In this document: positions 1-64,000 of the stretch, in pieces
How the letters are laid out: every line of letters starts with the position of its first letter
How positions within the stretch are numbered: the first letter of the stretch is position 1
Assembly (NCBI GenBank): GCA_018396775.1
Contig: JAGTRF010000004.1
Span: 16,214-80,213 of the forward strand
From: Candidatus Bathyarchaeota archaeon
Lineage (GTDB): Archaea > Thermoproteota > Bathyarchaeia > 40CM-2-53-6 > DTDX01
Direction of reading: 5' to 3'
Length of the DNA stretch: 64,000 nucleotides
Notes under the pieces: generated by a model
What the model saw: the letters and a program-made list of their open reading frames with translations, nothing else
The model's database searches: none
Told to the model about the DNA's origin: nothing
Position numbers and translations under genes: made by a program

Positions 1-445
1 CACCAGAAAGCTCGTATGGAGCTTTATCTTTTAAATCGTTTATTCCAATAACGTTTAAAGCCCAGTCTACTCTTTCTTTAATTTCTTTTTTTGGTATACC
101 TAGATTTTCTAAACCAAAAGCCACATCTCTTTCAATAGTTAAAGAAAACAATTGGTTTTCAGGATTTTGAAAAACAAAACCTACATGTTTAGCTAATTCT
201 GAAGTCGAATGCTCTTGTGTATTTAATCCGCAAACATAAACTTCCCCCCTCATTTCTCCAGGATAAAAATTAGGGATTAAACCGTTTAAGCATCTGCATA
301 AAGTTGTTTTTCCGCAACCACTTGGACCAGTTAAAACAATAAATTCTCCTTGAGAAGCATTAAAATTCACGTTTTTAATTGATGTTTTATTTAAACCAGA
401 ATATGTAAAAGTTAAATCTTTAATTAAAATTATTGGTTCATCCAA
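1..445 (-). CDS. ABC transporter ATP-binding protein (ECF/CbiO-like), C-terminal part runs off the left edge; probable TTG start at ~443-445 with GGAG upstream
   Basis: Minus-strand translation reads LDEPIILIKDLTFTYSG...GPSGCGKTT (Walker A)...FQNPENQ...ELSG (start of LSGG signature). There is no stop before the window edge. Confidence 0.75.
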   Translation of the reverse strand, partial: MDEPIILIKDLTFTYSGLNKTSIKNVNFNASQGEFIVLTGPSGCGKTTLCRCLNGLIPNFYPGEMRGEVYVCGLNTQEHSTSELAKHVGFVFQNPENQLFSLTIERDVAFGLENLGIPKKEIKERVDWALNVIGINDLKDKAPYELSG

Positions 446-464
446 TATAAACTTCTCCTTCTCA

Positions 465-1514
465 TCAAATTTTTAAAAGATTCATAAGTAAACTTATTGA
501 TTGATTGATTGCTTTATTTAAATCTCCATAACCGTTAACTCCAGCTGCTACCGCATGTCCGCTTCCAACACCATTTAAAAGCCTTCCTAATGGAACAGCT
601 AAATCTCTCCCTAAATGAATTCCAGTAACTCTATAAAATTCGTTTGCGGCTCTTAAGTTAACTTTAATTTTTCCTTTTTTTTCGCCACACACAATAGCTA
701 CATCAGCTCCTAAAGCTATTATAGCTCTAGCAGCAGAAGCTTGAAAAGAGCTTACAATTGAAGTTGCAACCATCCACCCCTCAACCTCTTTTATATCCAT
801 TCTTTGAGCTGCTTTTAATCTAGCAATTCTTTCAGGTCTTTCTAAGGGAATCTTTAACAATTCAATAACTTTTTCAGGTTGAGCTCCAAACTTGCATAAA
901 CCTACAGCTGTTTGAAAAGTGTGAAGGTTAGCTAAAATAAAATGTCTAGTATCAAATGTTAACCCAATCATTAACGCTTGAGCAGCGATTTTTAAAGGTT
1001 TAATTTTTAAATTTTGATAAAGCGTATATATTAGCTCGCATGTAGATGTAGCCTCTTCATTTACTAAAAACAGTTTTGCAATTTTCTTCATTTCAGGATG
1101 CTTAATGTGATGATCAATTATAATAACAGGTTTTTTTAATTTTAAAATTCTTTCTCCAAAGCCTCCAAGCTGCTTAACTGTGCTTGTGTCAACAAGAAAA
1201 ATTAAATTAACAAATTTTAAATCTAAATCATTAACAAAAAACGCTGGTATAACTTTTAAAATCTGCTTTGAAATTCGACTTATTCCTTCAGGTGCAATAA
1301 GCGAAATTTTTAATCGCTTATTAATTTTTTTTAAAAGCTTTAATAAAGCAAAAGCTGAGCAAACAGCATCCGGATCAGCATTTTGATGACATGCTACAGC
1401 TACGCTTTTTGAATTTAAAATATAATGCTTAAACTTAATTAATTGAAACCTTCTCCATTTATTCAGATTTACTCCCCTTTCTTCTAAAAAAAGATTGTTG
1501 TTAAGGTTGACCAA
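465..1514 (-). CDS. DHH/DHHA1 phosphoesterase (NrnA/RecJ-like nuclease or pAp phosphatase)
   Basis: DHH motif IIIDHH and DHHA1 glycine motif GVGSGHAVAAG; 349 aa. Confidence 0.75.
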   Translation of the reverse strand: MVNLNNNLFLEERGVNLNKWRRFQLIKFKHYILNSKSVAVACHQNADPDAVCSAFALLKLLKKINKRLKISLIAPEGISRISKQILKVIPAFFVNDLDLKFVNLIFLVDTSTVKQLGGFGERILKLKKPVIIIDHHIKHPEMKKIAKLFLVNEEATSTCELIYTLYQNLKIKPLKIAAQALMIGLTFDTRHFILANLHTFQTAVGLCKFGAQPEKVIELLKIPLERPERIARLKAAQRMDIKEVEGWMVATSIVSSFQASAARAIIALGADVAIVCGEKKGKIKVNLRAANEFYRVTGIHLGRDLAVPLGRLLNGVGSGHAVAAGVNGYGDLNKAINQSISLLMNLLKI

Positions 1515-1854
1515 GTTTTTCTTGAAGCTTTAATTGAGCCTCTTTAATTTTAGCTCTAGTACGCTCTTCTTGCTTGCTTAAAACAGTTACTCTAGTGTTT
1601 AATAATTCTTTACGCTCTTTTAACTCATTTAATAAAGATTGTTTATCAGCTTCAAGAAGAATGCTTCCAACAGATTTGTAAACAGTAACTTTCTCATCTA
1701 TTTTTTCTAATTCTGAAATTGCTTTTTCAGCTTCAGCTAACTCGAGTTCAAGCTGCTGTTTTTGAGTAACAATAGCTTGCAATGTTTGCTCCATTTGCTG
1801 AAGCCTTAACAATTGCTCTTGAATTTGAGGAGGTAACTCTCCTTCTTCACTCAT
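1501..1854 (-). CDS. pfdB: prefoldin beta subunit
   Basis: 117 aa coiled-coil protein with a QQLExLxxQKQQLELEL heptad pattern typical of archaeal GimC beta. Confidence 0.75.
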   Translation of the reverse strand: MSEEGELPPQIQEQLLRLQQMEQTLQAIVTQKQQLELELAEAEKAISELEKIDEKVTVYKSVGSILLEADKQSLLNELKERKELLNTRVTVLSKQEERTRAKIKEAQLKLQEKLGQP

Positions 1855-1946
1855 AAAATCCCCTCGAAAAACTTTTCATTTAATTAAAAGCTCTTAAATA
1901 TTGGTTACCTTTAAAATTTAAACATTTAGATTTAAATTTTAAAAGG

Positions 1947-1955
1947 TTTATATAA
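1947..1955 (+). promoter_or_regulatory. TATA box (TTTATATAA) about 26 nt upstream of the ATG at 1977; implies a leaderless transcript
   Basis: AT-rich box with purine-rich upstream flank (aaaagg) at the archaeal -26 spacing. Confidence 0.35.
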
Positions 1956-1976
1956 AGTTTATAAAAGTGTTTTAAA

Positions 1977-2816
1977 ATGGTTGATTTAAACTCTTCAATT
2001 AACGAAATAAAAAATCAGTTAAATGAAAAAGCTAAAATGTTTATTGAAGCATCTACAGTAATAATTAATGCAGGTGGTGAAGGCGTTAGATTAAGGCCTT
2101 ATACGTTAACTCAACCTAAACCTTTAATTAAAGTTGGGTTAACCCCTAAACCTTTAATGTATTGGGCTATGCTTCCAGCTTTGCTTAGCGGTGTTTCAAG
2201 CTTCATAATTACTGTTCGCTATGGTAAAGAAGCTATAGAAGAAGAGTTTGGTAAGGGAGAAAAATTAAGCAAGGAATTTAACAAACCCATTAAAATAGAT
2301 TATATAGAAGAATCAAACCCTCTTGGAAGAGCGGGGTGCATAAAGCTTGGTTTAGAGAAAGGGAAAATTAACGCTTTAAAACCAACAATAATTCTTAACG
2401 CTTCAGATATATTAGCTATAAGCTTTCTTGATTTAATAAAACATCATATTTGGCAGAGAATTGCTTATGGATTTGAAGTAACGCAAGTTTACGCTTCAGG
2501 TTATAAAGTGCAATATGGTATAGGTAAAATTCACCCAACTACAGGGCAAGTTTTAGAGTTTATAGAGAAACCTGAAAGAATAGAGCCTACAAACACTGCC
2601 TGCTATTGTCTTCAAGAAAGGCTTAACGATTTTAAGCATATTCATAAGTTGCCATCAAATCCTGAAGATGAATTAATTCATAAATGGATTAAAAAAAATG
2701 TTTTAGGCGCATACATAATTCCTTATGAAAAGCTTATTTCAATAAAATTTGAAGCTGATCTTAAGAGAGTAAATGAAATTGATTTGGAAAAATTTGTGAA
2801 AGCTGCTATCGGTTAA
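1977..2816 (+). CDS. sugar-phosphate nucleotidyltransferase (glucose-1-P thymidylyl/uridylyl or mannose-1-P guanylyltransferase family)
   Basis: N-terminal NAGGEGVRLRPYTLTQPKPLIKV matches the GxGxRLxPxT...KPxxP signature. Confidence 0.7.
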   Translation: MVDLNSSINEIKNQLNEKAKMFIEASTVIINAGGEGVRLRPYTLTQPKPLIKVGLTPKPLMYWAMLPALLSGVSSFIITVRYGKEAIEEEFGKGEKLSKEFNKPIKIDYIEESNPLGRAGCIKLGLEKGKINALKPTIILNASDILAISFLDLIKHHIWQRIAYGFEVTQVYASGYKVQYGIGKIHPTTGQVLEFIEKPERIEPTNTACYCLQERLNDFKHIHKLPSNPEDELIHKWIKKNVLGAYIIPYEKLISIKFEADLKRVNEIDLEKFVKAAIG

Positions 2817-2846
2817 ACTGACAGCTTAATCATGATGGAAATTATT

Positions 2847-3611
2847 TTAAATTAATTCTTTAGGTATGCTGTTTGGTTTATAAGCGATTAAAGGTTTAAT
2901 TCCAGCTTCGCTTAACCTTTTAATCACATGAGGATAAAGAAAAACATATTCTTCCTCAATTTCTAACGGTAATTTTTCGTCAACTTCTTTTAAGTGCTCC
3001 TTTAATTTTTCAAAGCTTTTTTTAGAGCTGAAAGAAAGCATAACAGCTGGGTGGCATGAAACACCAGCATCTAAAAGATTTTTTAAACTATTTAATTGTA
3101 AATTAAAAAATTCAGGTAGCGCGTTTGTAAGGTTAGAAAACTCTTCGGGTTTTGTTCCTTTAATTGAGATTCTAGCGTGAACACATTTAAACTTTGAAAG
3201 TTGTTTAGCATAATTGGAGTCTATCAATATTCCATTTGACTCTAAAATAAATTTGTAACGAGTTTGATCAATTAACTCAAGAATTTTAAGAAGATGATTT
3301 TTACCTATTGTTGGCTCATTTCCGCTAATTCTTAATAATTTATAACCAAATTTTTCAGCGCATTTTCTAAGCTTATCAAAAACCTTTTCTGGTGAATAAA
3401 ATTTTCCAATTTTATCAGGATTATCTCTAGGCGCTCCGCTCCAACAGAAAATGCATTTTAAACAGCATCCACAACAATCTGCTGTTGCAATACCACCATA
3501 CCATTTTCCAGCTCTAGCAACTCGATAATATTTTCTAGCAACTCCATTAACCACAATTTCTTCTATTTTTTCAGCAAGTTTTAAAGGATCATATAACATA
3601 TATGTTATCAC
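2847..3611 (-). CDS. radical SAM enzyme, function unassigned
   Basis: CxxxCxxC cluster in DCCGCCLKCIFCW and a glycine-rich SAM motif RISGNEPTIG; 254 aa. Confidence 0.65.
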   Translation of the reverse strand: MITYMLYDPLKLAEKIEEIVVNGVARKYYRVARAGKWYGGIATADCCGCCLKCIFCWSGAPRDNPDKIGKFYSPEKVFDKLRKCAEKFGYKLLRISGNEPTIGKNHLLKILELIDQTRYKFILESNGILIDSNYAKQLSKFKCVHARISIKGTKPEEFSNLTNALPEFFNLQLNSLKNLLDAGVSCHPAVMLSFSSKKSFEKLKEHLKEVDEKLPLEIEEEYVFLYPHVIKRLSEAGIKPLIAYKPNSIPKELI

Positions 3612-3643
3612 ATGATAATTTTAATTAAAATAAATAAAAGAGT

Positions 3644-4927
3644 TTATTCGATAGGCTTACCGAATTGAGATTCAATAAATCTTCTTAATTTTTCAACTTC
3701 ATCTTTTAATTTAGCTAATTCTTCAGCTTCCGATTTACCCGCTTTCAATTTACTTAGTATTTTAGGCTTTTTATAAAGCATAAACCCTAAAATAACTACG
3801 ATTAAAATGATTAATGCTAAAATTGATATTATTGGTTTAGATTCATCAACTACCCATTCTGCTTGAAGGTTTTTTGATTCTTCAACAATAAACTTGAAAA
3901 CCGCATTTTTTGATTCTAAACCTTTTTCACTATACCATCCATTAAAAACTCTTTTTCCACCTAAAGCTCCTTTCCACCCTTCTAAAGAAATTTCAGATTC
4001 AATTGAAACAATCGCCTCCTCGCCTTTAACATACCAGCCTTCAGGCTTATTTAAGGAGAGGTGCCCAAACTCTGAATAAACATTCACTTTATATTCAATT
4101 TCATGTTTATATTCAGCTATAGCTACTATAGGCTTATCTATTTTTAAGGGGATTATGTTGTTTTCTACAGGTACACCGTTAATAATCCAACTCTTGAAGA
4201 CAGCTCTTTCCTTAATGTTAGCTTCATCTTTAATTATAACAACATTTTTTGCAGATAATATTGTATCTGAACCCTCCTTAAACCATCCTGTAAACTTTAA
4301 ACCATAAGGATCCATAACATAAAGTTCATGTTCAATAAAATATTCAAATATATGTCCTCCTTCAGCTAATTCAGTTATAGTTCTAGTTCTATATTCATAA
4401 GTTAAATAGTAATCCCAATAATGATAAGAGTCATCTCTAACTAAAAACCAATACCATATAGGTACAAGTTCAGTCACATCTTTATATACAAGCTCAAGAT
4501 TCCATGTATTTCCAGGACAAATATATCTAGTTTCAACAATTAAACCTTCATAGTTAACAAGAGAACCTTTAACTTCTTTATTAACTTGAAAAACATGAGA
4601 AGATTTTTTATTAACTTCAAAACGTTTAACCTCACCTCCTTGAATAAACCCTACTGGCTTACCGTCTATAATAATCTCAGTTGAATAATCAGGTGGAAGA
4701 CCCTTAATAAAAATTGTAATAAGGGTTGTAGCAGTTGTGGGTTTCCATGGCTTAGAAATCCAAACCCATACACCAGAACGGGGATTATATTGATAATATC
4801 CTATTTCTTCAGCATACGCTTTTTGAGGAAGAGAAAACCATATACACAAAAGAATTAAAAGATTTAATAAAAAAATTGATTTAATTAATTTTCGTAACTC
4901 TATTTGAGTTAAATAATTTTTCTCCAA
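3644..4927 (-). CDS. exported, C-terminally membrane-anchored surface protein of unknown function
   Basis: N-terminal hydrophobic signal/TM (IFLLNLLILLCIWFSL...AYAEE); ~330 aa Tyr/Trp-rich ectodomain; C-terminal TM (ISILALIILIVVILGFMLY) followed by a charged coiled-coil tail. Confidence 0.55.
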   Translation of the reverse strand: MEKNYLTQIELRKLIKSIFLLNLLILLCIWFSLPQKAYAEEIGYYQYNPRSGVWVWISKPWKPTTATTLITIFIKGLPPDYSTEIIIDGKPVGFIQGGEVKRFEVNKKSSHVFQVNKEVKGSLVNYEGLIVETRYICPGNTWNLELVYKDVTELVPIWYWFLVRDDSYHYWDYYLTYEYRTRTITELAEGGHIFEYFIEHELYVMDPYGLKFTGWFKEGSDTILSAKNVVIIKDEANIKERAVFKSWIINGVPVENNIIPLKIDKPIVAIAEYKHEIEYKVNVYSEFGHLSLNKPEGWYVKGEEAIVSIESEISLEGWKGALGGKRVFNGWYSEKGLESKNAVFKFIVEESKNLQAEWVVDESKPIISILALIILIVVILGFMLYKKPKILSKLKAGKSEAEELAKLKDEVEKLRRFIESQFGKPIE

Positions 4928-5039
4928 TTTTATTCTTTCCCTCTAATAATAAAGAGGAAATTTCGTGATAATATAAATTTAAAAACCTATATAAAGGTTT
5001 TTAAATTAGCTTCGCTTGATTAAAAGAGATGTTAAAATA

Positions 5040-5978
5040 ATGAAAGCTGTTAAAGATTTTAAAATTCATAAAAAAATTACAGTAAACGAGTTGATTAATC
5101 AAATGATGGAGGGGGGAGGCTTTGCAGCTAAAAAATTAGCTGTAAGCATAAACATAATCGAGGGAATGATTAAAGATAAAGATTCATTAAATTTTCTTTC
5201 TTTTCCAGCTTGTATAATAGCCACAGGTGTTAGAGGCGTTATTAAAGATATGGTTAAAAAAGGTTGGTTTAAAGTTTTAATAACTACATGCGGAACTTTA
5301 GATCATGATTTAGCTAGATGCTGGAAGAAATATTATCATGGAAACTTTGAAATGAATGATAAAAAGTTGCATAAAGCTGGAATTAATCGAATAGGAAATA
5401 TTCTAGCGCCTAACGAGTCCTACGGGTTAATTATAGAAAATAAGATGAACCAATTTTTAAACGAAATTTATTCTAAAAATATAAGAGAATTATCTACTTA
5501 TGAGTTATGTTGGGAGTTAGGGAAAAGAATTAAAAATGAAGATTCAATTTTATATTGGTGTTGGAAAAACAAAATTTATGTAATTGTTCCAGGGATTACG
5601 GATGGCGCGGTAGGATATCAAATTTGGCATTTTTCTCAAAATCATGATTTTAAAATTAATGTATTAAAGGATGAAAAGATTTTAAATGATTTAATTTGGG
5701 AAGCAAAAAAATCTGGCGCATTAATAATTGGAGGGGGAATAACTAAACATCATGTAATTTGGTGGGCACAATTTGCTAAAGGATTAAATTATGCTGTTTA
5801 TATAACTACAGCTGTAGAATATGATGGAAGCTTATCTGGAGCTAGAACTCATGAAGCGATTTCTTGGGGTAAAATAAAAGAGAACGCTAAGCATATAACT
5901 GTTGAAGGAGATGCTACAGTTTATTTACCTATAGTTTACGCAGCGTTACTTGAAAGATTAAATAATAAAGTTGATTAA
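5040..5978 (+). CDS. dys: deoxyhypusine synthase (ORF track begins at TTG 5016; first ATG is 5040)
   Basis: Full-length DHS-like: ...GGGFAAKKLA..., TCGTLDHDL, ALIIGGGITKHH, GARTHEAISWGKI. Confidence 0.8.
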   Translation: MKAVKDFKIHKKITVNELINQMMEGGGFAAKKLAVSINIIEGMIKDKDSLNFLSFPACIIATGVRGVIKDMVKKGWFKVLITTCGTLDHDLARCWKKYYHGNFEMNDKKLHKAGINRIGNILAPNESYGLIIENKMNQFLNEIYSKNIRELSTYELCWELGKRIKNEDSILYWCWKNKIYVIVPGITDGAVGYQIWHFSQNHDFKINVLKDEKILNDLIWEAKKSGALIIGGGITKHHVIWWAQFAKGLNYAVYITTAVEYDGSLSGARTHEAISWGKIKENAKHITVEGDATVYLPIVYAALLERLNNKVD

Positions 5979-6065
5979 CGCTATGCAATTTACATAAAAC
6001 TTCATAAAAATATTGCAAAAAATAAGAAATAAGATTTAAATTTTATTTTATTAAAGCTCTTAAAA

Positions 6066-6512
6066 TTGCAGTGGTTGAACTTGTTTAAAATTAAATTAAA
6101 ATCTGAAGTCTTGCAAAAAATATTAAATTGCACTAAGAAACCTTATGAGCAAATTGGATTATTAATAGGTCAATTTGCTGGAGACGGGTTAATTATAACA
6201 GATGCTATCCATGGTGAAGGTTTTTCAACAGATTCATGCACAATTTTCCCACCTGAATCTTTAGCTAAAGTTATAGACAATATAGTTAAAGGTCAAATTA
6301 ATGGAAATATAGTTGGGTGGTATCATTCTCATATTGGATGCGGAGTTTTCATGTCAAATATTGATATTCAAACTCAATTAAAGCTGCAGCAATTTTCCCC
6401 ATATATAATTGCTTTAGTTGTCGATCCTATAGCTGGGGAATTTGGTATATTTTCTTATGATCACCAATATGGGTTAATTCAATTTTCTGAGGATCAAATA
6501 GAAATCTTTTAG
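6066..6512 (+). CDS. JAMM/MPN+ family metalloprotease (JAB domain)
   Basis: E...HSHIGCGVFMSNIDI gives the H-x-H-x7-S-x2-D JAMM zinc motif; ~148 aa. Start is uncertain because there are several in-frame TTGs and no ATG. Confidence 0.7.
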   Translation: MQWLNLFKIKLKSEVLQKILNCTKKPYEQIGLLIGQFAGDGLIITDAIHGEGFSTDSCTIFPPESLAKVIDNIVKGQINGNIVGWYHSHIGCGVFMSNIDIQTQLKLQQFSPYIIALVVDPIAGEFGIFSYDHQYGLIQFSEDQIEIF

Positions 6513-6964
6513 TTTTTAAATTGAATTTTCTCATCTTTCTTTATTGCTGGATGATGTGCATCAATCATTATAACTTCAAACCAAACGCGTTGGCCATCCT
6601 CCCAAACCCAGTAAGCGTTTAATGGAGTTAAATTAGGGAATTTTCTAGCAGCTCTTTCTATAGCAATTCTCTTTAAGCTTTTAGCTCTAGTATACTTTTT
6701 TACGCCCATAGCTTTCTGTCTTCTTCCAGATTTAGGCCTAGGTTTTCTAGCTCCCCCCCGTCTAACTTTAACTCGAACAATTACGAAACCTTGCTTAGCT
6801 TTATAACCTAACCGCCTTGCTTTATCAATGCGAGTCGGCTTCTTAACCCTAACCACCGTAGGTTCTCTTCGCCATTTAATTAAAAGCTCTCTCATCAAGT
6901 TTTTGACATAGCTTTCATTACTGCTTCTCCAAGCTGAAGAAAGATAACTATACGCGTTAACCAT
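6509..6964 (-). CDS. rpl15e: ribosomal protein L15e
   Basis: SYVKNLMRELLIKWRREPTVVRVKKPTRIDKARRLGYKAKQGFVIVRVKVRRGG is typical L15e. Confidence 0.9.
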   Translation of the reverse strand: MVNAYSYLSSAWRSSNESYVKNLMRELLIKWRREPTVVRVKKPTRIDKARRLGYKAKQGFVIVRVKVRRGGARKPRPKSGRRQKAMGVKKYTRAKSLKRIAIERAARKFPNLTPLNAYWVWEDGQRVWFEVIMIDAHHPAIKKDEKIQFKN

Positions 6965-7064
6965 TTTAAACCCCTTTTTTAAAGCTTAATTTTTCATTCC
7001 TAAATTTAAATTCTTCTCTAGAAAACTTTAAAGCTTTAAGTTAAAAATCAATTAAAGAGGAAAA

Positions 7065-8399
7065 ATGAATGATGAAAAAGAGTTATTAAAGAAAGCATCG
7101 CTTCCTGGGGAAATAGCTTTAAAACATCATGAGTTTTATCATGGAAAAATAGAGGTTATTCCTAAATGTTTGCTGCAAAACCTTAGTGACTTTTCAATTT
7201 GGTATACGCCTGGTGTAGCTGAACCATGTAAAGCTATTAAAGAAAACCCAGAGAAAGTTTATGATTACACTAATAAATGGAATAATGTAGCTATAATAAC
7301 TGATGGTACTAGAGTTCTTGGGTTAGGCGATATAGGAGCTGAAGCAAGCCTTCCAGTAATGGAGGGGAAAGCTTTATTATTCAAGTTTTTAGGTGGAGTT
7401 GACGCTTTTCCGATATGCTTATCCACAACCGATTCAAGTGAAATCGTTAAGGTTGTTAATTGGATTCAACCAAGCTTTGGTGGAATAAACTTAGAGGATA
7501 TAGCTCAACCTAAATGCTTTAAAATTTTATTTGAGTTAAGAAGAAACCTTAAGATTCCTGTATGGCATGATGATCAACAGGGCACTGGAACTGTTGTTTT
7601 AGCAGGTTTAATAAATGCTTTAAAAATTGTGAATAAAAAGATTAATGAAGTTCAAATAGCATTAATTGGCGCTGGAGCTGCTGGATTAGCCATAGCCAAT
7701 ATACTCACCAAAGCAGGTGCTACTTTAGGTAAATTAATTATTGTAGATAGCAAAGGAATTCTTCACCCAAGCAGAGTTGATCTTCAAGAAGAAAAAAAAT
7801 ATTGGGCTTTAAAAACTAATAAAGAAGATAGGGTTGGTGGAATTTATGAAGCTGTGAAAAACTCTGATGTTTGCATAGCTGTTTCAAAGCCTGGACCTAA
7901 AGTTATAACTGAAGATATGATTAAAAAGATGGCTGATAACCCTATAGTTTTTGCTTGCGCTAATCCAATTCCAGAAATATGGCCTTGGGAAGCTAAAAAA
8001 GCTGGAGCTAAAATTGTAGCTACTGGAAGATCAGATTTTCCAAATCAAATAAATAACTCTTTAGGTTTTCCAGGAATATTTAGAGGCACCTTAGATGTTA
8101 GGGCTAAAACTATTACAGATGAAATGTGTATAGCTGCAGCCTATGAGATAGCCAAAGTGGCTGAAGAAAAAGGTTTAACTGAAGATTATATAATTCCATC
8201 GATGGATGAATTTGATGTTTACCCTAGAGAAGCGTCTGCCGTAGCTGAAAAAGCTGTTGAAGAAAATATAGCTAGAATAAAATTAACTCGAGAGGAAGCG
8301 TATGAAAAAGCTTGCTTAATAATTAAGAAAGCTCAAGAAAAAGTTAAATGCTTAATGAAAATGAATTTTATTAAATCTCCTCCAAAAATTAATTTTTAA
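7065..8399 (+). CDS. NAD(P)-dependent malic enzyme (malate dehydrogenase, decarboxylating)
   Basis: WYTPGVAEPCKAI...VAIITDGTRVLGLGDIGAEASLPVMEGKALLFK...GGINLEDI...GAGAAG are malic-enzyme N-terminal and NAD-binding signatures. Confidence 0.8.
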   Translation: MNDEKELLKKASLPGEIALKHHEFYHGKIEVIPKCLLQNLSDFSIWYTPGVAEPCKAIKENPEKVYDYTNKWNNVAIITDGTRVLGLGDIGAEASLPVMEGKALLFKFLGGVDAFPICLSTTDSSEIVKVVNWIQPSFGGINLEDIAQPKCFKILFELRRNLKIPVWHDDQQGTGTVVLAGLINALKIVNKKINEVQIALIGAGAAGLAIANILTKAGATLGKLIIVDSKGILHPSRVDLQEEKKYWALKTNKEDRVGGIYEAVKNSDVCIAVSKPGPKVITEDMIKKMADNPIVFACANPIPEIWPWEAKKAGAKIVATGRSDFPNQINNSLGFPGIFRGTLDVRAKTITDEMCIAAAYEIAKVAEEKGLTEDYIIPSMDEFDVYPREASAVAEKAVEENIARIKLTREEAYEKACLIIKKAQEKVKCLMKMNFIKSPPKINF

Positions 8400-8465
8400 C
8401 TTTTATTTTGCTTATTGCATGTTTAAATAGCTAATATTCAAAAACTTGTTTTAATTAAGTAAAAG

Positions 8466-8473
8466 TTTATATA
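8466..8473 (+). promoter_or_regulatory. TATA box (TTTATATA) upstream of gar1-tfb-hypB
   Basis: aaaagTTTATATAtt lies 60 nt upstream of the gar1 start; the three genes follow co-directionally with gaps of 11-21 nt. Confidence 0.35.
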
Positions 8474-8532
8474 TTGCGCGTGCAATTCCAATTCTTGTAA
8501 AATTTTCCCTTTTGCTTGGAGTGAATTAAAAA

Positions 8533-8766
8533 TTGAAGAGGCTGGGCAAAATTCTTCATGCTTCAAAAAGCCGCAGCCTCATAGTAAAACTTGAGAAACC
8601 TAACCCTCCAAAGCTTGGATCTAAAATTTTTGATGAGAAACTTAAGGAAATAGGAGTTGTAACCGATGTTTTCGGTCCTTCAACTTCACCATATATTTCT
8701 ATAAAGCCGCTAAGCAGTAAGATTGAAAACTACATTGGAAAAGTTGTTTACGCTTTAAAAGATTAG
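8533..8766 (+). CDS. gar1: H/ACA ribonucleoprotein complex subunit Gar1
   Basis: 77 aa; LGKILHASKSRSLIVKLEK...KIFDEKLKEIGVVTDVFGPSTSPYISIKP matches the Gar1 beta-barrel. Confidence 0.8.
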   Translation: MKRLGKILHASKSRSLIVKLEKPNPPKLGSKIFDEKLKEIGVVTDVFGPSTSPYISIKPLSSKIENYIGKVVYALKD

Positions 8767-8777
8767 AGGGTTAAAAT

Positions 8778-9692
8778 ATGTATGAAAAAGAGAAGGCTCG
8801 TAAATGTCCAGAATGTGGAAGCGATAAGCTGATGCGAGATTATGATGCTGCTGAAATTGTATGCCTTTCATGCGGTTGTGTTGTAATGGATAAACTTACT
8901 GATTCTAGACCTGAATGGAGGGCTTTTGATAATGAACAAAAAGATAAAAGAACAAGAGTAGGCGCACCTTTAACTTACACTATTCATGATAAAGGTCTTT
9001 CAACAACAATAGATTTGCAAGGGAAGAGTTTAAAGGGGAACTCAACTCAAGAGCTTGAAGAAGCTTATAAATTAAGAAAATGGCAAAGAAGAATGAGAGT
9101 TTCTGATGCGACAGAAAGAAATTTAGCTGCAGCTTTATCAGAGTTAACTAAAATATCTTCAGCTTTAAATTTGCCTAAAAACGTTTTAGAAACGGCCTCT
9201 ATAATTTATAGAAAAGCTATTAAAAAACGAATTGTTAGAGGGAGATCTATTCAAAGTATTGCTGCTGCAGCAGTTTACTTAAGCTGCAGAAAATGCGGTG
9301 TTTTAAGAACAATAGATGAAATAGCTGATGCAACTAATTTGAGAAAGAAAGATATTGGGAGAAGTTATAGGTTTATGATTAAAGAATTAACTGATTTCGT
9401 TCCACCATTAACGATATCAAATTATGCTGCTAGATTTTCTAACAAGCTTGCTATATCTGGGAAAGCTGAAGCTATCGCGATAAGAGTATTGGAAATAGCG
9501 AAAGCTATGAGGTTAACAAGTGGTAGAGGACCAACTGGAATAGCAGCCGCTTCAACATATATAGCTTCAGTTCTCCTTAATGAGAGAAAAACTCAAAGAG
9601 AAGTGGCTGAAATAGCTAATGTTACTGAAGTTACTATAAGAAATAGGTATAAAGAGCTTTTAGAAAAACTTTTCATTAAAGTAAAATTGTGA
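8778..9692 (+). CDS. tfb: transcription initiation factor IIB (TFB)
   Basis: N-terminal zinc ribbon CPECGSDKL...CLSCGCV, B-finger, and two cyclin folds. Confidence 0.9.
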   Translation: MYEKEKARKCPECGSDKLMRDYDAAEIVCLSCGCVVMDKLTDSRPEWRAFDNEQKDKRTRVGAPLTYTIHDKGLSTTIDLQGKSLKGNSTQELEEAYKLRKWQRRMRVSDATERNLAAALSELTKISSALNLPKNVLETASIIYRKAIKKRIVRGRSIQSIAAAAVYLSCRKCGVLRTIDEIADATNLRKKDIGRSYRFMIKELTDFVPPLTISNYAARFSNKLAISGKAEAIAIRVLEIAKAMRLTSGRGPTGIAAASTYIASVLLNERKTQREVAEIANVTEVTIRNRYKELLEKLFIKVKL

Positions 9693-9713
9693 ATTAAATA
9701 AGGCGAAGAAAAT

Positions 9714-10388
9714 TTGGGCGAAGAAACTTTAAAGATTGAAGAGGGAGAAATGCTGGAAGTTGAAGTTCAAAAAGATTTGCTTGAAGCTAATAAGAATCTG
9801 GCTGAAGCAAACAAGAAAATATTCGATAAATATGGAGTGAAAGTTATAGATGTTATGGGTTCTATAGGCTCTGGAAAAACCTCCTTAATTGAAGAAATAG
9901 TTAAGAAAATTAAAAACAAGTATAAAATCGCTATGATCGCTGGAGATGTTACTACGCGTATAGATGCGGATAGAGTTTCAAGGCATGGGATTCAAACTTT
10001 ACAAATAAACACTAGTAAAGAATGTCATTTAGACGCTTTAATGATTAAAAAATCTTTAGAAAAACTCGATTTAAAAAATTTAAATTTAATCTTTATAGAG
10101 AATGTAGGCAATCTTATTTGTCCAGCCGACTTCCCTTTAGGAGCTCATGAAAGGCTTGTTGTAGTAAGCGTTACAGAAGGCCCATATACTATTAAGAAGC
10201 ACCCATATATATTTATGGATGCTAATGTAATAACTATAAATAAGATTGATCTAGCGGAAGCTATGGGCGTTAATGTTGAAGAGTTAATTAAAGACGCGAA
10301 ATTAATTAACCATAAATGTGAAATAATAGCTACAAGCGTTAAAACAGGTGAAGGGATAGAAAAATTGATTAAAGCGCTTAAAATTTAA
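9714..10388 (+). CDS. hypB: hydrogenase nickel-incorporation GTPase HypB (no His-rich tail)
   Basis: GSIGSGKTSL P-loop; CPADF nickel-site motif; NKIDL; 224 aa. Confidence 0.8.
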   Translation: MGEETLKIEEGEMLEVEVQKDLLEANKNLAEANKKIFDKYGVKVIDVMGSIGSGKTSLIEEIVKKIKNKYKIAMIAGDVTTRIDADRVSRHGIQTLQINTSKECHLDALMIKKSLEKLDLKNLNLIFIENVGNLICPADFPLGAHERLVVVSVTEGPYTIKKHPYIFMDANVITINKIDLAEAMGVNVEELIKDAKLINHKCEIIATSVKTGEGIEKLIKALKI

Positions 10389-10403
10389 GGTTTTACATCC
10401 TAC

Positions 10404-10412
10404 CATTTTTTT
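10404..10412 (+). terminator. oligo-T tract inside an imperfect inverted repeat just after the hypB stop
   Basis: ggttttaca...cattttttta...tgttaaaacc; archaeal terminators are usually T-runs. Confidence 0.3.
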
Positions 10413-10462
10413 ATTTAAACTCGTGTTAAAACCTTTTCTCTTTTATTTATAAGTTAAAAATT

Positions 10463-11347
10463 ATGACTCAATCAATCTTTTGCGTTGGAAATTTAGCTAA
10501 GCAAGAGTTTATTGTTAATGGTGAACCAAAAAATTTTATTTCTGGTTCAGCAGCTTTCGCTGCTTTATCAGCAAAAACTACTAGCGAGGAAGTTTTATTG
10601 ATTTCTTCAATTGGAAGAGATTTTTCTCAAGCCTGGCTTAACTTAATAGTTGAAAAAGGAGTTAAGTTGAAGCTGAAAATAGTTGAAGATAAACCTTCCA
10701 TATTCTTTAAATATTTAAATGAAGAGTTGATTGGAAAAAACATTAGTTTCCACGTAAAAAATTTACCATTTTTACTGAAGGATGCCTTAAATGAAGCTCA
10801 ACCAAATTTGGTTTATATCGCGCCTAATAGCTTTAAAATTCAAAAAACTCTTTTAAAATATGCTAAATCAACAAAAGCTATGATCGCTTTAGGCGTTCAT
10901 GAATTTGATTTAAAAAATATGAAATCTCCTAAAAAGATTTTAAATTTAATAAATCATGTAAATCTTTTATTTTTAAACGATTCTGAAGCTAAATTGATAA
11001 CTGAAGCCTACTCTTTTTTCGAGGCGATAGAAGTTTTAAAGCTTTATTCTATTAATAAAGTTATAGCGGTTACTATGGGGAGAATGGGGGTTCTTCTCAT
11101 TTATAATGGTGAGACAATTCATGTTCCAGCTTTTGTGATAAATGAAGTTGACTCTATAGGAGCTGGAGACTCTTTTGCTGGAGCTTTCTCAGCTAAATAT
11201 TTAATTTGCAAAAATGTTATTGATGCATGTAAATATGGATGTTTAATAAGTAGTTTAATTGTAGGAGATTTTGGGTTAAATGCTTTACTTAATTTAACCA
11301 AAAATAAAGTTGAAAGGTTAATTAAGGAAAAAGAGTTTATTGTTTAG
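10463..11347 (+). CDS. PfkB-family carbohydrate/nucleoside kinase
   Basis: C-terminal GAGDSFAGAF motif and an N-terminal GG dipeptide region. Its 3' end overlaps the convergent hmgA stop by 4 nt. Confidence 0.7.
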   Translation: MTQSIFCVGNLAKQEFIVNGEPKNFISGSAAFAALSAKTTSEEVLLISSIGRDFSQAWLNLIVEKGVKLKLKIVEDKPSIFFKYLNEELIGKNISFHVKNLPFLLKDALNEAQPNLVYIAPNSFKIQKTLLKYAKSTKAMIALGVHEFDLKNMKSPKKILNLINHVNLLFLNDSEAKLITEAYSFFEAIEVLKLYSINKVIAVTMGRMGVLLIYNGETIHVPAFVINEVDSIGAGDSFAGAFSAKYLICKNVIDACKYGCLISSLIVGDFGLNALLNLTKNKVERLIKEKEFIV

Positions 11348-12633
11348 GCTCTCTCCTCTTCCAAGTACTCTTTAATTATTTCTATTGCTCGATCCACTCT
11401 AATCTTTTTTTCTTCAATCATTCTTCTAGCGACTTTATCAATTAATTCTCCAGCAGCTCCAGCCATAACAGCTATGTTTCTAGCGTGAAGCTTCATATGG
11501 CCTTTTTGAATTCCTTCTGTAGCTAAAGCTCTAAGCGCTGCTAAATTTTGCGCTAACCCAACAGCCGCAATAACTCCCCCTAACTCTGTAGCAGATTTAA
11601 CTCTTAATATTTTTCTAGCTATTTTAGCTATTGGATGAGTTGCTGTTGCGCCTCCAATTAATCCTACAGCAACAGGTAACTCTATAGAACCAACTAAATC
11701 GCCTTTCTCACTCTTCTCCCAGCGGGATAAAGGTTTATATTTACCATTTAATGCTGCATAAGCGTGAGCTCCCGCTTCAACAGCTCTAGTATCGTTTCCA
11801 GTAGCTAAAACCACAGCTGTTACACCATTCATTATACCTTTATTATGGGTTGCACATCTATATGGGTCAGCTGCAGCAAACTCATAAGCTTCTATTACCC
11901 CATCAACAACTTCTTCTCCGCCTAAAACATCTTTAAATACGGTTGCTTTAGCGCGCATCAACCTTTTAGTAGCTAAGTTGGAAACTATTCTTAAAAGAGC
12001 TTTGCCGCTGGTAAGCTCCTCAAGAAGAGGTGCAACAGCTTCACACATTGTGTTTACAACATTAGCGCCCATCGCATCTTTGCAATCAATAATAATTTCA
12101 GTTATTAACATTTTTCCAATAGATGTTTCTAAAACTTTCGCTTTAACATCTACAGCTCCTCCACCATGAGCTATAAGAACAGGATCCTGTTCATTAGCTT
12201 TTTTAATTATCTCTTCTTTAGAAGCTAATATATTTAACCTAGCTGCGTAAGGAACTGGAACATTAATTAATTGAATTTGACCAATCATTAATGGGCCTGT
12301 GCTGCTTGTAAAGAAGCCTCCACTTTCTCTCACGATCTTCGCAGCATTGCTTGCAGCTGCGACAACCGAAGGCTCTTCTATAGCCATAGGAATTAAATAA
12401 TCTTTATTGTTTATTAGGAAATTTGTAGCTATTCCAAGTGGAATAGGCATAACTCCAATAACGTTCTCTATCATCCGGTTTGCTTGCTCTAAACTTAAAG
12501 CATTTGCAGATTGAAGAAGCTTAACTTCTTCATCTGTTAATTCAGCAAAATCTTTTATTATACTTAATCTTTCATTTATAGAAAGATTATAAAAATTTGG
12601 AATTCTAGAAGTTTTTTCCATAAGTATTTTCAC
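11344..12633 (-). CDS. hmgA: HMG-CoA reductase (class I, archaeal)
   Basis: ...EEPSVVAAASNAAK...DAMGANVVNTMCE...ATGNDTRAVEAGAHAYA... are HMGR catalytic motifs; 429 aa. Confidence 0.9.
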   Translation of the reverse strand: MKILMEKTSRIPNFYNLSINERLSIIKDFAELTDEEVKLLQSANALSLEQANRMIENVIGVMPIPLGIATNFLINNKDYLIPMAIEEPSVVAAASNAAKIVRESGGFFTSSTGPLMIGQIQLINVPVPYAARLNILASKEEIIKKANEQDPVLIAHGGGAVDVKAKVLETSIGKMLITEIIIDCKDAMGANVVNTMCEAVAPLLEELTSGKALLRIVSNLATKRLMRAKATVFKDVLGGEEVVDGVIEAYEFAAADPYRCATHNKGIMNGVTAVVLATGNDTRAVEAGAHAYAALNGKYKPLSRWEKSEKGDLVGSIELPVAVGLIGGATATHPIAKIARKILRVKSATELGGVIAAVGLAQNLAALRALATEGIQKGHMKLHARNIAVMAGAAGELIDKVARRMIEEKKIRVDRAIEIIKEYLEEERA

Positions 12634-13733
12634 CTAAACCGTTTTTTCGCAGTATAGTTATTAAACTTTATGCCTCTTTTAGAAAGCCAATTTAAACTTT
12701 CTCCAGAAATAACAATTGGAGTCTTCTTTAACTCTGCTAAATTTCTTGAACCTGTTAAAAACATTGCTGTTTTTAATTCTTCAATAATTACTTCTAGAAA
12801 CTTTATTGTTTGCTTTGCTCCTTTAACAGCGTTTTTTAATAAAGGAAGCGCTAAACCTGCAGCTTCAGCTCCTAAAGCTATGGATTTAGCTACATCAACT
12901 CCTGTTCTAACACCTCCAGAAGCTATTGCTTTAAGCTTTGTGTTTGATTTAACTTCAATCAAGCTTACAACTGTTGGGATTCCCCAATCCCAGAAAGTTT
13001 TTCCTAAAAATTCAAGAGTTTTATTTAAGCTTTCTTTCGCTCTATAATATTCAACACCAGCCCAACTTGTTCCGCCTAAACCAGCTACATCCACAAACTT
13101 AACTCCTATACTTTCTAATTTTTTAGCAACCTCCATAGATATTCCTGCTCCAGTTTCCTTAACGATTACTGGAACATTTAATTTTTTAACTATTTGAGCT
13201 ATTCCGTTAAGAATGCCTTTAAATCTTGTTTCGCCTTCAGGTTGAATCGACTCTTGAAGAGGATTTAAATGGATCGTTAAAGCATTTGCATCGATCATTT
13301 CAACAGCTTCTTTAGCGTTTTGAATGCCTTCTTCACCTAAAATTTGCGAGCACCCAACATTTGCTAAAACAAGAGTTGATGGAGCTTTCTCTCTAACAAT
13401 AGTATAAGTTTTCTTTAATGATGAGTCTTTTAATGCGGCTCTTTGACTTCCTACGCCGATACCTATTTTAAGTTTTTCTGCAGCCTCAGCTAATGAAGCG
13501 TTTATTTTTATTGTTTTAGAAGCACCCCCAGTCATCGGCTCAATTATTAAAGGCGCATTTAATAAGCATCCAAACAAGCTTATTGATAAATCGATCTCTT
13601 CCTTATTTACTTCTGGTAAAGCATTATGAATTAAAGTCACATCATTAAATCCTGAAGATTTGCGAGATTCAACTTTCTTTGTAAGGGCAATTATTAAGTG
13701 ATCTAATTTTCTTGCTTTAATTTTTTCAGCCAT
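12630..13733 (-). CDS. fni: isopentenyl-diphosphate delta-isomerase type 2 (FMN-dependent)
   Basis: RKLDHL...GFNDVTLIHNALPE...PLIIEPMTGGA...ASGGVRTGVD is typical IDI-2; overlaps hmgA by 4 nt. Confidence 0.85.
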   Translation of the reverse strand: MAEKIKARKLDHLIIALTKKVESRKSSGFNDVTLIHNALPEVNKEEIDLSISLFGCLLNAPLIIEPMTGGASKTIKINASLAEAAEKLKIGIGVGSQRAALKDSSLKKTYTIVREKAPSTLVLANVGCSQILGEEGIQNAKEAVEMIDANALTIHLNPLQESIQPEGETRFKGILNGIAQIVKKLNVPVIVKETGAGISMEVAKKLESIGVKFVDVAGLGGTSWAGVEYYRAKESLNKTLEFLGKTFWDWGIPTVVSLIEVKSNTKLKAIASGGVRTGVDVAKSIALGAEAAGLALPLLKNAVKGAKQTIKFLEVIIEELKTAMFLTGSRNLAELKKTPIVISGESLNWLSKRGIKFNNYTAKKRFR

Positions 13734-13747
13734 CTTAAACCCTTAAG

Positions 13748-14704
13748 TTAATCGATTTTTCCACTTTGAACACCGTAAAAATCAATTTTTATAGAGTAAA
13801 CTTCTTTAGAGACTTCTTGAAGCTTTTTATGAACTTTCTCTTTATTCTCATCTGTTATTAAAGCAATTATGGAGCCGCCGCCTCCAGCACCAGTGATTTT
13901 AGCGCCTAGAGCACCATTCTCAATTGCAACTTTAATTATTTTATCTAAAATATGGTTTGAAACTTTAATTTCTTTCAGCAACTTTTGGTTTTGACTCATT
14001 AATTTTCCAAGCATCTCTAAATCTTTATTTTTTAAAGCATCAATAGCAGATGCGATTACTTCTTTAAATTCGCTTAAAATAACATTTTTTCTTTTTTCAT
14101 TCTTATCCATATACTCTTTTACTTTAATTATTTGTTCTTTAGTTGCTTTAGGAATTCCGCTATAAGCTATTAACGCTTGAATTTCCAATGAAGTATTAAG
14201 CTTTTTAAATCCAGAGTTGTATTCATAATAAATTATTCCACCAAGTGTTGAAGTTGCATGATCGATTCCTGAGGGTTTTCCATGAATAAATTTTTCAGGT
14301 GAAAAAGCTAATTCTATAATTTTATCTTTTGTAAGATTTAAATTAAATAGTTCAGCTGTTGAAGCTATAGTTGATACAGCTGTTGCGGCTGAAGAACCTA
14401 GACCAGCAGCTGGAGGAATCTGAGAATCTATCGTTAAAGTTAACCCTGAACTTTGAGGTTTTATATTTAAAACTTCATTTACAGCTAGTTTTATTAATTT
14501 AAAAGCTTTATCGCCTAAATCTTTAGGAAGATTTTTTTCAACATTTATGTTTTTTGAGTAGATATGAATTTTTCCATTCTCTCTTTTTTCAGCTAAAGCT
14601 TTAGAATAAAGGTTTATAGCTATAGATAAAGCTGGACAACCATAAAGAATGAAATGCTCGCCAAATAATATAGCCTTTCCCGGTGCAAAAGCAAAGCTTT
14701 TCAT
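13748..14704 (-). CDS. mvk: mevalonate kinase (GHMP kinase family)
   Basis: APGKAILFGEHFILYG and the GHMP motif PPAAGLGSSAATAVS; 318 aa; sits in the mevalonate gene block. Confidence 0.75.
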   Translation of the reverse strand: MKSFAFAPGKAILFGEHFILYGCPALSIAINLYSKALAEKRENGKIHIYSKNINVEKNLPKDLGDKAFKLIKLAVNEVLNIKPQSSGLTLTIDSQIPPAAGLGSSAATAVSTIASTAELFNLNLTKDKIIELAFSPEKFIHGKPSGIDHATSTLGGIIYYEYNSGFKKLNTSLEIQALIAYSGIPKATKEQIIKVKEYMDKNEKRKNVILSEFKEVIASAIDALKNKDLEMLGKLMSQNQKLLKEIKVSNHILDKIIKVAIENGALGAKITGAGGGGSIIALITDENKEKVHKKLQEVSKEVYSIKIDFYGVQSGKID

Positions 14705-15558
14705 TGTTTCTCTCTAGTTACAGCTATTGCAGCGTATCCAACAACAGCGGTATAATCTTGAGTTATATCACCGCTTGTCCCGTAAGCTAAAAGCTTAGCT
14801 TTATTTGCCTCTAACATTTTAGAAGCTTTTAAAGCTGAAGCTACTGGCCCATGACCGCACATGGATATATTATGAGAGTAAACTGTTGACTCTAACTTAA
14901 CTTCATCTAAGTTTAATATAGCTTCTATTGCAAGCTTGTCTTTTCTTTTAGCTGATTCAGCGTTTTCATAATGAGTCATATCTGAAGAAGCTATTATAAT
15001 AATATTTTCTCCTCTACCAGCTTCAGCAATAGCTTTTCCAACTTCAATGCTTGTCTCTAAATCTTGCATCATCATGCATATTGGAACAATATTTAATTTA
15101 TTTTCATATAAATATTGAATAAAAGGTAGTTGAACTTCTATTGAATGCTCATAAATATGAGCTGAATCATCTAAATCTATTAAGTTAGATTTTTTATGAA
15201 TTTCTTTAGCTAATTCAGAGTTTACTTGAATCTTTCCTAAAGGTGTTTCCCAAAATCCTTCAGCCATTATTGAAACACCACTTCCCAATCCAGTATGGTT
15301 TGGACCAATAATAACAGCAGTTTCAGGAATACCATCTAAAGCCATAGTATAATAAGAGTGGGCTGCTATAGGTCCTGAATACATGTATCCAGCGTGAGGA
15401 CATATTAAAGCTGTTAATCTTCTTTCACCAGCTTGATTAACTTTAGGTATTTTCCCTGGACCAAGCTTATGGAAAAAACAATCTTCTATTTCTTTAATTA
15501 AAGCCGTTTTATTTCCAGCATAAAAAGCTCCAGCTTGGCATGGTTTTCTAATCTTCAT
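14701..15558 (-). CDS. MEMO1-family (Memo-like, AmmeMemoRadiSam system protein B type) protein
   Basis: QAGAFYAG and ICPHAGYMYSGPIAAHSY motifs. Overlaps rps2 upstream and mvk downstream by 4 nt each. Confidence 0.7.
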   Translation of the reverse strand: MKIRKPCQAGAFYAGNKTALIKEIEDCFFHKLGPGKIPKVNQAGERRLTALICPHAGYMYSGPIAAHSYYTMALDGIPETAVIIGPNHTGLGSGVSIMAEGFWETPLGKIQVNSELAKEIHKKSNLIDLDDSAHIYEHSIEVQLPFIQYLYENKLNIVPICMMMQDLETSIEVGKAIAEAGRGENIIIIASSDMTHYENAESAKRKDKLAIEAILNLDEVKLESTVYSHNISMCGHGPVASALKASKMLEANKAKLLAYGTSGDITQDYTAVVGYAAIAVTREKQ

Positions 15559-16217
15559 TCTTCTTCTCCAGCTTTTTGAGTTATTGAAATAAGCTTTGTT
15601 TCAAAATCATCCACTGTATAAGAAATGTTTCCATCAATAGGTATTTCACCGCGTTCTCTTAAAACTTGTCTAGCTAAAAGCCAGTAAACCATGGCTAAAG
15701 CTCTTCTTCCCTTATTGTTTGTTGGAATAACTAAATCCACATTTTTAAATGAGTTATCGCTATCGCATAAAGCTATTACAGGTATTCCAGCGGATGAAGC
15801 TTCTTGAACAGCTTGCCAATCTGCTCTTGGATCAGTTACTATAACAAGTTGAGGATCAAAATGCTTTGGGTGAAGCGGATTAGAAATAAAACCAGGTAAA
15901 AAGCGTCCAACTACGGGCACAGTTCTAGTTGCCTCACAAAACTTTTCTACAGGGGCTCTCCCATAAAGCCTAGATGAAACAACTAAAATTCTAGATGGGT
16001 CAAATCTAGAAATAAATTTAGCAGCCAACCTTATTTTTTTATCGGTTTCTCCAATATTAAGAATATATAATCCATCTGATCTAATTCGATAAATATACCT
16101 TTCCATATCTTCAGTTTTAACTCTTGTACCTATATGCAATCCTGCAGCTAACAATTCTTCAAGAGGAAGAAGAAGATTCTCATTCTCTTTTGTTTCTTTT
16201 CCCCCCATTTTAAACAC
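15555..16217 (-). CDS. rps2: ribosomal protein S2
   Basis: LLAAGLHIGTRVKTEDMERYIY...GLYILNIGETDKKIRLAAKFI is archaeal S2. Confidence 0.9.
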   Translation of the reverse strand: MFKMGGKETKENENLLLPLEELLAAGLHIGTRVKTEDMERYIYRIRSDGLYILNIGETDKKIRLAAKFISRFDPSRILVVSSRLYGRAPVEKFCEATRTVPVVGRFLPGFISNPLHPKHFDPQLVIVTDPRADWQAVQEASSAGIPVIALCDSDNSFKNVDLVIPTNNKGRRALAMVYWLLARQVLRERGEIPIDGNISYTVDDFETKLISITQKAGEEE

Positions 16218-16241
16218 CTTTTAATTTTCACTATTGAAATC

Positions 16242-16454
16242 TCATTTTTTCTCGAAAGATTTTTTTTGAAAGTAACCTAATAATTCATCTATAGCTTCCA
16301 CGTGAGAGATCAACATTCTTCTGCAACAATATTTTACGATTCCTAACTCATCTAAAACTTTTCCTGGATTTTCCCCTTCTTTAACCCTTTTAGAAAATTC
16401 TTCCCATTTATCTCCAATTAATTTTCCACATGTAAAACATCTAATTGGAATCAT
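16242..16454 (-). CDS. rpoN: DNA-directed RNA polymerase subunit N (Rpb10 homologue). The ORF-track entry 16242..16571 is over-extended through TTG/GTG starts
   Basis: [20 protein letters not shown]...[10 protein letters not shown] zinc-binding motif. A start at the internal ATG gives ~70 aa and removes the overlap with rps9. Confidence 0.8.
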
Positions 16455-16473
16455 CAATTTTAAATAACCCCCT

Positions 16474-16884
16474 TCACCTATAAGATTTCTGTCTTCTTCT
16501 TCTAGCTCCTGGGCCGCCAAACTTTTTCGGTTCAGTTTTTCTAGAGTCACCTGCAACCATGCTTCGATCATATATTATAAGCTTTTTTCTCAATTCACTG
16601 CTTTTCACAAAGTTAATTAAGCCTTTAGCTATAGCCATTCTAGCCGCATCAGCTTTACTCATTACGCCTCCACCAATAACATTCACATTTATATCAACTT
16701 CTTTAGCTTTATCTCCAGCAATTATTAATGGCTCCATAATCTTCATTTGAGCCATTTCCGGAGTTAAAACTTCTAATGGAATAGAATTTATAGTTACTTT
16801 TCCAGAGCCTAAGGTTAACACCGCTTTAGCTATAGCTGTTTTTCTTTTTCCAACAGCTACTAAAACTCTTCTTCTTTCAGGCAT
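16474..16884 (-). CDS. rps9: ribosomal protein S9
   Basis: Ends ...[14 protein letters not shown], the typical S9 C-terminus. Confidence 0.9.
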
Positions 16885-16887
16885 TAT

Positions 16888-17319
16888 TTACTTTAATCCT
16901 CCCACTTCTTTACTTAATTCTTCAACTTTAATTTTTTTGCATTTTAATTTAGATGAATCTACTTCAGGAATTTTAATTAATTTACCAGTGAAATCTTCTG
17001 GAATTCCAATATAAACTTTAACTTTTTTATAAGCGTTCTTCCCTTTTGGCTTCTTCCAAGGAAGCATTCCTCTAATCACTCTTCTAACATATAAATCTGG
17101 TCTTCTAGGATGCTTAGGAGATTTTTCAACAGACGCTAAAGTTCTAGTTTCAAGCTTTCGTTTAACTTCATTTACTATAGCCTTCTTTTTTCCTGAAATC
17201 ACAGCTTTTTCAGCATTAAAAATTATAACTTCCTTCCCCTCAAGAGCTAACTTAGCTGCTTTACTAGCTAACCTACCTAATATAGCGTCTTCAGCGTCAA
17301 TAAACACTTTGCCTTCCAA
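16888..17319 (-). CDS. rpl13: ribosomal protein L13
   Basis: IDAEDAILGRLASKAAK...ISG and C-terminal YIGIPE. Confidence 0.85.
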   Translation of the reverse strand: MEGKVFIDAEDAILGRLASKAAKLALEGKEVIIFNAEKAVISGKKKAIVNEVKRKLETRTLASVEKSPKHPRRPDLYVRRVIRGMLPWKKPKGKNAYKKVKVYIGIPEDFTGKLIKIPEVDSSKLKCKKIKVEELSKEVGGLK

Positions 17320-17326
17320 TTCGCTT

Positions 17327-17674
17327 TCACCCTAATATTTTAATTTTTGAACCTTCAGGCTGTTCTTCAGCAAGATTCTCTATAAAAACGCATCTTCCCC
17401 CAGCTTTCTCTATTTTTCTTTTAGCAGCTTCAGAAAACTTGAAGGCTCCAACAGTAATTTTATGGTTTATTAATCCTGAACCTAAAACTTTTCCTGGAAC
17501 AACAATTACATCTCCATCTTTACTCCATCTATTAATTCGACTAATGTTAACAGAAACCCTCTTTCGTCTAGGTTTGCTTAAAAGCTCAGCTACAGCACTC
17601 CATATTGGAGCATTATTTTCTTTAGCTTTCTTTTTAAGCAATACGATAGCATGTTTTAAAACTATGTTATTCAT
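17327..17674 (-). CDS. rpl18e: ribosomal protein L18e
   Basis: 115 aa basic protein; IWSAVAELLSKPRRKRVSVNISRIN matches L18e. Confidence 0.85.
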   Translation of the reverse strand: MNNIVLKHAIVLLKKKAKENNAPIWSAVAELLSKPRRKRVSVNISRINRWSKDGDVIVVPGKVLGSGLINHKITVGAFKFSEAAKRKIEKAGGRCVFIENLAEEQPEGSKIKILG

Positions 17675-17693
17675 TTTAAGCTTTTCCCTCTAT

Positions 17694-18503
17694 TTAGGAA
17701 ATAATTTTTAAAAATTCATCTGTTTTTTCATCAATTATTTTAATCGCTTCCTTTATTATTCTTTTTGGTGGTAAAGCTCCTGTAGATTCTAAATGGAAAA
17801 TAAATTTATTTTTTATCCAAGTTACTTTTATTGGTGAAGTCTTTTTTGGGCAATGGTTAACGCAATCAAGGCATAAAGTGCAATTTAACTCGTTTTCTAC
17901 AGTTAGCTTTCCATTACTCAATTTAAAAATGTTTCTTGGACAGAATTTAACGCATTCACCGCAGCCATCGCATTTTTTTTCATCAATAGTAATGCTTGGA
18001 TAATATTTATGGATGCAAAGGGAAACGGGTTGCCATTTAGCGTGTTCAACGCCTTTTCCAAGCTTAGCGTAAGCTTCAAGTTTTACTTTCTGTCTTGGAG
18101 CAAGCTTTAAAATTGGGATGTCTCCAGTTATAGGCTTTACATTAGGATCTTGAGGTTGCAAATCTTTAGAGTAAACAGTAATCGGCTCATCTTTAGCTTC
18201 AATATTTAACGTTAAGATCGTGCTGCATTTATTACAGCCTAACTCGCTTTTGCAAGAGCATTTTTCAGGTAAAATATAGCTGTCAAGATCTGTTGTAAGA
18301 GGAATAAGCCCTAATCTGTGAGCTAACACTTCATCATACATTAATGAAGAGTTTTCAAGAATCATAACATTTTCTATAGCCATCGTTGGGACTTCAGCTA
18401 TAATTACTCTTCTAAGAGCGTTAATAAAAGCGGTGGAAACCCCCTCAATTAAAATCTTTATTGAATCCTTATTTTCATGAAGAATTTTAACTTTCATCTT
18501 CAA
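17694..18503 (-). CDS. rpoD: DNA-directed RNA polymerase subunit D (Rpb3 homologue) with 4Fe-4S domain
   Basis: AFINALRRVIIAEVPTMAIE; ferredoxin-like CDGCGECVKFCP...CTLCLDCVNHCP. Confidence 0.85.
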   Translation of the reverse strand: MKMKVKILHENKDSIKILIEGVSTAFINALRRVIIAEVPTMAIENVMILENSSLMYDEVLAHRLGLIPLTTDLDSYILPEKCSCKSELGCNKCSTILTLNIEAKDEPITVYSKDLQPQDPNVKPITGDIPILKLAPRQKVKLEAYAKLGKGVEHAKWQPVSLCIHKYYPSITIDEKKCDGCGECVKFCPRNIFKLSNGKLTVENELNCTLCLDCVNHCPKKTSPIKVTWIKNKFIFHLESTGALPPKRIIKEAIKIIDEKTDEFLKIIS

Positions 18504-18595
18504 TTACCGTTAAATATTAACTTTTTGCAAACTGTATTCTGAAGCATTATAAAACTTAAATAAAAATTTATCTAAAACTTTAAATTGAATTAAAA

Positions 18596-18844
18596 TTGAT
18601 GAATGCTAAAATTTTTGAGTTAAGCATTATTTTAATATTTACTGGGTTAAGCATTATTTTAATAGGGTTAATTCTAGCTGCTACAAGATTTAAAGCAAAG
18701 ATTAATGGAGGAGGTATAATTTTTATAGGTCCTATACCCTTAATTTTCGGTTTAAACAAAGGGTTAAAAGGAGTATTGATTTTAATATTATTCATGTTAT
18801 TTCTACTGGTTTTATCGGTTCAGCTGCTTTTAACTTGGAGTTGA
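18596..18844 (+). CDS. small two-TM membrane protein (DUF131-like); paralogue of the C-terminal half of the next gene
   Basis: Entirely hydrophobic; shares GGGIIFIGPIPLIFGLNKG with NGGIMLFFGPIPFMLNFRDG in 18835..19248. Confidence 0.5.
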   Translation: MMNAKIFELSIILIFTGLSIILIGLILAATRFKAKINGGGIIFIGPIPLIFGLNKGLKGVLILILFMLFLLVLSVQLLLTWS

Positions 18845-19248
18845 AGCTTTTGAATGGGAAAACTTGTGAAGTTTGCTTAAGAAATCAAGCCAAATATGTT
18901 TGTGGGAAATGTGGTAGAAATGCATGCGAGTTTTGCTTTAACTCTCACTCTTGGCTTTGCTTAAAATGTGAAGAGCAAATGCAGCCTATAGCGAAAGTTG
19001 CAAGCTTTGATACATCTAAACTCATATTTTTAGGTTTTATATTGATTTTTATAGGTATGTTTATAATGTTCATAGCATTCTTATTAACAGGTGTAAGCAA
19101 TGGGGGAATAATGTTATTTTTTGGGCCAATACCATTCATGTTAAATTTTAGGGATGGAAACATTAAACATTTAATTTTAGTTTTTATAGCTTTTACTACT
19201 GTAATTCTTCTTTTTTTAACAATTCTCTTCTCTAAAAGAAAATATTGA
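18835..19248 (+). CDS. zinc-ribbon plus two-TM membrane protein
   Basis: N-terminal 8-Cys double zinc ribbon (CEVCLRNQAKYVCGKCGRNACEFCFNSHSWLCLKCEE), then a membrane domain homologous to 18596..18844. TTG start. Confidence 0.5.
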   Translation: MELKLLNGKTCEVCLRNQAKYVCGKCGRNACEFCFNSHSWLCLKCEEQMQPIAKVASFDTSKLIFLGFILIFIGMFIMFIAFLLTGVSNGGIMLFFGPIPFMLNFRDGNIKHLILVFIAFTTVILLFLTILFSKRKY

Positions 19249-19256
19249 TAATATTT

Positions 19257-19772
19257 TTAATTCTTTTTTAAAGCTGGATGATTTAAATTATTAAATGGGC
19301 TTTGAGGGGCATATTTAATTAAAGCTTCCTCTTCCTTGGTAACTAAGTATCCAGGAACAGAAACTATTTTATCACCTATCATTATATGCCCATGAGTTAC
19401 AAGCTGCCTAGCTTGATGAATTGATTTAGCTAAATTCAATTTAAAAACTAGAGTTTGCAACCTTCTCTCTAAAAGGTTTTTTACATCTAAATCAAGAACT
19501 TCATCTATTCCAGCATTTTCTGGGAGTAAACCTAGCTTTACAAGTTTAGGTATATATTCTCTTCGCAACTTTTCTCTCTCTTCTTCAGGTTTACCTAAAA
19601 GCGATCGAGCTATTGCTCTAATTTTAGAAAGCATGCTTTTATAACGCCAAAGCTCTCGTTTATTTCTCAACCCATACTCTCCTAAAAGCTTCAGCTCAGC
19701 CTCTAGTTGCTCTCTTCGCCAAGGATGCCTAGGCGTCTCATATTTTTTTCTTTGTTTTCTAGGATCACCCAT
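19257..19772 (-). CDS. rps4: ribosomal protein S4
   Basis: MGDPRKQRKKYETPRHPW...LGEYGLRNKRELW. Confidence 0.9.
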   Translation of the reverse strand: MGDPRKQRKKYETPRHPWRREQLEAELKLLGEYGLRNKRELWRYKSMLSKIRAIARSLLGKPEEEREKLRREYIPKLVKLGLLPENAGIDEVLDLDVKNLLERRLQTLVFKLNLAKSIHQARQLVTHGHIMIGDKIVSVPGYLVTKEEEALIKYAPQSPFNNLNHPALKKN

Positions 19773-19775
19773 AAC

Positions 19776-20246
19776 CTACTTGCCTCCCGCTTGCCTCGCT
19801 ACCAACGCTTTCTTTTTAACTCCAACAGCTATCCCCTTTCTTCCGGTAGTCCTTGTCTTTTGTCCTCTAACCTTTAATCCTAAAGCATGTCTTACGCCTT
19901 TCCAGCATTTTATGCTTTTCATCAACTCTACATTCATTTTCTCTTTTAACTCTAAATCTGAGCTTATTAAATGCATATCTTTACCTGTAGTAAGTTCTTT
20001 TCTTTGATTGAAAAACCATGCTGGAATATTATGTTTTGCTGGGTTATTGATGACGTCTTCTATTTGAGCTACTTGCTCTCCAGTTAACTCGCCGATTTTA
20101 AGATTTGGGTTAAGCTTTATCATGTTGACTATAGCGTTAGCGAAGCTTACGCCTATGCCTTTAATTTTTGCAAGCCCGTATACTATCTTTTTGCCTCCAT
20201 CAATATCTGTTCCAGCAATTCTAACTATATGCTGATACTCTTTCAA
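19776..20246 (-). CDS. rps13: ribosomal protein S13
   Basis: IVRIAGTDIDGGKKIVYGLAKIKGIG...VRGQKTRTTGRKG. Confidence 0.9.
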   Translation of the reverse strand: MKEYQHIVRIAGTDIDGGKKIVYGLAKIKGIGVSFANAIVNMIKLNPNLKIGELTGEQVAQIEDVINNPAKHNIPAWFFNQRKELTTGKDMHLISSDLELKEKMNVELMKSIKCWKGVRHALGLKVRGQKTRTTGRKGIAVGVKKKALVARQAGGK

Positions 20247-20391
20247 GTTTCATCAACCAAATTAAATCTTACTTCAAAATAATCTAAAAATAGTTGCTTA
20301 AAAATTGTTCGATTTATTTAGTAAAACAAAAGTTATGGCTTAATTTAAGCGCAACTAAAACCGACATTATTTACTTGATTTTATAGGTTTT

Positions 20392-20509
20392 TGGCGCCGG
20401 GAGTGGGATTTGAACCCACGAGGCCTCAAAAAGGCCACAGGCTTTCGAGCCTAGATCTCCAGGCTTAGGCTTTTTTAAACTGCCCCGTACCAGGCTCGGG
20501 AATCCCGGC
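20392..20509 (-). tRNA. type-II tRNA (Ser-like, long variable arm), 118 nt with CCA encoded. Holds ~28-30 extra nt in the anticodon arm, a candidate non-canonical intron. Anticodon is ambiguous (possibly CGA)
   Basis: Reverse complement: GCCGGGA-TT-CCCG-AGCCTGGTA-CGGG-G-CAG[TTTAAAAAAGCCTAAGCCTGGAGATCTAG]GCTCGAAAGCCTG-TGGCCTTTTTGAGGCC-TCGTGGGTTCAAATCCCAC-TCCCGGC-G-CCA. Acceptor, T-arm and 3' anticodon-stem half are identical to the tRNA at 36541. Confidence 0.7.
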
Positions 20510-20557
20510 TCATAAAAATAGTAATTAATAGAGAAATTTAAGTTTTTAATAACACCA

Positions 20558-21564
20558 TTATTTCTTCCATAGTTTTGGATAGGTTCCAGGAGGCATTATA
20601 ACCCTTTTAATTTCAACAGCTAATCCTTTATTTAACTCTAAAATTTGCTCTGTTGAAAGCAAAGCATTACCTAAAGCTACAACCTCATTTTTTAAAGTGA
20701 AAATAGCTACTATTTGTTTTGGTTGAATATTGGATTCTATCCTTACTATTCCTGGAACTGCTAAATAAGCTCCATGGCATATAGCGTCAACAGCCGAATC
20801 TTTTATGTAAATTTTCGGAATATACTCGAAACATTCTTCAATTGGGCGAATAATCTTTCTTAATTTTTCCTCGCCTCCAAAATTTTTATATTCAATTGCA
20901 GCTTCGAAAACTTCATGAAGAGTATGAATTTTTTCGTTTTCAGTGAAGGGCCCTGTTCTAATTCTTCTAAGCTCTTTCATATGAGCCCCAACACCTAACG
21001 CTTCACCTACATCAAAACAAAGTTTCCGTATATAGGTTCCTGCTTGACAAGAAACTTTAAATAAAACTCTTCTCTCTTCAACTTCAAGTAGCTTAATATT
21101 GTAAATTCTTCGCTTCCTAACTTCTCGTTTAACTGAAGCTCTTAAAGGTGGTTTTTGATATATTTCTCCAGTAAACTCTTTTAAAGCGTTAACGATTTTT
21201 TCTTCTGTCACATTACTATGTAATTGCATTAAGCATATGTATTCTTTACCGGAGTGAAGAAAAACCTGTAAAGCTTTTGTAGCATCCTCTAAAGCTATTG
21301 GAAGCACGCCAGTTACTTTTGGGTTTCCTCAGCTTAAGCTTCTAAGGTCCCGCCGTGACCAGCGCGCTTCACATCTAATATTTTTTTCACCCAAGCTGTA
21401 ACTTCATGGCTTGAGGGCCCTGGTGGTTTATCTAAATTTATTGCTCCAAAATTTATATAGTTTTGCATCGATCTATTTTCAGGGAGACAACCATATTTAA
21501 AATCTGTTTCACACTCTTCCTTCACTATAATTTCTCTTTTCAACATCCATGGCGGAATCTCCAT
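20558..21564 (-). CDS. cbf5: tRNA/rRNA pseudouridine-55 synthase Cbf5 (TruB family, PUA domain). The reading frame is interrupted by a 17-nt insert at the catalytic GTLD|PKVTG motif
   Basis: ORF track shows an N-terminal piece (21334..21564, ...LDKPPGPSSHEVTAWVKKILDVKRAGHGGTLEA*) and a C-terminal piece (20558..21307, GTG start). Conserved coding actually resumes at 21322 (PKVTGVLPIALEDA...) in another frame. Confidence 0.8.
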
Positions 21565-21661
21565 TTTTTAAACCTCTTTTTTTCATAATACCAAAAAGTT
21601 TTTTAATAAATAAATTCCATATTATAAAAGTTCTCTTTAAATTAAAAATTGAAAAATATTT

Positions 21662-22255
21662 GTGAATTTTCTTATGTTAAAAGAGAGAATTAAAGAGTTT
21701 AAAAAACTTTTAAAATTTTTTGAAGCTGAAGAAATTTATAGAAGATACTTTTTCATGAATATGTTTGACGGTGCTTTAACAACGCTTGGAATAATTATGG
21801 GCGCTTATTTCTCTGGAGCTTATTTAAAAGCGATTATTGGAGCCGCTTTCGGAGCTGGAATCGCGATGGGTTTATCTGGTTTTTCAGGTGCTTATATAAC
21901 TGAAAAAGCTGAAAAGCTTAAAAAGCTTAATGAATTAAAAAAAGCTATGCTCACGGATTTAAACAATTCCATTCATGAAAAATCAGTTGAGTTAACAGCG
22001 TTTGTCGCTGCGATTATAGATGGTCTCTCTCCAGTTTTAGCGGTAACGCTTTCTGTAACGCCTTTTCTTTTAACGCTTGTTAATTTAATATCGGTTCATG
22101 AAGCTTTTTATTTCTCACTTATTATAATTACAGGCTTGCTTTTTGCTATGGGGGCCTTTCTTGGAAAAATTTCAAAAGAGAGCTTTATTTTATCTGGAGT
22201 TAAAATGATGCTTATAGGTGCAGCTGCAGCTATTTTAATTATGCTTTTAATATAA
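21662..22255 (+). CDS. VIT1/CCC1-family membrane protein (DUF125-like)
   Basis: FDGALTTLGIIMG motif followed by multiple TM helices; 197 aa. Confidence 0.6.
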   Translation: MNFLMLKERIKEFKKLLKFFEAEEIYRRYFFMNMFDGALTTLGIIMGAYFSGAYLKAIIGAAFGAGIAMGLSGFSGAYITEKAEKLKKLNELKKAMLTDLNNSIHEKSVELTAFVAAIIDGLSPVLAVTLSVTPFLLTLVNLISVHEAFYFSLIIITGLLFAMGAFLGKISKESFILSGVKMMLIGAAAAILIMLLI

Positions 22256-22276
22256 ATTAGCAATGGCGTATTAAAA

Positions 22277-22555
22277 ATGGGTGGTGAAATCAAGTTTTTA
22301 ATAAAAAAGCTTGTTTTAGATGTTTTAAAACCTAGAGAGCCTCCAATTTATGATTTAGCAGCTAAATTAACCAGCTGCCAAGGTGTTAATGAAGTTAATA
22401 TTTTGTTAGCTGAAATAGACCAGAATACTGAAAGCATAAAAGTTTCAATTACCGGAGATGAAATTGATATAGAGACCATAAAAAAATGTGTAGAAGAGTA
22501 TGGCGCTAGCATTCATAGCATTGATGAAGTTACTGTAGCTAAGAGGAAGCGTTAG
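22277..22555 (+). CDS. DUF211-family small protein (commonly paired with VIT-like membrane proteins in archaea)
   Basis: [20 protein letters not shown]...[33 protein letters not shown]...[10 protein letters not shown]. Confidence 0.55.
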
Positions 22556-22796
22556 CTTTTTCAGGTTGTAAAGCTTTAAGAACAGCTTCATCAGAAGCAC
22601 CTTTTTTAATTTTTATTTTTTCTTCAGTTGGCTTTAAATGCTTTATATTCACTCTTCTTCTTTTAACTCCAGTTAAAGACTTTGGTCCAGTAACTAAAAC
22701 AAAATTTTTATCAATAACATCAATTATAACGCATTTTTTTCCCTTCTCTCTACCTGAAGTTTTTACGCATATGCGCCCTATTTCCATAGCCGTCAT
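22539..22796 (-). CDS. rpl14e: ribosomal protein L14e
   Basis: [39 protein letters not shown] is a KOW-type L14e. Confidence 0.85.
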
Positions 22797-22798
22797 TT

Positions 22799-23341
22799 TT
22801 AATTGTCCCCCTTAAAATAGCTTTTTGCAAATTTAACAATTTTCTCAAGGATTTTTATAGTTTCATCTTTACTAAATAAACCTGTATCAATTATTAAATC
22901 ATATATTGAAAGATCCTCAATGTTTATTCCATAATATTCTTTATATCTTTTTCTTTCTGAAGCTTCTCTATTTAAAGTTTCTTTTTCAGCTTCCTCAAGC
23001 GTTAAACAATCTCTTTTAGATATTCTTAATATCCGCTCTTTTTTAGATGCTGCTACATAAATTTTTAAAGCTTTATTTTTTATAAACCAAGGCGTTAACT
23101 GGCCTTCTAAAACAACATCACCTTCTTCAGCCGTCTTTTTTACTTCTTCATCAATAGCTAAATCAATAGATTTATCTACTTCAGAAAGCCTTGACAATTC
23201 CTCTATAGAAACACCTTTTTCATAAGCTATCTTTCTAAACATTTCTCCAGCGGAAACATATTTTAAATTAAATTTTTTAGCTAAAGCTTTAGCGCATGTA
23301 GATTTACCTGTACCATGTAAACCCCCTATAGCAATTATCAA
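22799..23341 (-). CDS. cmk: cytidylate kinase (archaeal type)
   Basis: [14 protein letters not shown]-loop; sits at the conserved position between the DUF106 gene and rpl14e. Confidence 0.8.
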
Positions 23342-23354
23342 TTGAAAACCTCCT

Positions 23355-23891
23355 TTAATCTTCAGGGTTAACGCCTAACAATCTAGATAAAGGAAGGCTT
23401 ATTCCAAAAGAGCAAATTATATACCATAAAAAGAATGATAATTTAAAAGCTTTATAAGTTTCATCAATAGCTCCAGTTAAGAGGAATGGGATTGAAAACG
23501 GCGTTAAAGCTACAGGTTGAGTTCCATAAAATCTGCTTAAAATCATAAACACAAGCCAGAAGGGCACGAGAAATAAAAGGCTTATTTTCATTCTATCCCA
23601 CATCATTTTTCCCTGAAGATTCATTATAGCTTGCTGCTTCTTCATAACTTTAGCAAGCAATTGTTTATTTTTACTCTTTTTAGCTTCTTCAAACTCTTTT
23701 CTCCACGCATTAACTTCCTTCATTACAGCCTTCATCTTTTTAATATCGACTAGAAACCTGTTAGATAAATTAGTTATTAATGATAATATCATAGCTACTC
23801 CTAAAATTAATAATGTTGAATTTGGAATTGAAGCGTAAGGCTGAAGGCTTCTCATTATTTGCTTGAATAATTCATCGATTAAAGCTACCAT
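23355..23891 (-). CDS. DUF106 / archaeal Oxa1-YidC-EMC3-like membrane protein
   Basis: Three TM segments with a central coiled-coil (KKMKAVMKEVNAWRKEFEEAKKSKNKQ); conserved position downstream of secY. Confidence 0.7.
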   Translation of the reverse strand: MVALIDELFKQIMRSLQPYASIPNSTLLILGVAMILSLITNLSNRFLVDIKKMKAVMKEVNAWRKEFEEAKKSKNKQLLAKVMKKQQAIMNLQGKMMWDRMKISLLFLVPFWLVFMILSRFYGTQPVALTPFSIPFLLTGAIDETYKAFKLSFFLWYIICSFGISLPLSRLLGVNPED

Positions 23892-23906
23892 TTTATTTAT
23901 TCCCCC

Positions 23907-25328
23907 CTATTTTTTACCCATTAAAGCGCTTAAAGCAGGGTACATTTCAAGCATTCTTTCTCTAGCTAAAATTTGATAATATTGTTCTAAAATTCCAACC
24001 ATTAATAATATTCCTACCCCTGAACCAAAAACACCGAAAAAATCAGCTGTAGCGGCTATAAAACCTATAAGCAAACCCCCAAGAATAGTAACTGCAGGAA
24101 TGTATCTTTCAAAAATCTTTTGTATTGGGATAGGGGAACGCCTAAACCCTCCTATTTGCATTCCTGAATCTAAAAGTTGTTTAGCCACAGATTTAGCATC
24201 CATTCCAGCAACTTCAATCCAAGTTATGGCGAAGAAAACACATGTGGCCATCATTACCATTATATGCATAATTGCTCTTATAGGATCGCTTAAAGCTTCG
24301 CTTAAGCTTTTTGGGGAAATTAAATAATATACTAATCCACCGCTAGGCTTATAGCTTCCTTCTTTAACTTCAAAAGTTCCAATCAAATTCAACCAAAAAT
24401 TTGAATTTGTTGAATTATATCTTGACCATAAAATTTGAGATATAAAATATATGTTTCCGAATAAAGCTGAAGCAAAAATAACAGGAATGTTAGAAACATA
24501 AAGAAGCTTTATTGGATATTTTCCTCTAAAACCTCTATATTTAGCGTATGACACAGGGACTTCAACTCTTAATCCATCCAAATAAATTATTACTAGAAAA
24601 ATAACGATTGTTGTTATAAAACCAATCATATCAGGTAAACCTTCAGATCTGTAAAAAGCTTTAAAAGCTTCGTTTAAGCTTCTAAACGATTGAGCAAATG
24701 CTACTAAAGCTCCTAAATATTTTCCATCCGACATAGGTCCAAGTGGAGCGACGCTACTCCACCAAATGGCTTGTGCAACACCTGCAGCTATAAATAAGCT
24801 TATTCCACTGCCAAAACCCCAACCTTTCTGCAAAAGCTCATCCATAAGCATAATAACAATTCCGGCAGCTAACAATTGAAGCAAAATTATTGCTTGAGCT
24901 TGAAAACTAAGCTTACCATACGCTCCACCTATTAAATAAGCTAAAGCTTCAAAAATTGTCATAAAAACTGCTAAAACTTTGCTTGCGCTTGTAAAAAGCG
25001 CTCTATCAGAAGGGTTTGTTAAATCTACATCTATCATTTTTGATCCTGAAAGAATTTGAAGAATTAACCCTGCTGTAACTATAGGGCCTATTCCAAGCTC
25101 CATTAATGTTCCTCTATGAGAAGCGAAGATAACTCTTAAGGCTCCAAAAGGATCTTGAGCTCCCCCCTTCCCAATACCGTATAAAGGAATTTCAGACATA
25201 ACAAAGTATATAATTAAAACTAACCCTGTCCAAAGTAATCTTTCATTAAATGAAACTTTCTTTTTTGGAGAGGAGATATCGGGAAAAAACCTTGCTAAAG
25301 GCTTAAATAATTCTATAAATCTAACCAT
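23907..25328 (-). CDS. secY: preprotein translocase subunit SecY
   Basis: 473 aa, 10 TM helices; ...ISPKKKVSFNERLLWTGLVLIIYFV... N-terminus. Confidence 0.9.
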   Translation of the reverse strand: MVRFIELFKPLARFFPDISSPKKKVSFNERLLWTGLVLIIYFVMSEIPLYGIGKGGAQDPFGALRVIFASHRGTLMELGIGPIVTAGLILQILSGSKMIDVDLTNPSDRALFTSASKVLAVFMTIFEALAYLIGGAYGKLSFQAQAIILLQLLAAGIVIMLMDELLQKGWGFGSGISLFIAAGVAQAIWWSSVAPLGPMSDGKYLGALVAFAQSFRSLNEAFKAFYRSEGLPDMIGFITTIVIFLVIIYLDGLRVEVPVSYAKYRGFRGKYPIKLLYVSNIPVIFASALFGNIYFISQILWSRYNSTNSNFWLNLIGTFEVKEGSYKPSGGLVYYLISPKSLSEALSDPIRAIMHIMVMMATCVFFAITWIEVAGMDAKSVAKQLLDSGMQIGGFRRSPIPIQKIFERYIPAVTILGGLLIGFIAATADFFGVFGSGVGILLMVGILEQYYQILARERMLEMYPALSALMGKK

Positions 25329-25761
25329 GAGACAATTCTACCTCTTTACTTTTAGCAAGCAAAACAACTTTTCCTCCTGCTTCTTCAATTTTCTTTTTAG
25401 CAGCATTAGAACACTTCTCAACAATCACTTCAACAGGCTTAGTTATAGTTCCTCCCCCAAGAAGCTTCTTATAACCTAAATCAACTAAATTTATTGAGGT
25501 TGATTGATTTAATTTATCTCTTATCAATTCCTCCAATTCATTCACATTTATAACATTTCCTTTACTTCTTAAAATTTTAAAACCTTTTTTCCCCACTTCT
25601 TTTTTACCATATGTAACCATATAACTCCATTTATGGTTAAATTTTCCAGCTTTTCCAAAACCTCCTCTCATCCCGCTTTTTCTATGTTGACCAGAAACAC
25701 CCCAACCGCAAGTTCTTGAACCACGCATTTTTCTACTCTTTTTTTTAACCATTTGAAACAC
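25321..25761 (-). CDS. rpl15: ribosomal protein L15
   Basis: KKKSRKMRGSRTCGWGVSGQHRKSGMRGGFGKAG. Confidence 0.85.
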   Translation of the reverse strand: MFQMVKKKSRKMRGSRTCGWGVSGQHRKSGMRGGFGKAGKFNHKWSYMVTYGKKEVGKKGFKILRSKGNVINVNELEELIRDKLNQSTSINLVDLGYKKLLGGGTITKPVEVIVEKCSNAAKKKIEEAGGKVVLLAKSKEVELSHG

Positions 25762-25777
25762 CTCTTTTCTCCGTTTT

Positions 25778-26218
25778 CTAGCTTTTAGTGTTCAATTCAA
25801 TTAAATTTTCACGCGTTTTTTTCAACTCTATTATTAAAACTCCATTTTTAAGGGTTAATGAAAGAGGCTTAGGGTTAACAGGTTTCGGTAAATCTAAAGC
25901 TTTATAATGCTGGATCTTTTCTTTTCTGGAGATGATTATTAAAGTTTTCTCTTGAACTTTAACTTCTAACTCTTCTTTTTTAACTCCTTGAAGTTCTGTT
26001 ACCACAATTATTTCATATTCTTTTTCAATAACATCTGTTAAAGGTTCAAATTCGCTAAATCTTTTAACACTCATCTTAAAATAGTTTCCTTTAAACTCAT
26101 GAATAGGCGTTTTTCCTTTAATTCCAAAATAAAAGCCTCCAGGTTTATATGAGAAAGGACCCTCAAAATCATCTCGCCAAGGTAAATTTCCTCGTCTTCT
26201 TTTAAACTCTTCACTCAA
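25778..26218 (-). CDS. small heat-shock protein (Hsp20/alpha-crystallin family)
   Basis: Alpha-crystallin domain EYEIIVVTELQGVKKEELEVKVQEKTLIIIS...ALDLPKPVNPKPLSLTLKNGVLIIEL. Confidence 0.75.
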   Translation of the reverse strand: MSEEFKRRRGNLPWRDDFEGPFSYKPGGFYFGIKGKTPIHEFKGNYFKMSVKRFSEFEPLTDVIEKEYEIIVVTELQGVKKEELEVKVQEKTLIIISRKEKIQHYKALDLPKPVNPKPLSLTLKNGVLIIELKKTRENLIELNTKS

Positions 26219-26296
26219 GCCTTTCGCCTTCCCTATAAGAATAAATTTAAGGAGAAAACAAATATATAAATAATTAATTCTGTCTGTAAAGGTTTA

Positions 26297-26785
26297 TTAA
26301 ACCATTCTAGCTATAAGCTTATTTATCTCTCTCCCTCTATACCCTAACTCTCCTTTAAGCTTAAATGGTTTTTTTATACTTCCTTTAAAACCTTTTGAAG
26401 GAGAGTTTAATTTAAAAGGGAGATTTAAATAACGCAGCTTTTTTAAAGATATTTCCCCATTAAATATCGCTTTAGCTAAATCTTTAATTGAGTTAAAACC
26501 GAATTTTTCTTTAACTTTTTCATCTGTAAGCTTTTCTCCAGTTATGGTTTTTCCTCTTTTAATTAATAAAAGGTAAATAGATTGTTCATCAGCTTCACCC
26601 CAGGTGATTAAATCTTTAACTTTTTCAAGCATTCCTTTAATGCTTGAGGTTTCATGAAAAATCATAGCATTATGCTTTTTAGAAAGCTTTAATAGTTTTA
26701 AAGTTGTTTTTGCTTCAGGGCAAGCTCTAGGCATTCCTCTAATTCTAACAACAATTAAACACTTTCCATTTTTAACAGAAACCAT
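26297..26785 (-). CDS. rpl30: ribosomal protein L30
   Basis: LIVVRIRGMPRACPEAKTTLKLLKL; archaeal long L30p. Confidence 0.85.
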   Translation of the reverse strand: MVSVKNGKCLIVVRIRGMPRACPEAKTTLKLLKLSKKHNAMIFHETSSIKGMLEKVKDLITWGEADEQSIYLLLIKRGKTITGEKLTDEKVKEKFGFNSIKDLAKAIFNGEISLKKLRYLNLPFKLNSPSKGFKGSIKKPFKLKGELGYRGREINKLIARMV

Positions 26786-26789
26786 TTCT

Positions 26790-27419
26790 TCACCTTGCCC
26801 AATCTTTTGAAGTAATAATTTTATAAGTGTTTTTTAAAGCGTCGTAAACAGCGAAAGCTGTTGAAGCGATCGTGCTTGTGGAACCGAAAGTTCTAGTCCA
26901 GCAATCTTTAACTCCAGCAAGCCTTAAAATTGTTTTAACAGCTTCTCCAGCAACAAGCCCTAAACCTCTAGGCCCAGGAATTATCTCTACAGTTACGCTT
27001 CCGCATTTCCCTGCAACTTTAAAAGGAATAGAGTGGGGAAGATCACATCTGCACTCCCAACTTCCACACCCCCTCCTAATAGGTGTTATATTCAGCTTTG
27101 CTTCAGCTGCAGCTTTTTCTATAGCTGTTCTCACCTGCTTTGCTTTTCCCGTGCCAACACCTATAAAACCCTCTTCATTTCCAACAGCTACAACAGCTCT
27201 AAATCTTGTTTTTTCTCCAGCATCAGTTTGTTTTTGAACAAGCCCTATCCCTAAAACTTCTTGTTGAAGATTAGGGAGAAGCGCATCAGTTATTTCAGGC
27301 TCCTTAATTTTTAATCCTTGCGATAAAATATCTTGAATTGAGACTATTTGACCTGAAAGAACCATTTCTCCCAACTTTGTTTTTGGAATCCATTTACCTT
27401 TAGATTCAGCTTTCTCCAT
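26790..27419 (-). CDS. rps5: ribosomal protein S5
   Basis: RFRAVVAVGNEEGFIGVGTGKAKQVRTAIEKA...GSVTVEIIPGPRGLGLVAG. Confidence 0.9.
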   Translation of the reverse strand: MEKAESKGKWIPKTKLGEMVLSGQIVSIQDILSQGLKIKEPEITDALLPNLQQEVLGIGLVQKQTDAGEKTRFRAVVAVGNEEGFIGVGTGKAKQVRTAIEKAAAEAKLNITPIRRGCGSWECRCDLPHSIPFKVAGKCGSVTVEIIPGPRGLGLVAGEAVKTILRLAGVKDCWTRTFGSTSTIASTAFAVYDALKNTYKIITSKDWAR

Positions 27420-27428
27420 TTTATTTTT

Positions 27429-27854
27429 TTACCTCTTTTTAATTAAATTGTGAGTTTTTATATATTCTTTAAGGTGGAAGGAATCTTTAAACGATCCGCC
27501 TTTAGCCATCATATATAATTGACGGTAAACTTTTTTTGTAATAAGTTTTTTATCTCTAAGAGTTTTAAGATGCTTTCTAATCTTTCTAATTTTATTTACC
27601 CAAAGCCTTTTTTTAGGTAAAGAGGTGCCTTTAACATTTCCCGGGGTCCTTCTTTTTTTAGAAGCTCGTTTTCTCCCTTTGCTAACTCCTTTAGCTTTAA
27701 CTTTTTTAATTACACCTTCATGAATAAGCTTTCTAACTTCTTCTCTAGTTATAGCGCCTTCCACTCTATCTATTTGTTCAGAATCGATTTTAATTCGGCT
27801 TTCACCACTCTTCAATATTTCTGCTGCAAGCCGCTTTTGAGTTTTTACACTCAT
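27429..27854 (-). CDS. rpl19e: ribosomal protein L19e
   Basis: [17 protein letters not shown]...[10 protein letters not shown]...[13 protein letters not shown]. Confidence 0.85.
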
Positions 27855-28228
27855 TCAGCTTTCTCTCCTTCAGCCTCTTCCACTACTGGTTTTCGGTTAA
27901 GAACTTTCAAGCCTAATTCTTTAGCTTTCTCTAAAATTTGAAGCCTCTTTCTTTCTCCTATAGAATGTGCTATTATAACTGCTTGAAATTCTTTATTTAC
28001 TTTTTCTAACTCTTTAACATTATGAACGATTACAGGTTTATAACCTGAGGGGTGAACTCCTCTTAAACTCCTTTTCCCTCCATAACCTACAGAAACAATT
28101 TTAGGCCAACCTTTTATTCTTCTTCGCATTCGGCTTGTTTTTCCTTTAGGTTTTCTCCAGCTAGATTTAACTCTAATATAACGCCAGCTTTCTTGCCTTT
28201 TGAAAACGGGTTTTTTACGGTTCACCAT
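27851..28228 (-). CDS. rpl32e: ribosomal protein L32e
   Basis: [40 protein letters not shown]. Confidence 0.85.
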
Positions 28229-28778
28229 TCTCTAAGCCTTCCTTCCTTTCATAAATGTAAATTCCATCTAAAAATACTCTTTGATCCTTCTTTTTGATTT
28301 TCGTAGCCTGCTCTATATTGCTTGCAGTTTGACTTACTTCCTTTAAGTTTACTCCTTGAACAATTATATCGTCTGCTTTAACTTTAACTTTAACGTTTCC
28401 AACGATTTTAGCTGTTCTAGGCGATTTTTCACCTATGAAGTTTTCGATAATTATTTTATTTTCACTTACTTTAATTGTTACTGGAAAATGAGAATAAACA
28501 ACCTTAAGTTTATATGTGAATCCTTTAGTAACACCTTTAATTAAGTTTTTAATAAGAGACGCGATCGTCCCAACAATAGCAGCCTGCTTTATTTTAGGCC
28601 AATAAGCATAAACAATCACTTCCTTATTATTGTTTAATTCGATTTTAACAGGTGCATGAGAAAAATCTTCTACTAAAGTTCCCAATGGCCCAGAAACTTC
28701 CATTAAATTATTTTTCAATGTCACATTCACGTTTTCTGGAATTGAAACCACTCTTTTCTCAACTTCTATCTCTTCCAT
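28215..28778 (-). CDS. rpl6: ribosomal protein L6
   Basis: Two-domain L6: IPENVNVTLKNNLMEVSGPLGTL...YSHFPVTIKV. Confidence 0.85.
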   Translation of the reverse strand: MEEIEVEKRVVSIPENVNVTLKNNLMEVSGPLGTLVEDFSHAPVKIELNNNKEVIVYAYWPKIKQAAIVGTIASLIKNLIKGVTKGFTYKLKVVYSHFPVTIKVSENKIIIENFIGEKSPRTAKIVGNVKVKVKADDIIVQGVNLKEVSQTASNIEQATKIKKKDQRVFLDGIYIYERKEGLENGEP

Positions 28779-28793
28779 TTAAAAGCACCCTTT

Positions 28794-28979
28794 TCAATTA
28801 TATTTTTTAAATCCGAGTTGCTCAGCAACTTCTCTAAAACATTGCCTACAAAGGTATAATCCATATTTTCTAATAACTGGACCATATTGACCGCATCTTC
28901 TGCAAGGTCTACTTCCTTTTCCAATTTTTCTTTCTTTTTTAGGCTTATGCTTCATTAAATTTTCATTCCCTCTTTTCAA
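28794..28979 (-). CDS. rps14: ribosomal protein S14 (zinc-binding Z type)
   Basis: 61 aa; [25 protein letters not shown]. Confidence 0.85.
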
Positions 28980-29518
28980 TCTTTAACTATTTCTACTCCA
29001 AAATTCGATTTAATAAACTGGATAGCTTCCTCTTTAGAGATTAAATGTTTCTTTCCAATTTTAGATTTTTTTCCAGCTCTTCGCTTTACTCTAAACCCTG
29101 GTCTCTCTAAACTAACGCATACATTCATCCCTATCATTCCAAGCTTTGGATCATATTTTACGCCGGGAATATCTATATGCTCTTTTATTCCAAAGGAAAA
29201 GTTTCCATACTCGTCAAAACTAGACCCTTTAAGCTTGTTTCCAACAGCTTCTAAAACTTTCTTTAAAAATGAGGTTGCAGCCCCTCCTCTTAAAGTAACC
29301 ATGCAAGCTATAGGTTCCCCTTTTCTTATACCAAAATCTTTAATTGTTCTTTTAGCTTTTCTAAAGCAAGGTTTTTGTCCAGTTAAGCTAGATAAAATTT
29401 TAATAGCTTTCTCCAAAGGTTCTCCAGACTCTCCAATACAAACATTAACTGAAACTTTTTCTATTCTTATTTTCTTCATTGGGTTCTCTTTTATTAAAAT
29501 CTCGCTTGTTGAACTCAT
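28976..29518 (-). CDS. rpl5: ribosomal protein L5
   Basis: [23 protein letters not shown]...[21 protein letters not shown]. Confidence 0.85.
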
Positions 29519-29529
29519 TTTTTACACCA

Positions 29530-29967
29530 TTAAATTATTATGTTAGCTACATTAGCTATTCTAGGCCATCTTTCAGCCGCTTCTTTAGCTACAGGTCCTT
29601 TAATTTCTGTACCTTTAAATTCTCCTTCAGCTGTCATTAATACTGCAGCATTATCCTCAAATTGAAGCCAAAGTCCGTCTCTTCTTCTATACGGTTTTCT
29701 TTGTCTTATTATTATTGCAGGAAAAACTTGTCCCTTTAACTCTGGTGTTCCCTTAACTACAGTAACACGAATCATATCTCCAATGCATGCTGCTGGCAGT
29801 CTTCTAAGCCTTCCCTTATAGCCTGTTACTGAAATTAACTTTAAAACTTTAGCTCCTGTATTATCAGCGCAAGTTAATCTAGCGCCTGTAATTAAACCTC
29901 TGGAGATACGTGGTCTATATTCTACTACTCCTTTAGCGCTTACAGCTCTAGTTTTTGGACCAGGCAT
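29530..29967 (-). CDS. rpl14: ribosomal protein L14
   Basis: [40 protein letters not shown]. Confidence 0.9.
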
Positions 29968-30010
29968 TTTACTTCACCATTTTAAGAATTTATTAAGGTT
30001 TAATTTTAAA

Positions 30011-30340
30011 TTAGCGTTTAATTTTCTCAACAACAACGAAAGATATGTTTTTGCTTATTGGTTTGCATTCAGCTATCTTCACTATATCGCCTTGCTTAGC
30101 TTCAATGCAAGGTGGATTATGAGCTAAAATTTTGCTGCGACGCTTTTCATAACGCATATATTTTCTTACATAATGAAGGTAATCCTTTCTTACAACAATA
30201 GAGTTTTTCATTTTATCGCTAGCTACAACTCCAATTATTATTTTTCCTCTAACCTTCAATTTACCATGAAACGGGCATTTAACATCGTCGCAAGTTTTTT
30301 CAGGAGCTGAAACATTTAAACCTATGTTTTTCGTCACCAA
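30011..30340 (-). CDS. rps17: ribosomal protein S17
   Basis: [30 protein letters not shown]. Confidence 0.85.
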
Positions 30341-30591
30341 CGTTTCAACCTCATTTTTAATCTATTTTCAGGTCTTCCAACTAAAATTTTTCCATTAACT
30401 TCAACTATTTTCCCATTTGGTAAAAAGATGTGAAAAATTGAAATATCCTTTGGAATAAGCTTTATTTTACCGTTTGTTTGAATACATAAAGTGTTTTTAG
30501 TTTCATCTATTATTAACCCTTCTAAACCGTTAAGCTGAAGATTTTTACAACATGAAATTTTAACCTTTAAGCCTATTAATTCATGTTTCAT
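30334..30591 (-). CDS. rnp1: RNase P protein component 1 (Rpp29/Pop4 homologue)
   Basis: 85 aa; [35 protein letters not shown]; conserved position between rpl29 and rps17. Confidence 0.75.
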
Positions 30592-30605
30592 TAAATTTTC
30601 TGGAG

Positions 30606-30827
30606 TTATTTCCGTGGTTTAACTCCCCCTTTCTTAGTTTCATTTTCAATAGTTAAAAGCCTGGCTATTGTTTTTTTAATTTCCCTTATTTTTGCAGGAT
30701 TTTCAACTGCTCCTCCAGCTTTACTCATAGTTTTTAACCTCATTAACTCTACTTTAAGCTCCTCTATTTTTTTTAACCGCTCTTCTGAACGCATTTCTCT
30801 CATTTCCTTCATCCTTAAAATTGCCAT
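30606..30827 (-). CDS. rpl29: ribosomal protein L29
   Basis: LRMKEMREMRSEERLKKIEELKVELMRLKT. Confidence 0.85.
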   Translation of the reverse strand: MAILRMKEMREMRSEERLKKIEELKVELMRLKTMSKAGGAVENPAKIREIKKTIARLLTIENETKKGGVKPRK

Positions 30828-31436
30828 TTAATCCCCTTCTTGCTTAACTTTTATCGCAGGTTTATCTGGAAACTTAGCATTTGGAAGAAGAATTCTAACT
30901 TTAATTCCATAAAGTCCAGGTTTTAATTGAACATACGTGACAGCGGTCTTCATTTGCTTTAAAACCGGATCACCGCACTTAGGTAAATATCCTGCACCAT
31001 ATTTTTCATGTCTTGCTCTTTCAGTTGTTAGTTTTCCACCAATAATTATTTCAGCTCCTAAAGCTCCAGCCTCCATTATTCTTTGAAGAGCCCAGTAAAC
31101 AGCTCTTCTAAAATGAATTCCTTTTTGAAGCGCAGCGACAATTTGAGAAGCGATAACTTGAGGGTTAAGCTCTGGATTTTCAACTGTAGCAACAGAAATT
31201 TGAGGATTTTCAATTCCAAACCTTTCTTCTAAAATTTTAGTTAACTCTCTTATGCTTTGCCCACGCCTTCCAATAACTACTCCAGGTCTAGCAACATAGA
31301 TGACTACCCGTGTTCCTAAAGGCGTTTTAGTTAATTCAGTTCCAACATATCCTGCTTTATTAAGTTCCCTAGCTAAAAACTCGTTTACTTCAGCTTTCCT
31401 TAAATTTTCTTTAATAAAATATTTATTTATAGACAT
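30828..31436 (-). CDS. rps3: ribosomal protein S3
   Basis: KH domain VVIYVARPGVVIGRRGQSIRELTKILEERFG. Confidence 0.85.
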   Translation of the reverse strand: MSINKYFIKENLRKAEVNEFLARELNKAGYVGTELTKTPLGTRVVIYVARPGVVIGRRGQSIRELTKILEERFGIENPQISVATVENPELNPQVIASQIVAALQKGIHFRRAVYWALQRIMEAGALGAEIIIGGKLTTERARHEKYGAGYLPKCGDPVLKQMKTAVTYVQLKPGLYGIKVRILLPNAKFPDKPAIKVKQEGD

Positions 31437-31595
31437 TATTAAGTTAACCTTCCAGCTTAATCTTTACTAATTAATATTGAGCATTATCCATTTGAAGCTT
31501 TACCTTATAAAATTTGCTTTTTTAAATATTTTAAAAGAAGCTTTCCATTTTTATATAATATCTAAAACTGAAAATTTTCGTTAAAACAATAAAGA

Positions 31596-32063
31596 TTAAG
31601 AAGAAGCTTCATAACCTACTAACTCTACATGAGTTAAAGTTTCAAATTTAGGGGTAGCTCTACCAAAGGCTCTTGGAATATATCTTTTAATTTTTCTCCC
31701 CCGCTGCGAAGCTGCATGAATTATAACCAAGTTTTCTACATCTAAGCCTTTATATTCAGCGTTTGCCTCTAATTCGTTTAACAATTTTAAAATTTTATCT
31801 GCTACTTTAACCGGATATCTTCCTGCATATCCTTTCTCATTCATTCTCCTATGAGAAACCTCTTTTTTATATCTTTTAAAAGGTATTGCTTTCTTCATCG
31901 CCTTCACTTCTTCCAAAAAGCTTTTAGCTTCGCTTACTTTCATTCCTTTAATCGCCTTGCAAACTTCAGTAGCAGCTTTCACGGAGATTCTAAGCTCTCT
32001 TCCAGCACATTTAACTGTTTTATCCGGGTCTAAGTTTTGAATTGAATATCCCCATTTAGGCAA
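31596..32063 (-). CDS. rpl22: ribosomal protein L22
   Basis: LRISVKAATEVCKAIKGMKVSEAKSFLEEV. Confidence 0.85.
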   Translation of the reverse strand: MPKWGYSIQNLDPDKTVKCAGRELRISVKAATEVCKAIKGMKVSEAKSFLEEVKAMKKAIPFKRYKKEVSHRRMNEKGYAGRYPVKVADKILKLLNELEANAEYKGLDVENLVIIHAASQRGRKIKRYIPRAFGRATPKFETLTHVELVGYEASS

Positions 32064-32083
32064 TTCGATTCCCCATTAATCTT

Positions 32084-32485
32084 CTACTTTAATGGAACAT
32101 ACATGCTTGATCTAGAAGCTCCTATGCCTGGAGTTCCGTGAACAACCCTCTTATTAGTTATAGCGAATTCTCCTAAATAATGTCCTATCATCTCTGGTTT
32201 AATTTCTATAGAAACAAACTCTTTTCCATTATGAACTAGAATTGTAAGCCCAATCATTTCTGGAAGAATAATCATATCTCGGCAATGAGTTTTAATAGGC
32301 TTCTCACTTTTTGAAGAAGAATGCTTAATCTTCCTTATTTTAGTTAAAAGAATTTTTTGCTGTTCAGTTAACCCTTTAAGCAGTGATCTTCTCTGTCGAG
32401 ATGGAAGAAGCTTGATAAATTCATCCATAGACATTTGCTGAAGTTGAGTTAATGTATATCCTCTATAAGTAAATTCACGAGGCAT
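32084..32485 (-). CDS. rps19: ribosomal protein S19
   Basis: [31 protein letters not shown]. Confidence 0.9.
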
Positions 32486-32558
32486 TTTTAACGCCTTCTC
32501 TTTTTATTTCTTCACCTTTATTTTTTAAGCTTTCTCTCTTTTTAATTTTTCTTAAATT

Positions 32559-33305
32559 TTATTGAGCCCCTCTCCCAGCTTTCTTTCCTCTTCCAGTTCT
32601 TCTAGCAGCTATTAAACCAACTTTTCTTCCTGGAGGAGCATGCCTAGAGATTGTTGTGGGCTTCCCAGGATGCCTATGTCTTCCTCCACCAAATGGATGC
32701 GAAGCAGCTATCATGGCTTGACCTCGCACTCTAGGATATTTCTGACCTTTAGAAGCCATTAAAGCTGCTTTAGCTCCAGCTTTCAGAAACGGTTTTTCCA
32801 TCTTTCCAGCTCCAGAAACAACTCCTATCATAGCTCTGCATCTACCATCTAAATATATTGATTTTCCTGATGGAAGTTTTAATTCAGTTCCCATAGGTGT
32901 ATGAGAAACTACAGTAGCGTAAGCTCCAGAAGCTTTAACAAGCTTTCCCCCATCTCCAGGAGATAGCTCAATATTGCATACAAGCGTTCCCTCAGGTACT
33001 TCCTCTAGGGGGAGAATGTTGCCAATTTTTACTGTTGCAGCTGCTCCCCTTAAAACTTCTTGGCCTACACTTATTCCTTCAGGAGCAGGAATATAACATT
33101 CTTCTCCATCTTCAAATTTTAAATAAGCTAAAGGAGTCCCTCTTCCAGGATCATGCACAAGATCTGCAACAACCCCTTTAATTAAACTTTTCGCTTCTTC
33201 CTCTTTAAGCGTTGGAAATGCTGCTTCGCTAACTCTTTTATGGGTTAAAGCTCTAAAAATTGAGCCTCTCCGCCCTCTTCTTTGAACAAAAATTCTTTTA
33301 CCCAA
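32559..33305 (-). CDS. rpl2: ribosomal protein L2
   Basis: HPFGGGRHRHPGKPTTISRHAPPGRKVG. Confidence 0.9.
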   Translation of the reverse strand: MGKRIFVQRRGRRGSIFRALTHKRVSEAAFPTLKEEEAKSLIKGVVADLVHDPGRGTPLAYLKFEDGEECYIPAPEGISVGQEVLRGAAATVKIGNILPLEEVPEGTLVCNIELSPGDGGKLVKASGAYATVVSHTPMGTELKLPSGKSIYLDGRCRAMIGVVSGAGKMEKPFLKAGAKAALMASKGQKYPRVRGQAMIAASHPFGGGRHRHPGKPTTISRHAPPGRKVGLIAARRTGRGKKAGRGAQ

Positions 33306-33350
33306 TTGTTAGTAACCTCTAATCGTAAGGAACTAAAGTGAGCTAGCTTA

Positions 33351-33358
33351 TTTTTATA
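33351..33358 (+). promoter_or_regulatory. TATA-like box (TTTTTATA) in the divergent rpl2 / PGI-PMI intergenic region
   Basis: Lies 39-46 nt upstream of ATG 33397; the same AT-rich 90-nt region must also carry the ribosomal-operon promoter on the other strand. Confidence 0.3.
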
Positions 33359-33396
33359 TGTTTCGTTTTCTTAACTTATTTTAAAGGTTTTGAAAA

Positions 33397-34503
33397 ATGG
33401 GTTCAAATGAATATCTTAAATTAAAGGATTTAGATAAATTTGGAATGTTAAACTTTATAGAGAAAGCTCCAGATTATTTACGTTTAACTTTAAATTTAAT
33501 TAAAAGTGGAGAAGTAAACTGGAGTAAAAACCTTGAGAATTTAGAGGGTTTAAAGGTAGAGAACGTTTTAATCTCTGGGCTTGGCGGCTCAGCTATAAGC
33601 GGGGACATAATTGTTGATTGGATTTGGGAAAAAAGCTCCATTCCAATAATAGTTAACAGAGATTATAAATTACCTCAATTTGCTGGAGAAAAAACTGTCG
33701 TTATAACGGTTAGCTATTCTGGAAATACATTTGAAACTTTAAATCAATTTTATGAAGCTTATAAAAGAAAGTGTATTTTATTCAGCGTTTCTTCTGGAGG
33801 AAAATTGATGAAAGCTTCTGAAAGGCTTAAGATTCCTTTTTTAAAAGTTAAAGAAAGTCTTCCACCTCGTGCAGCTTTACCATGCCTGCTTCCAGCTGTA
33901 ACATATATTTTATCAAAGTTTGAGCATTCAATTTTGATTTCTGAATTGGAAGCGGCGGCAAATAAGATGGATGAGGTGAAAAAAGAGGTTGGATTCCATC
34001 GTAAAGTTGAAGAGAATCCAGCTAAAAAAATGGCTTTAAACATTATTGGAAAATATCCAGTAATATATGCTTTTGCAAATATGGGAAGCGTTGCTAGAAG
34101 GATAAAAGATCAAATTAATGAAAATAGCAAGGTTTCAGCTAAATTTGATTTTTTACCTGAAGCATGTCATAATGAAATTGAGGGAACATTTTTTCCGGTG
34201 AAAGAAAACCTTTGCTTTCTATTTATTGAGCCTCAAGAAAAAATTGAAAAAGTTATAAGCGAGGAATTTAAAAAAGTTTTAAGAGAGAATGGCTTCATTA
34301 ATATTTATGATATTCCAGTGAAAGGAGAAACTAAAATAGAGAAGATTCTTACATCAATTTATTTCGGGGATTTTACTTCATTTTACTTATCTTTAGCATA
34401 TAATGTTGACCCAACAGTTACGAAGAATATTCAAAAATATAAAAATGGAGTAAGCGAAGAAGCTTCAAAATTAATTAATTATTTTGAAAGCCTTATCCTT
34501 TAG
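33397..34503 (+). CDS. bifunctional phosphoglucose/phosphomannose isomerase (SIS-domain, archaeal PGI/PMI family)
   Basis: VLISGLGGSAISGDII...VITVSYSGNTFETL SIS motifs; 368 aa. Confidence 0.7.
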   Translation: MGSNEYLKLKDLDKFGMLNFIEKAPDYLRLTLNLIKSGEVNWSKNLENLEGLKVENVLISGLGGSAISGDIIVDWIWEKSSIPIIVNRDYKLPQFAGEKTVVITVSYSGNTFETLNQFYEAYKRKCILFSVSSGGKLMKASERLKIPFLKVKESLPPRAALPCLLPAVTYILSKFEHSILISELEAAANKMDEVKKEVGFHRKVEENPAKKMALNIIGKYPVIYAFANMGSVARRIKDQINENSKVSAKFDFLPEACHNEIEGTFFPVKENLCFLFIEPQEKIEKVISEEFKKVLRENGFINIYDIPVKGETKIEKILTSIYFGDFTSFYLSLAYNVDPTVTKNIQKYKNGVSEEASKLINYFESLIL

Positions 34504-35959
34504 TTACACCTAATGGAACTAATCTAGCTACTTTAAAGGCCACTCCAACCTTATGGCTTACTTCAGCCACTCTATCTACATCTTTATAAGCGTCAGGGGC
34601 CTCCTCGCTTACAACAGCTATGCTAGCTGCTCTAATTAATATTCCTTGATTTTCAAGTTTTTGCTTAACTTCGCTTCCCCAAAACCTTTTTTTAGCTGCA
34701 GCTCTGCTTAAAACTCTTCCAGCACCATGCGCAGTTGAGCCAAAACTAACTTCCATAGCTTTTTTAGAGCCAACTAAAACCCAAGAGCTTGTTCCCATGC
34801 TTCCTGGAATAATAACTGGTTGACCTATGCTTCTATATTTTGCTGGCACATCTTTATGCTCCGGAGGAAAAGCTCTTGTTGCACCTTTTCTATGAACACA
34901 AACAATTCTTCTTTTTCCATTAACAACATGCTCTTCCTTTTTAGCTATGTTATGAGCAACATCATATACTAAATGCATTCCTAAAGACTCAGCTGATCTA
35001 TTGAAAATTTTTTCAAAAGCTTGTCTAGTCCAATGCGTTATCATTTGCCTATTAGCCCAAGCAAAATTACATGCAGCTGCCATAGCAGGTAAATAATCTT
35101 CAGCTTCAGGGCTTTTTATTGGAGCGCAAGCCAATTCTCTATCTGGAAGCTTTATATCATATTTTTTAACAGCTCTCTCCATAACCTTTAAGTAATCATC
35201 GCATATTTGATGACCGAAACCTCTACTACCTGTGTGAACTAAAACCATGATTTGCCCTTCTTCCTCAATTCCAAAACTTTTAGCTATATTTTTGTTAAAA
35301 ATTTTATCCACAACCTCCACTTCTAAAAAATGGTTTCCACTTCCTAAGCTTCCAAGCTGAGGGTAACCTCTACTCTTAGCTATAGAGCTGACTTTACTTG
35401 GATTAGCGCTGCTCATGCATCCATTTTCCTCGCAGTTTTCAGCATCTTCAGGCCAACCGTAACCCGCATCTATAGCCCAATTAACGCCTTCAGAAGCTAC
35501 TTTATCAAGCTCTGAAAGAGCAACCCTTAATTTTCCCCTGCTTCCTAATCCTGAAGGAATATAATTAAATAATACATCAAGCAGCTTTGGTAAAACAGGT
35601 TTAACATCATTAATTCTTAAGTTAGTTCTTATAAGTCGAACTCCACAATTTATATCGTAACCCACTCCACCAGGGCTTACAACGCCCTCTTCATAATCTG
35701 TAGCTGCCACTCCACCTATTGGAAAACCATACCCTTCATGGCCATCAGGTAAAGTAATAGACCATTTATAAATTCCCGGTAAATGAGCTACATTAGCGCA
35801 CTGCTCAATCGTTAAATCCCCCTTCATTTTTTCAAGCAAAACTTCATCGCTATAAATTCTTCCTGGAACCCGCATTCCAGACTTATAAGAAGTTGGAATC
35901 TCCCAAATACATTCATCCAGCTTTATTAACGGAACATGCTCAGAGCTTCTTCCAGACAT
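34493..35959 (-). CDS. rtcB: RNA-splicing ligase RtcB (tRNA exon ligase)
   Basis: ...NVAHLPGI...PDGHEGYGFPIGGV...DINCGVRL...HTGSRGFGHQ...GSTAHGAGR; 488 aa, no intein. Confidence 0.9.
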   Translation of the reverse strand: MSGRSSEHVPLIKLDECIWEIPTSYKSGMRVPGRIYSDEVLLEKMKGDLTIEQCANVAHLPGIYKWSITLPDGHEGYGFPIGGVAATDYEEGVVSPGGVGYDINCGVRLIRTNLRINDVKPVLPKLLDVLFNYIPSGLGSRGKLRVALSELDKVASEGVNWAIDAGYGWPEDAENCEENGCMSSANPSKVSSIAKSRGYPQLGSLGSGNHFLEVEVVDKIFNKNIAKSFGIEEEGQIMVLVHTGSRGFGHQICDDYLKVMERAVKKYDIKLPDRELACAPIKSPEAEDYLPAMAAACNFAWANRQMITHWTRQAFEKIFNRSAESLGMHLVYDVAHNIAKKEEHVVNGKRRIVCVHRKGATRAFPPEHKDVPAKYRSIGQPVIIPGSMGTSSWVLVGSKKAMEVSFGSTAHGAGRVLSRAAAKKRFWGSEVKQKLENQGILIRAASIAVVSEEAPDAYKDVDRVAEVSHKVGVAFKVARLVPLGVTKG

Positions 35960-36023
35960 TTTCTCATCTCCATTTAGAAATAACTTGAAACTTAGCTTTA
36001 AAGCTTTAAACGTGCTAAAAAAG

Positions 36024-36458
36024 TTATAAATCCAAAATAAACTTTGCTATAAATTTACCCGACTCTTGAGAAATACTCATCTTATGGTAAGTTACTGCTT
36101 TAACCTCTGTTTTAGATAAATGCTTATTTTTATCAAATGCTTCCCCAAAAACTTCAGCCTCTAAATAAAATAAATTATTTACCTGCGTTATTTTTTTAAC
36201 GTTAAAAATCGAGTAAAGCTTTAATTCTATTTCAAACTTTAAGAGTAAAGCTTCAAGCCAATTATGAAGAAGCACTATTTCATCTTCTCCTTCAACTTTA
36301 ATTTCATCCCTCAATTGAGGTTCAATTAATTTTGTATCCGTCATAACTTCGAACATAGCTAATCCAGCATTACTAAAAGCTTCTTCTAAGCTTTCACCAT
36401 AAGCAGCTATATAAGCGTCGCCCACATGCTCTAAAAACTCAAATTTTTTATCAACCAT
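36024..36458 (-). CDS. archease (RtcB activator)
   Basis: 144 aa; FEFLEHVGDAYIAAYGESLEEAFSNAGLAMFEVMTD; sits immediately downstream of rtcB. Confidence 0.8.
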   Translation of the reverse strand: MVDKKFEFLEHVGDAYIAAYGESLEEAFSNAGLAMFEVMTDTKLIEPQLRDEIKVEGEDEIVLLHNWLEALLLKFEIELKLYSIFNVKKITQVNNLFYLEAEVFGEAFDKNKHLSKTEVKAVTYHKMSISQESGKFIAKFILDL

Positions 36459-36540
36459 AATATTCCCTCTTTTTTCATTAAAGAAAGTAAAAGTTTTTTA
36501 TTAACCTTTAATTTTAACTATTTTACTTAAAAGTTTAAAA

Positions 36541-36664
36541 GCCGGGATGGCCGAGTGGACTAACCTTAAGAAGGGTTTAAAGGCGCAGGCCTTGAGTTAA
36601 GTAAGACAGGACAGCCTGTGGCCCTTTCAGGGCCTCGTGGGTTCAAATCCCACTCCCGGCGCCA
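36541..36664 (+). tRNA. tRNA-Ser(UGA)-like type-II tRNA, 124 nt with CCA encoded and two candidate introns: 18 nt in the D-loop and 16 nt at canonical position 37/38
   Basis: GCCGGGA-TG-GCC-GAGTGGACTAA[CCTTAAGAAGGGTTTAAA]GGC-G-CAGGC-CTTGAG[TTAAGTAAGACAGGAC]A-GCCTG-TGGCCCTTTCAGGGCC-TCGTGGGTTCAAATCCCAC-TCCCGGC-G-CCA. Confidence 0.7.
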
Positions 36665-37056
36665 AAAACTTATCTAAAGAAAAGTTTAATTTAAAATTGA
36701 AATTTAAAGGATTAATGTACAAGAAATACGGTAAAACTTAAACAGTTTCCTATGAAGAACTATTTGAGGTAAGCTTTTCTATCCAAAAGGTTTAGGTATA
36801 GTGAAATATGAGGAGAAATAGTAATTTTGTTAAATTTTCCTCCTGTTGAGTTTTTTATTGAGGCAATTGTAATTTTTATATCGTTTATAATCAATTATGC
36901 ATTTATTCTTCTATGAATAATTAATTGAATTTTAAAAGGAAGAATGCTGAAGAAAACCTTTAGATATTACTTATAACTGGAGAAATTTGCGATATATGCT
37001 TAATGACGTTAAAATAACATATGTTTTTATAAGGAAAAGAAAAAATTAATTTAAAT

Positions 37057-37410
37057 TTATTTATGAATGAGATTTGAGTCATTTTGGTTGATAAGCTCAC
37101 TATTCAGCCATTTAATATAATTATTATACCCTCCTATAATTGGGAAAGCTATTATTTCTGGAATTTCATAAGAATGGATTAATTTTACTTTGTTAATTAA
37201 TTTATTTAATAATGATGTTTTAGATTTAATTATTAACAAGGATTCTTGAGACTTTTCAATTTTTCCTTTCCACCAATAAAAACTTTTAATTCGAGGTAAA
37301 ATGTTAACGCATGCAACCAATCTTTTAGAAAGTAATATCTTAGCTATTTTTTCAGCTTCCTTAATGCTTTGGCATGTTATAAAAACAATTATGTACATTT
37401 CTTTTTTCAA
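37057..37410 (-). CDS. cutA: divalent-cation tolerance protein CutA1
   Basis: MYIIVFITCQSIKEAEKIAKILLSKRLVACVNILP...SYEIPEIIAFPI. Confidence 0.75.
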   Translation of the reverse strand: MKKEMYIIVFITCQSIKEAEKIAKILLSKRLVACVNILPRIKSFYWWKGKIEKSQESLLIIKSKTSLLNKLINKVKLIHSYEIPEIIAFPIIGGYNNYIKWLNSELINQNDSNLIHK

Positions 37411-37412
37411 CT

Positions 37413-39845
37413 TTAAAGTGTTACTTCAACTTTAATATCTTCTTCATCAATTAAAGATTTAACTTCAATAAAGTTTATGATGCATGTTTGAGCAATCAAA
37501 TCTAAATATTTACTTAAAGCTTCTTTCTCTTTAACATAAATTATTGCTTTGCTTAATGGAGTTTTTAATGAAACTTTTTTTTCAGCTTTCAGCCGCCTGA
37601 TAGTTGCTATAACGTTTACTATTAAATCACCAAGTTTTTCATCTTCATTTGAAATTAAATTTTTGTTTTGTGAAGGCCACTTAGTTAAGTGAATGCTTTG
37701 TTCACTTTTCCCATTAACTATTGGTTTAATTATTTGATAAATGGTCTCAGTTATATGAGGGCATATAGGAGCTAACAGTTGGATTATTCTATATAAAGTG
37801 TAGACTAAAGTGTATTGAGCAGCTTCCTTGCTTAAACTATCTTTCGGCAGCTTGAGTCGAAGCTTTACAGCCTCTAAATAATGATCGCAAAAAATATGCC
37901 ATGTAAAGTTTCTTATAGCTTCTATAGCTATGTTAAATTGAAAGTTTTCTAGCGCATTGGTTACCTCTTCTGTAAGCTTTTCAAGTTTGCTAAGAAGCCA
38001 TTTATCTAAAACCTCCAGCTTATATTGTTTATCCTCCATCTTAAAATTGTTTAAGTTCATTAGAATAAACCTTGAAGCATTCCAAAGTTTTGTTAAAAAT
38101 CTTTTCCCATACTCAACGTCACTCCACCTAAATGGCACATCGTATCCTGTTGAACCTCCGCCAGCAGCCCATTGTCTAAGCGCATCTGCTCCATATTTTT
38201 CAATAACAGCGTTAGCTTCCACATAATTTCCATAAGATTTATGCATCATTCTTCCATCTGATCCTCTTACCATTCCATTAATTAAAACAGTTTTATATGG
38301 AGCTATATTAAATAAAGCTAAATGTTTAACCATAAGATAGTAATCCCAAGTTCTAATTATGTCTAAGCCGTTTGGTTGAAGATCAGCTGGAAAAAGCTTC
38401 TTAAATGTTTTAGGGTTGTTTGGCCAACCAGCATGCACAGCGCATGTAATTGATGAGTCCATCCATGTATCCATCACATCGATTTCTCCAGTAAATTCAT
38501 TTGATCCACATTTAGGGCAAGAAGAAATTTTAGGTTTTTCAAATCTAGGATCTATTGGAAGCCACTCTTTTTCCGCAACAATAATTTCCTTGCATTTTAC
38601 GCAATACCAAACTGGAATTGGTGTAGCGAACATTCTTTGCCTTGAGATAACCCAATCCCAATCTAAAGATAAAGCCCAATCAATCATTCTTTTTTTAGCG
38701 AAAGATGGAATCCATTCAACTTTTTCAGTCCATTTAATAACTTCATCAGTCATTTCTCTAGTTTTCATAAACCATTGAGGTTTAGATAATATTTCTACAG
38801 GTGTATGGCATCTCCAGCATGTGCCAACGCTTTGCTTTAAAAACTCTTTTTTAACTATTAAGTTTTCTTTCTCTAAATCTTCAATAATCGCTTTTTTGCA
38901 TTCATGAATAAATAATCCAGCGTATTTTCCAGCTTTTTCATTCATTTTACCATCCTCAGTTATAACTATAATTTGCGGTAAATTATGTCTTTTCTGCCAT
39001 TTCACATCAGTTTTATCTCCATAGGTACAAATCATTACAACACCTGTTCCAAATTTTGGGTCAACTTCATCATCTGATATAATTTTAACTTTTTTATTAA
39101 ATAATGGGATTTCAACAAATTTTCCAATTATATTTAAGTATCTCTCATCATTTGGATTAACTGCTACAGCAACACATGCTGAAATAAGTTCAGGCCTAGT
39201 TGTAGCTATTAAAAGATCCTTTTCAGCTTCATCAATTAATTTAAATTTAATATAGTTTAAAATTGTTTCTCTCTCGATATATTCTACTTCAGCTTCAGCT
39301 ATAGCTGTTTCGCATCTAGGACACCAGTTTACTGGGTGCTCTCCTCTATAAAGCTTACCTTTCTTATAAAGAAGAATAAATGAGAGTTGTGTAAGCTTAT
39401 AATATTCCGGATCCATAGTTTTATATTCTAAAAACCAATCTATAGAATATCCTATTTTCTTCATTGTAGTCTTCATTTCATTAATATATTCTAGCGTTAA
39501 TTGAATGCAGAGCTTTCTAAACTCGTTTATTGAAAGATCTTTTTTTCTAACTTTAAATTTTGTTTCAGCTCTAACTTCTGTTGGAAGTCCATGGCAATCC
39601 CAGCCTTGAGGAAAATGAACGTTAAAACCTTTCATTCGTTTATATCTAGCTATAAAATCGAAGTAACACCAGTTTAAAGCGTTTCCCATATGAAATTCTC
39701 CGCTGGGATATGGGGGTGGAGTATCAATGGCGTATGTTGGTTTAGTTTCATCTTTAAAGTTAAATCGGTAGATTCCCCATTCTTCCCAAAGCTTTTGCCA
39801 TTTAGATTCATTATCTTTAGGGTTATAGGTTTTAGGCAGCTCCAA
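37413..39845 (-). CDS. valS: valyl-tRNA synthetase (class I; compact 810 aa form)
   Basis: YNPKDNESKWQKLWEE N-terminus; PPPYPSGEFHMGN (HIGH-type); editing domain; KMSKS-like MHKSYGN. Confidence 0.75.
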   Translation of the reverse strand: MELPKTYNPKDNESKWQKLWEEWGIYRFNFKDETKPTYAIDTPPPYPSGEFHMGNALNWCYFDFIARYKRMKGFNVHFPQGWDCHGLPTEVRAETKFKVRKKDLSINEFRKLCIQLTLEYINEMKTTMKKIGYSIDWFLEYKTMDPEYYKLTQLSFILLYKKGKLYRGEHPVNWCPRCETAIAEAEVEYIERETILNYIKFKLIDEAEKDLLIATTRPELISACVAVAVNPNDERYLNIIGKFVEIPLFNKKVKIISDDEVDPKFGTGVVMICTYGDKTDVKWQKRHNLPQIIVITEDGKMNEKAGKYAGLFIHECKKAIIEDLEKENLIVKKEFLKQSVGTCWRCHTPVEILSKPQWFMKTREMTDEVIKWTEKVEWIPSFAKKRMIDWALSLDWDWVISRQRMFATPIPVWYCVKCKEIIVAEKEWLPIDPRFEKPKISSCPKCGSNEFTGEIDVMDTWMDSSITCAVHAGWPNNPKTFKKLFPADLQPNGLDIIRTWDYYLMVKHLALFNIAPYKTVLINGMVRGSDGRMMHKSYGNYVEANAVIEKYGADALRQWAAGGGSTGYDVPFRWSDVEYGKRFLTKLWNASRFILMNLNNFKMEDKQYKLEVLDKWLLSKLEKLTEEVTNALENFQFNIAIEAIRNFTWHIFCDHYLEAVKLRLKLPKDSLSKEAAQYTLVYTLYRIIQLLAPICPHITETIYQIIKPIVNGKSEQSIHLTKWPSQNKNLISNEDEKLGDLIVNVIATIRRLKAEKKVSLKTPLSKAIIYVKEKEALSKYLDLIAQTCIINFIEVKSLIDEEDIKVEVTL

Positions 39846-39899
39846 TTAAAGATTTCACCTAAAGCTACACTGCACAAAATCTTTTTAAAATTTATTGAT

Positions 39900-40937
39900 T
39901 TAAAGTTTAAATCTCTTTATAAAGCTGGAGTTTTTAGATGCAATAAACCGCAAGCTTTTAGCCATAAAGCTTACTATAAAAAAGCCAATTGTTAAAATTC
40001 CTAAACCGAATGTAAACCAATTAATTAATGTTGAAATTATTGAATTTAAAAACTGTTTTTCAACAGCTAAATCGTAAATGTATCCGTAATAATTAAAAAA
40101 CCAGTGAAATAAAATTGAGGCGTGAGCGCCGTATCGAAGATAAACCAAACCAAAAATTAAGCCTGCTAATGAAGCTGAAGTTATTTTTCCCATTTCCCAA
40201 CCTGAACCGGCAAGATAATGCGCTAAACCAAAACCTAATGAAGTTAAAATTAACAGTAGCCATTCTCCAAGCTTTACGCCTTTAAACCATCCATTTGCTT
40301 CAATATTTTCTATACCAATAGTTTTTTTAGCTTTATCTGGATAAAGAAAGGCTAAAACTAAAGTTTTTAAAATCAAGGTTTTAGGAGCTTTAATTGTTTT
40401 AATTAAACAGGAAATTATTGAGGCTAACCCTATAAGGGATATTCTAAACCCTAACTCTTCAATTATAGGCGAGTAAGCTAAACTAAATAAAGCTTCATAA
40501 GGGTTTTGAAATTGAATAGAGCCTGTTGGAATGCCATGTGTTTCTTGAAGGCTTTGAATAAAAATTATTGCGATTAAAAGAGAGCTTGAAGCTAAAGGCA
40601 TAAGCGTTAACCAATTTTTAGAAAGTAATTTTGGATTCAAAACTGCTTTATGAAATGGTGTGTCAAGCTTCCATGAAGCAATTAAACATAATGAATATAA
40701 TAAGAGTAATATTGCGAATAAAAAACCTAAATTAACTCTTAATGGAGACCAAAAATCTATAGCGAAAAAAATTATTAAAACTTTAACTTTGCTAGCAATT
40801 AAAGCTGCGTTTTCTTTATTTAAAAACATTAAGATGAAACCTAAGGGAATAGAAAAAAAATATGTAGCTACTATAATTGTTATAGATGCGCTTAAACTTA
40901 ATTCTGCAACCTTAAAAAGCGTTTTAACAGCATTCAA
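39900..40937 (-). CDS. CPBP-family intramembrane glutamic endopeptidase (CAAX protease/Abi-like)
   Basis: PIIEELGFRISLIGL (EExxxR motif) and FGLAHYL (second His motif) within a polytopic membrane protein. Confidence 0.65.
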   Translation of the reverse strand: MNAVKTLFKVAELSLSASITIIVATYFFSIPLGFILMFLNKENAALIASKVKVLIIFFAIDFWSPLRVNLGFLFAILLLLYSLCLIASWKLDTPFHKAVLNPKLLSKNWLTLMPLASSSLLIAIIFIQSLQETHGIPTGSIQFQNPYEALFSLAYSPIIEELGFRISLIGLASIISCLIKTIKAPKTLILKTLVLAFLYPDKAKKTIGIENIEANGWFKGVKLGEWLLLILTSLGFGLAHYLAGSGWEMGKITSASLAGLIFGLVYLRYGAHASILFHWFFNYYGYIYDLAVEKQFLNSIISTLINWFTFGLGILTIGFFIVSFMAKSLRFIASKNSSFIKRFKL

Positions 40938-40952
40938 ATCTTCTTTCTTCTC

Positions 40953-42161
40953 TCAGCAAACTTCATAGCGTTCTTTAACTAAGCTTTCGCAAAACTGGTC
41001 GATTTTACTTAATTCCTCCTGAATTATTTCTTCCACCTGTTTTGAAATATTTGAAAATTTAATGTTAGATTCTAAAATTAATTGAGCTGAAGCTATTTTA
41101 GGTTGATTTATTGGTTGACCAATTTCACTTAAAAGCCATACGTAAACCTCTTTTATTCCAGGCGTTTCTTGATAAATTTTTTCAGCCATTTTATAGCTTA
41201 AAATATTATAGATTTTACCTATATGGCTTACAGGGTTTTTTCCAGCAGCTGCTTCTGAAGAAGTGGGCCTATTTAATGGTATTATGCCGTTAACTCTATT
41301 CCCTCTTCCAACTTGACCACAATCTCCATCATCAGCTGAAGTTCCAAGAACTGTTAAATACATTCCCCCCATTCCTCTACCTTTTCTATCAAGCGTGTTA
41401 AGGCTTATAGAAGTCTTCATATTTGTTTTTGAATTTACGAATTCTTTAACCTCCTCTAAGATTTCGCTTTTTCTTTTAAAATAATCATCTTCGCTTTCTA
41501 TAAATTTATCCACAAAAGCCATGGCTATAGTTAATTGAAGATTATTGTTCTTCCTTAAGCCCATGATTTTAACATCTTCTCCAGATTCAGGATGCTTTTT
41601 CTTAAAGTCTTTAGAGTTAAGAAATCTTTCAGTTTCAAAAACAATTTTTTCAGTTTCAGTCATTGGAAAGAAGCCTACAGCTGCTGAAGTATCATTTGCT
41701 CCTAAAATTTTTCCCCCTCTTTTAAAAATATCTGTAAGCGCTTCTGAACCTCTTTTAAGTTCAACTTGATATTTCACATGCTCTTCAGGATTAACAAATC
41801 TTAAGTTTCTTTTAAACCATTCTCTAGCTGTTTTAACAACAATTTCATTTACTGGAATTTCTTCTTCATCAACTTTAAATGTAGCTCTATCGCCGAAAAC
41901 CATAAGCATAGGGTTTAAAACTTTTCCGCCTCCAAATCTTCTTTCAACCTCTCCAGCTACTAGCAATCCTTTATCAATATTATGATGCATTATAGCGCCG
42001 AATTTTTTTAGATACTCTTTTGAAAGAGCAATTGAAACTTCGTTAGCTATAGCATCGCATATATAATCTGGATGACCAACTCCTTTTCTTTCGCAAATTT
42101 CTATTGGCTGGTTTTCTAATGGAATTTGTTTTAATTCAGCTACAACTATATTATTACTCAT
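40953..42161 (-). CDS. mat: S-adenosylmethionine synthetase, archaeal type
   Basis: ICERKGVGHPDYICDAIANEVS plus 400 aa of archaeal-MAT-like sequence. Confidence 0.8.
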   Translation of the reverse strand: MSNNIVVAELKQIPLENQPIEICERKGVGHPDYICDAIANEVSIALSKEYLKKFGAIMHHNIDKGLLVAGEVERRFGGGKVLNPMLMVFGDRATFKVDEEEIPVNEIVVKTAREWFKRNLRFVNPEEHVKYQVELKRGSEALTDIFKRGGKILGANDTSAAVGFFPMTETEKIVFETERFLNSKDFKKKHPESGEDVKIMGLRKNNNLQLTIAMAFVDKFIESEDDYFKRKSEILEEVKEFVNSKTNMKTSISLNTLDRKGRGMGGMYLTVLGTSADDGDCGQVGRGNRVNGIIPLNRPTSSEAAAGKNPVSHIGKIYNILSYKMAEKIYQETPGIKEVYVWLLSEIGQPINQPKIASAQLILESNIKFSNISKQVEEIIQEELSKIDQFCESLVKERYEVC

Positions 42162-42217
42162 TTTGCTTCACGTGAATTTCAATCAAATAAATTCTTATAT
42201 TAATATTATTATGTTTA

Positions 42218-42239
42218 TTTTATTCTTATAGGAATAAAA
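42218..42239. promoter_or_regulatory. perfect 8-bp inverted repeat with 6-nt spacer (TTTTATTC-ttatag-GAATAAAA) in the divergent mat / HTH-CBS intergenic region; candidate operator
   Basis: Centred ~43 nt upstream of the HTH-CBS start and ~68 nt upstream of the mat start. Confidence 0.3.
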
Positions 42240-42270
42240 TTTTTAAGTAACCAACTGCTAATTTAACTTT

Positions 42271-42831
42271 ATGCTTCCATCATTAAAGGAGATAGAGCTT
42301 AAAAGAAAAAGCTTAGGGTTAAATCAAAAGCAATTAGCTAAACTTGCTGGAGTAAGCCAATCTTTTATAGCAAAAATAGAATCTGGAAAAATTAATCCTT
42401 CATATGAAAAAACAAAAACGATTTTTGACGTTCTTGAAAGCGTAGAAAGGCGAAGAGAAATAAAAATTGAGCAAATAATGCATAAAGAGGTTGTAGGAGT
42501 TAATAAAAAAGATTCTGTAGTTAAAGTAGCTCGTTTAATGAGTGAAACAGGGTATTCTCAGCTTCCAGTTTTTAATGAAGAAAAAAAGGTTGTTGGAAGC
42601 GTAACAGAAAAAACAATTCTCGATCAAATTGTTAGAGCTAAAGATCCAAAAGAGCTTTCAAACCTTTCTGTAGAAGAAATAATGGAGGGGGCTTTTCCAA
42701 CTATAGATGAAAAATCGCCGGTAGAAACTGCTTCATTTCTTTTGCAGTATTCGCCAGCAGTACTTGTAGTAAGAAAAGGCGAAGTTGCAGGTATAGTAAC
42801 TAAAGCAGACCTGCTTAAAACAATTCATTAA
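42271..42831 (+). CDS. HTH (XRE/Cro-like) plus tandem CBS-domain transcriptional regulator
   Basis: N-terminal LGLNQKQLAKLAGVSQSFIAKIESGK HTH; then two CBS repeats (IMHKEVVGVNKKDSVVKVARLM..., VEEIMEGAFPTIDEKSPVETASFLL...). Confidence 0.7.
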   Translation: MLPSLKEIELKRKSLGLNQKQLAKLAGVSQSFIAKIESGKINPSYEKTKTIFDVLESVERRREIKIEQIMHKEVVGVNKKDSVVKVARLMSETGYSQLPVFNEEKKVVGSVTEKTILDQIVRAKDPKELSNLSVEEIMEGAFPTIDEKSPVETASFLLQYSPAVLVVRKGEVAGIVTKADLLKTIH

Positions 42832-42835
42832 ATAA

Positions 42836-44047
42836 TCATTTTCTTTTTGATGCTGCTACAATATGAATTATATCTCTATCTCTTAATGTATAATTTACTG
42901 GAAGCCTTAACCCTGTTCTAGCATCAATACCATAAATTAATGTTTGAGCAAGCTCTGTATGAATTTGAGCAGCTAAATCCTTAATTGTTGAATCTTTTGA
43001 AACTAAAAAAGCGTCAGGTAAAACATTTCCTTTTTTATCTGATAAATGCTCAGCATCCTCAACTGGATAAACAACATTCATTCCTAAAAGCTTAAAAACG
43101 CTTAAGTTTAAAGCAAATTGAACCCCTGTTCCAATAAATTTAGATAAAACCCTTTGCTGAACATAATTTAAAGCCCATTTCTGCTCTTTTGTAAGCTTGC
43201 TTTCATCCACCACTTTAAAAGCTTCCTCTCCAGGAATATATTTTATAAAACCTTTTTGCTCAGCTCTACGCAAGGCTAATTCAGCATCGCTAGAGCATGG
43301 AACAATAATAATTTCTTTAAATTCCTCACTTAACTTTTTAAAGTTTTCTTCAGCTGGCCCTATATCCATTTTATTCGCAATTATTATCGTAGGTTTAGAA
43401 AGCGATCTAAGCTCTTTAGCGAAATTTAAATAATCTTTTTCAAACCAATTCTCCATCCTTTTATTTTTTAAACCTGAAGCTTCTAAAGCCTTAGCTACAT
43501 GAGTTAACTTAATTTTTAATCCAGCTAAAACCTCAGCTATAGCTTCAGCTAAATCCCCACCTTTATCAACTTGCTTAATTATCTTTTTCGAGCTTCTCTC
43601 TATAGTTTTCGCAAACCATCGTGTTAACTCCTCCTCAACATCATAAACATCCAATATAGGGTTTCCAAATCCAGGTTTAGTTAGCCTACCCTCGCTATCA
43701 ACGCTTCCAGAAGCATCAACCACATGAAGCAAAACATCAGCTTGAGCTGCAATGCTTAAAAAAGCTGTTCCTAAACCTTTTCCAAGCCATGCTCCTTTAA
43801 TTAAACCAGGAAGATCAATTAATTCTACTGGGATAAAACGCCAACCATCAATGCAAAAAGAGTTTTGCGGATTATCTTTAACGCCAAGCTCTTTGCAAAC
43901 ACAAATAGTTTGAATGTAAGCTCTCCCTATATTAGGCTCTTTCGTTGTAAAAGGATAAGTGGAAACTTCAGCTGAAAGCAAGGTAGCAGCATTAAAAAAA
44001 GTAGTTTTCCCAGCGTTAGTTTTTCCAATCAAACCTATTTTAATCAT
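42836..44047 (-). CDS. Obg/DRG/YchF-type GTPase (ORF track starts at 44074; internal ATG at 44047 fits the P-loop spacing)
   Basis: IGLIGKTNAGKTTFFNA G1 motif; YPFTT G2; IDLPGL G3; NKMD G4. Confidence 0.65.
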   Translation of the reverse strand: MIKIGLIGKTNAGKTTFFNAATLLSAEVSTYPFTTKEPNIGRAYIQTICVCKELGVKDNPQNSFCIDGWRFIPVELIDLPGLIKGAWLGKGLGTAFLSIAAQADVLLHVVDASGSVDSEGRLTKPGFGNPILDVYDVEEELTRWFAKTIERSSKKIIKQVDKGGDLAEAIAEVLAGLKIKLTHVAKALEASGLKNKRMENWFEKDYLNFAKELRSLSKPTIIIANKMDIGPAEENFKKLSEEFKEIIIVPCSSDAELALRRAEQKGFIKYIPGEEAFKVVDESKLTKEQKWALNYVQQRVLSKFIGTGVQFALNLSVFKLLGMNVVYPVEDAEHLSDKKGNVLPDAFLVSKDSTIKDLAAQIHTELAQTLIYGIDARTGLRLPVNYTLRDRDIIHIVAASKRK

Positions 44048-44182
44048 AAGCCAAACCATTATAAACCTACACATTACTTAGATTTAAAAATTTAATTTTA
44101 AAAGCTTAAAAATAACTTTAAAAAATAAAATCAATAAAAAGAATGTAAATTTAAGAAAAATATTATAAAAAAGGGAATATAA

Positions 44183-44656
44183 ATGAATAAAATATATAAA
44201 AACATTATATGCGTATTTATTATAATTATTATTGCAATTATTTCGGTATTTGGCATACGCATTTTGCTTAAATCGACACCTGAAACCATATCTAATAACT
44301 CAACCTCGATATGCCCTATATGCACTTATTTAACGTCATATATGTTTTATCAAAATATAACTGTTAACGAGTTGAAAGCTATGCTAGATGAAGAAGCAAA
44401 CATAACTATCGTTGATGTAAGAATGCCTGAAGAATATGCAAATGGTCATATACCAAACGCCATAAATATTCCAATGCATAAAATTTCATCAAGAGTAAAT
44501 GAGATAAAAGGAAAAAATGTTGTTGTTTATTGCAATTCTGGTGCTAAAAGCAAAGCATCCGCTAGAATACTAGTTGTAAATGGTGTTCAAAATGTTTGGA
44601 ATTTAGCCGGCGGTTTAAAAGCTTGGATTGCTGCAGGTTATCCTATTGAAAAATAA
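44183..44656 (+). CDS. rhodanese-domain sulfurtransferase with N-terminal membrane anchor
   Basis: N-terminal TM (IICVFIIIIIAIISVFGI); rhodanese fold IVDVRMPEEYANGHIPNAINIP...VVVYCNSGAKS with active-site Cys. Confidence 0.7.
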   Translation: MNKIYKNIICVFIIIIIAIISVFGIRILLKSTPETISNNSTSICPICTYLTSYMFYQNITVNELKAMLDEEANITIVDVRMPEEYANGHIPNAINIPMHKISSRVNEIKGKNVVVYCNSGAKSKASARILVVNGVQNVWNLAGGLKAWIAAGYPIEK

Positions 44657-44747
44657 ACTTTTTCCTTTACTTTTAAGCTATTAAATATTACTCGACTATT
44701 TTAGACTGAGACTGGTTTAGGGGATCTAAGCAAAGCGTTAACTCATT

Positions 44748-44771
44748 ATTATAGCAAGCTTTTGCTATAAT
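44748..44771. other. 10-bp perfect hairpin (ATTATAGCAA-gctt-TTGCTATAAT) between the rhodanese gene and tRNA-Thr; possible terminator or processing signal
   Basis: Perfect inverted repeat with a 4-nt loop, ~45 nt from the tRNA 3' end and ~90 nt from the rhodanese stop. Confidence 0.25.
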
Positions 44772-44813
44772 CTGCTTATAATGCAAATCTCCCTTAAAAA
44801 TTGCATATACTGA

Positions 44814-44887
44814 AGCCCCGGGCGGGCTTCGAACCCGCGACCTGCGGCTTACGAGGCCGCCGCTCTACCAGGCTAAGCCACCGGGGC
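44814..44887 (-). tRNA. tRNA-Thr(CGU), 74 nt, no intron, CCA not encoded
   Basis: Reverse complement: GCCCCGG-TG-GCTT-AGCCTGGTAGAGC-GGCGG-CCTCGTAA-GCCGC-AGGTC-GCGGG-TTCGAAG-CCCGC-CCGGGGC-T. Very GC-rich stems. Confidence 0.85.
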
Positions 44888-44937
44888 TTAATTTTAAATT
44901 AAAGTTTAATTAAAGCGTTTAAAGAGGATGCTTAAAT

Positions 44938-45936
44938 TTGTTTACAGCTGAAAATTTAGGGGAGAGAGAAATTATAAAGCTTTTTCTTAAATTTTTTATT
45001 TCATCCCCTTCAGAGTTAAAGTTTTTTAATGAAGATGTAGCTTTAGTTAAATTGCCTAGGGGTAAAGCAGTTGTTTTAAAGTGCGATATGCTTGTTTCAT
45101 CTACAGATGTCCCGCCTGGAATGAGTTTTAAGCAAGTTGGTAGAAAAGCTGTTGTTTCAACAGTTAGTGATTTCGCTGCTAAAGGCGTTAAACCTTTAGC
45201 GCTTTTAGTTTCTGTAGGATTGCCTAAACATATGCTTAAAAATGAGTTGAAGCAATTAGCTTTAGGTTTAGCTTCTGGAGCTAAAGAATATAATGTTAAA
45301 ATCATTGGCGGCGATACGAATGAATCCAAAGAATTAATAATTGATTGTATTGGTTATGGATTATGTAATGAAAAAAATTTATTTTTTAGATGGGGCGCTA
45401 AACCGGGGGATATTTTAGCTTCAACTGGAGAGTTTGGAGCAGCTTCAGCTGGGCTTAAAATAGCTTTAAACAGTTTTAAAGCTTCAAAAAGTTTGAGGCG
45501 AAAATTGCTTAAATCAGTTTATATGCCTAAAGCTCATTTAAAAGAGGGGTTAGCATTATCTAAAGTTAAAGCAGCAACAGCTTCTATTGATTCAAGCGAT
45601 GGATTAGCTTGGTCTCTTTTCGAGCTTTCTAAAATGAGTAAGGTAGGCTTTATTATAAAAAATTTACCTATCTCAAAAGAGGTTTTAATGCTTGCTAAAT
45701 TAAATAAGTTGAATCCTATTAAGCTAGCACTTTACGGTGGAGAAGAATTCAATTTAATTTTAACTATAAGGCGGGATAAATGGAGTAAAGCTTTAAAGGC
45801 TGTAAAAGCGGTTGGAGGAGAGCTTTATTTTTTAGGTGAAGTTGTTAAAGAAAAAAAGCTTGTTTTAAGCTTAAAGGATAGGGGAGAAGAGAAAATTAAG
45901 CCTTTAGGTTGGGAGCATTTAAAAAAGAAGTGGTAA
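44938..45936 (+). CDS. thiL: thiamine-monophosphate kinase-like protein (PurM/AIR-synthase-related superfamily)
   Basis: GEREIIKLF...FNEDVALVKLP...KCDMLVSSTDV...VSDFAAKGVKPLALLVSVGLP...GGDTNES follows the ThiL/PurM pattern. Confidence 0.55.
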   Translation: MFTAENLGEREIIKLFLKFFISSPSELKFFNEDVALVKLPRGKAVVLKCDMLVSSTDVPPGMSFKQVGRKAVVSTVSDFAAKGVKPLALLVSVGLPKHMLKNELKQLALGLASGAKEYNVKIIGGDTNESKELIIDCIGYGLCNEKNLFFRWGAKPGDILASTGEFGAASAGLKIALNSFKASKSLRRKLLKSVYMPKAHLKEGLALSKVKAATASIDSSDGLAWSLFELSKMSKVGFIIKNLPISKEVLMLAKLNKLNPIKLALYGGEEFNLILTIRRDKWSKALKAVKAVGGELYFLGEVVKEKKLVLSLKDRGEEKIKPLGWEHLKKKW

Positions 45937-45992
45937 ATAAACTTTTTTAATAAGGAATTTTAGCTTATATGGTTAACGAACGGTGAAATTTA

Positions 45993-46892
45993 ATGACTCA
46001 AAAAAAGATTTTAGCTGCAAGCTTGCTGCTGAACTTTATTTTAGCCATGTTTATAGGTATTGTTTTTATTCAATTTTACTCTTTGAAATCCCAAATTGAA
46101 GCTTTAAAAGAGGAGAATATGCTTTTAAATAAGGAATTTAACGCTTTAAAACAGAAAAATGAAATTCTTCAAAGTCAATTAGATTATTATAAAACGCAAG
46201 CTGATTATTATTCTACTATTTATAATAAATCTGTTTTAATTGTTGAAGGAATTTTAGGCGAATCGATAGTAAATATAGTTGCTGTTAAAGAGGTTCCATT
46301 AAGCTTTTTTGAAGTTTCTTATGAAGGTGTAGTAATGAAAGTTAAAGTTGAGCTTAAGCAAGGGGAAGGACGGATTTTAATAAACACTCAACCTAGAGTT
46401 GGTATAGATCTTCAAACAAGCGCTAGAACAGCTAAATTGATTGCTGAAAACTTTACTAAAAAATCTTTAGATAAAACTGATGTGATTTTGACAGTTATAG
46501 CTGAGTCTGATGTTAATGTTGTTGATGGGCCAAGCGCTGGAGCAGCTATAACAATAGCAATTATTTCAGCTATTCTTAACAAAACTTTAAAAAACGATAT
46601 TTATATAACTGGAACAATAAATCCTGATGGAGCCATAGGGTGGGTTGGTGGAATACCTGAAAAAGCTGTTGCAGCCGCTAAACAAAACGCTATTAAATTT
46701 TTGGTTCCAAAAGGGCAAAAAATTATTTCTATATTAAAACCTGAAAAAAAAGAACCCATTCCTGGAGTAACAATAGTTACTTATAAAGTTGAAGAAATCG
46801 ATTTAAATGAGTATTTAAAGGAGTTTGGATTTAAAACTGAAGTAATCGAAGTTGAATCTATATTTGAAGCTTATAGAGAATTTACTTTATGA
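45993..46892 (+). CDS. membrane-anchored Lon-protease-like (S16 peptidase) domain protein without an ATPase domain
   Basis: N-terminal TM (LAASLLLNFILAMFIGIVFI), coiled coil, then S16 signature VVDGPSAGAAITIAIISAIL...YITGTINPDGAIGWVGGIPEKAVAAAK (Ser in PSAG, downstream Lys). Confidence 0.6.
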   Translation: MTQKKILAASLLLNFILAMFIGIVFIQFYSLKSQIEALKEENMLLNKEFNALKQKNEILQSQLDYYKTQADYYSTIYNKSVLIVEGILGESIVNIVAVKEVPLSFFEVSYEGVVMKVKVELKQGEGRILINTQPRVGIDLQTSARTAKLIAENFTKKSLDKTDVILTVIAESDVNVVDGPSAGAAITIAIISAILNKTLKNDIYITGTINPDGAIGWVGGIPEKAVAAAKQNAIKFLVPKGQKIISILKPEKKEPIPGVTIVTYKVEEIDLNEYLKEFGFKTEVIEVESIFEAYREFTL

Positions 46893-46917
46893 AAATTATT
46901 TTTCAAGGTTATTAAAA

Positions 46918-47607
46918 ATGTTAAAAATAAATAACTGTTTAAAAGGAAAAGTTAAATTAAAAAATCCAGTTTTAATTGAAGCTTTACCTGGAATAGGGCT
47001 TGTAGGTTATTTAGCTGGAGCTTATTTAATTCAAGAATTTAACGCTGAAAAAATTTATGAAATTATAACTTCAAACCTTCCAAACTTAACTTTTATAGAA
47101 AAGGGTGAAATTAAATATTCTTTTAATGCGCTTTACAAAATTCATAAAGCCAATTTAAATAGAGATTTAATGATTTTATTTGGTAATACTCAAGCTTCTC
47201 CTCCTTTAGATCAATATAAACTTTACAGCGAAATTTTAGATTTAACTAAACAAATGGGATGTAAAGAAGTTATATCAATTGGAGGCTTAAAAAGAGAGAA
47301 GCAACCTTTACAATTAAACATTTATTGCACAGCAACTAATAAAGAGATTTTAATGAAAGCATCAAATTTAGGTGCTAAAATTCTTTATGGAAAAGTTTTC
47401 GGTGCTGCCGGAGTTTTACCTGGGTTAGCAAAGCTTAAAGGTTTAAATGGTTTATGCATATTAGTGGATAGTTTAGGAGTTTATCCAGATGCTTCAGCTG
47501 CTCAAGCTGCATTAAAGTTTTTAAGCAGTTATTTAAATTTTCCAATATCAATTAAAAAATTCGAAAAAAGTTTAGAATGGGCTCAAAGCTTTTTAAGCAG
47601 CTTTTAA
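46918..47607 (+). CDS. PAC2-family protein (proteasome assembly chaperone 2 homologue; ORF track starts at TTG 46852)
   Basis: NPVLIEALPGIGLVGYLAGAYLIQEFNAEKIYEI resembles the N-terminus of archaeal PAC2 homologues. Confidence 0.55.
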   Translation: MLKINNCLKGKVKLKNPVLIEALPGIGLVGYLAGAYLIQEFNAEKIYEIITSNLPNLTFIEKGEIKYSFNALYKIHKANLNRDLMILFGNTQASPPLDQYKLYSEILDLTKQMGCKEVISIGGLKREKQPLQLNIYCTATNKEILMKASNLGAKILYGKVFGAAGVLPGLAKLKGLNGLCILVDSLGVYPDASAAQAALKFLSSYLNFPISIKKFEKSLEWAQSFLSSF

Positions 47608-47612
47608 AGCTT

Positions 47613-48062
47613 TTAAGGTTTGCCCCCCGCTTCTTTAATGAATTCTTCATAAACTTTCTTTGCTCTTTCAGCAGCTGGCCCAACCCCTTCAATAACACCA
47701 TTTGCTGTAACTCTTATTTTATCCATAACAATTATTACTCCGGCATCCTCCATAACTTTAACCATTTTTGGAAAAACTCTTTCTAATCTTTCAGCTAAAC
47801 CCTTTAAATCAAAAGGCTTCTCTATTTCTCTAATTTCCGAGATTACCCTCCCATAAATTATTATTCTAAATATGTTTTTACCATCTTGATCTTTAGCTTC
47901 AGTTAAGCAAACACTCATAGTATTAACTTCAACGCCAGATAAAACTCCAGTATATGTTTTTCCTAAATTAGTAGTTACAATAACGTTTTTTTGAATCATG
48001 GCAGCTAATTCTTCCATAAACCGTCTTTCACTTAATGTAGACAATTTTTTTCCTCTCTTCAA
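47613..48062 (-). CDS. Sm-like archaeal protein with C-terminal extension (SmAP3-like)
   Basis: Sm fold VIVTTNLGKTYTGVLSGVEVNTMSVCLTEAKDQDGKN...IIIYGRVISEI plus a ~70 aa C-terminal domain. Confidence 0.55.
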   Translation of the reverse strand: MKRGKKLSTLSERRFMEELAAMIQKNVIVTTNLGKTYTGVLSGVEVNTMSVCLTEAKDQDGKNIFRIIIYGRVISEIREIEKPFDLKGLAERLERVFPKMVKVMEDAGVIIVMDKIRVTANGVIEGVGPAAERAKKVYEEFIKEAGGKP

Positions 48063-48123
48063 ACTTTTCCTTTTTATTTTAAATTTATAAATTAGTAATC
48101 TTAATCAATAAAAATATTCTGTT

Positions 48124-48339
48124 TTAAATTTGCTTACGTTTAAAAAAAGCTTCCTTACTTTTTAAAATAATTTCTTTAGCTTCTCTAGCGGTTTCAGCTT
48201 CTCCAATTTTTCTTGCTTTATAAACGTGAATTAAAGCATTGCAATATGGGCATCTTTTAGTTTTCTGTTTCTTCATGCATAAAAAAAGTTTTCCGCATTT
48301 AATGCATTGAATCACCATAAAACTCATTAACTTTAACAC
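48124..48339 (-). CDS. small zinc-ribbon protein
   Basis: CIKCGKLF...x13...CPYCN; start is ambiguous and overlaps the upstream gene by up to 40 nt. Confidence 0.4.
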   Translation of the reverse strand: MLKLMSFMVIQCIKCGKLFLCMKKQKTKRCPYCNALIHVYKARKIGEAETAREAKEIILKSKEAFFKRKQI

Positions 48340-48934
48340 CTTTAATTAACTCTAAAAACTGTTTTAACTTACCTTCTTTATTCAACTCTTTTATCCAATC
48401 AACTTCTCCAAAAACACCTCTTCTTTTCTTAAGGTTTCTTAACGCTTCATTAATTAAGCTAGAGATGCCGCGTTTACTTGCGTTCAATTCGCATATTTTA
48501 TTTAAAGAATTTTTTCTATAACATTTTAACGCTTCAAATAAAGATGCATCAAGAAGTTCTGCAACAACATTTTCTAAAACTTTTTCGCTTGAGTATCCTT
48601 TAACCTCTAACCTCTTTTTTAAAATAATTGGATGACACCTTAAAATAAAAACTTTTTTAACTTGAGTTTTAGAAGCTATATAAGGCGTGTAATATCCATC
48701 CAATATAATTAAACCTTTTGTATGCTTTAAAAAAGAGTTAAGCCAAGCTTTCAATTTTTTAAAATCCACAATATATGTATCTCTTTTTGAATCAAAATCT
48801 TTTATAAAACCTTTTTTTAATGCTATTTCCCCAATATTCACATAGGTTGCTTTTAATTTTTTAGCTAAAGCTTTAGAAAACTTTGTTTTTCCAACACTTG
48901 GCACTCCTGAAACTAAAATTAAACGCGCCTTCAT
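48299..48934 (-). CDS. P-loop nucleoside/nucleotide kinase (AK6/Fap7-like adenylate-kinase-related)
   Basis: ILVSGVPSVGKTKFSKALAKKL Walker A; 211 aa. Confidence 0.5.
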   Translation of the reverse strand: MKARLILVSGVPSVGKTKFSKALAKKLKATYVNIGEIALKKGFIKDFDSKRDTYIVDFKKLKAWLNSFLKHTKGLIILDGYYTPYIASKTQVKKVFILRCHPIILKKRLEVKGYSSEKVLENVVAELLDASLFEALKCYRKNSLNKICELNASKRGISSLINEALRNLKKRRGVFGEVDWIKELNKEGKLKQFLELIKGVKVNEFYGDSMH

Positions 48935-49031
48935 ATTGAAAATCTCTAACTAATTAAACATAAAATTCTCAATTTTAAAATAAAAAATTTACTTTAAATT
49001 TAGTTTCATAAGCGGTTAAAGCTATAAAAGC

Positions 49032-50171
49032 TTAAATCCCAAAATTCTTTTTTATAATTGATTCATATATTAAAAGAGTTTCTTTAACAGCTTTATCCCA
49101 ATTGAAAAATTTTTCTATATGTTTTCTTCCATTTCTTCCCATTTTAATTCTTTCACCTTCATTTTCTAAAAGCCAAATTAAAGCTTCACCAAGTTTTTTT
49201 GAATTTTTAGGTGGAACAAGAATTCCTGTTTCTTTATTTTTTACTATTTCAGGTATTGCGCAATGGTTAAAAGCAACTACAGGTTTACCGCAAGCTTGAG
49301 CTTCAGCTAAAGGAAGCCCAAAACCTTCCCATAAGCTTGGAAAACAAAAAACATCGCAAGCTGCATAACATAAAGGCAACTCGTTTTCAGATGCATATCC
49401 AACAAATATTAAGGCTTGTTTAACTTTTTCATTTAAAATTTTTTCTATTCTTGGAAAATCGTATCTTGAAGCACCTACAATCATTAATTTAGCTTTAGGA
49501 ATTTGTTTTAAAACATGATTAAAAGCTTCAATAAGGAATTGGAGTCCTTTATAAGGGACTAATCTTCCAACAAATAGCACTATTGAATCTTGAATTTTAA
49601 ATTTCTCTTTTATAATGGAGCCATTAATGTTTGGATTAAATTTTTGTATATCTACCCCATTATAAACTACATGAATTTTTGATGAATCAATAAAATATTT
49701 TTTCTTTAATTCATTTTTAAGAAATTTACTTACAGTTATTATTTTATCAATTTTATTTCCTCTTAAAGAAAAAAATGTTCCTAAATTATGATCTATCATT
49801 TTAATTTTTTGTTTTGGGTTTACCCAGTATTTTATAGGTGCAAAACCATGATATGTAAATACATGAGGCGATTTATAAAAGGTTTTTAAATAATTTCCAA
49901 CGAAGATATCAGGGTGATATTGAGTGTGAATTAAATCAAAATTTTTAATTTTTCCGCAAGCAATCATAAATGTGAAATGTCTAATAAATGGAATATTCTC
50001 TAAAGAAGTTTTAACTTTAATTACTGGAATATTATTTAATTTAACTTCAGAAAACCTTGTAAAAATAAATACTTCATGACCAAGCTTTATCATTCTTTTA
50101 GCTAATTCTTTTATATGATTTGTTTGTCCAGAACCTGCGAGAAGAGAGCTTCTAACTATGGCGATTTTCAT
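49032..50171 (-). CDS. glycosyltransferase family 4 (GT-B, retaining)
   Basis: KIAIV...AGSGQTNHIKELAKRMIKLGHEV N-terminus; C-terminal EGFGLPLAEAQACGKPVVA (E-x7-E motif). Confidence 0.7.
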   Translation of the reverse strand: MKIAIVRSSLLAGSGQTNHIKELAKRMIKLGHEVFIFTRFSEVKLNNIPVIKVKTSLENIPFIRHFTFMIACGKIKNFDLIHTQYHPDIFVGNYLKTFYKSPHVFTYHGFAPIKYWVNPKQKIKMIDHNLGTFFSLRGNKIDKIITVSKFLKNELKKKYFIDSSKIHVVYNGVDIQKFNPNINGSIIKEKFKIQDSIVLFVGRLVPYKGLQFLIEAFNHVLKQIPKAKLMIVGASRYDFPRIEKILNEKVKQALIFVGYASENELPLCYAACDVFCFPSLWEGFGLPLAEAQACGKPVVAFNHCAIPEIVKNKETGILVPPKNSKKLGEALIWLLENEGERIKMGRNGRKHIEKFFNWDKAVKETLLIYESIIKKNFGI

Positions 50172-50176
50172 TTTAT

Positions 50177-51391
50177 TTAATTATAAATCTTTATTAAATA
50201 AGATTTTAATTTTCTAAATGTTTCAGCCTCCTCTTTTATTTTAGCTTCAGCTTCATCATTAGATAGGCTTGAAGCTTCTTTAATAAAGAACGCTACTTTC
50301 CCAAGCCATGCTGAATAAAAAGCTTTTAAAACGCTTAAAGAATCAAATTTTTCATTTAAATAATTAACTGTTAAAGAGTAAGCTATTTTCGCCCAGTTTT
50401 CATCTTCTAAATTCAGCTTTAATAAGTTTTTTAATAGCTTTTTTTCAAGAAGCTTTTTAAGAGTTAAAAAATTTTCTTTAACTTCTTTTTTAAATCTTAT
50501 TTTTTGAGTTTTAAAGTTTAATGGTAAAGCTTCAGGTTGCGGAAAAGGAAAATTTTCTTTTATTAAAATAGGCTTTAAAGGCTTTTTGATTTTCCACCAA
50601 AAATCTTTATATCGCTTTATGCAATCAAGCATTGAACCGGCCACTTCGATAAACATATTTTTAAGATGCACGCTTGGATCTTTAGCTTCATGAAGCTTTG
50701 ATCCTAAGAAAACTTCATAAACTTTATATCCTTTAGCTATAGCTGAGTGCGTAATAAAAATATCTATACCAAAACGTTGAGTAAAATTGGTTTTCCAAAG
50801 CGGGTTTTGAAGTAAATCCTTTATTAAGCTTTTTGAAAAAGCAAAATCGCCTCCAATAGGCTGCCTTATATCACATTCATAAACGCCTTTAGTGAATGGG
50901 TAACATAAATGATTTGTAATATTGCCGTCAAATTTATCTCTAATATAAAATGGTGCAGTTAAATCTCCATTTTTATTTATAATAGAGTTGAATAAAACTT
51001 TAATCCACTCTGGTTTTACACTTCTTAAATCTGAGTCTAAAATAATTACTGAATCTGAATTAAGGTTTATAGACGCCTCCATTATAGCTTTAACAGCTGA
51101 ACCTTTCCCAGAAACCCCTTTATATTTACCTAAAATTAAGTTAATTTTGCTTGGAAGCTTAAAAGCTTTAACTACATTTAAAGTTCCATCGTTTGATCCT
51201 CCATCAGAAACAAAAATTGTAAAAGAAAAGTTTGGAAAATAATTTATAAGACCTAAAGCAGATTGATAAATTACATAATTTATAGTTGATGCACAATTGT
51301 AAGATGGTATACCTATTAAAAGATTAGTTTGTTTAATTTTATTAAGTTGTTTCTCCAAATTTTTAGTTAATGAAGATTTAATAACATTCAT
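50177..51391 (-). CDS. GT-A fold glycosyltransferase (GT2/GT81-like, glycosyl-3-phosphoglycerate-synthase-like)
   Basis: LIGIPSYNCASTI...VSDGGSNDGT...SGKGSAVKAIMEA...ILDSDL (DxD). Confidence 0.6.
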   Translation of the reverse strand: MNVIKSSLTKNLEKQLNKIKQTNLLIGIPSYNCASTINYVIYQSALGLINYFPNFSFTIFVSDGGSNDGTLNVVKAFKLPSKINLILGKYKGVSGKGSAVKAIMEASINLNSDSVIILDSDLRSVKPEWIKVLFNSIINKNGDLTAPFYIRDKFDGNITNHLCYPFTKGVYECDIRQPIGGDFAFSKSLIKDLLQNPLWKTNFTQRFGIDIFITHSAIAKGYKVYEVFLGSKLHEAKDPSVHLKNMFIEVAGSMLDCIKRYKDFWWKIKKPLKPILIKENFPFPQPEALPLNFKTQKIRFKKEVKENFLTLKKLLEKKLLKNLLKLNLEDENWAKIAYSLTVNYLNEKFDSLSVLKAFYSAWLGKVAFFIKEASSLSNDEAEAKIKEEAETFRKLKSYLIKIYN

Positions 51392-52812
51392 ATTTTTACT
51401 ACACCATTTTTGCTTAAAAGCTCAAGAGTGTAAGCAACCGCTTTTCTTCTTAAAAAGTTTTGAAATTTTTGTCCTTCTAAAGTTTTTGTTAAATTTATCC
51501 ATGGAGACGTTTTCTTCACAGGTTTAACTCCGTGATTTAGCATAGTTAATTCTTTACGTAAAATTTCAGAATATTGAGATACTCTTTCTTTATCGCCTTT
51601 AATATCTTTATAAAATGTTCGTTTAACTTTATGGTTAACTTCAGTTTTCACTTCAGCTTTATCATATAAACTCTGAGAAGCCTCAATAATTTTATAAGCT
51701 TCTTGAAGATATTCCTTAACAATTTCTTCTTTATTAATTTTATAATCTTTAAATTCATACAAAATAAGGGAAGTTATTTCTTTAACCATTTCCCTCATTG
51801 CTTCTTCGTTTCGAGGAAAATGCTGAAACAAACTTAAATCTACTTCAACAATTTTATCAAGCATTTTTCTTTTCCATAATTCAATTAAAATACCTGCTTC
51901 TACGCTGTAATTCGCTGGAAAACTTAATGACTCTATAAGGCTTTTTTTTCCAGCATACTCTCCTGAAAGCGGATACTTAAGCTTATCTAAATCCGCTAAA
52001 ACTCCTTTTTTACTTAAAACTTTTAATAAAGGAATTAAAAATAACCGTGTAACTCTTCCCCCAATTTTATAGAAACCTTTTTCTGGAGCATCTATATTTA
52101 TGGATAACCTTGTGTAATAAGCTTTAGTTAATTCAACCTTAATTTTTTCATCTTTAAATGTTTTTAAAAGAGGTTTAATTAAAGAGGCTATTTGCCATTC
52201 CTCAAGATTTTTTATATCACTATCTAAAAAAACTATTATATCACCTGATGAAATTCCAACCCCAAGCCAAAGGGCTGCACCTTTACCAGCAGGAAAGGCT
52301 TCAGGTAAAATATTTAATTGTTTTATAATCGTGTTTACTTGAGAATCCAATTGATGAATTACTTTAAATACAAAATCATAAAGGCCTAGCTTAGCTTTAT
52401 CTTTTAAAGCTGGAAACTTATTTAACATATTTACTTGATCATGAAAGAGAGTCATTTTTCTATAAGCTGATAACACTAAACGCTTTACTAAAGATTCATC
52501 AATCTCCATTTTTTTAGTTCTGCTTCCATCAACAATAATTACTTCATCAATTAATCCTTTAGACAAAAGTTGATCAAGAATAATTAATTCATTCCTTATA
52601 ACTTCATATCTATAACCATAAAGGTCTTCTGGTGTTGTTAGAAAGGTTGGAATTACAACTGAAATATTTATTGGGCGGATAAAATTATATTCATCTTTTA
52701 TAAGAGTTGAGCGCTTAAGTTTTAAAGCTTCTTCAGTAACGCTTAACCGTTTTCTATAAGCAATTTTCTCTATAAACCTATAAAAGCTTTTTTTAAAAAG
52801 TTTCACATTCAA
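51388..52812 (-). CDS. GT-A fold glycosyltransferase, glucosyl/mannosyl-3-phosphoglycerate-synthase-like (GT81/GT55-like), with C-terminal extension
   Basis: ISVVIPTF...IIVDGS...PAGKGAALWLGVGISSGDIIVFLDSDI is the pattern of GpgS-type retaining synthases. Confidence 0.55.
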   Translation of the reverse strand: MNVKLFKKSFYRFIEKIAYRKRLSVTEEALKLKRSTLIKDEYNFIRPINISVVIPTFLTTPEDLYGYRYEVIRNELIILDQLLSKGLIDEVIIVDGSRTKKMEIDESLVKRLVLSAYRKMTLFHDQVNMLNKFPALKDKAKLGLYDFVFKVIHQLDSQVNTIIKQLNILPEAFPAGKGAALWLGVGISSGDIIVFLDSDIKNLEEWQIASLIKPLLKTFKDEKIKVELTKAYYTRLSINIDAPEKGFYKIGGRVTRLFLIPLLKVLSKKGVLADLDKLKYPLSGEYAGKKSLIESLSFPANYSVEAGILIELWKRKMLDKIVEVDLSLFQHFPRNEEAMREMVKEITSLILYEFKDYKINKEEIVKEYLQEAYKIIEASQSLYDKAEVKTEVNHKVKRTFYKDIKGDKERVSQYSEILRKELTMLNHGVKPVKKTSPWINLTKTLEGQKFQNFLRRKAVAYTLELLSKNGVVKI

Positions 52813-52984
52813 TTTACCACTAGTAAATTAAACTTTTATAAAATAAAAATGTAATGTTCGAATCAAAAGAAATAAGTTCTTTTATTAAATTTCGCTTTAA
52901 AAATTCTATATTATTAATTAATATTTAATAAAACATGGAGATTTCCTTTTTATTAAATGAAGTTAAAGTAAAAAGGTGATAAAA

Positions 52985-54247
52985 ATGAAGAGAATTGGAA
53001 TTGTTCATTATACTGCTCCAGAAAAAGAAGTTGGAGGAGTAGAAGTAGTTATAGATGCGCATGCACGTCACTTAAGTAAGAGAGGATTTGAAGTTTACTT
53101 GATTTATGGTAAAGGTGGAGGGTTGAATTATGAAAATTTAGTTGAGTATGAAGCGCCTTTGCTTTCACCTACGCATCCTTTAATAGAGAAAGTTCAAAGC
53201 GAAATTTTAAAAGAACAAAAAGAAACTTTAAATTTTAAAGAATTAAAAAACAATATTAAAGAAGAGTTATTTAAATTAATTTCTAAATTAAATGTTTGCA
53301 TAATTCATAATATTCCATCTATGCATTTTAATTTTGCAGTTACAGCGGCTATAAACGAGTTGGTTGATGAATTAAAAAAAGTTAAGTTTATTTTTTGGCT
53401 TCATGATAGCATATTGTTTAGAAGCGAATTTAAAAATGAAGTTGAAAGTTTTCCATTTACTCTTTTACATTATAAAAATCCTAAAGTAATTTATGTTACT
53501 CCAACAAGAGTTAGAGCAAACCAGTTTGCGCAATTACCTGAAAAATATAAAATTCAAGAAATTCATGTTATTTCAAATGGAGTTGATGTAGAAGAATATG
53601 TTAAAATAGATGAGGTTACAAAGCTGCTTATGAAAAAGCTTGGTTTATCTTTTGAAGATTATATTCTAGTTACTCCAGTGCGGGTTACACCGAGAAAAAA
53701 CATAGAGCTGGCAATTTTTGTAGTTGATGAATTAAAGCATTTAATGGGTTTATCGAAAATTGTTAAGCTTTTGATAACTGGGCCTCCAGATCATCAAGCG
53801 CGAAAAATGGGAATAGCATATTGGGATTATCTTCAAGAGTTAATTGCAAAAAGAAATCTTCAAGAAAACATAATTTTCTGTCATAATATTATTGCTCAAA
53901 GAAGAGAATATGAAAATGGAGAGATAAAAAAATGGAGTGTTGCAGATGTTTATAATGTAGCTGATTTAATTTTTATTCCAAGCAAAGAGGAAGGTTTTGG
54001 GTTACCTGTAATAGAGGCGGGCGCCTCTAGAAAACCAATATTTTGCTCTAGAATTCCACCCTTTCAAGAGCTTATAAGAGACGATATAGAAGGTTATATG
54101 TTTGATTTAAATGATGATCCGAAAAGCATAGCGTTTAGAATCTATAGGGAATTTTTAACAGATAAAGTGGAAACAAACTTTAATAATGTTATAAAAAGGT
54201 TTAGCTGGGATAATATAATAGAAAAAAAGATTATTCCCATTCTTTAA
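52985..54247 (+). CDS. glycosyltransferase family 4 (ORF track starts at GTG 52976; ATG 52985 has a GGTG ribosome-binding site 8 nt upstream)
   Basis: RIGIVHYTAPEKEVGGVEVVIDAHARHLSKRGFEV...EGFGLPVIEAGASRKPIFCS. Confidence 0.65.
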   Translation: MKRIGIVHYTAPEKEVGGVEVVIDAHARHLSKRGFEVYLIYGKGGGLNYENLVEYEAPLLSPTHPLIEKVQSEILKEQKETLNFKELKNNIKEELFKLISKLNVCIIHNIPSMHFNFAVTAAINELVDELKKVKFIFWLHDSILFRSEFKNEVESFPFTLLHYKNPKVIYVTPTRVRANQFAQLPEKYKIQEIHVISNGVDVEEYVKIDEVTKLLMKKLGLSFEDYILVTPVRVTPRKNIELAIFVVDELKHLMGLSKIVKLLITGPPDHQARKMGIAYWDYLQELIAKRNLQENIIFCHNIIAQRREYENGEIKKWSVADVYNVADLIFIPSKEEGFGLPVIEAGASRKPIFCSRIPPFQELIRDDIEGYMFDLNDDPKSIAFRIYREFLTDKVETNFNNVIKRFSWDNIIEKKIIPIL

Positions 54248-54926
54248 AAAAACGGTTAAAAACTAAGCTTTCTTCAAGAAACTTTATTGCTTCTTGAAAA
54301 CTTGAAACTATTTTATGAGCTTTCTCTTTTAACGCTAAACTTTTAGGTTTATAAGCTATAGCGATATTCGCTCCTGTAAAAGCGCATAAATCTGGGTCGC
54401 TGTCGCCTATGCAAATGGAAACACCATTAAAAAAGCGTTTAAGTTTATTTAAATACCATAGCTTACATACAGCAAATTCTCTGCATCCTTGAATCTTCAT
54501 GCAATGCTGTTTAGTTAAAACTTTACCTGTAGCCCTATCTCTTTTAAACTCAAGAATGTTTCCATAAACTTTATTTATACCAAGTCTTTTAGCCAGGTTT
54601 TCTCCAAGAAATTGAAAAGAATCTGTTGCAATAGCTACGATAAATCCTTGATTTTTAAGGTAATTTATAAATTGCTCTGCATTAGGTTCCAGGGGTATTG
54701 AAGAGAAAATTTCTTCAAGTTCCCTTTTTCTTTTACCAGCTAAAAGTTTAGCTATTTGCTCAGTTACCTTATATGCAGGAACTTTTAAAGCCCATTTATT
54801 TATTTCTTTAAGCTCTTGAGTAAAACCTAGTGTGGAGCATAAAACATCGATAGATCGTTTTGATAAAATTGTTCCATCCATATCTATAATAGCCACGCCT
54901 GTTAAATTATTCATTTCCATAATCAT
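54231..54926 (-). CDS. HAD-superfamily phosphatase (phosphoserine-phosphatase-like subfamily IB)
   Basis: Motif I IIDMDGTIL; motif II IATDS; motif III/IV K...GDSDPD. Confidence 0.7.
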   Translation of the reverse strand: MIMEMNNLTGVAIIDMDGTILSKRSIDVLCSTLGFTQELKEINKWALKVPAYKVTEQIAKLLAGKRKRELEEIFSSIPLEPNAEQFINYLKNQGFIVAIATDSFQFLGENLAKRLGINKVYGNILEFKRDRATGKVLTKQHCMKIQGCREFAVCKLWYLNKLKRFFNGVSICIGDSDPDLCAFTGANIAIAYKPKSLALKEKAHKIVSSFQEAIKFLEESLVFNRFFKEWE

Positions 54927-54985
54927 ATTTAAGTGGTAAAGCTTAAATATAAATTTAGATTATGAATAAAAGTAGGGGGAAATTG

Positions 54986-55717
54986 ATGAGTTTTATTCCA
55001 GAATTATGGGTTAAATTTATTGATTCAATAGTTGAGCTTCTTCCTAAAATTGCTGGTGCAATAATTGTATTAATTATAGGGTGGGTTTCTGGAAGAGCGT
55101 TTGGAAAATTAGCCTTAAAAATTACTGAAAAAACTGGTGTGAGCAAAGTTTTAAGAAAAACAATTGTTGGAAGAGCTTTAGAAAGCTCAGGTGTTACTAT
55201 GAGCAAATTCTTCGACATTCTCATTAGATGGTTTATATACTTAATCGCAATTTTAGCAGCTGTAGATATTTTAAAAATAGAGGCTTTAAGCAAAATTATA
55301 GGGTTAATTGTTCAGTATCTTCCAAGCTTTTTAGCTGGAATAGTAATCTTGCTTGCTGGTTTAGTTATCGCTGATTTTATTGGTGATGCTGTAGCAGCTA
55401 TTGGAAGAGAAGCGAAAATAGAGTTTGCAGGTTTTCTATCAATTATAACAAGATCAGTATTATATTTTGTTGTAATAATAATAGCTTTAACTGTAATGAA
55501 GATCGACGTATCTCTTTTATACATGTTTGCTAATGCTTTAGCTTGGGGAATAGCAATTGGCGTTGGAGCAGCATTAGGAATAGCGTTAGGTTTAGGGCTT
55601 AAAGATTACGTTTCTAAAAACGCTGAAAAATGGTTGAAAGGATTCGCAGAAACAACTAAAAAAACTGAAGATTTTTGGAGTTGGTATACTAGAAGAGAAA
55701 AAGAAGAATCTCAGTAA
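54986..55717 (+). CDS. membrane protein with tandem conserved-TM-helix repeats (MscS N-terminal-like)
   Basis: Internal repeat LPKIAGAIIVLIIGWVSGRAFGK / LPSFLAGIVILLAGLVIADFIGD. AGGGGG ribosome-binding site 8 nt upstream of ATG 54986 (ORF track starts at 54962). Confidence 0.55.
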   Translation: MSFIPELWVKFIDSIVELLPKIAGAIIVLIIGWVSGRAFGKLALKITEKTGVSKVLRKTIVGRALESSGVTMSKFFDILIRWFIYLIAILAAVDILKIEALSKIIGLIVQYLPSFLAGIVILLAGLVIADFIGDAVAAIGREAKIEFAGFLSIITRSVLYFVVIIIALTVMKIDVSLLYMFANALAWGIAIGVGAALGIALGLGLKDYVSKNAEKWLKGFAETTKKTEDFWSWYTRREKEESQ

Positions 55718-55864
55718 AAGTTTTCGCTCTTATTGCTTTTAAATTTAATATATAGAGGGCTATCGATATTTTTGAGTAAAGCACTCTCATTTATAACAAC
55801 TTTAAGTTTAATTAAGCTTAATTATCTAGTTATATTTATATATGAGCTTATTAATTAGCTTTAA

Positions 55865-56905
55865 TTGAAGATAAAATTGGTTAAATTAAAGGCTAGAGAA
55901 GGCGATTTTCTTTTAACAATAGATAAACTCTTCTTTGATGTTAAAGGCTATTTACATCCCCCTGATCGAATAATAAGCTTTATTCGTTATTATCCAAGCA
56001 AAAGAGGAGAAAGAATCGTTAATAAAGAAAAATACGCGAAAATTTACGAGTTAAAAAAAAGATTTAAATTTCTTAAGAAAAAATATCCAATTTACATTTA
56101 TTATGATGGCGTTTTCCACTCTATAATACAGGGCGTTCCAATAAATATGGTTAAGAAGCTTTATAATCCTAAAGAAAAAGTTAAGGAATTAATGAAAAAC
56201 AACAAATTTAAAGTTGAAAGTGAAGCATTAAATTTAATTCAAGCTTTAGGTAAAGAAGCTAATCAAGAAATAAATAGATTCGGGGTTACAGGCTCAATTT
56301 TAGTAAATTTATTTACAAATGATTCAGATTTAGATGTGATTGTTTATGGATTTAAAGCAGCTGTTAAAGTTTATGAAGCTTTAAGAAAGTTAATTCAAGA
56401 AAGAAAAGAGTTTAAACCATGCGATAAAAAAGAATTATATAAAATTTATTTAGCTAGAGGAATGAATAAAGCTTTAAGCTTTAAAGATTTTTATGAAAAT
56501 GAGAAGAACAAGATTCTTCAAGGAAAATTTCATGAAAAAAACTATTTCATAAGATGCGTTAAAGACTGGAATGAAGTAAAAGAAGCTTATGGAGATGAAA
56601 TCTATTATCCAATTGGATTAAGCAAAATTAAAGCTATAGTGATTAATAACGAAGAAAGCATTTTAACACCTTGTAAATATGAAGTTTCTAATATTAAAGT
56701 TTTATCTGGAAGAAAAGCATTAATAAAGGAGATCGTATCTTTTAGAGGAAGATTCTGTGAGGCAGCTTCTATTGGAGATAAAATAATTGCTAGAGGCAAG
56801 CTTGAGAAAGTAATAAATGCGAAAGACAATAGTGAATTTCACCGTTTAATTTTAGGAGAAAACTCTAAAGACTTCCTAATTGTTAAGGAGAAAAGTAAAA
56901 CTTGA
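55865..56905 (+). CDS. uncharacterised protein with central pol-beta-type nucleotidyltransferase motif (paralogue A of three)
   Basis: N-terminal FFDVKGYLHPPDRIISFIRYYPSK; core NRFGVTGSILVNLFTNDSDLDVIVYG (hG[GS]-x9-13-DhD); C-terminal ESILTPCKYEV...EIVSFRGRF...GKLEKV...FHRLILG. TTG start; overlaps paralogue B by 4 nt. Confidence 0.6.
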   Translation: MKIKLVKLKAREGDFLLTIDKLFFDVKGYLHPPDRIISFIRYYPSKRGERIVNKEKYAKIYELKKRFKFLKKKYPIYIYYDGVFHSIIQGVPINMVKKLYNPKEKVKELMKNNKFKVESEALNLIQALGKEANQEINRFGVTGSILVNLFTNDSDLDVIVYGFKAAVKVYEALRKLIQERKEFKPCDKKELYKIYLARGMNKALSFKDFYENEKNKILQGKFHEKNYFIRCVKDWNEVKEAYGDEIYYPIGLSKIKAIVINNEESILTPCKYEVSNIKVLSGRKALIKEIVSFRGRFCEAASIGDKIIARGKLEKVINAKDNSEFHRLILGENSKDFLIVKEKSKT

Positions 56906-57933
56906 GAAGATTTAGAGATAGAGATTATATTAAAACTTTTGATGAGTTATATTTTACAGTTTTAGGAAATACACATCCAAAAGATAAAGTTATAGCTTAT
57001 TTAAAATATGCGCCATCGAAAAAAGGTATTTGGGGTAAATATCCTCACCTTTATGATAGACCAATTAAGGAATATACGATTCATAACATTAAAAAAATGA
57101 TGAATTTCTTAAAAAAGAATTACCCGCATTATATTCATAAAATTTTTAATATAGATTTCTCAGCTGTACCATGCGAAAGCATAATGACTCATTATAAACC
57201 TGAAGAAAAACTTCAACAATTAATAAAATTAAATGTTAAAGATGAGCTCCAAAAGAAAGTTGTTGAGTTAGCTTTAACTTTATCTAAAGAGAGTAAAGTA
57301 GAGATTAAAGATTTTGGGGTAACAGGTTCTATACTAATTGATTTACATAAATTGAATTTTTCTGATATAGATTTGACAGTTTATGGAAAAGAAAACAGTT
57401 TAGCTGTTAAAAAAGCTTTAAAGAACATTTACTCTAAAGAAGGTGAAATTCAAAAGTTTTCTATTAAAGATTTTGAAGAATGGTATAAAATAAAAGGACG
57501 CCTTTACCCATTAACGCTTAAAGAAGCTTTAACTCTTTTTGAGAAAGCTTGGAATAAAGGAAAATTTAAAGAAACACCTTTTTCAATTCACCCTATTAAA
57601 ATTGAAAGCGAGATTAAAGAAGATTACTATAAAAGACAGTATTTTCCAATATCTTTAGTTGCAGGTAAAGCAAAAATTATTGATGCAAGCGAATCAATTT
57701 TTATGCCTGGGAAATACAAAGTTGAATGCAAATTAAAGAGAGAAGTGAAAGTAAATGAAATTGTAACTTTCGAAGGGTTTTATGCTGGAGTAGCTGAAGA
57801 AGGAGAAGAAATTTTATTTAAAGGAAAATTAGAAAAAGTGGAAGATAAAAACAAAAATGAAAGTTACTTTAGAATCGTTGTAGGTTCGCTTGAAGCTAAA
57901 GGAGAAGATTACATAAAGATTGTTAAGGATTAG
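56902..57933 (+). CDS. uncharacterised pol-beta-type nucleotidyltransferase-motif protein (paralogue B)
   Basis: YFTVLGNTHPKDKVIAYLKYAPSK; KDFGVTGSILIDLHKLNFSDIDLTVYG; ESIFMPGKYKV...EIVTFEGFY...GKLEKV...YFRIVVG. Confidence 0.6.
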   Translation: MRRFRDRDYIKTFDELYFTVLGNTHPKDKVIAYLKYAPSKKGIWGKYPHLYDRPIKEYTIHNIKKMMNFLKKNYPHYIHKIFNIDFSAVPCESIMTHYKPEEKLQQLIKLNVKDELQKKVVELALTLSKESKVEIKDFGVTGSILIDLHKLNFSDIDLTVYGKENSLAVKKALKNIYSKEGEIQKFSIKDFEEWYKIKGRLYPLTLKEALTLFEKAWNKGKFKETPFSIHPIKIESEIKEDYYKRQYFPISLVAGKAKIIDASESIFMPGKYKVECKLKREVKVNEIVTFEGFYAGVAEEGEEILFKGKLEKVEDKNKNESYFRIVVGSLEAKGEDYIKIVKD

Positions 57934-58831
57934 ATTCTAAAGCTTCTTTTAAGTTTATTTGAATAGGGCCCAATTTTCCACCAAAGTTAACTGCACTTAT
58001 TTTTTTAACTCCTTTAACCTGAGCTGCAGCTTTAATTCCAGCAGCGGTAGCTTTCTTTACAATTTTTGTTGTAACACCATTAAACACTATTTCGTAAACG
58101 CTGTTAACGCCTTCAGGAACTTTACTATCTTCAATTAAGCTTTTTAAAGCTGGACAGTAAGGATGATTTGTTGAAGCTGGAAGCTTATATTTTCTAGCAC
58201 CAACCTTAGATCCGGACCTGCATATTCCACCTGGAAAAGGAAGAATTACACCCTCAATCTTTTGAATAGCTTCAACAGCTTTTTCAGCAGCTTCTAAAGC
58301 AGCCTTCCTATTTTCAGCCATTATAAGAAAATTTCCTCCAGCTGCACATCTTCTAACCCCAAACCTATCTTCTATAATAAATTCGCCCTCCATCACTGGA
58401 ATTCTCCAAATTTTTCTTTCAGCTAAAACATCACTTTTTTCAAACCCATCTCCAAACAGTTTAATTGCTCTACCCACCTTCAATCTTTTTTTAGCTAAAG
58501 GCATAGCATCAAAAGCAGCTGTGGTTGGGCAAGTTAATACGCATTGACCTAACCTGCTTATCAATTGAAGCTTTAAAGCGCTTCCAAACCTATGGTAAAC
58601 TTGAATATAAACTCCCGGCCTGTTATCTGGAGTTTCATTTGGTGAAGCTATAGGCCCTTCAAACCCTGCTTCAGCTGGAGACATAATTATAGATGAAGCG
58701 AAGCCTGTAGCGGTTTTAGCAGCTGTTAAAGCCCACTTCTCGTTTTCAGCTGTAATTAAAACTCTTGAAGCCCACATTGGAAAAGCTTCAGCAAAATCAT
58801 TATCATCAATCTCCACTTCCCCAATTTTCAT
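57923..58831 (-). CDS. ftr: formylmethanofuran:tetrahydromethanopterin N-formyltransferase
   Basis: MKIGEVEIDDNDFAEAFPMWASRVLITAENEKWALTAAKTATGFASSIIMSPAEAGFE...; 302 aa, collinear with Ftr proteins. Confidence 0.85.
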   Translation of the reverse strand: MKIGEVEIDDNDFAEAFPMWASRVLITAENEKWALTAAKTATGFASSIIMSPAEAGFEGPIASPNETPDNRPGVYIQVYHRFGSALKLQLISRLGQCVLTCPTTAAFDAMPLAKKRLKVGRAIKLFGDGFEKSDVLAERKIWRIPVMEGEFIIEDRFGVRRCAAGGNFLIMAENRKAALEAAEKAVEAIQKIEGVILPFPGGICRSGSKVGARKYKLPASTNHPYCPALKSLIEDSKVPEGVNSVYEIVFNGVTTKIVKKATAAGIKAAAQVKGVKKISAVNFGGKLGPIQINLKEALESNP

Positions 58832-58881
58832 TTAAATCACCTTAACCCTTTTAATTATTCTTTAATTCTAAATTTAAAATT

Positions 58882-59940
58882 TTAGCTAATTGTTTTAAGG
58901 GTTTGCTCATAATATCTTTTACCATAAGTTAAAACAAGCTGGTAAAGCTTTTCTCTATTACTTAATTTAACAAGCTCTAGATTTCCCTCTGCATAAATTT
59001 TATCTCCCTCTTTAGCTTGCATTCTAAATTCTTCAATATAGGAAACTATAGCGTCAATTCTAGAAACTTTAAAACCTTTAATTTCTTTAGCTTCAATCCA
59101 ATAAATAGAAGGCATAAAAATTGATTCCGACTCATTAATAACTTTTCCAATAACTGATACCCATCCCAACTTCTTAATTTTTAAAGGGTAAATCTGTTGA
59201 TTAACAATTTCTTTATCGCTTTTAACAGGTTCAAACTCTACTTTTATTTTTCTATTAAAGCTTTTATCAATTAAAACACCGTAAACTAATTTTCTTTTTT
59301 GATGGGCGAAAAACTCTTTTAAGGAAAGCTTTTTAAATCTCCACTTTTCTTTAAATGGTAAAACTTCAAATTCATTAGCCATAAAGCTTTTTTCATTATA
59401 AAATTCTTTTAACACATCTTTTAACTCAAGCAACTGTTTCCTACCATAAATGATGAAATCTAAATCAGAGTAGCTTGGATGATAAAAATCATGAAGAATT
59501 GAACCGAAAACTCCAAAATCATTAATTGAAAGTTTTGAGCGATTTAAAATTTCTGAAATAACTTTGAAAAGAGCCCTTATTAATTCATTATTTTTCTCGC
59601 TGTAAAAAACAGTTTTTAATTTTTCTTCAGGAAACTTAATTTGAGAAATCTGGTTTTTCTTTAAACCAATTAAGTTAAATTTTAAATGTGGGTGCTTCAC
59701 TTTATATTGAGGAAACTTCTTTTCAATAAATAATATTCCTTCATGCTCATAAAATTTGTAATATTTTTCGCCTTGAAACCCCTCTCTAAAAGCTTTAGAG
59801 TTTTTAGAATTAAATATTTTTAAAGGCGCGTATTCAGCGTCGCAAATAAAACCATTCACTGGATGCGTATACCCTAAAACCCTAAATATTATTCCCTCTT
59901 TAGAAGTTAACGCATCTCTATCTTTAATAATATTTCTCAT
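58882..59940 (-). CDS. uncharacterised pol-beta-type nucleotidyltransferase-motif protein (paralogue C, opposite strand)
   Basis: IFRVLGYTHPVNGFICDAEYAPLK; NDFGVFGSILHDFYHPSYSDLDFIIYG; ESIFMPSIYWI...AIVSYIEEF...GNLELV...YQLVLTYG. Confidence 0.6.
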   Translation of the reverse strand: MRNIIKDRDALTSKEGIIFRVLGYTHPVNGFICDAEYAPLKIFNSKNSKAFREGFQGEKYYKFYEHEGILFIEKKFPQYKVKHPHLKFNLIGLKKNQISQIKFPEEKLKTVFYSEKNNELIRALFKVISEILNRSKLSINDFGVFGSILHDFYHPSYSDLDFIIYGRKQLLELKDVLKEFYNEKSFMANEFEVLPFKEKWRFKKLSLKEFFAHQKRKLVYGVLIDKSFNRKIKVEFEPVKSDKEIVNQQIYPLKIKKLGWVSVIGKVINESESIFMPSIYWIEAKEIKGFKVSRIDAIVSYIEEFRMQAKEGDKIYAEGNLELVKLSNREKLYQLVLTYGKRYYEQTLKTIS

Positions 59941-60028
59941 TATTAACTCAACCTAAACGCTTAAATACTTTTAAACTTGATTTAAAATTATTTTTGATTT
60001 TTAAAAGATTTAATTATTTAAAAAAAAG

Positions 60029-60871
60029 GTGATTTTAGTTTTGGCAGTTAAAATTGGGTTTATAAAGCTTGGAAATATAGGTTCAGCGCCTTTAATAGAG
60101 TTTCTTTTAGATGAAAGAGCTGAAAGAGAAGATTTAAATGTAAGAGTTGTAAGCTCAGGCGCGAAATTAACTGTTGAAGAAGCAGCTGAAGCAGCTGAAA
60201 AACTTCTTGAATTTAAACCTGATTTAGCTATTGTGGTTAGCCCAAACGCTTCTTTACCTGGACCTGAAAAGGCTAGAGAAATTCTTAGCAAAGCAGGGAT
60301 TCCAGTTTTAGTTGTTTCAGATGGCCCAGCTAAAAAAGCTGTAAAAAAGCTTGAGGAAGGGGGTTTTGGATATTTAATAATTGAAGGTGATCCAATGATT
60401 GGTGCTAGAAGAGAATTTTTAGATCCAATAGAAATGGCTTTATTTAATGCTGAAGTTATCAAGGTTTTAGCCGGGTCAGGAGTTTTCAATATTTTATTTG
60501 CTGAAATCGATAAAATTATAGAAAGCTTAAAAAAGAGAGAAAAGCCTCAGCTTCCAAAAAGAATTATTGATAGCGAAGCAGCTGTTGAAGCTGCTGAATT
60601 TCAAAATCCATATGCTAAAGCTAAAGCTCAAGCAGCTTATGAAGCTGCTAAAAAAGTTGCTGAAATAAATGTTCAAGCTTGCTTTATAATTAAAGATTGG
60701 CAAAAATACACAACTTTAGCTGCTTCAGCTCATGAATTAATTAGGGAAGCTGCTAAATTAATTGATGCAGCTAGAGAAATAGAGAAAACAAGCGATTCAG
60801 TAATTAGGCATCCGCATTATGATGATGGAAAAATTTTATCTAAAAGGCGTTTAATAGAAAAGCCTAGGTGA
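60029..60871 (+). CDS. mtd: F420-dependent methylene-tetrahydromethanopterin dehydrogenase
   Basis: VKIGFIKLGNIGSAPLIEFLLDERAEREDLNVRVVSSGAKL...VSPNASLPGPEKAREILSKAGIPVLVVSDGPA...GDPMIGARREFLDP is collinear with Mtd. Confidence 0.85.
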   Translation: MILVLAVKIGFIKLGNIGSAPLIEFLLDERAEREDLNVRVVSSGAKLTVEEAAEAAEKLLEFKPDLAIVVSPNASLPGPEKAREILSKAGIPVLVVSDGPAKKAVKKLEEGGFGYLIIEGDPMIGARREFLDPIEMALFNAEVIKVLAGSGVFNILFAEIDKIIESLKKREKPQLPKRIIDSEAAVEAAEFQNPYAKAKAQAAYEAAKKVAEINVQACFIIKDWQKYTTLAASAHELIREAAKLIDAAREIEKTSDSVIRHPHYDDGKILSKRRLIEKPR

Positions 60872-60881
60872 AACTTTAGCG

Positions 60882-61271
60882 ATGAAAGTTAAGCTTATAA
60901 CTGGAAGAAGCTTGCAGCAAGGCGTAGGGAAGGAAACTGGAAAATTTTCTATAGAATATTTTAATAATGTAGCCATATGCGAGCTTGATCCAAGCGATAT
61001 GGAAACCTTAAATATATCGCCAGGAGAAAACGTTGTGGTGAAAACAAAATTCGGCGAAGTTATTTTAAAAGCTGTTAAATCTATGCAAGCTCCTCATAAA
61101 GGTGTAATTTTTATTCCTTACGGTCCCTGGGCTAATTTAGTTACGGATCCTGAAACTCATGGAAGCGGAATGCCAAATTTTAAAGGAATTGAAGCTGAAG
61201 TTTCTCCAGCAAAAGAGGAAAAAATCTTAACTTTAAAAGAAGTTTTAGAAAAAATTTCTGGAGGAAAATGA
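60882..61271 (+). CDS. fwdD: formylmethanofuran dehydrogenase subunit D (molybdopterin dinucleotide-binding domain)
   Basis: MKVKLITGRSLQQG...PYGPWANLV...; 129 aa. Confidence 0.8.
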   Translation: MKVKLITGRSLQQGVGKETGKFSIEYFNNVAICELDPSDMETLNISPGENVVVKTKFGEVILKAVKSMQAPHKGVIFIPYGPWANLVTDPETHGSGMPNFKGIEAEVSPAKEEKILTLKEVLEKISGGK

Positions 61272-62578
61272 ATTTAATGGAAAAAACAATTTATAATGCT
61301 GTTTGCACAATTTGCGGGTGCTGCTGCGATGATTTAGAAGTTAAAGTTGGAGATGGAAAAATAGTTGAGGTTAAAAACGCCTGCGCTATTTCATTAAGTA
61401 AATTTCAAAATTATAATAGTGAAGAAAGAATTATTAAACCAATGATTAAAAAGAATGGGGAATTTAAAGAATGCAGCTTTAAAGAAGCTGCTGAAAAAGC
61501 TTCGATGATTCTTGCTGAAGCTGAATACCCCTTAATTTATGGGTTAAGTTTAACAAGCACAGAGGCTATAGGTAAAGCTGTAGAGTTGGCTGAAGTTTTA
61601 GGAGGCGTTATAGATAATACAACATCTGTTTGTCATGGCCCAAGTTTAATAGGGGTTCATGATATAGGTGTGGTAACATGCACTTTAGGAGAAATTAAAA
61701 ATAGAGCTGATTTAATAATTTATTGGGCTTCAAATCCTGTTTTCAGTCATCCAAGGCATTTAGCTAGATATACAATTTTTAGTAAAGGAAAATTTAGGAA
61801 GGAAAGAAAAGAAAGAAAGCTTATAGTGGTAGATGTTAGAAAAACAGCTACGGCTAAACTAGCTGATATATTTATTCAAGCTATTCCAAACCAAGATTAT
61901 GAATTGCTTTCAGCTTTAAGAATGGCTGTTAAAGGAGAAGAAATTTATTTGGATGAAGTGGCTGGTGTTCCCGTAAACAAAATTGAAGAATTAGCTGATT
62001 TAATGATAAGCTGCGAGTTTGGAGTATTGTTTTTTGGTTTAGGATTAACAATGTCTCTTGGAAAAAGTAGAAATATAGATGCCGCCTTATCTTTGGTTAG
62101 AGATTTAAATGAAAAAACAAAATTTTTAATAATGCCTATGAGAGGCCATTATAATGTAACAGGTGCAAATGAAGTTATAGCTTGGCAAACAGGTTATCCA
62201 TTTGCAGTAGATTTTAGCCAAGGTTACCCAAAGTATAATCCTGGAGAAACAACAACAATAGAGCTTTTAACTAGAGGGGAATGTGATGCAGCTTTAATAA
62301 TAGGTTCAGATCCAGCAGCTCACTTTCCAGTTTCAGCAGTAAAGCATTTAATGAAAATCCCAGTAATAACAATTGATCCTCATAAAAATGCTACAACATT
62401 AATTTCAAATGTTGTTATTCCAACAGCTATAACAGGTATTGAAGTCGAAGGGACAGTTTATAGAATGGACGGGGTTCCATTAGAGTGTAAAAAGCTTGTT
62501 GAACCCCCCTTAGGCTTAAAATCTGATGAGGAAATTTTAACTGAAATCTTAGCGAATGTTAAAAAACTGAAAGGGTAA
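61268..62578 (+). CDS. fwdB: formylmethanofuran dehydrogenase subunit B (Cys-type, not Sec)
   Basis: N-terminal CTICGCCCDD Fe-S motif; the active-site region TSVCHGPS has Cys with no in-frame TGA. Confidence 0.8.
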   Translation: MNLMEKTIYNAVCTICGCCCDDLEVKVGDGKIVEVKNACAISLSKFQNYNSEERIIKPMIKKNGEFKECSFKEAAEKASMILAEAEYPLIYGLSLTSTEAIGKAVELAEVLGGVIDNTTSVCHGPSLIGVHDIGVVTCTLGEIKNRADLIIYWASNPVFSHPRHLARYTIFSKGKFRKERKERKLIVVDVRKTATAKLADIFIQAIPNQDYELLSALRMAVKGEEIYLDEVAGVPVNKIEELADLMISCEFGVLFFGLGLTMSLGKSRNIDAALSLVRDLNEKTKFLIMPMRGHYNVTGANEVIAWQTGYPFAVDFSQGYPKYNPGETTTIELLTRGECDAALIIGSDPAAHFPVSAVKHLMKIPVITIDPHKNATTLISNVVIPTAITGIEVEGTVYRMDGVPLECKKLVEPPLGLKSDEEILTEILANVKKLKG

Positions 62579-62590
62579 GGCGGTTTCGAG

Positions 62591-64000
62591 ATGAGTGAAA
62601 TTTTAATTAAAAACGGCTTTGTTTTCGATCCATTAAACAATATAAATGGAGAAAAAATAGATATAGCTGTTAAAGATGGAAAAATAGTTGAGAAAGTAAG
62701 TTCTAAAGCAAAAGTTATTGATGCCTCTGATATGATTGTTATGCCAGGTGGAGTAGATATTCATTCGCATATAGCTGGGTCAAAAGTTAATGCTGGAAGA
62801 GTTTTAAGACCAGAAGATCATGTTAAAGATTTTGAAGTTAAAACTAAAATTACTAGATCTGGAGTTGGATATTCAGTCCCCTCAACCTTTACCACAGGCT
62901 ATAGATATGCAAAAATGGGTTATACTACTGTTTTTGAACCTGCAACTCCACCCTTAAAAACTAGGCACACTCATGAAGAATTAAGAGATATACCAATTAT
63001 TGATAAGGGTTGTTTCCCTCTTTTAGGAAATAACTGGTTTATAATGGAGTATTTAAAAGAAGAGAAGCTTGAAGAATGTGCTGCTTATATAAGTTGGCTT
63101 CTTAATGCAGTTAAAGGTTACGCTATAAAAATAGTTAATCCAGGCGGAACTGAAGCTTGGGGTTGGGGAAGAGAAATAGCTTATTTAGATGAGGAAATCC
63201 CATATTTTAATGTAACGCCTAAAGAGATTGTAAGATGGCTTTGCAAAATAAATAATATTTTAAATTTACCTCATCCAATTCATGTTCATACAAATAACCT
63301 TGGGAAACCTGGAAACTATGTTACTACTATAGAAACTATGGATGCTGTTAAAGACTTATCTAAAGATGGAGAAGTTTCCATTCATGTTACTCACGTGCAA
63401 TTTAATGGATTTGCTGGTACCTCATGGTTAAATCTTGCTTCAGGAGCATCTGAAATAGCAGATTATATAAATAAAAACACTCATGTTGAAATCGACGTGG
63501 GACAAATAACTTTTGCCGATACAACAACAATGACTGCTGATGGCCCATTTCAATACATCCTTTATCTTTTATCAAGAGAAAAATGGGTTAATGCTGATGT
63601 TGAAGCTGAAACTGGTGCTGGAATAGTTCCATTTAGATATAAAAAATCTAACTATGTAAATGCCATTCAATGGGGTATTGGTTTAGAATTAGCTTTGCTA
63701 ATAAAAGATCCGTGGAAAATCCATATGACTACAGATCATCCGAATGGTGGCCCATTCACGCATTACCCGAAAGTTATAGCTTGGTTAATGAGCGGAAAGG
63801 CAAGAGAGAAAACTATAAATAAAATCAACAAAAACGCTAAAAGAAGACTTGATTTACCCGGCATCGATAGAGAGTATACGCTTTATGAAATAGCAATAAT
63901 AACTAGAGCAGCTACAGCTAAATCTTTAGGTTTAAAAAATAAAGGGCATTTAGGTGTTGGGGCTGATGCAGACATAGCAATATATGATTTAAACTATAAA
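62591..64000 (+). CDS. fwdA: formylmethanofuran dehydrogenase subunit A (amidohydrolase), 3' end beyond the window
   Basis: MSEILIKNGFVFDPLNNINGEKIDIAVKDGKIVEKV...MPGGVDIHSHIAG metal-binding amidohydrolase motif; reading frame stays open to position 64000. Confidence 0.8.
   Translation, partial: MSEILIKNGFVFDPLNNINGEKIDIAVKDGKIVEKVSSKAKVIDASDMIVMPGGVDIHSHIAGSKVNAGRVLRPEDHVKDFEVKTKITRSGVGYSVPSTFTTGYRYAKMGYTTVFEPATPPLKTRHTHEELRDIPIIDKGCFPLLGNNWFIMEYLKEEKLEECAAYISWLLNAVKGYAIKIVNPGGTEAWGWGREIAYLDEEIPYFNVTPKEIVRWLCKINNILNLPHPIHVHTNNLGKPGNYVTTIETMDAVKDLSKDGEVSIHVTHVQFNGFAGTSWLNLASGASEIADYINKNTHVEIDVGQITFADTTTMTADGPFQYILYLLSREKWVNADVEAETGAGIVPFRYKKSNYVNAIQWGIGLELALLIKDPWKIHMTTDHPNGGPFTHYPKVIAWLMSGKAREKTINKINKNAKRRLDLPGIDREYTLYEIAIITRAATAKSLGLKNKGHLGVGADADIAIYDLNYK

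Follow-up and report, generated by a model that had tools for sequence, protein, structure and literature searches.

Sequence evidence for a tRNA-Ser(GGA) gene with two closely spaced BHB-type introns in a Bathyarchaeia-like archaeon

The tRNA-Ser(GGA) gene and its two introns

The minus strand at positions 20392 to 20509 of the window (the whole stretch of DNA that was analysed, 64,000 nucleotides) in all probability carries a functional tRNA-Ser(GGA) gene with two introns of the BHB (bulge-helix-bulge) type that lie 8 nt apart. We assign this reading a probability of about 0.9, and we infer from the sequence that the gene is expressed. The precursor is 118 nt long and the spliced form 90 nt, with the CCA end encoded at 20392-20394. 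The mature 90-nt tRNA would decode UCC and UCU.

A sequence-only reading of the window had recognized a tRNA-like gene at this locus, and the gene is indeed real: it occupies 118 nt of the minus strand and coincides with a GC-rich island. The GC content of 20392-20509 is 62-67%, against 32% for the window, and the window contains only three such islands (62-75%), the other two being at 36541-36664 and 44812-44888. The last of these is an intron-free tRNA-Thr(CGU), which was the sole tRNA in the window found by ARAGORN with default settings and by Rfam at gathering thresholds; the disrupted genes were missed. Relaxed ARAGORN settings also returned an intron-containing tRNA-Leu(tag) (11099-11201, plus strand) and an intron-containing tRNA-Lys(ttt) (45173-45315, plus strand), which we rejected as probable false positives that lie in no GC island. 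The failure of the standard tools (ARAGORN default, Rfam tRNA) at 20392 could be taken to indicate a decaying pseudogene, in which insertions have broken the anticodon arm so that no mature tRNA is made. The failure is uninformative, however, because the paralogue at 36541 is equally missed by the default tools.

The gene can be divided into five parts, all on the minus strand. Exon 1 (20480-20509) holds the 5' strand of the acceptor stem, the D-arm, G26 and C27-A28-G29. It is followed by intron 1, a non-canonical 29/30 intron of 15 nt (UUUAAAAAAGCCUAA, 20465-20479), which was identified by BHB enumeration, by comparison with relatives and by RNAalifold. A micro-exon of 8 nt (GCCUGGAG, 20457-20464) then supplies G30-C31-C32-U33-G34-G35-A36-G37, including the anticodon GGA (20458-20460), and is followed by intron 2, a canonical 37/38 intron of 13 nt (AUCUAGGCUCGAA, 20444-20456) of the relaxed bulge-helix-loop type. 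Exon 3 (20392-20443) contains A38, GCCUG, the long variable arm, the T-arm, the 3' strand of the acceptor stem, G73 and CCA. In the sense orientation the precursor reads GCCGGGAUUCCCGAGCCUGGUACGGGGCAG / UUUAAAAAAGCCUAA / GCCUGGAG / AUCUAGGCUCGAA / AGCCUG UGGCCUUUUUGAGGCCUC GUGGGUUCAAAUCCCAC UCCCGGC G CCA.

ARAGORN, run without its intron option, called the doubly spliced 90-nt product tRNA-Ser(gga). The spliced anticodon arm, CAGGC-CUGGAGA-GCCUG, has a 5-bp stem and a 7-nt loop with U33 and a purine at position 37. Archaeal SerRS depends on the variable arm and on G73, and the gene shows the class II Ser features: a variable arm (UGGCCUUUUUGAGGCCUC) with a 5-bp stem, G73 and the anticodon GGA. 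The class II Ser identity proposed earlier is right, and the tRNA body is almost the same as that of the Ser-UGA paralogue. The acceptor, D, variable and T arms are all perfect and the CCA is retained, which argues against a pseudogene. As had also been noticed, the gene at 36541 has exactly the same acceptor stem (GCCGGGA/TCCCGGC), T-arm (GTGGG-TTCAAAT-CCCAC) and 3' half of the anticodon stem (GCCTG); we found that it shares the discriminator G and the CCA as well. The gene is flanked by cbf5 on one side and by an rps13-rps4-rpoD-L18e-L13 cluster on the other.

Introns were located with our own BHB scorer, which models an outer helix (h), a central helix (H) of 4 bp, bulges of 3 nt with the cut following nucleotide 2, and an inner helix (h'). 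In the canonical BHB the central helix includes the first two anticodon nucleotides, and the geometry of the scorer agrees with this (PMC4090602). In a positive control, both introns of the gene at 36541 were recovered. At 20392-20509, the enumeration of BHB solutions left the 15-nt intron (t1[30:45]), with all four pairs of H, as the only stem-interrupting solution that gave a sensible product. In this motif G24-C27 (GGGC) pairs with GCCU, the bulges are AG/U and AA/G (cut at the slash), and the inner helix is formed by the 2 bp of UU with AA. The motif is of the HBh'-like relaxed type and not of the strict hBHBh' type. It is among the most degenerate in its family, with an h' of only 2 bp and no contiguous outer helix. 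The string CAG-TTTAAAAAAGCCTAAGCCTGGAGATCTAGGC-TCGAAA-GCCTG, on which the sequence-only reading was built, is literally present, and a non-canonical intron does begin at 29/30, since the 5' half of the anticodon stem is broken right after C27-A28-G29. The further claim that the intron does not occupy the canonical site holds for intron 1 but not for the gene as a whole, because 37/38 is used too, in both Ser genes.

Removal of intron 1 joins CAG to GC and gives CAGGC-CUGGAG-(AUCUAGGCUCGAA)-A-GCCUG, a regular anticodon arm interrupted at 37/38 by an intron. The outer helix of intron 2 is the anticodon stem itself, which has 5-6 bp once intron 1 is removed and 2 bp before. The central helix, CUGG with CUCG, is paired at three of four positions (U33.C is a mismatch), and there is no inner helix. 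The 3' bulge is AA/A and the 5' site, AG/A, lies within a loop, so that the motif is a bulge-helix-loop and not a strict hBHBh'. Both the mismatched central helix of intron 2 and the minimal 2-bp inner helix of intron 1 are what a pseudogene might show; the comparison with relatives, below, bears on this directly.

The sequence-only reading had instead postulated a single insert of about 28-30 nt within the anticodon stem, which would make the gene a tRNA-Ser(CGA) with the loop CUCGAAA. The sequence CUCGAAA does lie directly 5' of GCCUG in the window, ARAGORN with the -i option returns a Ser(cga) whose intron is 28 nt long, and it also accepts the 28-nt-spliced product as Ser(cga). No choice of boundaries, however, gives a proper anticodon arm: removal of 28 nt yields CAGGG-CUCGAAA-GCCUG with a G31.G39 mismatch, removal of 29 nt leaves a 6-nt loop, and the boundaries chosen by ARAGORN give CAGUU/GCCUG with a U.C mismatch. 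The search for a BHB motif, which the earlier reading had put forward as a check, succeeded for the 15-nt intron, with its complete central helix, and found no 4/4 central helix for any 28-29-nt solution. We rejected the ARAGORN -i calls at both Ser genes because they ignore the BHB motif and leave mismatched stems. What had been taken for a single insert is made up of an intron of 15 nt, the micro-exon of 8 nt and a second intron of 13 nt, the real anticodon being GGA and the proposed loop being the 3' end of intron 2. CUCGAAA resembles an anticodon loop because the 3' strand of the intron 2 central helix (CUCG) and the bulge AA/A must complement the real one; CUCG pairs with C32, G34 and G35 of the true loop.

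Comparison with relatives

We compared the locus with two sets of relatives. A contig scan with the S13 protein found one close named relative, an uncultured Bathyarchaeia MAG (L001), whose S13 is 86% identical; the taxonomic assignment is based on this single labelled genome. In the anticodon region, the differences between L001 and the window are confined to the two proposed introns, and CUGGAGA is unchanged, whereas the 'anticodon' of the one-intron model shifts from CGA to UGA. In addition, one metagenome scan with the shared T-arm and acceptor 3' end yielded 120 loci, 33 of which represent 25 further distinct sequences with the same two-intron architecture. Across this family intron 1 is 12-25 nt long, with all four pairs of H in 24 of 26 sequences and an h' of up to 6 bp, and intron 2 is 11-16 nt long.

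In the 25 distinct sequences the exons are nearly or fully invariant, whereas the introns differ in length as well as in sequence, with the motif kept by compensatory changes. In a MAFFT alignment (A1), the exon 1 columns are invariant or nearly so, and G30 and C32-A36 of the micro-exon are invariant in all 25 aligned sequences. In the central helix of intron 2, C32 pairs with G in 25/25, G34 is paired in 25/25 and G35 in 22/25, but U33 in only 1/25. The anticodon stem of the two-intron model is 100% paired across the family alignment. The intron 1 motif (H plus h') is paired in 90.8% of alignment cells, a value equalled by none of 500 shuffles, and controls in which the motif was slid reached at most 49%. 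All four h' pairs of intron 1 vary on both sides, with 21 double-change cells. RNAalifold, which was supplied with no model, predicted H, the 3-nt 5' bulge and h' of intron 1, and it also detected compensatory changes in the stem of the variable arm (columns 87-91 with 97-101). By comparison, the two replacement stem pairs of the one-intron model are 48% paired without covariation, and its C-U-C is not invariant.

We also re-selected the loci by the D-arm alone (n = 32), which avoids circularity. The block G[CU]CUGGA[AG] was present in 32 of these 32 loci. The position of the putative CGA loop was loop-like in only 8 of the 32, which would give UGA, CGA or CGU as the anticodon. CCUGUCA was the most frequent sequence at this position (19/32), and CUUGAGA and CUCGUGA also occurred. 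A single intron would thus place inconsistent anticodons on one Ser body. The comparison with relatives, including the UGA 'anticodon' of L001 next to an invariant CUGGAGA, refutes the single-intron tRNA-Ser(CGA), and we regard it as extremely unlikely.

One could also imagine alternative splicing, in which the precursor gives Ser-GGA if both introns leave and Ser-CGA if the 28-nt segment leaves. The 3' end of intron 2 is loop-like in the window and in a few relatives, and a Ser-CGA gene is absent from the window; but this absence means nothing, as the 64 kb cover only a little of a genome. The CGA product would have a mismatched stem and a 3' junction without a BHB motif, and the alternative 'anticodon' is unconserved, even being the non-Ser CGU in L096. 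Moreover, three other metagenome loci (L031, L072 and L033) have distinct Ser-CGA genes that share this acceptor and T-arm. We consider the chance of such a dual product to be close to nil.

The pseudogene explanation meets the same body of data. Near-invariant exons in 25 sequences, and an intron motif kept through compensatory changes, are not what decay would leave, and more than 30 loci keep the gene next to cbf5. It is very unlikely, in our judgement, that the locus makes no mature tRNA, and the two-intron tRNA-Ser(GGA) is the reading that we retain.

In a motif-anchored tally of the fetched Ser-GGA loci, the 5' half-stem is interrupted in about 37, and the canonical intron is the only one in 19. 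The tally is approximate, since it counts L070, which has no intron, as interrupted; the GC content of these loci ranges from 27 to 61%. About two thirds of the fetched Ser-GGA genes with this acceptor and T-arm therefore carry the 29/30 intron. The distribution suggests that this intron is old and has been stably inherited across many lineages, and that it was not acquired recently by one lineage alone. The sequence-only reading had pictured the two Ser genes as duplicates that were later invaded or rearranged at different sites. Their paralogy is borne out and an invasion is not contradicted, but the 29/30 intron, present in some 37 loci, is an old one. Sorting all loci by the first intron architecture that matched gave impossible anticodons, and we discarded that result.

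Several features of individual loci were noted in passing. The Ser-GGA genes of L059 and L064 have an apparent third intron in the D-loop besides those at 29/30 and 37/38 and, from their sequences, appear to be three-intron genes. Several of the loci with only a 37/38 intron (for example L017, L036 and L041), when looked at by hand, have a canonical intron without a 4/4 central helix. In L041, CUGG and UAUG form two of four pairs, yet the inner helix is a good 4 bp and the bulges are of 3 nt. These lineages may often have relaxed central helices, or the boundaries may differ. The adjacency of cbf5 and tRNA-Ser(GGA) is kept in L001 as in the metagenome loci (L001 2-717 compared with window 19776-21564). 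The rps13 cluster follows the tRNA directly in the window and lies about 2.3 kb further away in L001, with three minus-strand ORFs between.

Precursor folding and the order of splicing

According to the pathway that we propose, the archaeal tRNA-splicing endonuclease would cut the precursor at two motifs, and RtcB with archease would ligate the exons. Formation of the intron 1 motif would need the 3' strand of the D-stem (G24-G25), so that the precursor would not be a cloverleaf at that stage. Intron 1 would be taken out first and its exons joined, and intron 2 would then follow. This order is the most likely one in the model, because the outer helix of intron 2 is completed only after removal of intron 1. 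Closely spaced introns may require sequential removal (PMC8450103). The relaxed motifs would need a broad-specificity endonuclease, either (alpha-beta)2, epsilon2, or an alpha2 enzyme with a specific loop (PMC4090602, PMC4033280, PMC12397907), and we infer that an enzyme of such a type serves this organism. A scan of roughly 40 ORFs of the 64-kb window turned up no EndA domain.

We then considered the predicted folds. In the minimum free energy (MFE) structure of the precursor at 37°C (-54.4 kcal/mol), motif 1 is not formed and the 5' strand of the D-arm pairs with intron 2 over 9 bp; a conformer with the intron 1 central helix costs 4.3 kcal/mol more and is compatible with the 9-bp helix between the D-arm and intron 2. 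In the intermediate, a cloverleaf that includes motif 2 lies 8.5 kcal/mol above the MFE. All of these energies carry limited weight, as they were predicted at 37°C for naked RNA.

The 9-bp complementarity lies between CGAGCCUGG in the 5' strand and loop of the D-arm (20490-20498) and CUAGGCUCG in intron 2 (20446-20454), both on the minus strand. The element AGGCUC(G) of intron 2, which provides the complement to the D-arm, is retained by most of the family although it is not needed by the intron's own splicing motif. Pairing between the D-arm and AGGCUC extends over 7-10 bp in most subfamilies and is absent in L026, L069 and L110. Since AGGCUC is misaligned between subfamilies in alignment A1, column covariation was replaced by per-sequence shuffles. 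Runs of this length were rare in the shuffles, at about 0.002-0.05 per sequence, although the sequences are related and hence not independent. The AGGC core could alternatively pair with three other GCCU copies, and RNAalifold favours a competing outer helix, formed by CCUGG of the D-loop with CCUGG of the micro-exon. One may speculate that the introns cooperate, with AGGCUC(G) of intron 2 sequestering the 5' strand of the D-arm and thereby freeing G24-G25 for the intron 1 helix, as a folding guide that would put 29/30 before 37/38. We hold this idea tentatively and think it rather unlikely.

Companion genes and known systems

The window contains a second disrupted Ser gene, tRNA-Ser(UGA), on the plus strand at 36541-36664, whose spliced product is tRNA-Ser(tga). 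It has a D-loop intron of 18 nt (36563-36580, plus strand), with all four pairs of H and an h' of 4 bp, and a canonical 37/38 intron of 16 nt (36597-36612, plus strand), with an h of 7 bp and a fully paired H (CUUG/CAGG, 4/4). The earlier observation that the two paralogues carry different intron sets is confirmed: a D-loop intron at 36541 and a 29/30 intron at 20392, each accompanied by the canonical one. The 17-nt spliced anticodon arms of Ser-GGA and Ser-UGA are identical except for the wobble nucleotide 34. Two orthologues (L098 and L102) share both introns of tRNA-Ser(UGA) with different lengths. ARAGORN with -i miscalls this gene as His(gtg) with a 41-nt intron.

The tRNA-splicing ligase RtcB is encoded at 34493-35959 on the minus strand (Pfam PF01139, 590.9 bits, full length), and its cofactor archease at 36024-36458, also on the minus strand (Pfam PF01951, 136.1 bits). 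Endonuclease cleavage leaves exon halves that end in a 2',3'-cyclic phosphate and a 5'-OH, and RtcB joins these ends. The RtcB-archease pair divergently adjoins the two-intron tRNA-Ser(UGA) gene.

The cbf5 gene next to tRNA-Ser(GGA), at 20558-21564 on the minus strand, encodes the box H/ACA pseudouridine synthase and consists of two ORFs of 76 and 249 aa. They are separated by a BHB intron of 17 nt (AAGCUUAAGCUGAGGAA, 21341 to 21325, minus strand), with CCUU-AG/A at one side and GAGG-AA/A at the other (cut at the slash) and an h' of 4 bp. Removal of these 17 nt is the sole solution that combines a 4/4 central helix with recovery of the conserved motif GGTLDPKVTG, and it gives a Cbf5 of 329 aa; the intron splits the codon of the catalytic Asp between its first and second letters. 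A BHB intron in the cbf5 pre-mRNA is known at the same site in Crenarchaeota, namely Desulfurococcales and Sulfolobales (PMC2738675). The intron here occupies that site, but its host is Bathyarchaeia-like. The cbf5 gene is split at that residue in 24 of the 32 cbf5-bearing loci of relatives and reads through in the other 8. In 19 of the 24 split loci the scorer found a 4/4 BHB with an intron of 17-29 nt in the same codon phase. The Cbf5 sequences of L048 and L123 read through in one frame with 39 and 24 additional nucleotides, respectively, relative to the query; these extras could represent introns that keep the frame, or insertions close to that site. Presumably, the same endonuclease and ligase act on the cbf5 intron.

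Positions 29/30 and 30/31 are listed among the non-canonical intron sites of archaeal tRNA genes, where an intron can accompany a canonical one, with up to three introns per gene (PMC4090602, PMC4033280, PMC8450103). Pyrobaculum islandicum tRNA-Pro(UGG), for example, has introns at 25/26, 37/38 and 56/57 (Sugahara et al. 2007, 2008; reviewed in PMC4090602). The multi-intron tRNA genes of Crenarchaeota and Thermoproteales resemble the gene described here in that their introns are of the protein-spliced BHB or relaxed-BHB kind. They differ in that the nearest named relative here is a Bathyarchaeia, and in that the intron here is conserved across lineages, unlike the recent burst of introns in Thermoproteales. 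The split tRNA-Ala of Caldivirga maquilingensis is likewise processed by a BHB at 29/30 (PMC4090602), but its halves are trans-spliced from separate loci, whereas both junctions here lie in one transcript, in cis. As with the non-canonical introns that are frequent in Thaumarchaeota, another TACK lineage, for which tRNAscan-SE 2.0 has a clade-specific BHB model (PMC8450103), default finders miss the introns or misannotate them as canonical.

In the papers on archaeal tRNA introns that we consulted there was no Ser-GGA gene with introns at 29/30 and 37/38 and an anticodon-bearing micro-exon of 8 nt, and a literature search on tRNA introns or the endonuclease type of Bathyarchaeota returned nothing specific. 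The layout of the gene is a known one in archaea; the novelty lies in the lineage and in this particular gene. The known splicing mechanism is unchanged by these results. They bear mainly on annotation, where an intron-aware finder that gives CGA for GGA would misstate the decoding capacity of the genome. They also place a stable 29/30 intron in a tRNA-Ser(GGA) outside the classic Thermoproteales, alongside a cbf5 intron at the published crenarchaeal site. Such a distribution is in favour of the idea that many TACK-related archaea have BHB splicing of broad specificity, together with its odd substrates. Finally, genes of the H4MPT methyl branch are present at 57923-61271, namely those for formylmethanofuran:H4MPT formyltransferase (Ftr), methylene-H4MPT dehydrogenase (Mtd) and a molybdopterin-binding subunit; the presence of this pathway agrees with the taxonomic assignment and fits a Bathyarchaeia-like metabolism.

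Follow-up and report, generated by a model that had tools for sequence, protein, structure and literature searches.

The window, by which we mean the whole 64,000-nucleotide stretch of bathyarchaeal DNA analysed, carries on its minus strand a cbf5 gene, coding for the archaeal TruB-family H/ACA pseudouridine synthase. This enzyme, Cbf5, is near-universal in archaea. The ORF list gives this gene as two pieces, an N-terminal ORF (21334..21564, minus strand) that ends ...RAGHGGTLEA* and a C-terminal ORF (20558..21307, minus strand) with a GTG start that begins MLPIALEDA. Across the junction, the sequence of the sense strand is ggg acc tta gaAGCTTAAGCTGAGGAAAc cca aaa gta act ggc gtg ctt cca. Deletion of plus-strand positions 21324..21340 (AGCTTAAGCTGAGGAAA) or of the equivalent 21325..21341 (AAGCTTAAGCTGAGGAA) yields one and the same mRNA, in which ...GHGGTLDPKVTGVLPIALE... 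is restored and with it the motif ...GHGGTL-D-PKVTGVLP.... GTLD comes back only with the removal of 21325..21341 or its 1-nt-shifted equivalent, the junction being G|AC at 21342/21324. The sequence-only reading had proposed that a 17-nt insert splits the frame and that the Asp codon is made only at the junction; the ORF list and the spliced translation bear out the former, and the cut indeed falls between the first and second bases of that codon. The coordinates given for the insert at that stage, 21323..21339, are 1 nt off as written, since they produce GTLE-PKV and lose the Asp, but they lie within the 1-2 nt tolerance attached to them. The spliced product of 329 residues aligns with solved Cbf5 proteins from end to end and without a gap at the junction, which identifies the host gene. 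Its best match is Pyrococcus furiosus 3lwo (E = 1.9e-120), in an alignment that covers aghggtldpkv+gvlp. The features of the locus and of the associated processing genes are collected in Table 1.

Table 1. Features of the split cbf5 gene, its predicted RNA structure, the neighbouring tRNA gene and the RNA ligase genes
Feature	Coordinates	Strand	Details
Split cbf5 locus	20558..21564	-	whole gene with insert
cbf5 exon 1	21342..21564	-	ATG ... GGG ACC TTA G; last base is the first of the catalytic Asp codon
Putative 17-nt BHB intron	21325..21341	-	AAGCUUAAGCUGAGGAA; G|AC boundary; removal restores GTLD-PKVTG
cbf5 exon 2	20558..21324	-	AC CCA AAA GTA ... stop
Central helix H, 5' strand CCUU (Thr-Leu codons)	21344..21347	-	4/4 pairs with GAGG 21327..21330
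Central helix H, 3' strand GAGG (intronic)	21327..21330	-	pairs with CCUU
5' bulge B1 AG|A	21341..21343	-	predicted cut 21342/21341, after 2nd nucleotide
3' bulge B2 AA|A	21324..21326	-	predicted cut 21325/21324; unpaired in MFE and BHB-constrained fold
Intron hairpin h' AGC-UUAA-GCU	21331..21340	-	RNAfold of core; is the 10-nt palindrome
Exon-side helix h, 5' strand GGG (Gly codons)	21349..21351	-	one unpaired A (21348) before H
Exon-side helix h, 3' strand CCC (Asp/Pro codons)	21321..21323	-	pairs with GGG in MFE
Outer exon-exon helix, 5' strand GAAGCGCGCUGGU	21358..21370	-	13 bp in MFE
Outer exon-exon helix, 3' strand ACUGGCGUGCUUC	21301..21313	-	partner of 21358..21370
tRNA-Ser(GGA) gene, two predicted BHB introns	20392..20509	-	BHB parses; 48 nt downstream of cbf5
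tRNA-Ser(GGA) intron 1	20465..20479	-	15 nt, position 29/30 (non-canonical)
tRNA-Ser(GGA) intron 2	20444..20456	-	13 nt, position 37/38
RtcB RNA ligase, predicted exon joiner	34493..35959	-	Pfam PF01139, E = 2.4e-177, full length
Archease, RtcB cofactor	36024..36458	-	Pfam PF01951, E = 1.3e-39

We folded the region around the insert, as had been suggested, in search of a bulge-helix-bulge (BHB) structure with cuts 17 nt apart. The 17 nt parse as a BHB, with both cleavage sites between bulge nucleotides 2 and 3 and at that very spacing. The minimum-free-energy (MFE) fold of 76 nt reaches -33 kcal/mol (z = -4.8), and 0 of 200 shuffles were as stable. Several pairings pointed out earlier from the sequence are present in this fold. 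The perfect 10-nt palindrome AGCTTAAGCT turns out to be the intron's own hairpin h', and the GGG/CCC pairing flanks the insert as described. The proposed 6-bp CCUUAG/CUGAGG helix with one G-U pair is found in the MFE fold as well, although we refine it to the 4-bp helix H plus two competing pairs.

In the canonical hBHBh' motif as defined in PMC7714728, a 4-bp helix lies between two 3-nt bulges, which are closed by helices of at least two Watson-Crick pairs each, h' on the intron side and h, directly at the 3' bulge, on the exon side. The window has the two 3-nt bulges and the 4-bp helix, and its h' helix, of three Watson-Crick pairs with a UUAA loop, directly adjoins B1 and H. On the exon side, closing of the 3' bulge is imperfect, with the unpaired A at 21348 opposite (a 1x3 internal loop) or an A.C mismatch; in relatives with a GAU Asp codon (e.g. 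L002), an A-U pair shuts the bulge directly, which makes the motif fully canonical. The BHB fold lies 1.3 kcal/mol above the MFE, which favours the 6-bp helix and thereby absorbs the 5' bulge. Given the imperfect exon-side closure, the 3-bp h' and an MFE fold that covers the 5' bulge, the window substrate is best described as a slightly relaxed BHB.

BHB-like patterns are common by chance in this AT-rich sequence, and the motif alone proves little without the anchor of the reading frame and comparative data. A naive scan of both strands of the window (H 4/4 bp, h' at least 3 bp, h at least 2 bp) gave 1512 matches versus ~1130 in shuffles, and 2548 versus ~2030 in its relaxed form. For a site and length preset by the frame, the pattern fits only ~3-4e-4 of site and length combinations. 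We dropped the scan as an intron-finding tool because it is too unspecific, and kept it as a per-site estimate of chance. A window-wide search for pairs of long ORFs that a BHB-like removal would join was uninformative, as nearly all of its 2498 candidates were ordinary gene junctions. A search of Rfam assigned the intron region to no family, with E values of up to 1 allowed.

Comparison of cbf5 in related genomes was another check proposed at the outset. Genome and metagenome scans, the former comprising 61 loci and biased toward relatives of the query, identified 45 cbf5 loci with a 17-34 nt insert at the catalytic Asp codon and the same layout, from Bathyarchaeia (including Hecatellales), Methanomethylicia, Sulfolobales and Desulfurococcaceae. 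The register is common to 45/45 of these loci, and helix H has 4/4 bp in 43/45. Across the set, B1 has the sequence AG|A or UG|A and B2 the sequence NN|A, and a hairpin h' of 3-12 bp in the homologues adjoins both. A Sulfolobales locus (L013) and three of Desulfurococcaceae type (L048, L105 and L109, the introns of the latter two being the same as or near-identical to that of L048) have exactly the register of the window. No intron-less copy of any intron-bearing cbf5 was found among the metagenome contigs.

The helices covary. Counted over 32 distinct intron sequences, H is 98.4% paired, and two of its pairs vary on both sides (CCUU/GAGG, CCCU/GGGG, CUCU/GGAG); h' is 95.3% paired, and 4/4 tested pairs vary on both sides. 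Shifting the 3' partners by 1-3 columns reduces overall pairing from 88% to at most 52%. The unconstrained MFE is the exact BHB fold in 8/16 representative loci. In the outer helix, where the inner 6 bp oppose Ala-Gly codons to Thr-Gly codons, intron-bearing genes form on average 5.1/6 pairs versus 3.9/6 in intron-less ones, and all six pairs are present in 7/16 intron-bearing versus 0/36 intron-less genes.

Could the 17 nt be absent from the real genome, as an artefact of assembly or sequencing? Nothing specific speaks in favour of this, and we put its probability at practically nil. The identical 17 nt occur in four contigs of different assemblies (L001, L062, L063 and L066), in coding sequence whose nucleotide divergence from the window, as measured for L001, is ~16%. 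Homologous inserts of 19-34 nt sit at the same codon in ~40 further contigs, and the insert is neither a homopolymer nor a tandem duplication.

The comparison with L001 (84% identical) also bears on selection. At dS = 0.66, exon 1 has a dN/dS of 0.12 and exon 2 one of 0.10. The intron, with 0/17 differences, lies within an invariant block of 46 nt; the chance of 0/17 under neutrality is ~5e-5, calculated from a proportion of synonymous differences of 0.44. Both cbf5 exons are thus under strong purifying selection, and the intron too is under purifying selection. These values weigh against a pseudogene, in which a 17-nt insertion would have inactivated cbf5 and left both ORFs as decaying remnants. 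It is true that the frame as read is broken, with an in-frame UAA within the insert, three codons past the Leu, and that a second cbf5 copy was not found in the window. However, Cbf5 occurs in nearly all archaea, both halves align over their full length to solved Cbf5, and the insert is kept at the same codon in 45 loci of several classes, always as a BHB and with compensatory changes. Selection and conservation already contradict the pseudogene reading, which we consider extremely unlikely.

It is likewise very unlikely that the gene is truly split, i.e., that the 76- and 249-residue ORFs are translated apart and assemble as a two-piece Cbf5. Translation of the second ORF could begin at the in-frame GTG (Val of TGVLP), but this is a plain Val codon with a third base that is not constant among relatives (GTC in L001). 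The break would fall within the most conserved active-site motif, with the catalytic Asp in neither piece and the N-terminal one ending in ...GTLEA*, and the covarying BHB in the insert would be left unexplained.

Translational recoding, with the ribosome bypassing the 17 nt or frameshifting over them on unspliced RNA, has a similarly small probability. A short structured insert with a stop codon just past the take-off region superficially resembles bypass elements, but matched take-off and landing codons are absent. Moreover, the Asp codon takes its G from one side of the insert and AC from the other, and a ribosome hop could not assemble it. Homologous inserts of 21, 24-equivalent, 33 and 34 nt differ in their effect on the frame and share the BHB geometry, indicating that the conserved feature is the endonuclease substrate rather than a frame offset. 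In addition, the crenarchaeal intron at the identical position is spliced, according to cDNA and in vitro cleavage data (PMC2738675; PMC10485636).

The initial proposal was a mini-intron independent of the spliceosome, with a BHB as in crenarchaeal cbf5, and its alternative was a pseudogene or frameshift. The site, the BHB parse, covariation and selection support the intron, and we regard it as very probable that the cbf5 pre-mRNA carries the 17 nt as a BHB intron. In the mechanism that we propose, the central helix, 4 bp long, would arise from the Thr-Leu codons of the transcript (CCUU) and the GAGG that lies close to the insert's 3' end, flanked on one side by the AGC-UUAA-GCU hairpin and on the other by GGG/CCC and the 13-bp outer exon-exon helix. 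This would leave AG|A and AA|A as 3-nt bulges, in each of which the archaeal tRNA-splicing endonuclease is predicted to cut after the second nucleotide. RtcB with archease would then ligate ...UUAG to ACCC..., creating the GAC codon of the catalytic Asp and bringing 249 downstream codons into frame. The predicted spliced junction reads ...GGGACCUUAG|ACCCAAAAGUA..., likewise GGCGGGACCTTAG|ACCCAAAAGTAACTGG. The endonuclease would be of the broad-specificity (alpha-beta)2 type, which has been reported for the TACK group.

As to the machinery, the adjacent RtcB and archease genes (34493..36458) had been placed 14 kb away, and Pfam confirms both at ~13-15 kb. Neither Pfam searches of all ORFs of at least 110 residues nor tblastn detected a gene for the splicing endonuclease EndA in the 64-kb window. 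The tblastn query was an approximate sequence of Methanocaldococcus jannaschii EndA, and a weak match (E = 0.08) fell in one of three nucleotidyltransferase paralogues.

A tRNA-Ser(GGA) gene undetected by ARAGORN and by Rfam lies 48 nt downstream of cbf5. Its introns, at 29/30 and 37/38, agree with the earlier remark that this genome has tRNA introns at unusual positions, and deleting both gives a perfect class II cloverleaf. Models with a single intron were rejected: ARAGORN, run on 4098 single deletions, returned contradictory identities, and the models left a 6-nt or mismatched anticodon arm. Comparison with homologues led to the two-intron model. At 11 other loci, too, a tRNA-Ser(GGA) gene follows cbf5, its introns varying in length. 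By its sequence, this tRNA is a second BHB-intron substrate that would need the same machinery as the cbf5 intron.

Protein-coding genes of archaea contain introns only extremely rarely. In the literature that we searched, we found none in coding sequences besides that of cbf5, which is described there as restricted to a few hyperthermophilic, hot-spring Crenarchaeota. The crenarchaeal cbf5 pre-mRNA intron was reportedly described by Watanabe et al. in 2002 and Yoshinari et al. in 2006. It is inserted between the first and second bases of the catalytic Asp codon, with cuts after the second bulge nucleotide, and its splicing was demonstrated experimentally (PMC2738675). The likeness noted by the sequence-only reading is therefore exact as regards the insertion point. 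The two also share the gene, the size class (16-44 nt published, 17 nt in the window), an ORF-less intron, and a BHB or relaxed BHB in which the Thr-Leu codons and the G-rich 3' end of the intron form the central helix. They differ in the host, which is here a member of the Bathyarchaeia with 32% G+C rather than of the Desulfurococcales or Sulfolobales, and in that splicing is an experimental fact for the crenarchaeal intron, whereas the bathyarchaeal one is known here from sequence.

Archaeal tRNA introns, with an hBHBh' or relaxed BHB, have the same predicted recognition structure, a similar length (11-175 nt) and the same predicted enzymes, EndA followed by RtcB with archease. Unlike them, the cbf5 intron resides in an mRNA devoid of a tRNA body, its outer helix arises from codon-codon pairing between exons, and its splice product is a codon instead of an anticodon loop. 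In Haloferax volcanii, the tRNA splicing endonuclease likewise processes an mRNA, that of HVO_1309, at a BHB, but there the intron is in the 5' UTR and the enzyme is of the alpha-2 type (PMC7714728). The cbf5 intron is in coding sequence, within an active-site codon, and in contrast to HVO_1309 its removal would be required for translation into an active enzyme.

Yokobori et al. (2009) reported the intron to be absent from Thermoproteales, Korarchaeum and two thaumarchaea, and placed its origin in the ancestor of Desulfurococcales and Sulfolobales (PMC2738675). Reviews of 2020 and 2023 still confine it to a small group of Crenarchaeota (PMC7714728; PMC10485636). Our literature search, which covered subscription journals poorly so that an earlier description is possible, retrieved nothing on cbf5 introns in Bathyarchaeota or in further TACK lineages. 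In nearly all lineages of Bathyarchaeia that were sampled, and in Methanomethylicia, we found the intron at the same nucleotide and with an unchanged BHB geometry. This would be a known kind of intron in a further lineage, conserved across a second large archaeal class, the Bathyarchaeia. The site shared by Bathyarchaeia and Methanomethylicia implies either an origin much deeper in Thermoproteota or repeated gain at one site. That the intron has been kept for long within a codon of the active site speaks for a function, for instance in regulation. A more far-reaching scenario, which we consider improbable as a whole, is that the intron was ancestral to most Thermoproteota (Bathyarchaeia, Methanomethylicia, Thermoprotei), instead of having arisen in the Desulfurococcales-Sulfolobales ancestor, and was repeatedly lost (e.g., in L003, Nitrososphaeria and Thermoproteales). 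It would have been retained for hundreds of millions of years by coupling the output of the pseudouridine synthase to tRNA-splicing capacity, with cbf5 and tRNA-Ser(GGA) of these Bathyarchaeia forming one processing unit with three BHB introns.

The locus also has consequences for annotation. In these metagenome-assembled genomes, gene callers break cbf5 into two ORFs or call it a pseudogene, and the neighbouring tRNA-Ser with its two introns escapes tRNA finders; both kinds of error bias estimates of completeness and of the tRNA complement for Bathyarchaeia. Many of the intron-bearing contigs come from sediment, soil and groundwater metagenomes, indicating that the intron is not bound to extreme growth temperature.

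cbf5 lies on the minus strand of the window as two ORFs of the ORF list, and the sense-strand sequence around the gap is ggg acc tta gaAGCTTAAGCTGAGGAAAc cca aaa gta act ggc gtg ctt cca. Three alternative 17-nt deletions were tried at this junction. Removal of 21324..21340 (AGCTTAAGCTGAGGAAA) regained GHGGTL-D-PKVTGVLPIALE, and removal of 21325..21341 (AAGCTTAAGCTGAGGAA) yields the same mRNA. The ORF list and these deletions bear out the sequence-only reading, which had proposed that 17 nt split the frame and that their removal regains GTLD, but the segment it had delimited, 21323..21339, is 1 nt off, within the tolerance it allowed, because its deletion gives GTL-E-PKV. As also claimed, the catalytic Asp codon is made only by the junction (G + AC). 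The predicted spliced Cbf5 has 329 residues, of which residues 3 to 329 align to Pyrococcus furiosus Cbf5 (3lwo, E = 1.9e-120), without a gap at the junction. That the two ORFs are translated separately into a two-piece Cbf5 is very improbable, as the catalytic Asp would be missing because the N-terminal piece ends in GTLEA*.

Features of the window discussed in the text
Feature	Position	Strand	Details
cbf5 N-terminal ORF	21334..21564	-	76 aa, end ...RAGHGGTLEA*
cbf5 C-terminal ORF	20558..21307	-	249 aa, GTG start, MLPIALEDA
Central helix H	21344..21347 x 21327..21330	-	exon CCUU x intron GAGG, 4/4 bp
5' bulge	21341..21343	-	AG|A
3' bulge	21324..21326	-	AA|A
Intron hairpin h'		-	AGC-UUAA-GCU, 10 nt between bulge and H
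Exon-side closure	21349..21351 x 21321..21323	-	GGG x CCC, one unpaired A faces 3' bulge
Outer exon-exon helix	21358..21370 x 21301..21313	-	13 bp
tRNA-Ser(GGA)	20392..20509	-	CCA encoded, GC-rich, 48 nt downstream of cbf5 stop
tRNA-Ser(GGA) intron 1	20465..20479	-	15 nt, position 29/30, H GGGC/GCCU 4/4
tRNA-Ser(GGA) intron 2	20444..20456	-	13 nt, position 37/38, H 3/4
tRNA-Thr(CGU)	44812..44888	-	intron-less
RtcB	34493..35959
Archease	36024..36458
rpoD	17694..18503
S4	19257..19772
ORF in S11 place	18596..18844	+	82 aa, membrane-like
ORF in S11 place	18835..19248	+	137 aa, Cys-rich N-terminus, hydrophobic C-terminus, no Pfam match
~345-aa protein	55865..56905	+
~345-aa protein	56902..57933	+
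~345-aa protein	58882..59940	-
Ftr	57923..58831
Mtd	60029..60871
Formylmethanofuran-dehydrogenase-like subunits	60882..62578

A 76-nt stretch around the insert folds at -33 kcal/mol (z = -4.8), with 0/200 shuffles equally stable. Anchored on the reading-frame junction, this region parses as a motif of the bulge-helix-bulge (BHB) kind, in which predicted cuts after nucleotide 2 of each bulge would take out exactly 17 nt and join ...UUAG to ACCC...; a BHB with cuts 17 nt apart was the fold that the sequence-only reading had suggested searching for. The 10-nt palindrome noticed earlier corresponds to the intron hairpin h'. The 6-bp CCUUAG/CUGAGG pairing also noticed then is found in the minimum free energy (MFE) structure, only 1.3 kcal/mol below the BHB conformation, and consists of H plus two competing pairs. 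Naive BHB patterns are common by chance (1512 matches in the AT-rich window vs about 1130 in shuffles); the match probability is ~3-4e-4 when the reading frame fixes site and length beforehand.

A genome scan with one genome per species, in which the GHGGTL and P.VTG motifs were located in every locus, placed the window in Bathyarchaeia, its best match being L001, a Bathyarchaeia MAG (88% amino-acid identity). Inserts at the same cbf5 codon, which the sequence-only reading had suggested looking for in related genomes, are present in several groups: Bathyarchaeia (17 nt in L001; 21 nt in L002, a textbook BHB with both flanking helices; 19 nt in L006-L009, L012, L030, L031 and L035), Hecatellales (23 nt; L045, L047), Methanomethylicia (23 nt; L049), Sulfolobales (33 nt; L013) and Desulfurococcaceae (34 nt; L048). 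Within the 127 loci through which other lineages were sampled, biased to relatives of the query, none was found at the Asp codon in Hadesarchaea, Nitrososphaeria, DPANN, Heimdallarchaeota, Thermoplasmata or Methanosarcinales. Translational bypass or frameshifting over the 17 nt is highly unlikely, as the Asp codon cannot arise in this way, and inserts of 17, 19, 21, 23, 33 and 34 nt differ in their effects on the frame but share one RNA geometry.

A metagenome scan added 29 intron-bearing loci, for 45 with the window. All 45 share the same BHB register, with H fully paired (4/4 bp) in 43, a 5' bulge AG|A (UG|A in Hecatellales), a 3' bulge NN|A and an h' hairpin of 3-12 bp adjoining the 5' bulge and H. 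In the two loci L077 (20 nt) and L088 (19 nt), only three of the four H pairs form in the standard register, with GGGA instead of GGGG; the 3' bulge may be 4 nt long there, or the cut shifted. In an alignment of 32 distinct sequences, H is 98.4% paired with two-sided changes in two pairs, synonymous Thr-Leu codon changes being mirrored in the intron (CCUU/GAGG, CCCU/GGGG, CUCU/GGAG), and h' is 95.3% paired with two-sided changes in 4/4 pairs. When the 3' partners are shifted by 1-3 columns, the overall pairing of 88% falls to at most 52%. The unconstrained MFE is the exact BHB in 8/16 representative loci.

On a single-gene NJ tree, a rough guide, Bathyarchaeia form one clade with the intron in all members except L003 (CAYFVN010000291.1), whose cbf5 (GGG ACT CTC GAT CCG) alone lacks it among the Bathyarchaeia sampled. 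L003 is nested among intron-bearing relatives, which looks like a lineage-specific loss similar to those described for Pyrodictiaceae and Ignicoccus. The contig of L035 (DATKOK010000132.1) bears the label 'Candidatus Methylomirabilota bacterium', but its cbf5 is archaeal, contains a BHB intron of 19 nt and groups with Bathyarchaeia L030 and L031; mis-binning of an archaeal contig is the likeliest explanation.

Between the window and L001 (84% nucleotide identity overall), dN/dS is 0.104 for the whole cbf5 (326 codons; dS 0.661, dN 0.068), 0.120 for exon 1 (71 codons; 0.685, 0.082) and 0.099 for exon 2 (254 codons; 0.657, 0.065). The intron shows 0/17 differences, inside a 46-nt invariant block, and five independent contigs have the same intron sequence. 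Given a synonymous difference proportion of 0.44, 17 neutral sites would all stay unchanged with a probability of ~5e-5. In the outer helix, the six inner base pairs (Ala-Gly x Thr-Gly codons) all form in 7/16 intron-bearing and 0/36 intron-less genes (means of 5.1 vs 3.9 pairs), which suggests selection at synonymous sites to hold the BHB, albeit among non-independent lineages. For practical purposes, these findings exclude both a pseudogene inactivated by the insert, an extremely remote prospect, and an assembly artefact, the 17 nt being absent from the real genome, which is even less credible.

The crenarchaeal cbf5 intron, whose splicing was confirmed by cDNAs in several species, is 16-44 bp long, with a mostly unconventional BHB and cleavage predicted between bulge residues 2 and 3; Desulfurococcales and Sulfolobales carry it, apart from secondary losses, and Thermoproteales, Korarchaeum and two thaumarchaea lack it (Yokobori et al. 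2009, PMC2738675). The window insert shares with it the gene, the nucleotide position, the size class and the geometry; it is very probably an intron of this known kind, and what is new, within the literature searched, is the lineage. Its presence in Bathyarchaeia means that it either originated far earlier or was gained repeatedly at a single nucleotide, and shows it as unconnected to hyperthermophily. The rtcB and archease genes reported near cbf5 were both confirmed. No splicing endonuclease gene was found within the 64-kb window; we infer a broad-specificity enzyme for this organism.

The tRNA-Ser(GGA) gene was called by neither ARAGORN nor Rfam because of two short introns, without which it forms a perfect 90-nt class II cloverleaf. 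This gene and both intron sites are kept 3' of cbf5 in 11 other loci (L001, L062, L063, L066, L006-L009, L067, L069, L070), where the introns measure 12-18 and 11-13 nt. The analysis also reveals that cbf5 and multi-intron tRNAs are systematically mis-annotated in Bathyarchaeia MAGs. tRNA-Thr(CGU) is the window's only tRNA called by standard tools.

The window represents a ribosomal-protein neighbourhood of the usual archaeal type. The S11 gene usually sits between S4 and rpoD; it is missing from this interval (18503..19257), which harbours two other ORFs, and tblastn with a generic S11 query returned nothing convincing anywhere in the window. Three ~345-aa proteins, probably paralogues, match a nucleotidyltransferase domain only weakly (PF01909, with E of about 1e-4 to 1e-3) and adjoin H4MPT-pathway genes.

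Follow-up and report, generated by a model that had tools for sequence, protein, structure and literature searches.

Ribosomal protein genes missing from the S10-spc super-operon of a Bathyarchaeia genome very probably lie in a second, complementary cluster

The window analysed here, a 64,000-nucleotide stretch of DNA whose proteins bear the NCBI name 'Candidatus Bathyarchaeota archaeon', carries a long cluster of mostly ribosomal protein genes on its minus strand. Pfam confirmed the identity of every member and gave the order L2-S19-L22-S3-L29-Rpp29-S17-L14/L5-S14/L6-L32e-L19e/S5-L30-Hsp20-L15-SecY/EMC3-Cmk-L14e, in which slashes mark the four junctions of Table 1. The retained genes keep their canonical order and orientation through L15-SecY (Pfam, 20 consecutive genes), and the Hsp20 gene occupies the identical slot in locus L005 and in loci L116-L118. 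Both the gene order and the tightness of the junctions, as given in a preliminary description of this DNA, were reproduced, with spacers of 9-15 nt and one correction: three spacers listed there as 12, 16 and 10 nt are each one nucleotide too long, the measured sizes being 11, 15 and 9 nt.

Table 1. Features of the main cluster and of the region upstream of L2 (coordinates in the window).
Feature	Coordinates	Strand	Basis
Archease	36024..36458	-	Pfam PF01951
RtcB RNA ligase	34493..35959	-	ORF translation; 91% identical orthologue in L005; L110 homologue has PF01139
Phosphoglucose isomerase-like gene (PGI), divergent from operon	33397..34503	+	Pfam PF10432
91-nt intergenic region upstream of L2, expected place of L3-L4-L23	33306..33396	-	sequence
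First colinear block (L2, S19, L22, S3, L29, RNase P p29, S17, L14)	29530..33305	-	Pfam
L2	32559-33305	-	Pfam
S19	32084-32485	-	Pfam
L22	31596-32063	-	Pfam
S3	30828-31436	-	Pfam
L29	30606-30827	-	Pfam
RNase P p29 (Rpp29)	30334-30591	-	Pfam
S17	30011-30340	-	Pfam
L14	29530-29967	-	Pfam
Junction 1, L14 to L5, 11-nt spacer (TGGTGTAAAAA), expected site of L24 and S4e	29519..29529	-	sequence
Block L5, S14	28794..29518	-	Pfam
L5	28976-29518	-	Pfam
S14	28794-28979	-	Pfam
Junction 2, S14 to L6, 15-nt spacer, expected site of S8	28779..28793	-	sequence
Block L6, L32e, L19e	27429..28778	-	Pfam
L6	28215-28778	-	Pfam
L32e	27851-28228	-	Pfam
L19e	27429-27854	-	Pfam
Junction 3, L19e to S5, 9-nt spacer, expected site of L18	27420..27428	-	sequence
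Block S5, L30, Hsp20, L15, SecY	23907..27419	-	Pfam
S5	26790-27419	-	Pfam
L30	26297-26785	-	Pfam
Hsp20, inserted between L30 and L15	25778-26218	-	Pfam
L15	25321-25761	-	Pfam
SecY	23907-25328	-	Pfam
Junction 4, SecY to EMC3, 15-nt spacer, expected site of archaeal adenylate kinase (Adk)	23892..23906	-	sequence
End block (EMC3/DUF106, cytidylate kinase, L14e)	22539..23891	-	Pfam
EMC3/DUF106	23355-23891	-	Pfam
Cmk (cytidylate kinase)	22799-23341	-	Pfam
L14e, last gene of main cluster	22539-22796	-	Pfam

Each of the four junctions is occupied in related loci: L24 and S4e fill the L14/L5 slot in L003, L004, L016, L027, L113 and L116, S8 the S14/L6 slot and L18 the L19e/S5 slot in L004, L016, L113 and L116, and Adk the SecY/EMC3 slot in L027, L113 and L116. 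When relatives' L24, S4e, S8, L18, L3, L4, L23 and Adk were used as TBLASTN queries, none had a match anywhere in the window's 64 kb (lowest E values 0.1-3.7, and 0.12 for the Adk of L027), and neither TBLASTN nor the sequence of the window revealed gene remnants at the junctions. The reported absence of Adk between secY and the DUF106 gene is borne out by the short spacer and the negative TBLASTN result; Adk and S11 are both missing from their usual slots and neither was located. The junctions are identical in L001, a Logan assembly made independently, whose proteins are 100% identical to those of the window, and are also present in L005, a GTDB MAG with an 89% identical SecY; they are therefore no assembly artefact and, as proposed at the outset, represent genuine gene adjacencies.

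It had also been proposed that the operon begins at L2, without L3-L4-L23, and our TBLASTN results for the window agree with this, as does the position of the PGI gene, which is divergent and lies 91 nt upstream; the intervening region presumably holds the promoter of the main cluster. Archease and RtcB are parts of a conserved anchor, AdoMet synthase-aaRS-archease-RtcB, which precedes L3 in canonical relatives and stands ahead of L3-L4-L23-L2 in L039, L074, L085, L090 and L110. In many surveyed loci the order is a minus-strand PGI followed by L3, L4, L23 and L2, the relatives' PGI lying upstream of L3. The window cluster would have stayed at the ancestral locus, behind archease-RtcB-PGI.

The SecY protein is 67-89% identical to those of GTDB MAGs titled Bathyarchaeia. 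The suggestion that the arrangement is a taxonomic clue was sound, the organism being an uncultured member of the Bathyarchaeia (Thermoproteota) and no cultured methanogen. Because the window has genes for the mevalonate pathway and for H4MPT-linked one-carbon enzymes, the genome is not obviously reduced. An H4MPT Wood-Ljungdahl pathway is known in Bathyarchaeia, and the Ftr, Mtd and FwdBD genes fit that pathway; we rejected as unsupported the idea that they mark a methanogen, and no mcr was found among the ORFs scanned. Rfam identified a single tRNA in the window. Around the split in cbf5, folding yielded no energy signal (z = 0.29), so that the putative intron there, a 17-nt insert at about 21324-21340, is called from restoration of the reading frame only.

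An AT-rich S8 homologue pointed to locus L017, where the genes run S19e-L3-L4-L23-L24-S4e-S8-L18 and the spacers between them measure -8 to 27 nt. We found this composite cluster complete in seven loci, namely L017, L019, L020, L022 and L030 (GC 31-33%) and L024 and L025 (GC 53%), and truncated in four others (L018, L021, L023 and L026). Comparison with the canonical loci L113 and L116 established that it is the exact complement of the window cluster, in ancestral order and orientation; its genes in the relatives are intact and Pfam-positive. The two clusters thus complement each other, each preserving the ancestral order with all its genes on one strand, and all junctions in both are operon-tight and free of insertion-sequence remnants.

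The same cluster can be traced in the window's own MAG by accession proximity, equal contig size and clade-wide conservation. NCBI WGS proteins are numbered along their contigs, and in the present case the numbering can be checked: the window's SecY (MBS7655357/MEM2842302) and L5 (MBS7655366/MEM2842311), on a 207,089-bp contig, are nine accession steps apart, an exact match to the ten genes from SecY to L5. An L3 (P0123, MBS7655610/MEM2842882) and an S8 (P0260, MBS7655605/MEM2842887) on a 129,139-bp contig share accession blocks with the window proteins, and are separated by five steps, which fits L3, L4, L23, L24, S4e and S8. An L18 (P0344), 94% identical to the L18 of L022, is on a 129,139-bp contig with the same sources and contig count. 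P0123 and P0260 share 88-95% identity with their composite-cluster counterparts in L017, L019, L022 and L030, a divergence that matches the 86% identity of the window to L005. Chimeric bins do occur among MAGs, and the MBS and MEM records are possibly not independent binnings.

The preliminary description had interpreted the gaps as the loss of four ribosomal proteins and a possible sign of ribosome reduction, while allowing that the genes might have moved as a block to another place in the genome. It is the latter that we found, for L24, S4e, S8 and L18 together with L3-L4-L23: L3, S8 and L18 are placed in the MAG directly, by accession block or contig, and L4, L23, L24 and S4e are implied by accession arithmetic and by conservation of the cluster among relatives. 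Universal ribosomal proteins are not absent genome-wide, as would mark a reduced ribosome. Since the missing genes are intact in a second cluster, the ribosome is complete and only the organisation of its genes has changed. We therefore consider it very probable that L24, S4e, S8 and L18 were relocated with L3-L4-L23, splitting the S10-spc super-operon into two complementary clusters. This low-GC (~32%) genome would have the super-operon partitioned into two predicted separate transcription units: the window cluster would keep L2 to L14, L5-S14, L6-L32e-L19e and S5-L30-(Hsp20)-L15-SecY, and L3-L4-L23, L24-S4e, S8 and L18 would be intact and fused behind S19e on another contig of this genome, with their ancestral order and orientation preserved.

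We weighed two other explanations of the gaps. The contig with L3 to L18 might derive from another, co-binned organism, the window organism's copies lying elsewhere or being differently arranged, since what ties it to the window genome is the closeness of accessions within a MAG and not physical contiguity. We regard such a binning artefact as highly improbable: the clusters complement each other exactly, no gene being doubled or missing, their GC contents agree (31-33% against 32%), protein divergence among clade members is equal for both, and an owner of the composite cluster only would be without L2 to L15. True loss, which would leave an organism with a reduced ribosome lacking L24, S4e, S8 and L18, has on its side the clean junctions and the absence of these genes from both the 64 kb window and 21 kb of L005, yet can practically be dismissed, because accession block or contig assigns L3, S8 and L18 to the same MAG, the complementary cluster has intact, Pfam-positive genes in 7 complete and 4 truncated loci of relatives, and uS8, uL18 and uL24 are established universal proteins.

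How the split arose is less clear-cut. Tandem duplication followed by random loss (TDRL) is a model of mitochondrial gene-order change. Change by duplication and reciprocal loss has likewise been formulated as the SNAP hypothesis (PMC7055797). Two complementary, colinear, same-strand subsets such as those described here are the signature expected of one such event. We infer, with about even confidence, that the super-operon was duplicated and that redundant copies were then lost reciprocally. One duplication/loss event and a later separation of the halves would give exactly two complementary colinear subsets; as the two clusters are not adjacent, duplication-loss does need that extra separation step. 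The same outcome could be reached by duplicative transposition to the locus of S19e. The halves are now on different contigs, and duplicated intermediates or decaying second copies, which a SNAP/TDRL-type process may leave in related lineages, were not seen: among ~100 loci, in which the nearest lineages are thinly sampled and the main operon of the L024/L025 type is not represented, no genome had both copies, a pseudogene remnant or an intermediate order.

That no duplicated intermediate was found would suit relocation by three or four independent excision/insertion events, perhaps involving mobile elements. Operons in Bathyarchaeia are often broken or invaded: in L113-L115 a TnpB/Cas12f-like gene separates S19 from L22, in L116-L118 an integrase fragment separates L22 from S3, and many loci come to an end after S19 or L23. 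Another clade (L027-L029, L003, L006, L007) is without a different subset, L3, L2, S8, L18 and L30. Against serial relocation, four blocks have come together at one site in ancestral order and orientation, for which simple combinatorics would give a chance of ~1 in 192 under random order and orientation, and the operon-tight junctions of both clusters hold no insertion-sequence remnants. We consider it possible, if somewhat doubtful. Complementary sets could also arise without duplication within the genome if an L3 to L18 cluster of foreign origin had come in by horizontal transfer and the native genes had then been deleted. However, outside the clade the nearest homologues of the composite-cluster L3, S8 and L18 are those of other Bathyarchaeia, and composite-cluster proteins have diverged from those of canonical Bathyarchaeia loci in step with the main-cluster proteins (60.6% versus 62.9% identity to L116). 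Such parallel divergence from canonical Bathyarchaeia orthologues indicates vertical descent, and xenologous displacement is very unlikely.

The duplication and reciprocal-loss reading can be extended, more speculatively. In the clade with the partition, the seven cluster proteins fall to ~63% mean identity and GC ranges from 31 to 53%. The second cluster would group primary rRNA binders and assembly initiators, the proposed initiators being uL3, uL4, uL23 and uL24 (23S domain I, exit tunnel), uS8 (16S central domain) and uL18 (5S rRNA), and these would be expressed apart from late-assembling proteins. A single duplication/random-loss event might have 'unshuffled' the most conserved prokaryotic gene cluster into interleaved halves that were kept clade-wide for separate expression of early assemblers, the same process having run independently, or been resolved in another way, in the L027-type clade; we think this joint scenario unlikely as a whole. 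Candidates for the partner cluster of the L027-type clade, guessed from contig counts and sources (P0237, P0306 and P0059), all gave canonical operons, which serve as ancestral comparators but provide no second test of duplication-loss.

The S10-spc core is the textbook case of a gene order that has stayed frozen from the last universal common ancestor onwards, and MAGs are widely judged against it for synteny and completeness. The present case indicates that it can be partitioned in an interleaved manner and remain so across long evolutionary distances. Gaps in the operon should accordingly not be taken as gene loss, MAG incompleteness or contamination. The partition offers a clean natural end-state for tests of duplication and reciprocal-loss models of gene-order evolution, as well as a synapomorphy usable in classifying one Bathyarchaeia clade.

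The canonical archaeal S10-spc order is L3-L4-L23-L2-S19-L22-S3-L29-Rpp29-S17-L14-L24-S4e-L5-S14-S8-L6-L32e-L19e-L18-S5-L30-L15-SecY-Adk. Sister Bathyarchaeia lineages retain the full operon; L113-L115 and L116-L118 have every gene in textbook order, and L116 also has Hsp20 and VIT1 synteny in common with the window. The retained genes of the window follow the same relative order and orientation at the same locus, behind archease-RtcB, as in canonical Bathyarchaeia, whereas L3, L4, L23, L24, S4e, S8, L18 and Adk have been removed at four or five points. Nanoarchaeum equitans and other reduced DPANN genomes have dispersed ribosomal protein genes, and share with the window lineage the lack of universal ribosomal protein genes at expected operon positions; unlike theirs, the displaced genes described here are re-clustered in order and not singly scattered. 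Our literature search found no description of such an arrangement in Bathyarchaeia. A 14-gene core, uL22 to uL15, is contiguous in all surveyed non-Asgard archaea but one thaumarchaeote, and split S10-spc clusters are known from Heimdallarchaeota and Nitrosopumilus-like Thaumarchaeota (PMC10833476). Those splits are cuts into consecutive segments, for example uL22 to uS14, uS8-uL6, and L32e to uL15 (PMC10833476), whereas the window lineage has alternate genes in its second cluster, both clusters being colinear with the ancestor.

ORF listing and Pfam scans placed a minus-strand ribosomal cluster in the window, in the order L2, S19, L22, S3, L29, RNase P p29, S17, L14, L5, S14, L6, L32e, L19e, S5, L30, Hsp20, L15, SecY, EMC3/DUF106, Cmk and L14e. 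This confirms the gene order of the preliminary description and the slots it had found to lack L24, S4e, S8 and L18. The junctions are tight, as it had reported, although its spacers of 12, 16 and 10 nt were each one nucleotide too large. TBLASTN of the whole 64 kb with queries from relatives gave no match to L24, S4e, S8, L18, L3, L4, L23 or Adk (best E 0.1-3.7), and only 91 nt lie between L2 and the divergent PGI gene upstream, beyond which are RtcB and archease. The same junctions occur in L001, an independent Logan assembly whose proteins are 100% identical, and in L005, a GTDB MAG with 89% identical SecY. They are therefore real and not an assembly artefact, as had been proposed when assembly gaps were discounted.

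Features of the window and of related loci, with positions in the respective sequence
Sequence	Feature	Position (strand)	Remark
Window	Ribosomal cluster	33305 down to 22539 (-)	
Window	L14-L5 junction		11-nt spacer; L24, S4e expected
Window	S14-L6 junction		15-nt spacer; S8 expected
Window	L19e-S5 junction		9-nt spacer; L18 expected
Window	SecY-EMC3 junction	23892-23906	15-nt spacer; Adk expected
Window	Hsp20	25778-26218 (-)	between L30 and L15
Window	AAA_18/KTI12-like ORF	48299-48934 (-)	
Window	S4	19257-19772	
Window	S4/RpoD gap	18504-19256	
Window	Small membrane ORF	18835-19248	no Pfam match
Window	Small membrane ORF	18596-18844	DUF131
Window	RpoD	17694-18503	
Window	cbf5	20558-21564 (-)	two ORFs
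Window	DKCLD ORF	21334-21564	
Window	TruB/PUA ORF	20558-21307	
Window	cbf5 insert	~21324-21340	17 nt
Window	One-carbon gene cluster	55865-62578	H4MPT-linked
Window	~345-aa paralogous ORFs	55865-56905, 56902-57933, 58882-59940	weak nucleotidyltransferase matches
Window	Ftr	57923-58831	
Window	Mtd	60029-60871	
Window	FwdD-like	60882-61271	
Window	FwdB-like	61268-62578	
L017	Conserved ORF	6081-6185	MNESFHLENELIAEAEAKKKARKGPYRKASQLKI
L019	MtmB-like, corrinoid, MtrH-like genes	5123-8138	
L020	MtmB-like, corrinoid, MtrH-like genes	2175-5238	
L113-L115	TnpB/Cas12f-like gene	3452-4588	between S19 and L22
L116, L117	Phage-integrase fragment	5570-5983	between L22 and S3
L118	Phage-integrase fragment	2952-3365	between L22 and S3

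The Hsp20 gene occupies the same slot in L005 and in the related loci L116-L118, with a fragment in L016; HSP20 insertions in the ribosomal cluster have been reported in Thor- and Odinarchaeota (PMC10833476). Adk, absent between SecY and EMC3 in the window, is present at that slot in L027, L113 and L116, and the window's sole kinase-like candidate, an AAA_18/KTI12-like ORF, gives a weak match to the L027 Adk (E=0.12). S11 is absent from its usual slot between S4 and RpoD, where a 754-nt gap holds two small membrane ORFs on the opposite strand; L005 has the same gap.

The missing genes were located through relatives. When a protein collection was searched with S8 of the canonical relative L004, the most AT-biased match (P0120) was found on L017, a 21-kb JGI contig where the genes S19e-L3-L4-L23-L24-S4e-S8-L18 all lie on the same strand, separated by -8 to 27 nt. 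This composite cluster is the exact set absent from the window's cluster and keeps the ancestral relative order. It is complete in L017, L019, L020, L022 and L030 (GC 31-33%) and in L024 and L025 (GC 53%), and truncated in L018, L021, L023 and L026. Since it spans relatives as distant as L024, whose seven composite proteins are only ~63% identical on average, and GC contents up to 53%, the arrangement is old. Both clusters are operon-tight, and their genes are full-length and Pfam-positive. Directly upstream of the composite cluster, between a radical-SAM gene and S19e, lies a conserved ORF of 34-39 aa, seen in L017 and L019-L023. MtmB-like methyltransferase, corrinoid protein and MtrH-like genes a few kb upstream in L019 and L020 suggest methylated-compound metabolism in this clade.

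Exact-match look-ups connected the two clusters. The window's SecY (MBS7655357.1, MEM2842302.1) and L5 (MBS7655366.1, MEM2842311.1) belong to a 207,089-bp contig, and an L3 (P0123; MBS7655610.1, MEM2842882.1) and an S8 (P0260; MBS7655605.1, MEM2842887.1) to one of 129,139 bp. SecY and L5 are nine accession steps apart, equal to the ten genes from SecY to L5 in the window; S8 and L3 are separated by five, consistent with S8-S4e-L24-L23-L4-L3. The L18 of L022 has a 94% identical counterpart, P0344, which agrees with P0123 and P0260 in its sources and contig count and whose longest contig is also 129,139 bp. In both accession series the two contigs are a few hundred proteins apart, and sequential protein numbering within one WGS submission gives such spacing; we infer from this that the relocated genes share a genome with the window. 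P0123 and P0260 show 88-95% identity with the composite proteins of L017, L019, L022 and L030, a difference similar to that between the window and L005 (86% identity over ten markers). The suggested loss of ribosomal proteins, or ribosome reduction, is thus unsupported, as L3, S8 and L18 occur in the window's accession series or on the 129,139-bp contig; the alternative then envisaged, that the genes form a block in another part of the genome, is what the composite cluster and the accession link point to, and genuine relocation is supported.

The value of the gene order as a taxonomic clue was also borne out. In a SecY-anchored scan of GTDB genomes, identity was 67-89% for Bathyarchaeia MAGs and ~50% for other Thermoproteota, and the window's own proteins are named 'Candidatus Bathyarchaeota archaeon' at NCBI. 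The window has a GC content of ~32%. It also encodes enzymes of the mevalonate pathway and, for H4MPT-linked one-carbon metabolism, Ftr, Mtd and FwdBD, whose genes lie among three paralogous ORFs; the genome is not obviously reduced, and nothing shows the organism to be a methanogen. The window's cbf5 is split, and once a 17-nt insert, AGCTTAAGCTGAGGAAA, is taken out, the two ORFs read through in one frame (...GGTL-D-PKVTGVLPIAL...) that contains the catalytic Asp codon. The insert resembles the bulge-helix-bulge intron of crenarchaeal cbf5 mRNA; a simple fold of the region gave no energy signal (z = 0.29). The split recurs in L003-L007, L009-L014, L113 and L116.

Other Bathyarchaeia lineages, which share ~61-63% identity with the window across ten markers, indicate the ancestral state. 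L113-L115 and L116-L118 have the textbook order L3 L4 L23 L2 S19 L22 S3 L29 Rpp29 S17 L14 L24 S4e L5 S14 S8 L6 L32e L19e L18 S5 L30 L15 SecY Adk EMC3 Cmk L14e Cbf5, as do L110 and L052 up to where their sequence ends. L116-L118 share with the window Hsp20 between L30 and L15 and VIT1 before cbf5, and the window arrangement equals that of L116 minus {L3 L4 L23 / L24 S4e / S8 / L18 / Adk}. Because AdoMet synthase, a class I aaRS, archease and RtcB precede L3 in L110 and L2 in the window, the window cluster stands at the ancestral locus and it is the other genes that left. Composite-cluster proteins are 60.6%, 56.8% and 50.6% identical to those of L116, L113 and L052; main-cluster values run in parallel (62.9%, 62.8% and 52.4%), which favours vertical descent of the composite cluster over foreign acquisition.

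The two clusters complement each other: each holds a subset of the ancestral genes, colinear with the original order and in a common orientation. As this is the signature of a single duplication with reciprocal loss, we give about even probability to an origin in which the super-operon would have been duplicated once and redundant copies then lost reciprocally; a further step would have separated the halves, or the second copy may have arisen directly at the RadSAM-S19e locus by duplicative transposition. The tandem-duplication/random-loss model applies to such changes of gene order, and duplication with loss is also the basis of the SNAP model for bacteria (PMC7055797). However, no duplicated intermediate was found among ~100 loci, and there were no remnants, the junctions measuring 9-15 nt (main cluster) and 0-27 nt (composite cluster). 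Serial translocation, in which independent moves built the composite cluster, seems less likely, as four blocks would have had to arrive at a single site correctly ordered and oriented, a chance of ~1 in 192 if random. Judged from gene layout, the simplest consequence of the split would be two transcription units where one stood, and the primary rRNA binders L3, L4, L23, L24, S8 and L18 might then be controlled separately.

An L4-anchored survey of JGI metagenomes showed that breaks in the super-operon, and intrusions into it, are frequent among Bathyarchaeia: many loci end after S19 or after L23, and in some L23 and L2 are separated by inserts of 0.8-2.4 kb. Otherwise canonical super-operons carry a TnpB/Cas12f-like gene (L113-L115) or a phage-integrase fragment (L116-L118); at the L22/S3 position the window has a 159-nt gap. 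A separate clade (L003, L006, L007, L027-L029; GC ~51%) keeps L4-L23-S19...L14-L24-S4e-L5-S14-L6-L32e-L19e-S5 in a main cluster without L3, L2, S8, L18 and L30; no partner cluster was found in the loci looked up for it. Aminotransferase and alcohol dehydrogenase genes, both non-ribosomal, lie there between S5 and L15. The window exemplifies a ribosomal operon rearrangement in which a universal cluster is partitioned in an interleaved way, a caution for completeness arguments that rest on operons. Literature searches returned no description of an interleaved partition. A published survey found the 14-gene core uL22...uL15 to be contiguous in every non-Asgard archaeon it covered but one thaumarchaeote, and the Heimdallarchaeota splits that it describes divide the cluster into runs of consecutive genes (PMC10833476), whereas the window's partition is interleaved.

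Follow-up and report, generated by a model that had tools for sequence, protein, structure and literature searches.

A tRNA-Ser(UGA) gene with two short introns, one of them in the D-loop, in a hot-spring Bathyarchaeota MAG

The segment 36541-36664 on the forward strand of the window (the whole 64,000-nucleotide stretch of DNA that was analysed) is a tRNA-Ser(UGA) gene with two short introns. This confirms what the initial annotation had observed, a 124-nt gene carrying two blocks at 36564-36581 and 36597-36612, and the sequence is as it was quoted there. The gene (GCCGGGATGGCCGAGTGGACTAACCTTAAGAAGGGTTTAAAGGCGCAGGCCTTGAGTTAAGTAAGACAGGACAGCCTGTGGCCCTTTCAGGGCCTCGTGGGTTCAAATCCCACTCCCGGCGCCA, 124 nt) has a G73 discriminator and an encoded CCA (36662-36664), and forms an island of high GC in a window whose GC content is about 32%. 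The host is a thermophilic, hot-spring Bathyarchaeota MAG belonging to TACK, and the archease encoded next to the tRNA has an identical counterpart on JAWCKM010000001.1 (GCA_038852005.1, labelled Candidatus Bathyarchaeota archaeon by NCBI). The accompanying interpretation of the inserts is supported as well, as both of them behave like archaeal BHB introns. Very probably this is a functional class-II tRNA-Ser(UGA) gene whose 124-nt precursor carries two independent BHB introns. Judged from sequence comparison, the two-intron arrangement is genuine, widely conserved and of a kind well known in TACK archaea.

How does such a gene appear to the usual tRNA finders? ARAGORN at default settings leaves 36541-36664 uncalled, and its sole call in the window is a tRNA-Thr at 44812-44888; the same tRNA-Thr is the single tRNA found with Rfam at the gathering threshold, where the segment goes unreported. 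When the 324-nt region around the gene is compared with Rfam at E<=10, the tRNA model is absent from the matches, and fragments of the T-arm alone match, to unrelated families. With its intron search switched on, ARAGORN forces the segment into a tRNA-His(GUG) in which the intron is 41 nt long and the D-stem has only two marked pairs. Without the 18-nt block of the D-region the call changes to tRNA-Ser(UGA), and a 16-nt intron is placed after position 37; once both blocks (18 + 16 nt) are deleted, the call is a tRNA-Ser(UGA) of 90 nt that is free of introns, ends in CCA and has a long variable arm that is paired. The claim of a serine tRNA interrupted twice therefore held when both inserts were removed in silico, while ARAGORN, which the initial annotation had proposed as a check, was silent by default, gave a spurious tRNA-His with -i and returned tRNA-Ser(UGA) after block removal. 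Class-II tRNA-Ser is defined by a cloverleaf, a long variable arm and a serine anticodon, and archaeal tRNA-Ser typically has G73. After in-silico splicing the segment is a tRNA-Ser(tga) with the long variable arm, G73 and CCA.

The geometry of BHB introns is established: a 4-bp helix lies between two 3-nt bulges, and each bulge is cut after its second nucleotide. The frame used here follows it, with a 4-nt helix segment and then, on its 3' side, a 3-nt bulge on each strand and the cut after the second bulge nucleotide. Divided in this way, the gene begins with exon 1 (36541-36562, 22 nt, GCCGGGATGGCCGAGTGGACTA), which holds the 5' strands of the acceptor and D-stems and the D-loop as far as A21; of its last 6 nt, GGAC serves as the 5' strand of the central helix and UA makes up the first two positions of the 5' bulge. 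The non-canonical intron 1 (36563-36580, 18 nt, ACCTTAAGAAGGGTTTAA), located by the BHB scan, sits in the D-loop between A21 and A22. Exon 2 (36581-36596, 16 nt, AGGCGCAGGCCTTGAG) runs from A22 through the D-stem 3' strand, G26 and the anticodon-stem 5' strand to G37 of the anticodon loop, and carries the anticodon UGA. It is followed by intron 2 (36597-36612, 16 nt, TTAAGTAAGACAGGAC) at the canonical position 37/38, placed both by ARAGORN once intron 1 is removed and by the BHB scan, and by exon 3 (36613-36664, 52 nt), with A38, the anticodon-stem 3' strand, the long variable arm, the T-arm, the acceptor 3' strand, G73 and CCA. All five segments are on the forward strand. The D-stem is numbered G10-C25, C11-G24 and C12-G23, with G13/A22 as the usual non-Watson-Crick pair of class-II tRNAs, and this numbering puts intron 1 at 21/22.

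Intron 1 has a central helix GGAC/guuu (G18-u, G19-u, A20-u, C20a-g), in which two of the four pairs are G-U in this genome, and a 3-nt bulge on each of the two strands, [U20b A21|a] and [a a|A22]. Its inner helix ccuu/aagg has four Watson-Crick pairs and the loop aag; the hairpin CCTT-AAG-AAGG, remarked on from the start, is thus the inner helix of a D-loop BHB with a 3-4-3 core. Where exactly does the insert begin and end? The 18-nt insert in the D-loop stands, and the boundaries first given to it do not, for the BHB frame lies 1 nt to the left, at 36563-36580. A run of A leaves three choices of boundary, all of which give one identical mature RNA, and 36563-36580 is the only frame that places both splice sites in 3-nt bulges 4 bp apart. 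With 36564-36581 the central helix would be GACU/uuua, which fails in a hand check, and the frame 2 nt to the left of 36564-36581 fails likewise. On the exon side, the BHB scan finds a single U16-G23 wobble, and once the D-stem is formed the 3' splice site falls in a 4x3 internal loop. The strict hBHBh' motif, in the wording quoted in a passage of PMC7714728, has at least two Watson-Crick pairs in both flanking helices. Intron 1 has 4 bp in its inner helix and one wobble on the exon side, and since a proper exon-side closing helix is missing, its motif is relaxed and not a strict hBHBh'.

The 16-nt block at 37/38 proved to have standard geometry in the BHB scan, with C32-g, U33-g, U34-a and G35-c forming the central helix CUUG/cagg and with bulges [A36 G37|u] and [a c|A38]. 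Its outer helix is the 7-bp anticodon stem and its inner helix is 1 bp only. In position, in the pairing of nucleotides 32-35 with the 3' end of the intron, in its 3-nt bulges and in the use of the anticodon stem as outer helix, intron 2 resembles the canonical archaeal 37/38 intron (Marck and Grosjean 2003, as cited in a passage of PMC7714728); unlike the strict hBHBh' form of that intron quoted there, its intron-side helix of 1 bp makes it relaxed and bulge-helix-loop-like. Both motifs are relaxed, as had been supposed, intron 1 through the missing exon-side closing helix and intron 2 through its 1-bp inner helix. Self-splicing introns of group I or group II were also considered and rejected for inserts of 18 and 16 nt in which Rfam finds no intron match. 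Such introns have a catalytic RNA core and measure hundreds of nucleotides.

How much weight can a relaxed motif carry? A loose BHB scan that allows G-U pairs lists dozens of chance frames per gene, and for this reason a frame was accepted only where both the mature tRNA and the relatives agreed with it. In 200,000 composition-preserving shuffles of the 18-nt insert, a 4-bp central helix arose in 2.6%, and in 0.02% (2e-4) it was accompanied by an inner helix of 4 bp or more. Close relatives were fetched through their archease homologues (L003-L006, 85-90% identical and syntenic). They carry this gene too, and none of its three exons differs from its counterpart in the window; in intron 1 the helices and bulges are kept and the loop aag is replaced by aaa or by a 12-nt loop, and in the place of intron 2 there are unrelated sequences of 15-17 nt. 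A scan of species-representative genomes with the 3' end of the tRNA led to about 120 tRNA-Ser genes, which belong to Bathyarchaeia, Nitrososphaeria and a small number of further lineages. Among them are intron-less tRNA-Ser(UGA) orthologues that display the D-loop predicted for the mature molecule (L088, GTGGACTAA, quoted a second time as GGCAGAGTGGACTAATGCG; L111, GTCGACTAA and GGCCGAGTCGACTAAGGCG; L087, GCGGACTAA and GGCAGAGCGGACTAATGCG), and many other tRNA-Ser genes carry one to three inserts, the gene of L112 reaching 148 nt. D-loop inserts are frequent in tRNA-Ser of Nitrososphaeria and other TACK MAGs (L112, L051, L070, L066, L015, L085, L108, L018), and some of these genes, such as that of L112, have three inserts.

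The D-loop insert itself was followed with a metagenome scan for GGCCGAGTGG-N10-40-GGCGCAGGCCTTGA, which gave at least 120 matches. Together with the loci fetched earlier, the matches listed contain 66 distinct D-loop inserts, two of which are spurious. Among the matches listed, 62 of the remaining 64 share the register of the window, and L150 and L191 have a register displaced by 1 nt. In these 62 inserts, again among the matches listed, a central helix of GGA(C/U) with (g/a)u(c/u)(c/u) is bounded by the bulges [UA|n] and [an|A/U], and the inner helix, usually of 2-6 bp, closes a loop of 3-14 nt; insert length ranges from 16 to 27 nt across the homologues listed. A gapless, exon-anchored alignment of 45 distinct rows from the matches listed has 88.1% of its eight pairs formed vs 77.6% in column shuffles, none of 500 shuffles reaching the observed value, and contains 45 double-sided changes vs 13.3 expected; slid controls are only 31-59% paired. 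The central helix varies through G-U/G-C and U-G/C-G switches, and in the inner helix each of the four pairs has undergone full compensatory change. Conserved exons and splice geometry around a loop free in sequence and length form the pattern of a BHB intron, unlike that of a retained expansion or of a pseudogene. By these comparisons the D-loop intron forms an old family, conserved by vertical descent and associated with tRNA-Ser(UGA). The canonical site of the relatives (L003-L006 and many of L130-L249) often has two or three of four central-helix pairs in the standard frame, as in ...aaag[aa|A] and ...aacg[ta|A], which suggests that the 37/38 introns of the clade are routinely relaxed or shifted in register.

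Three other explanations of the segment were weighed against this pair of introns. The insert in the D-region could be a lineage-specific expansion kept in the mature tRNA, with the 37/38 intron alone removed. The missing exon-side helix and a minimum free energy (MFE) fold without the BHB speak for this; on the other hand, what is conserved in the insert is solely what marks a splice substrate (a helix of 4 bp, a covarying closing hairpin and a pair of 3-nt bulges whose distance from the exons is fixed), while its length and loop sequence drift freely (16 to 27 nt among the matches listed), and orthologues devoid of the insert have the same D-loop. Mature tRNAs need G18-G19 for the contact between D-loop and T-loop, and a retained insert would sequester these two nucleotides. 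We regard a retained expansion as very unlikely. That the gene is a decaying pseudogene with insertions, a functional tRNA-Ser(UGA) being encoded elsewhere in the genome, would fit its rejection by default tRNA finders. This is harder still to believe of a gene whose three exons are invariant in relatives with an archease 85-90% identical while the introns have diverged, whose exon stretches used in the search pattern recur around D-loop inserts on at least 120 metagenome contigs, which has archease divergently upstream at 116 loci among the matches listed, down to 39% archease identity, and in which both inserts lie in precise BHB frames.

The remaining alternative changes the identity or the boundaries of the gene, either to the tRNA-His(GUG) with its 41-nt intron or to a tRNA-Ser(UGA) with a 22-nt D-loop intron, ACTAACCTTAAGAAGGGTTTAA, which would leave a very short D-loop and use the D-stem GCC/GGC as outer helix. 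Each has a program output behind it: the former is what ARAGORN -i returns, and the latter is a frame listed by the BHB scan, with 3 bp outside, 4 bp in the centre and 2 bp inside. The histidine tRNA has the two marked D-stem pairs, builds its anticodon stem from an intron hairpin and discards the real anticodon arm, and a far better tRNA-Ser appears as soon as two short blocks are taken out; it was rejected as an artefact of forcing a single anticodon-loop intron. In the 22-nt frame, the central helix GAGU/guuu has three of four pairs as G-U or U-G, A14 would face a C in 58 relatives among the matches listed (third position C in gucc, gucu and aucc), and ACUA/AUUA is kept in the D-loop of the intron-less orthologues. 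Taken together, these other identities or boundaries can hardly be credited, and the reading with introns of 18 and 16 nt at 21/22 and 37/38 is preferred.

How would the two introns be removed? In archaeal tRNA splicing, the endonuclease EndA cuts both bulges of the BHB and the ligase RtcB joins the exons with the help of archease. In the precursor described here, G18-G19-A20-C20a would base-pair with the g-u-u-u that lies close to the 3' end of intron 1, and this pairing would bring the phosphodiesters U20b-A21|a and a-a|A22 into 3-nt bulges on opposite strands, 4 bp apart, with the ccuu/aagg hairpin of the intron itself closing the intron side. Intron 2 would adopt the standard 37/38 structure through anticodon-loop nucleotides 32-35. 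EndA would then cut each bulge after the second nucleotide, and RtcB, stimulated by archease and encoded with it directly upstream on the opposite strand, would join the exons, leaving a 90-nt mature tRNA in which CCA is already present. According to a passage of PMC5829648, motifs that are relaxed and introns at non-canonical positions require endonucleases of the (alpha-beta)2 or epsilon2 type, and the (alpha-beta)2 enzyme is found mainly in TACK, Bathyarchaeota included (PMC7714728). By analogy, this archaeon would be expected to have the (alpha-beta)2 enzyme of broad specificity that is typical of the TACK group. Pfam detects no EndA (tRNA_int_endo domain) among 38 ORFs of the window, and a tblastn search of the window with an M. 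jannaschii EndA sequence as query, which is weak evidence, gave no match to EndA.

Folding energies favour another conformer. Left unconstrained, the precursor has an MFE structure of -55.2 kcal/mol that does not resemble a tRNA and contains an AACCUU/AGGGUU hairpin, and the enforced cloverleaf-plus-BHB fold, at -40.6 kcal/mol, is less favourable, which counts against the BHB conformer. The MFE structure of the mature tRNA is not a cloverleaf either, and the competing AACCUU/AGGGUU hairpin is not conserved in relatives whose sequences were read by eye. Because neither the BHB nor even the cloverleaf is recovered, MFE folding of single sequences is uninformative here.

Is the host otherwise equipped with BHB introns? 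The window contains further ones, in a second serine tRNA gene (at 29/30 and 37/38) and in the mRNA of cbf5, and these indicate that the host uses a BHB splicing system. The second tRNA gene lies on the reverse strand at 20392-20509, 16 kb from tRNA-Ser(UGA); it measures 118 nt and is missed by default ARAGORN and by Rfam as well. Its intron at 29/30 (20465-20479, reverse strand, 15 nt) has the central helix GGGC/gccu and the bulges [AG|u] and [aa|G], and the BHB at this position is common to loci of Bathyarchaeia and Nitrososphaeria; the intron at 37/38 (20444-20456, reverse strand, 13 nt) is relaxed. The gene is assigned as tRNA-Ser(GGA) because relatives conserve GCCTGGA(A/G). A tRNA-Ser(CGA) with an intron at 32/33, which ARAGORN accepts, was ruled out, as CTCGA is not what the relatives conserve.

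Immediately upstream of tRNA-Ser(GGA), on the same strand, cbf5 (20558-21564, reverse strand) is split by a 17-nt BHB intron (21325-21341, reverse strand) with the central helix CCUU/gagg and the bulges [AG|a] and [aa|A], which bears out the link to cbf5 drawn in the initial annotation. The intron lies within the Asp codon that follows GHGGTL (GHGGTL|D), and splicing in silico restores a Cbf5 of 329 aa. About 20 other loci of the genome scan have an intron of 18-29 nt with a covarying helix at the same site, and the gene is contiguous in 7 loci. A cbf5 intron has been described for Desulfurococcales and Sulfolobales and scored absent in Cenarchaeum, Nitrosopumilus and Korarchaeum, in a survey in which Bathyarchaeota were unsampled; as a BHB intron of a pre-mRNA it is the same type of endonuclease substrate as the tRNA introns, located in a protein-coding gene (PMC2738675). 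The spacer between cbf5 and the tRNA-Ser(GGA) that follows it on the same strand is 48 nt here, and cbf5 is present in many 8-kb loci centred on tRNA-Ser(GGA) (L017, L061, L075, L099, L047 and others). The intron-bearing cbf5 mRNA and the intron-bearing tRNA-Ser(GGA) may be co-transcribed.

What of the splicing genes next to tRNA-Ser(UGA)? Archease (36024-36458, reverse strand, Pfam PF01951) is divergent from the tRNA across an 82-bp spacer and is followed by RtcB (34493-35959, reverse strand, Pfam PF01139). Among the matches listed, archease lies divergently upstream of tRNA-Ser(UGA) in 116 of the 128 pattern-matching loci, with spacers of 61-806 bp in 114 of these and 3297 bp in two, and with archease identities from 39% to 100% at the paired loci. 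The 12 unpaired loci among the matches listed comprise two that are spurious and ten in which the tRNA is about 50-350 nt from the end of the locus, lacking upstream DNA. The pairing is missing in several other lineages (L116, L126, L087, L111, L022/L023). Intron-less tRNA-Ser(UGA) genes also adjoin archease (L016, L121, L088), which weakens the case for a coupling that depends on the introns. The pairing of tRNA-Ser(UGA) with archease-RtcB looks like an old synteny, independent of introns. A regulatory coupling could, for example, take the form of a shared bidirectional promoter region that ties the supply of ligase and activator to transcription of the intron-bearing pre-tRNA. That the pairing is a regulatory coupling and that the tRNA-Ser(UGA) D-loop, tRNA-Ser(GGA) 29/30 and cbf5 introns are ancient fixed features of Bathyarchaeia is, as a combined proposal, unlikely in our estimate. 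As the 29/30 intron is shared with Nitrososphaeria, the positions of introns might be usable as deep markers of phylogeny within TACK. Elsewhere in the window, three ORFs of about 345 aa (55865-56905 and 56902-57933 on the forward strand, 58882-59940 on the reverse strand), each with a weak match to a nucleotidyltransferase domain, flank a gene for formylmethanofuran:H4MPT formyltransferase (57923-58831).

How do these genes compare with known systems? The non-canonical positions 20/21, 22/23, 25/26 and 29/30 are catalogued (PMC4090602), and for Crenarchaeota and Thaumarchaeota it is established that introns occur in the D-arm and anticodon stem and that one tRNA gene may hold two or three of them (PMC4090602, PMC8450103). 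The site 21/22 of the D-loop intron is absent from the explicit list in PMC4090602; the boundaries first given to the insert would correspond to 22/23. Like the multi-intron tRNAs of Thermoproteales, other Crenarchaeota and Thaumarchaeota, tRNA-Ser(UGA) has short BHB introns of the protein-spliced kind, more than one per gene, in a TACK host, and relaxed motifs that lack one outer helix, as the D-loop intron does, are known among tRNA introns of Crenarchaeota and Thaumarchaeota. The setting among Thermoproteales-type crenarchaea suggested initially applies to the kind of intron, multiple and non-canonical, and not to the host lineage, which is a Bathyarchaeota MAG. Nor does the D-loop intron look like a product of a recent burst of transposition such as has been described for Thermoproteales. 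A literature search found no description of tRNA introns in Bathyarchaeota.

The gene is an annotation trap. Default ARAGORN and Rfam miss both tRNA-Ser(UGA) and tRNA-Ser(GGA), so a genome annotated in this way would seem to lack two serine isoacceptors and would be rated as less complete; tRNAscan-SE 2.0 has dedicated BHB models for non-canonical introns (PMC8450103). The mechanism was established already, and the finding extends its distribution, not the concept: Bathyarchaeia are placed among the archaea with conserved non-canonical and multiple tRNA introns. The more than 60 natural variants of one D-loop BHB substrate, counted among the matches listed, form a set that can help to define the requirements of the TACK-type endonuclease for substrates without an exon-side helix.
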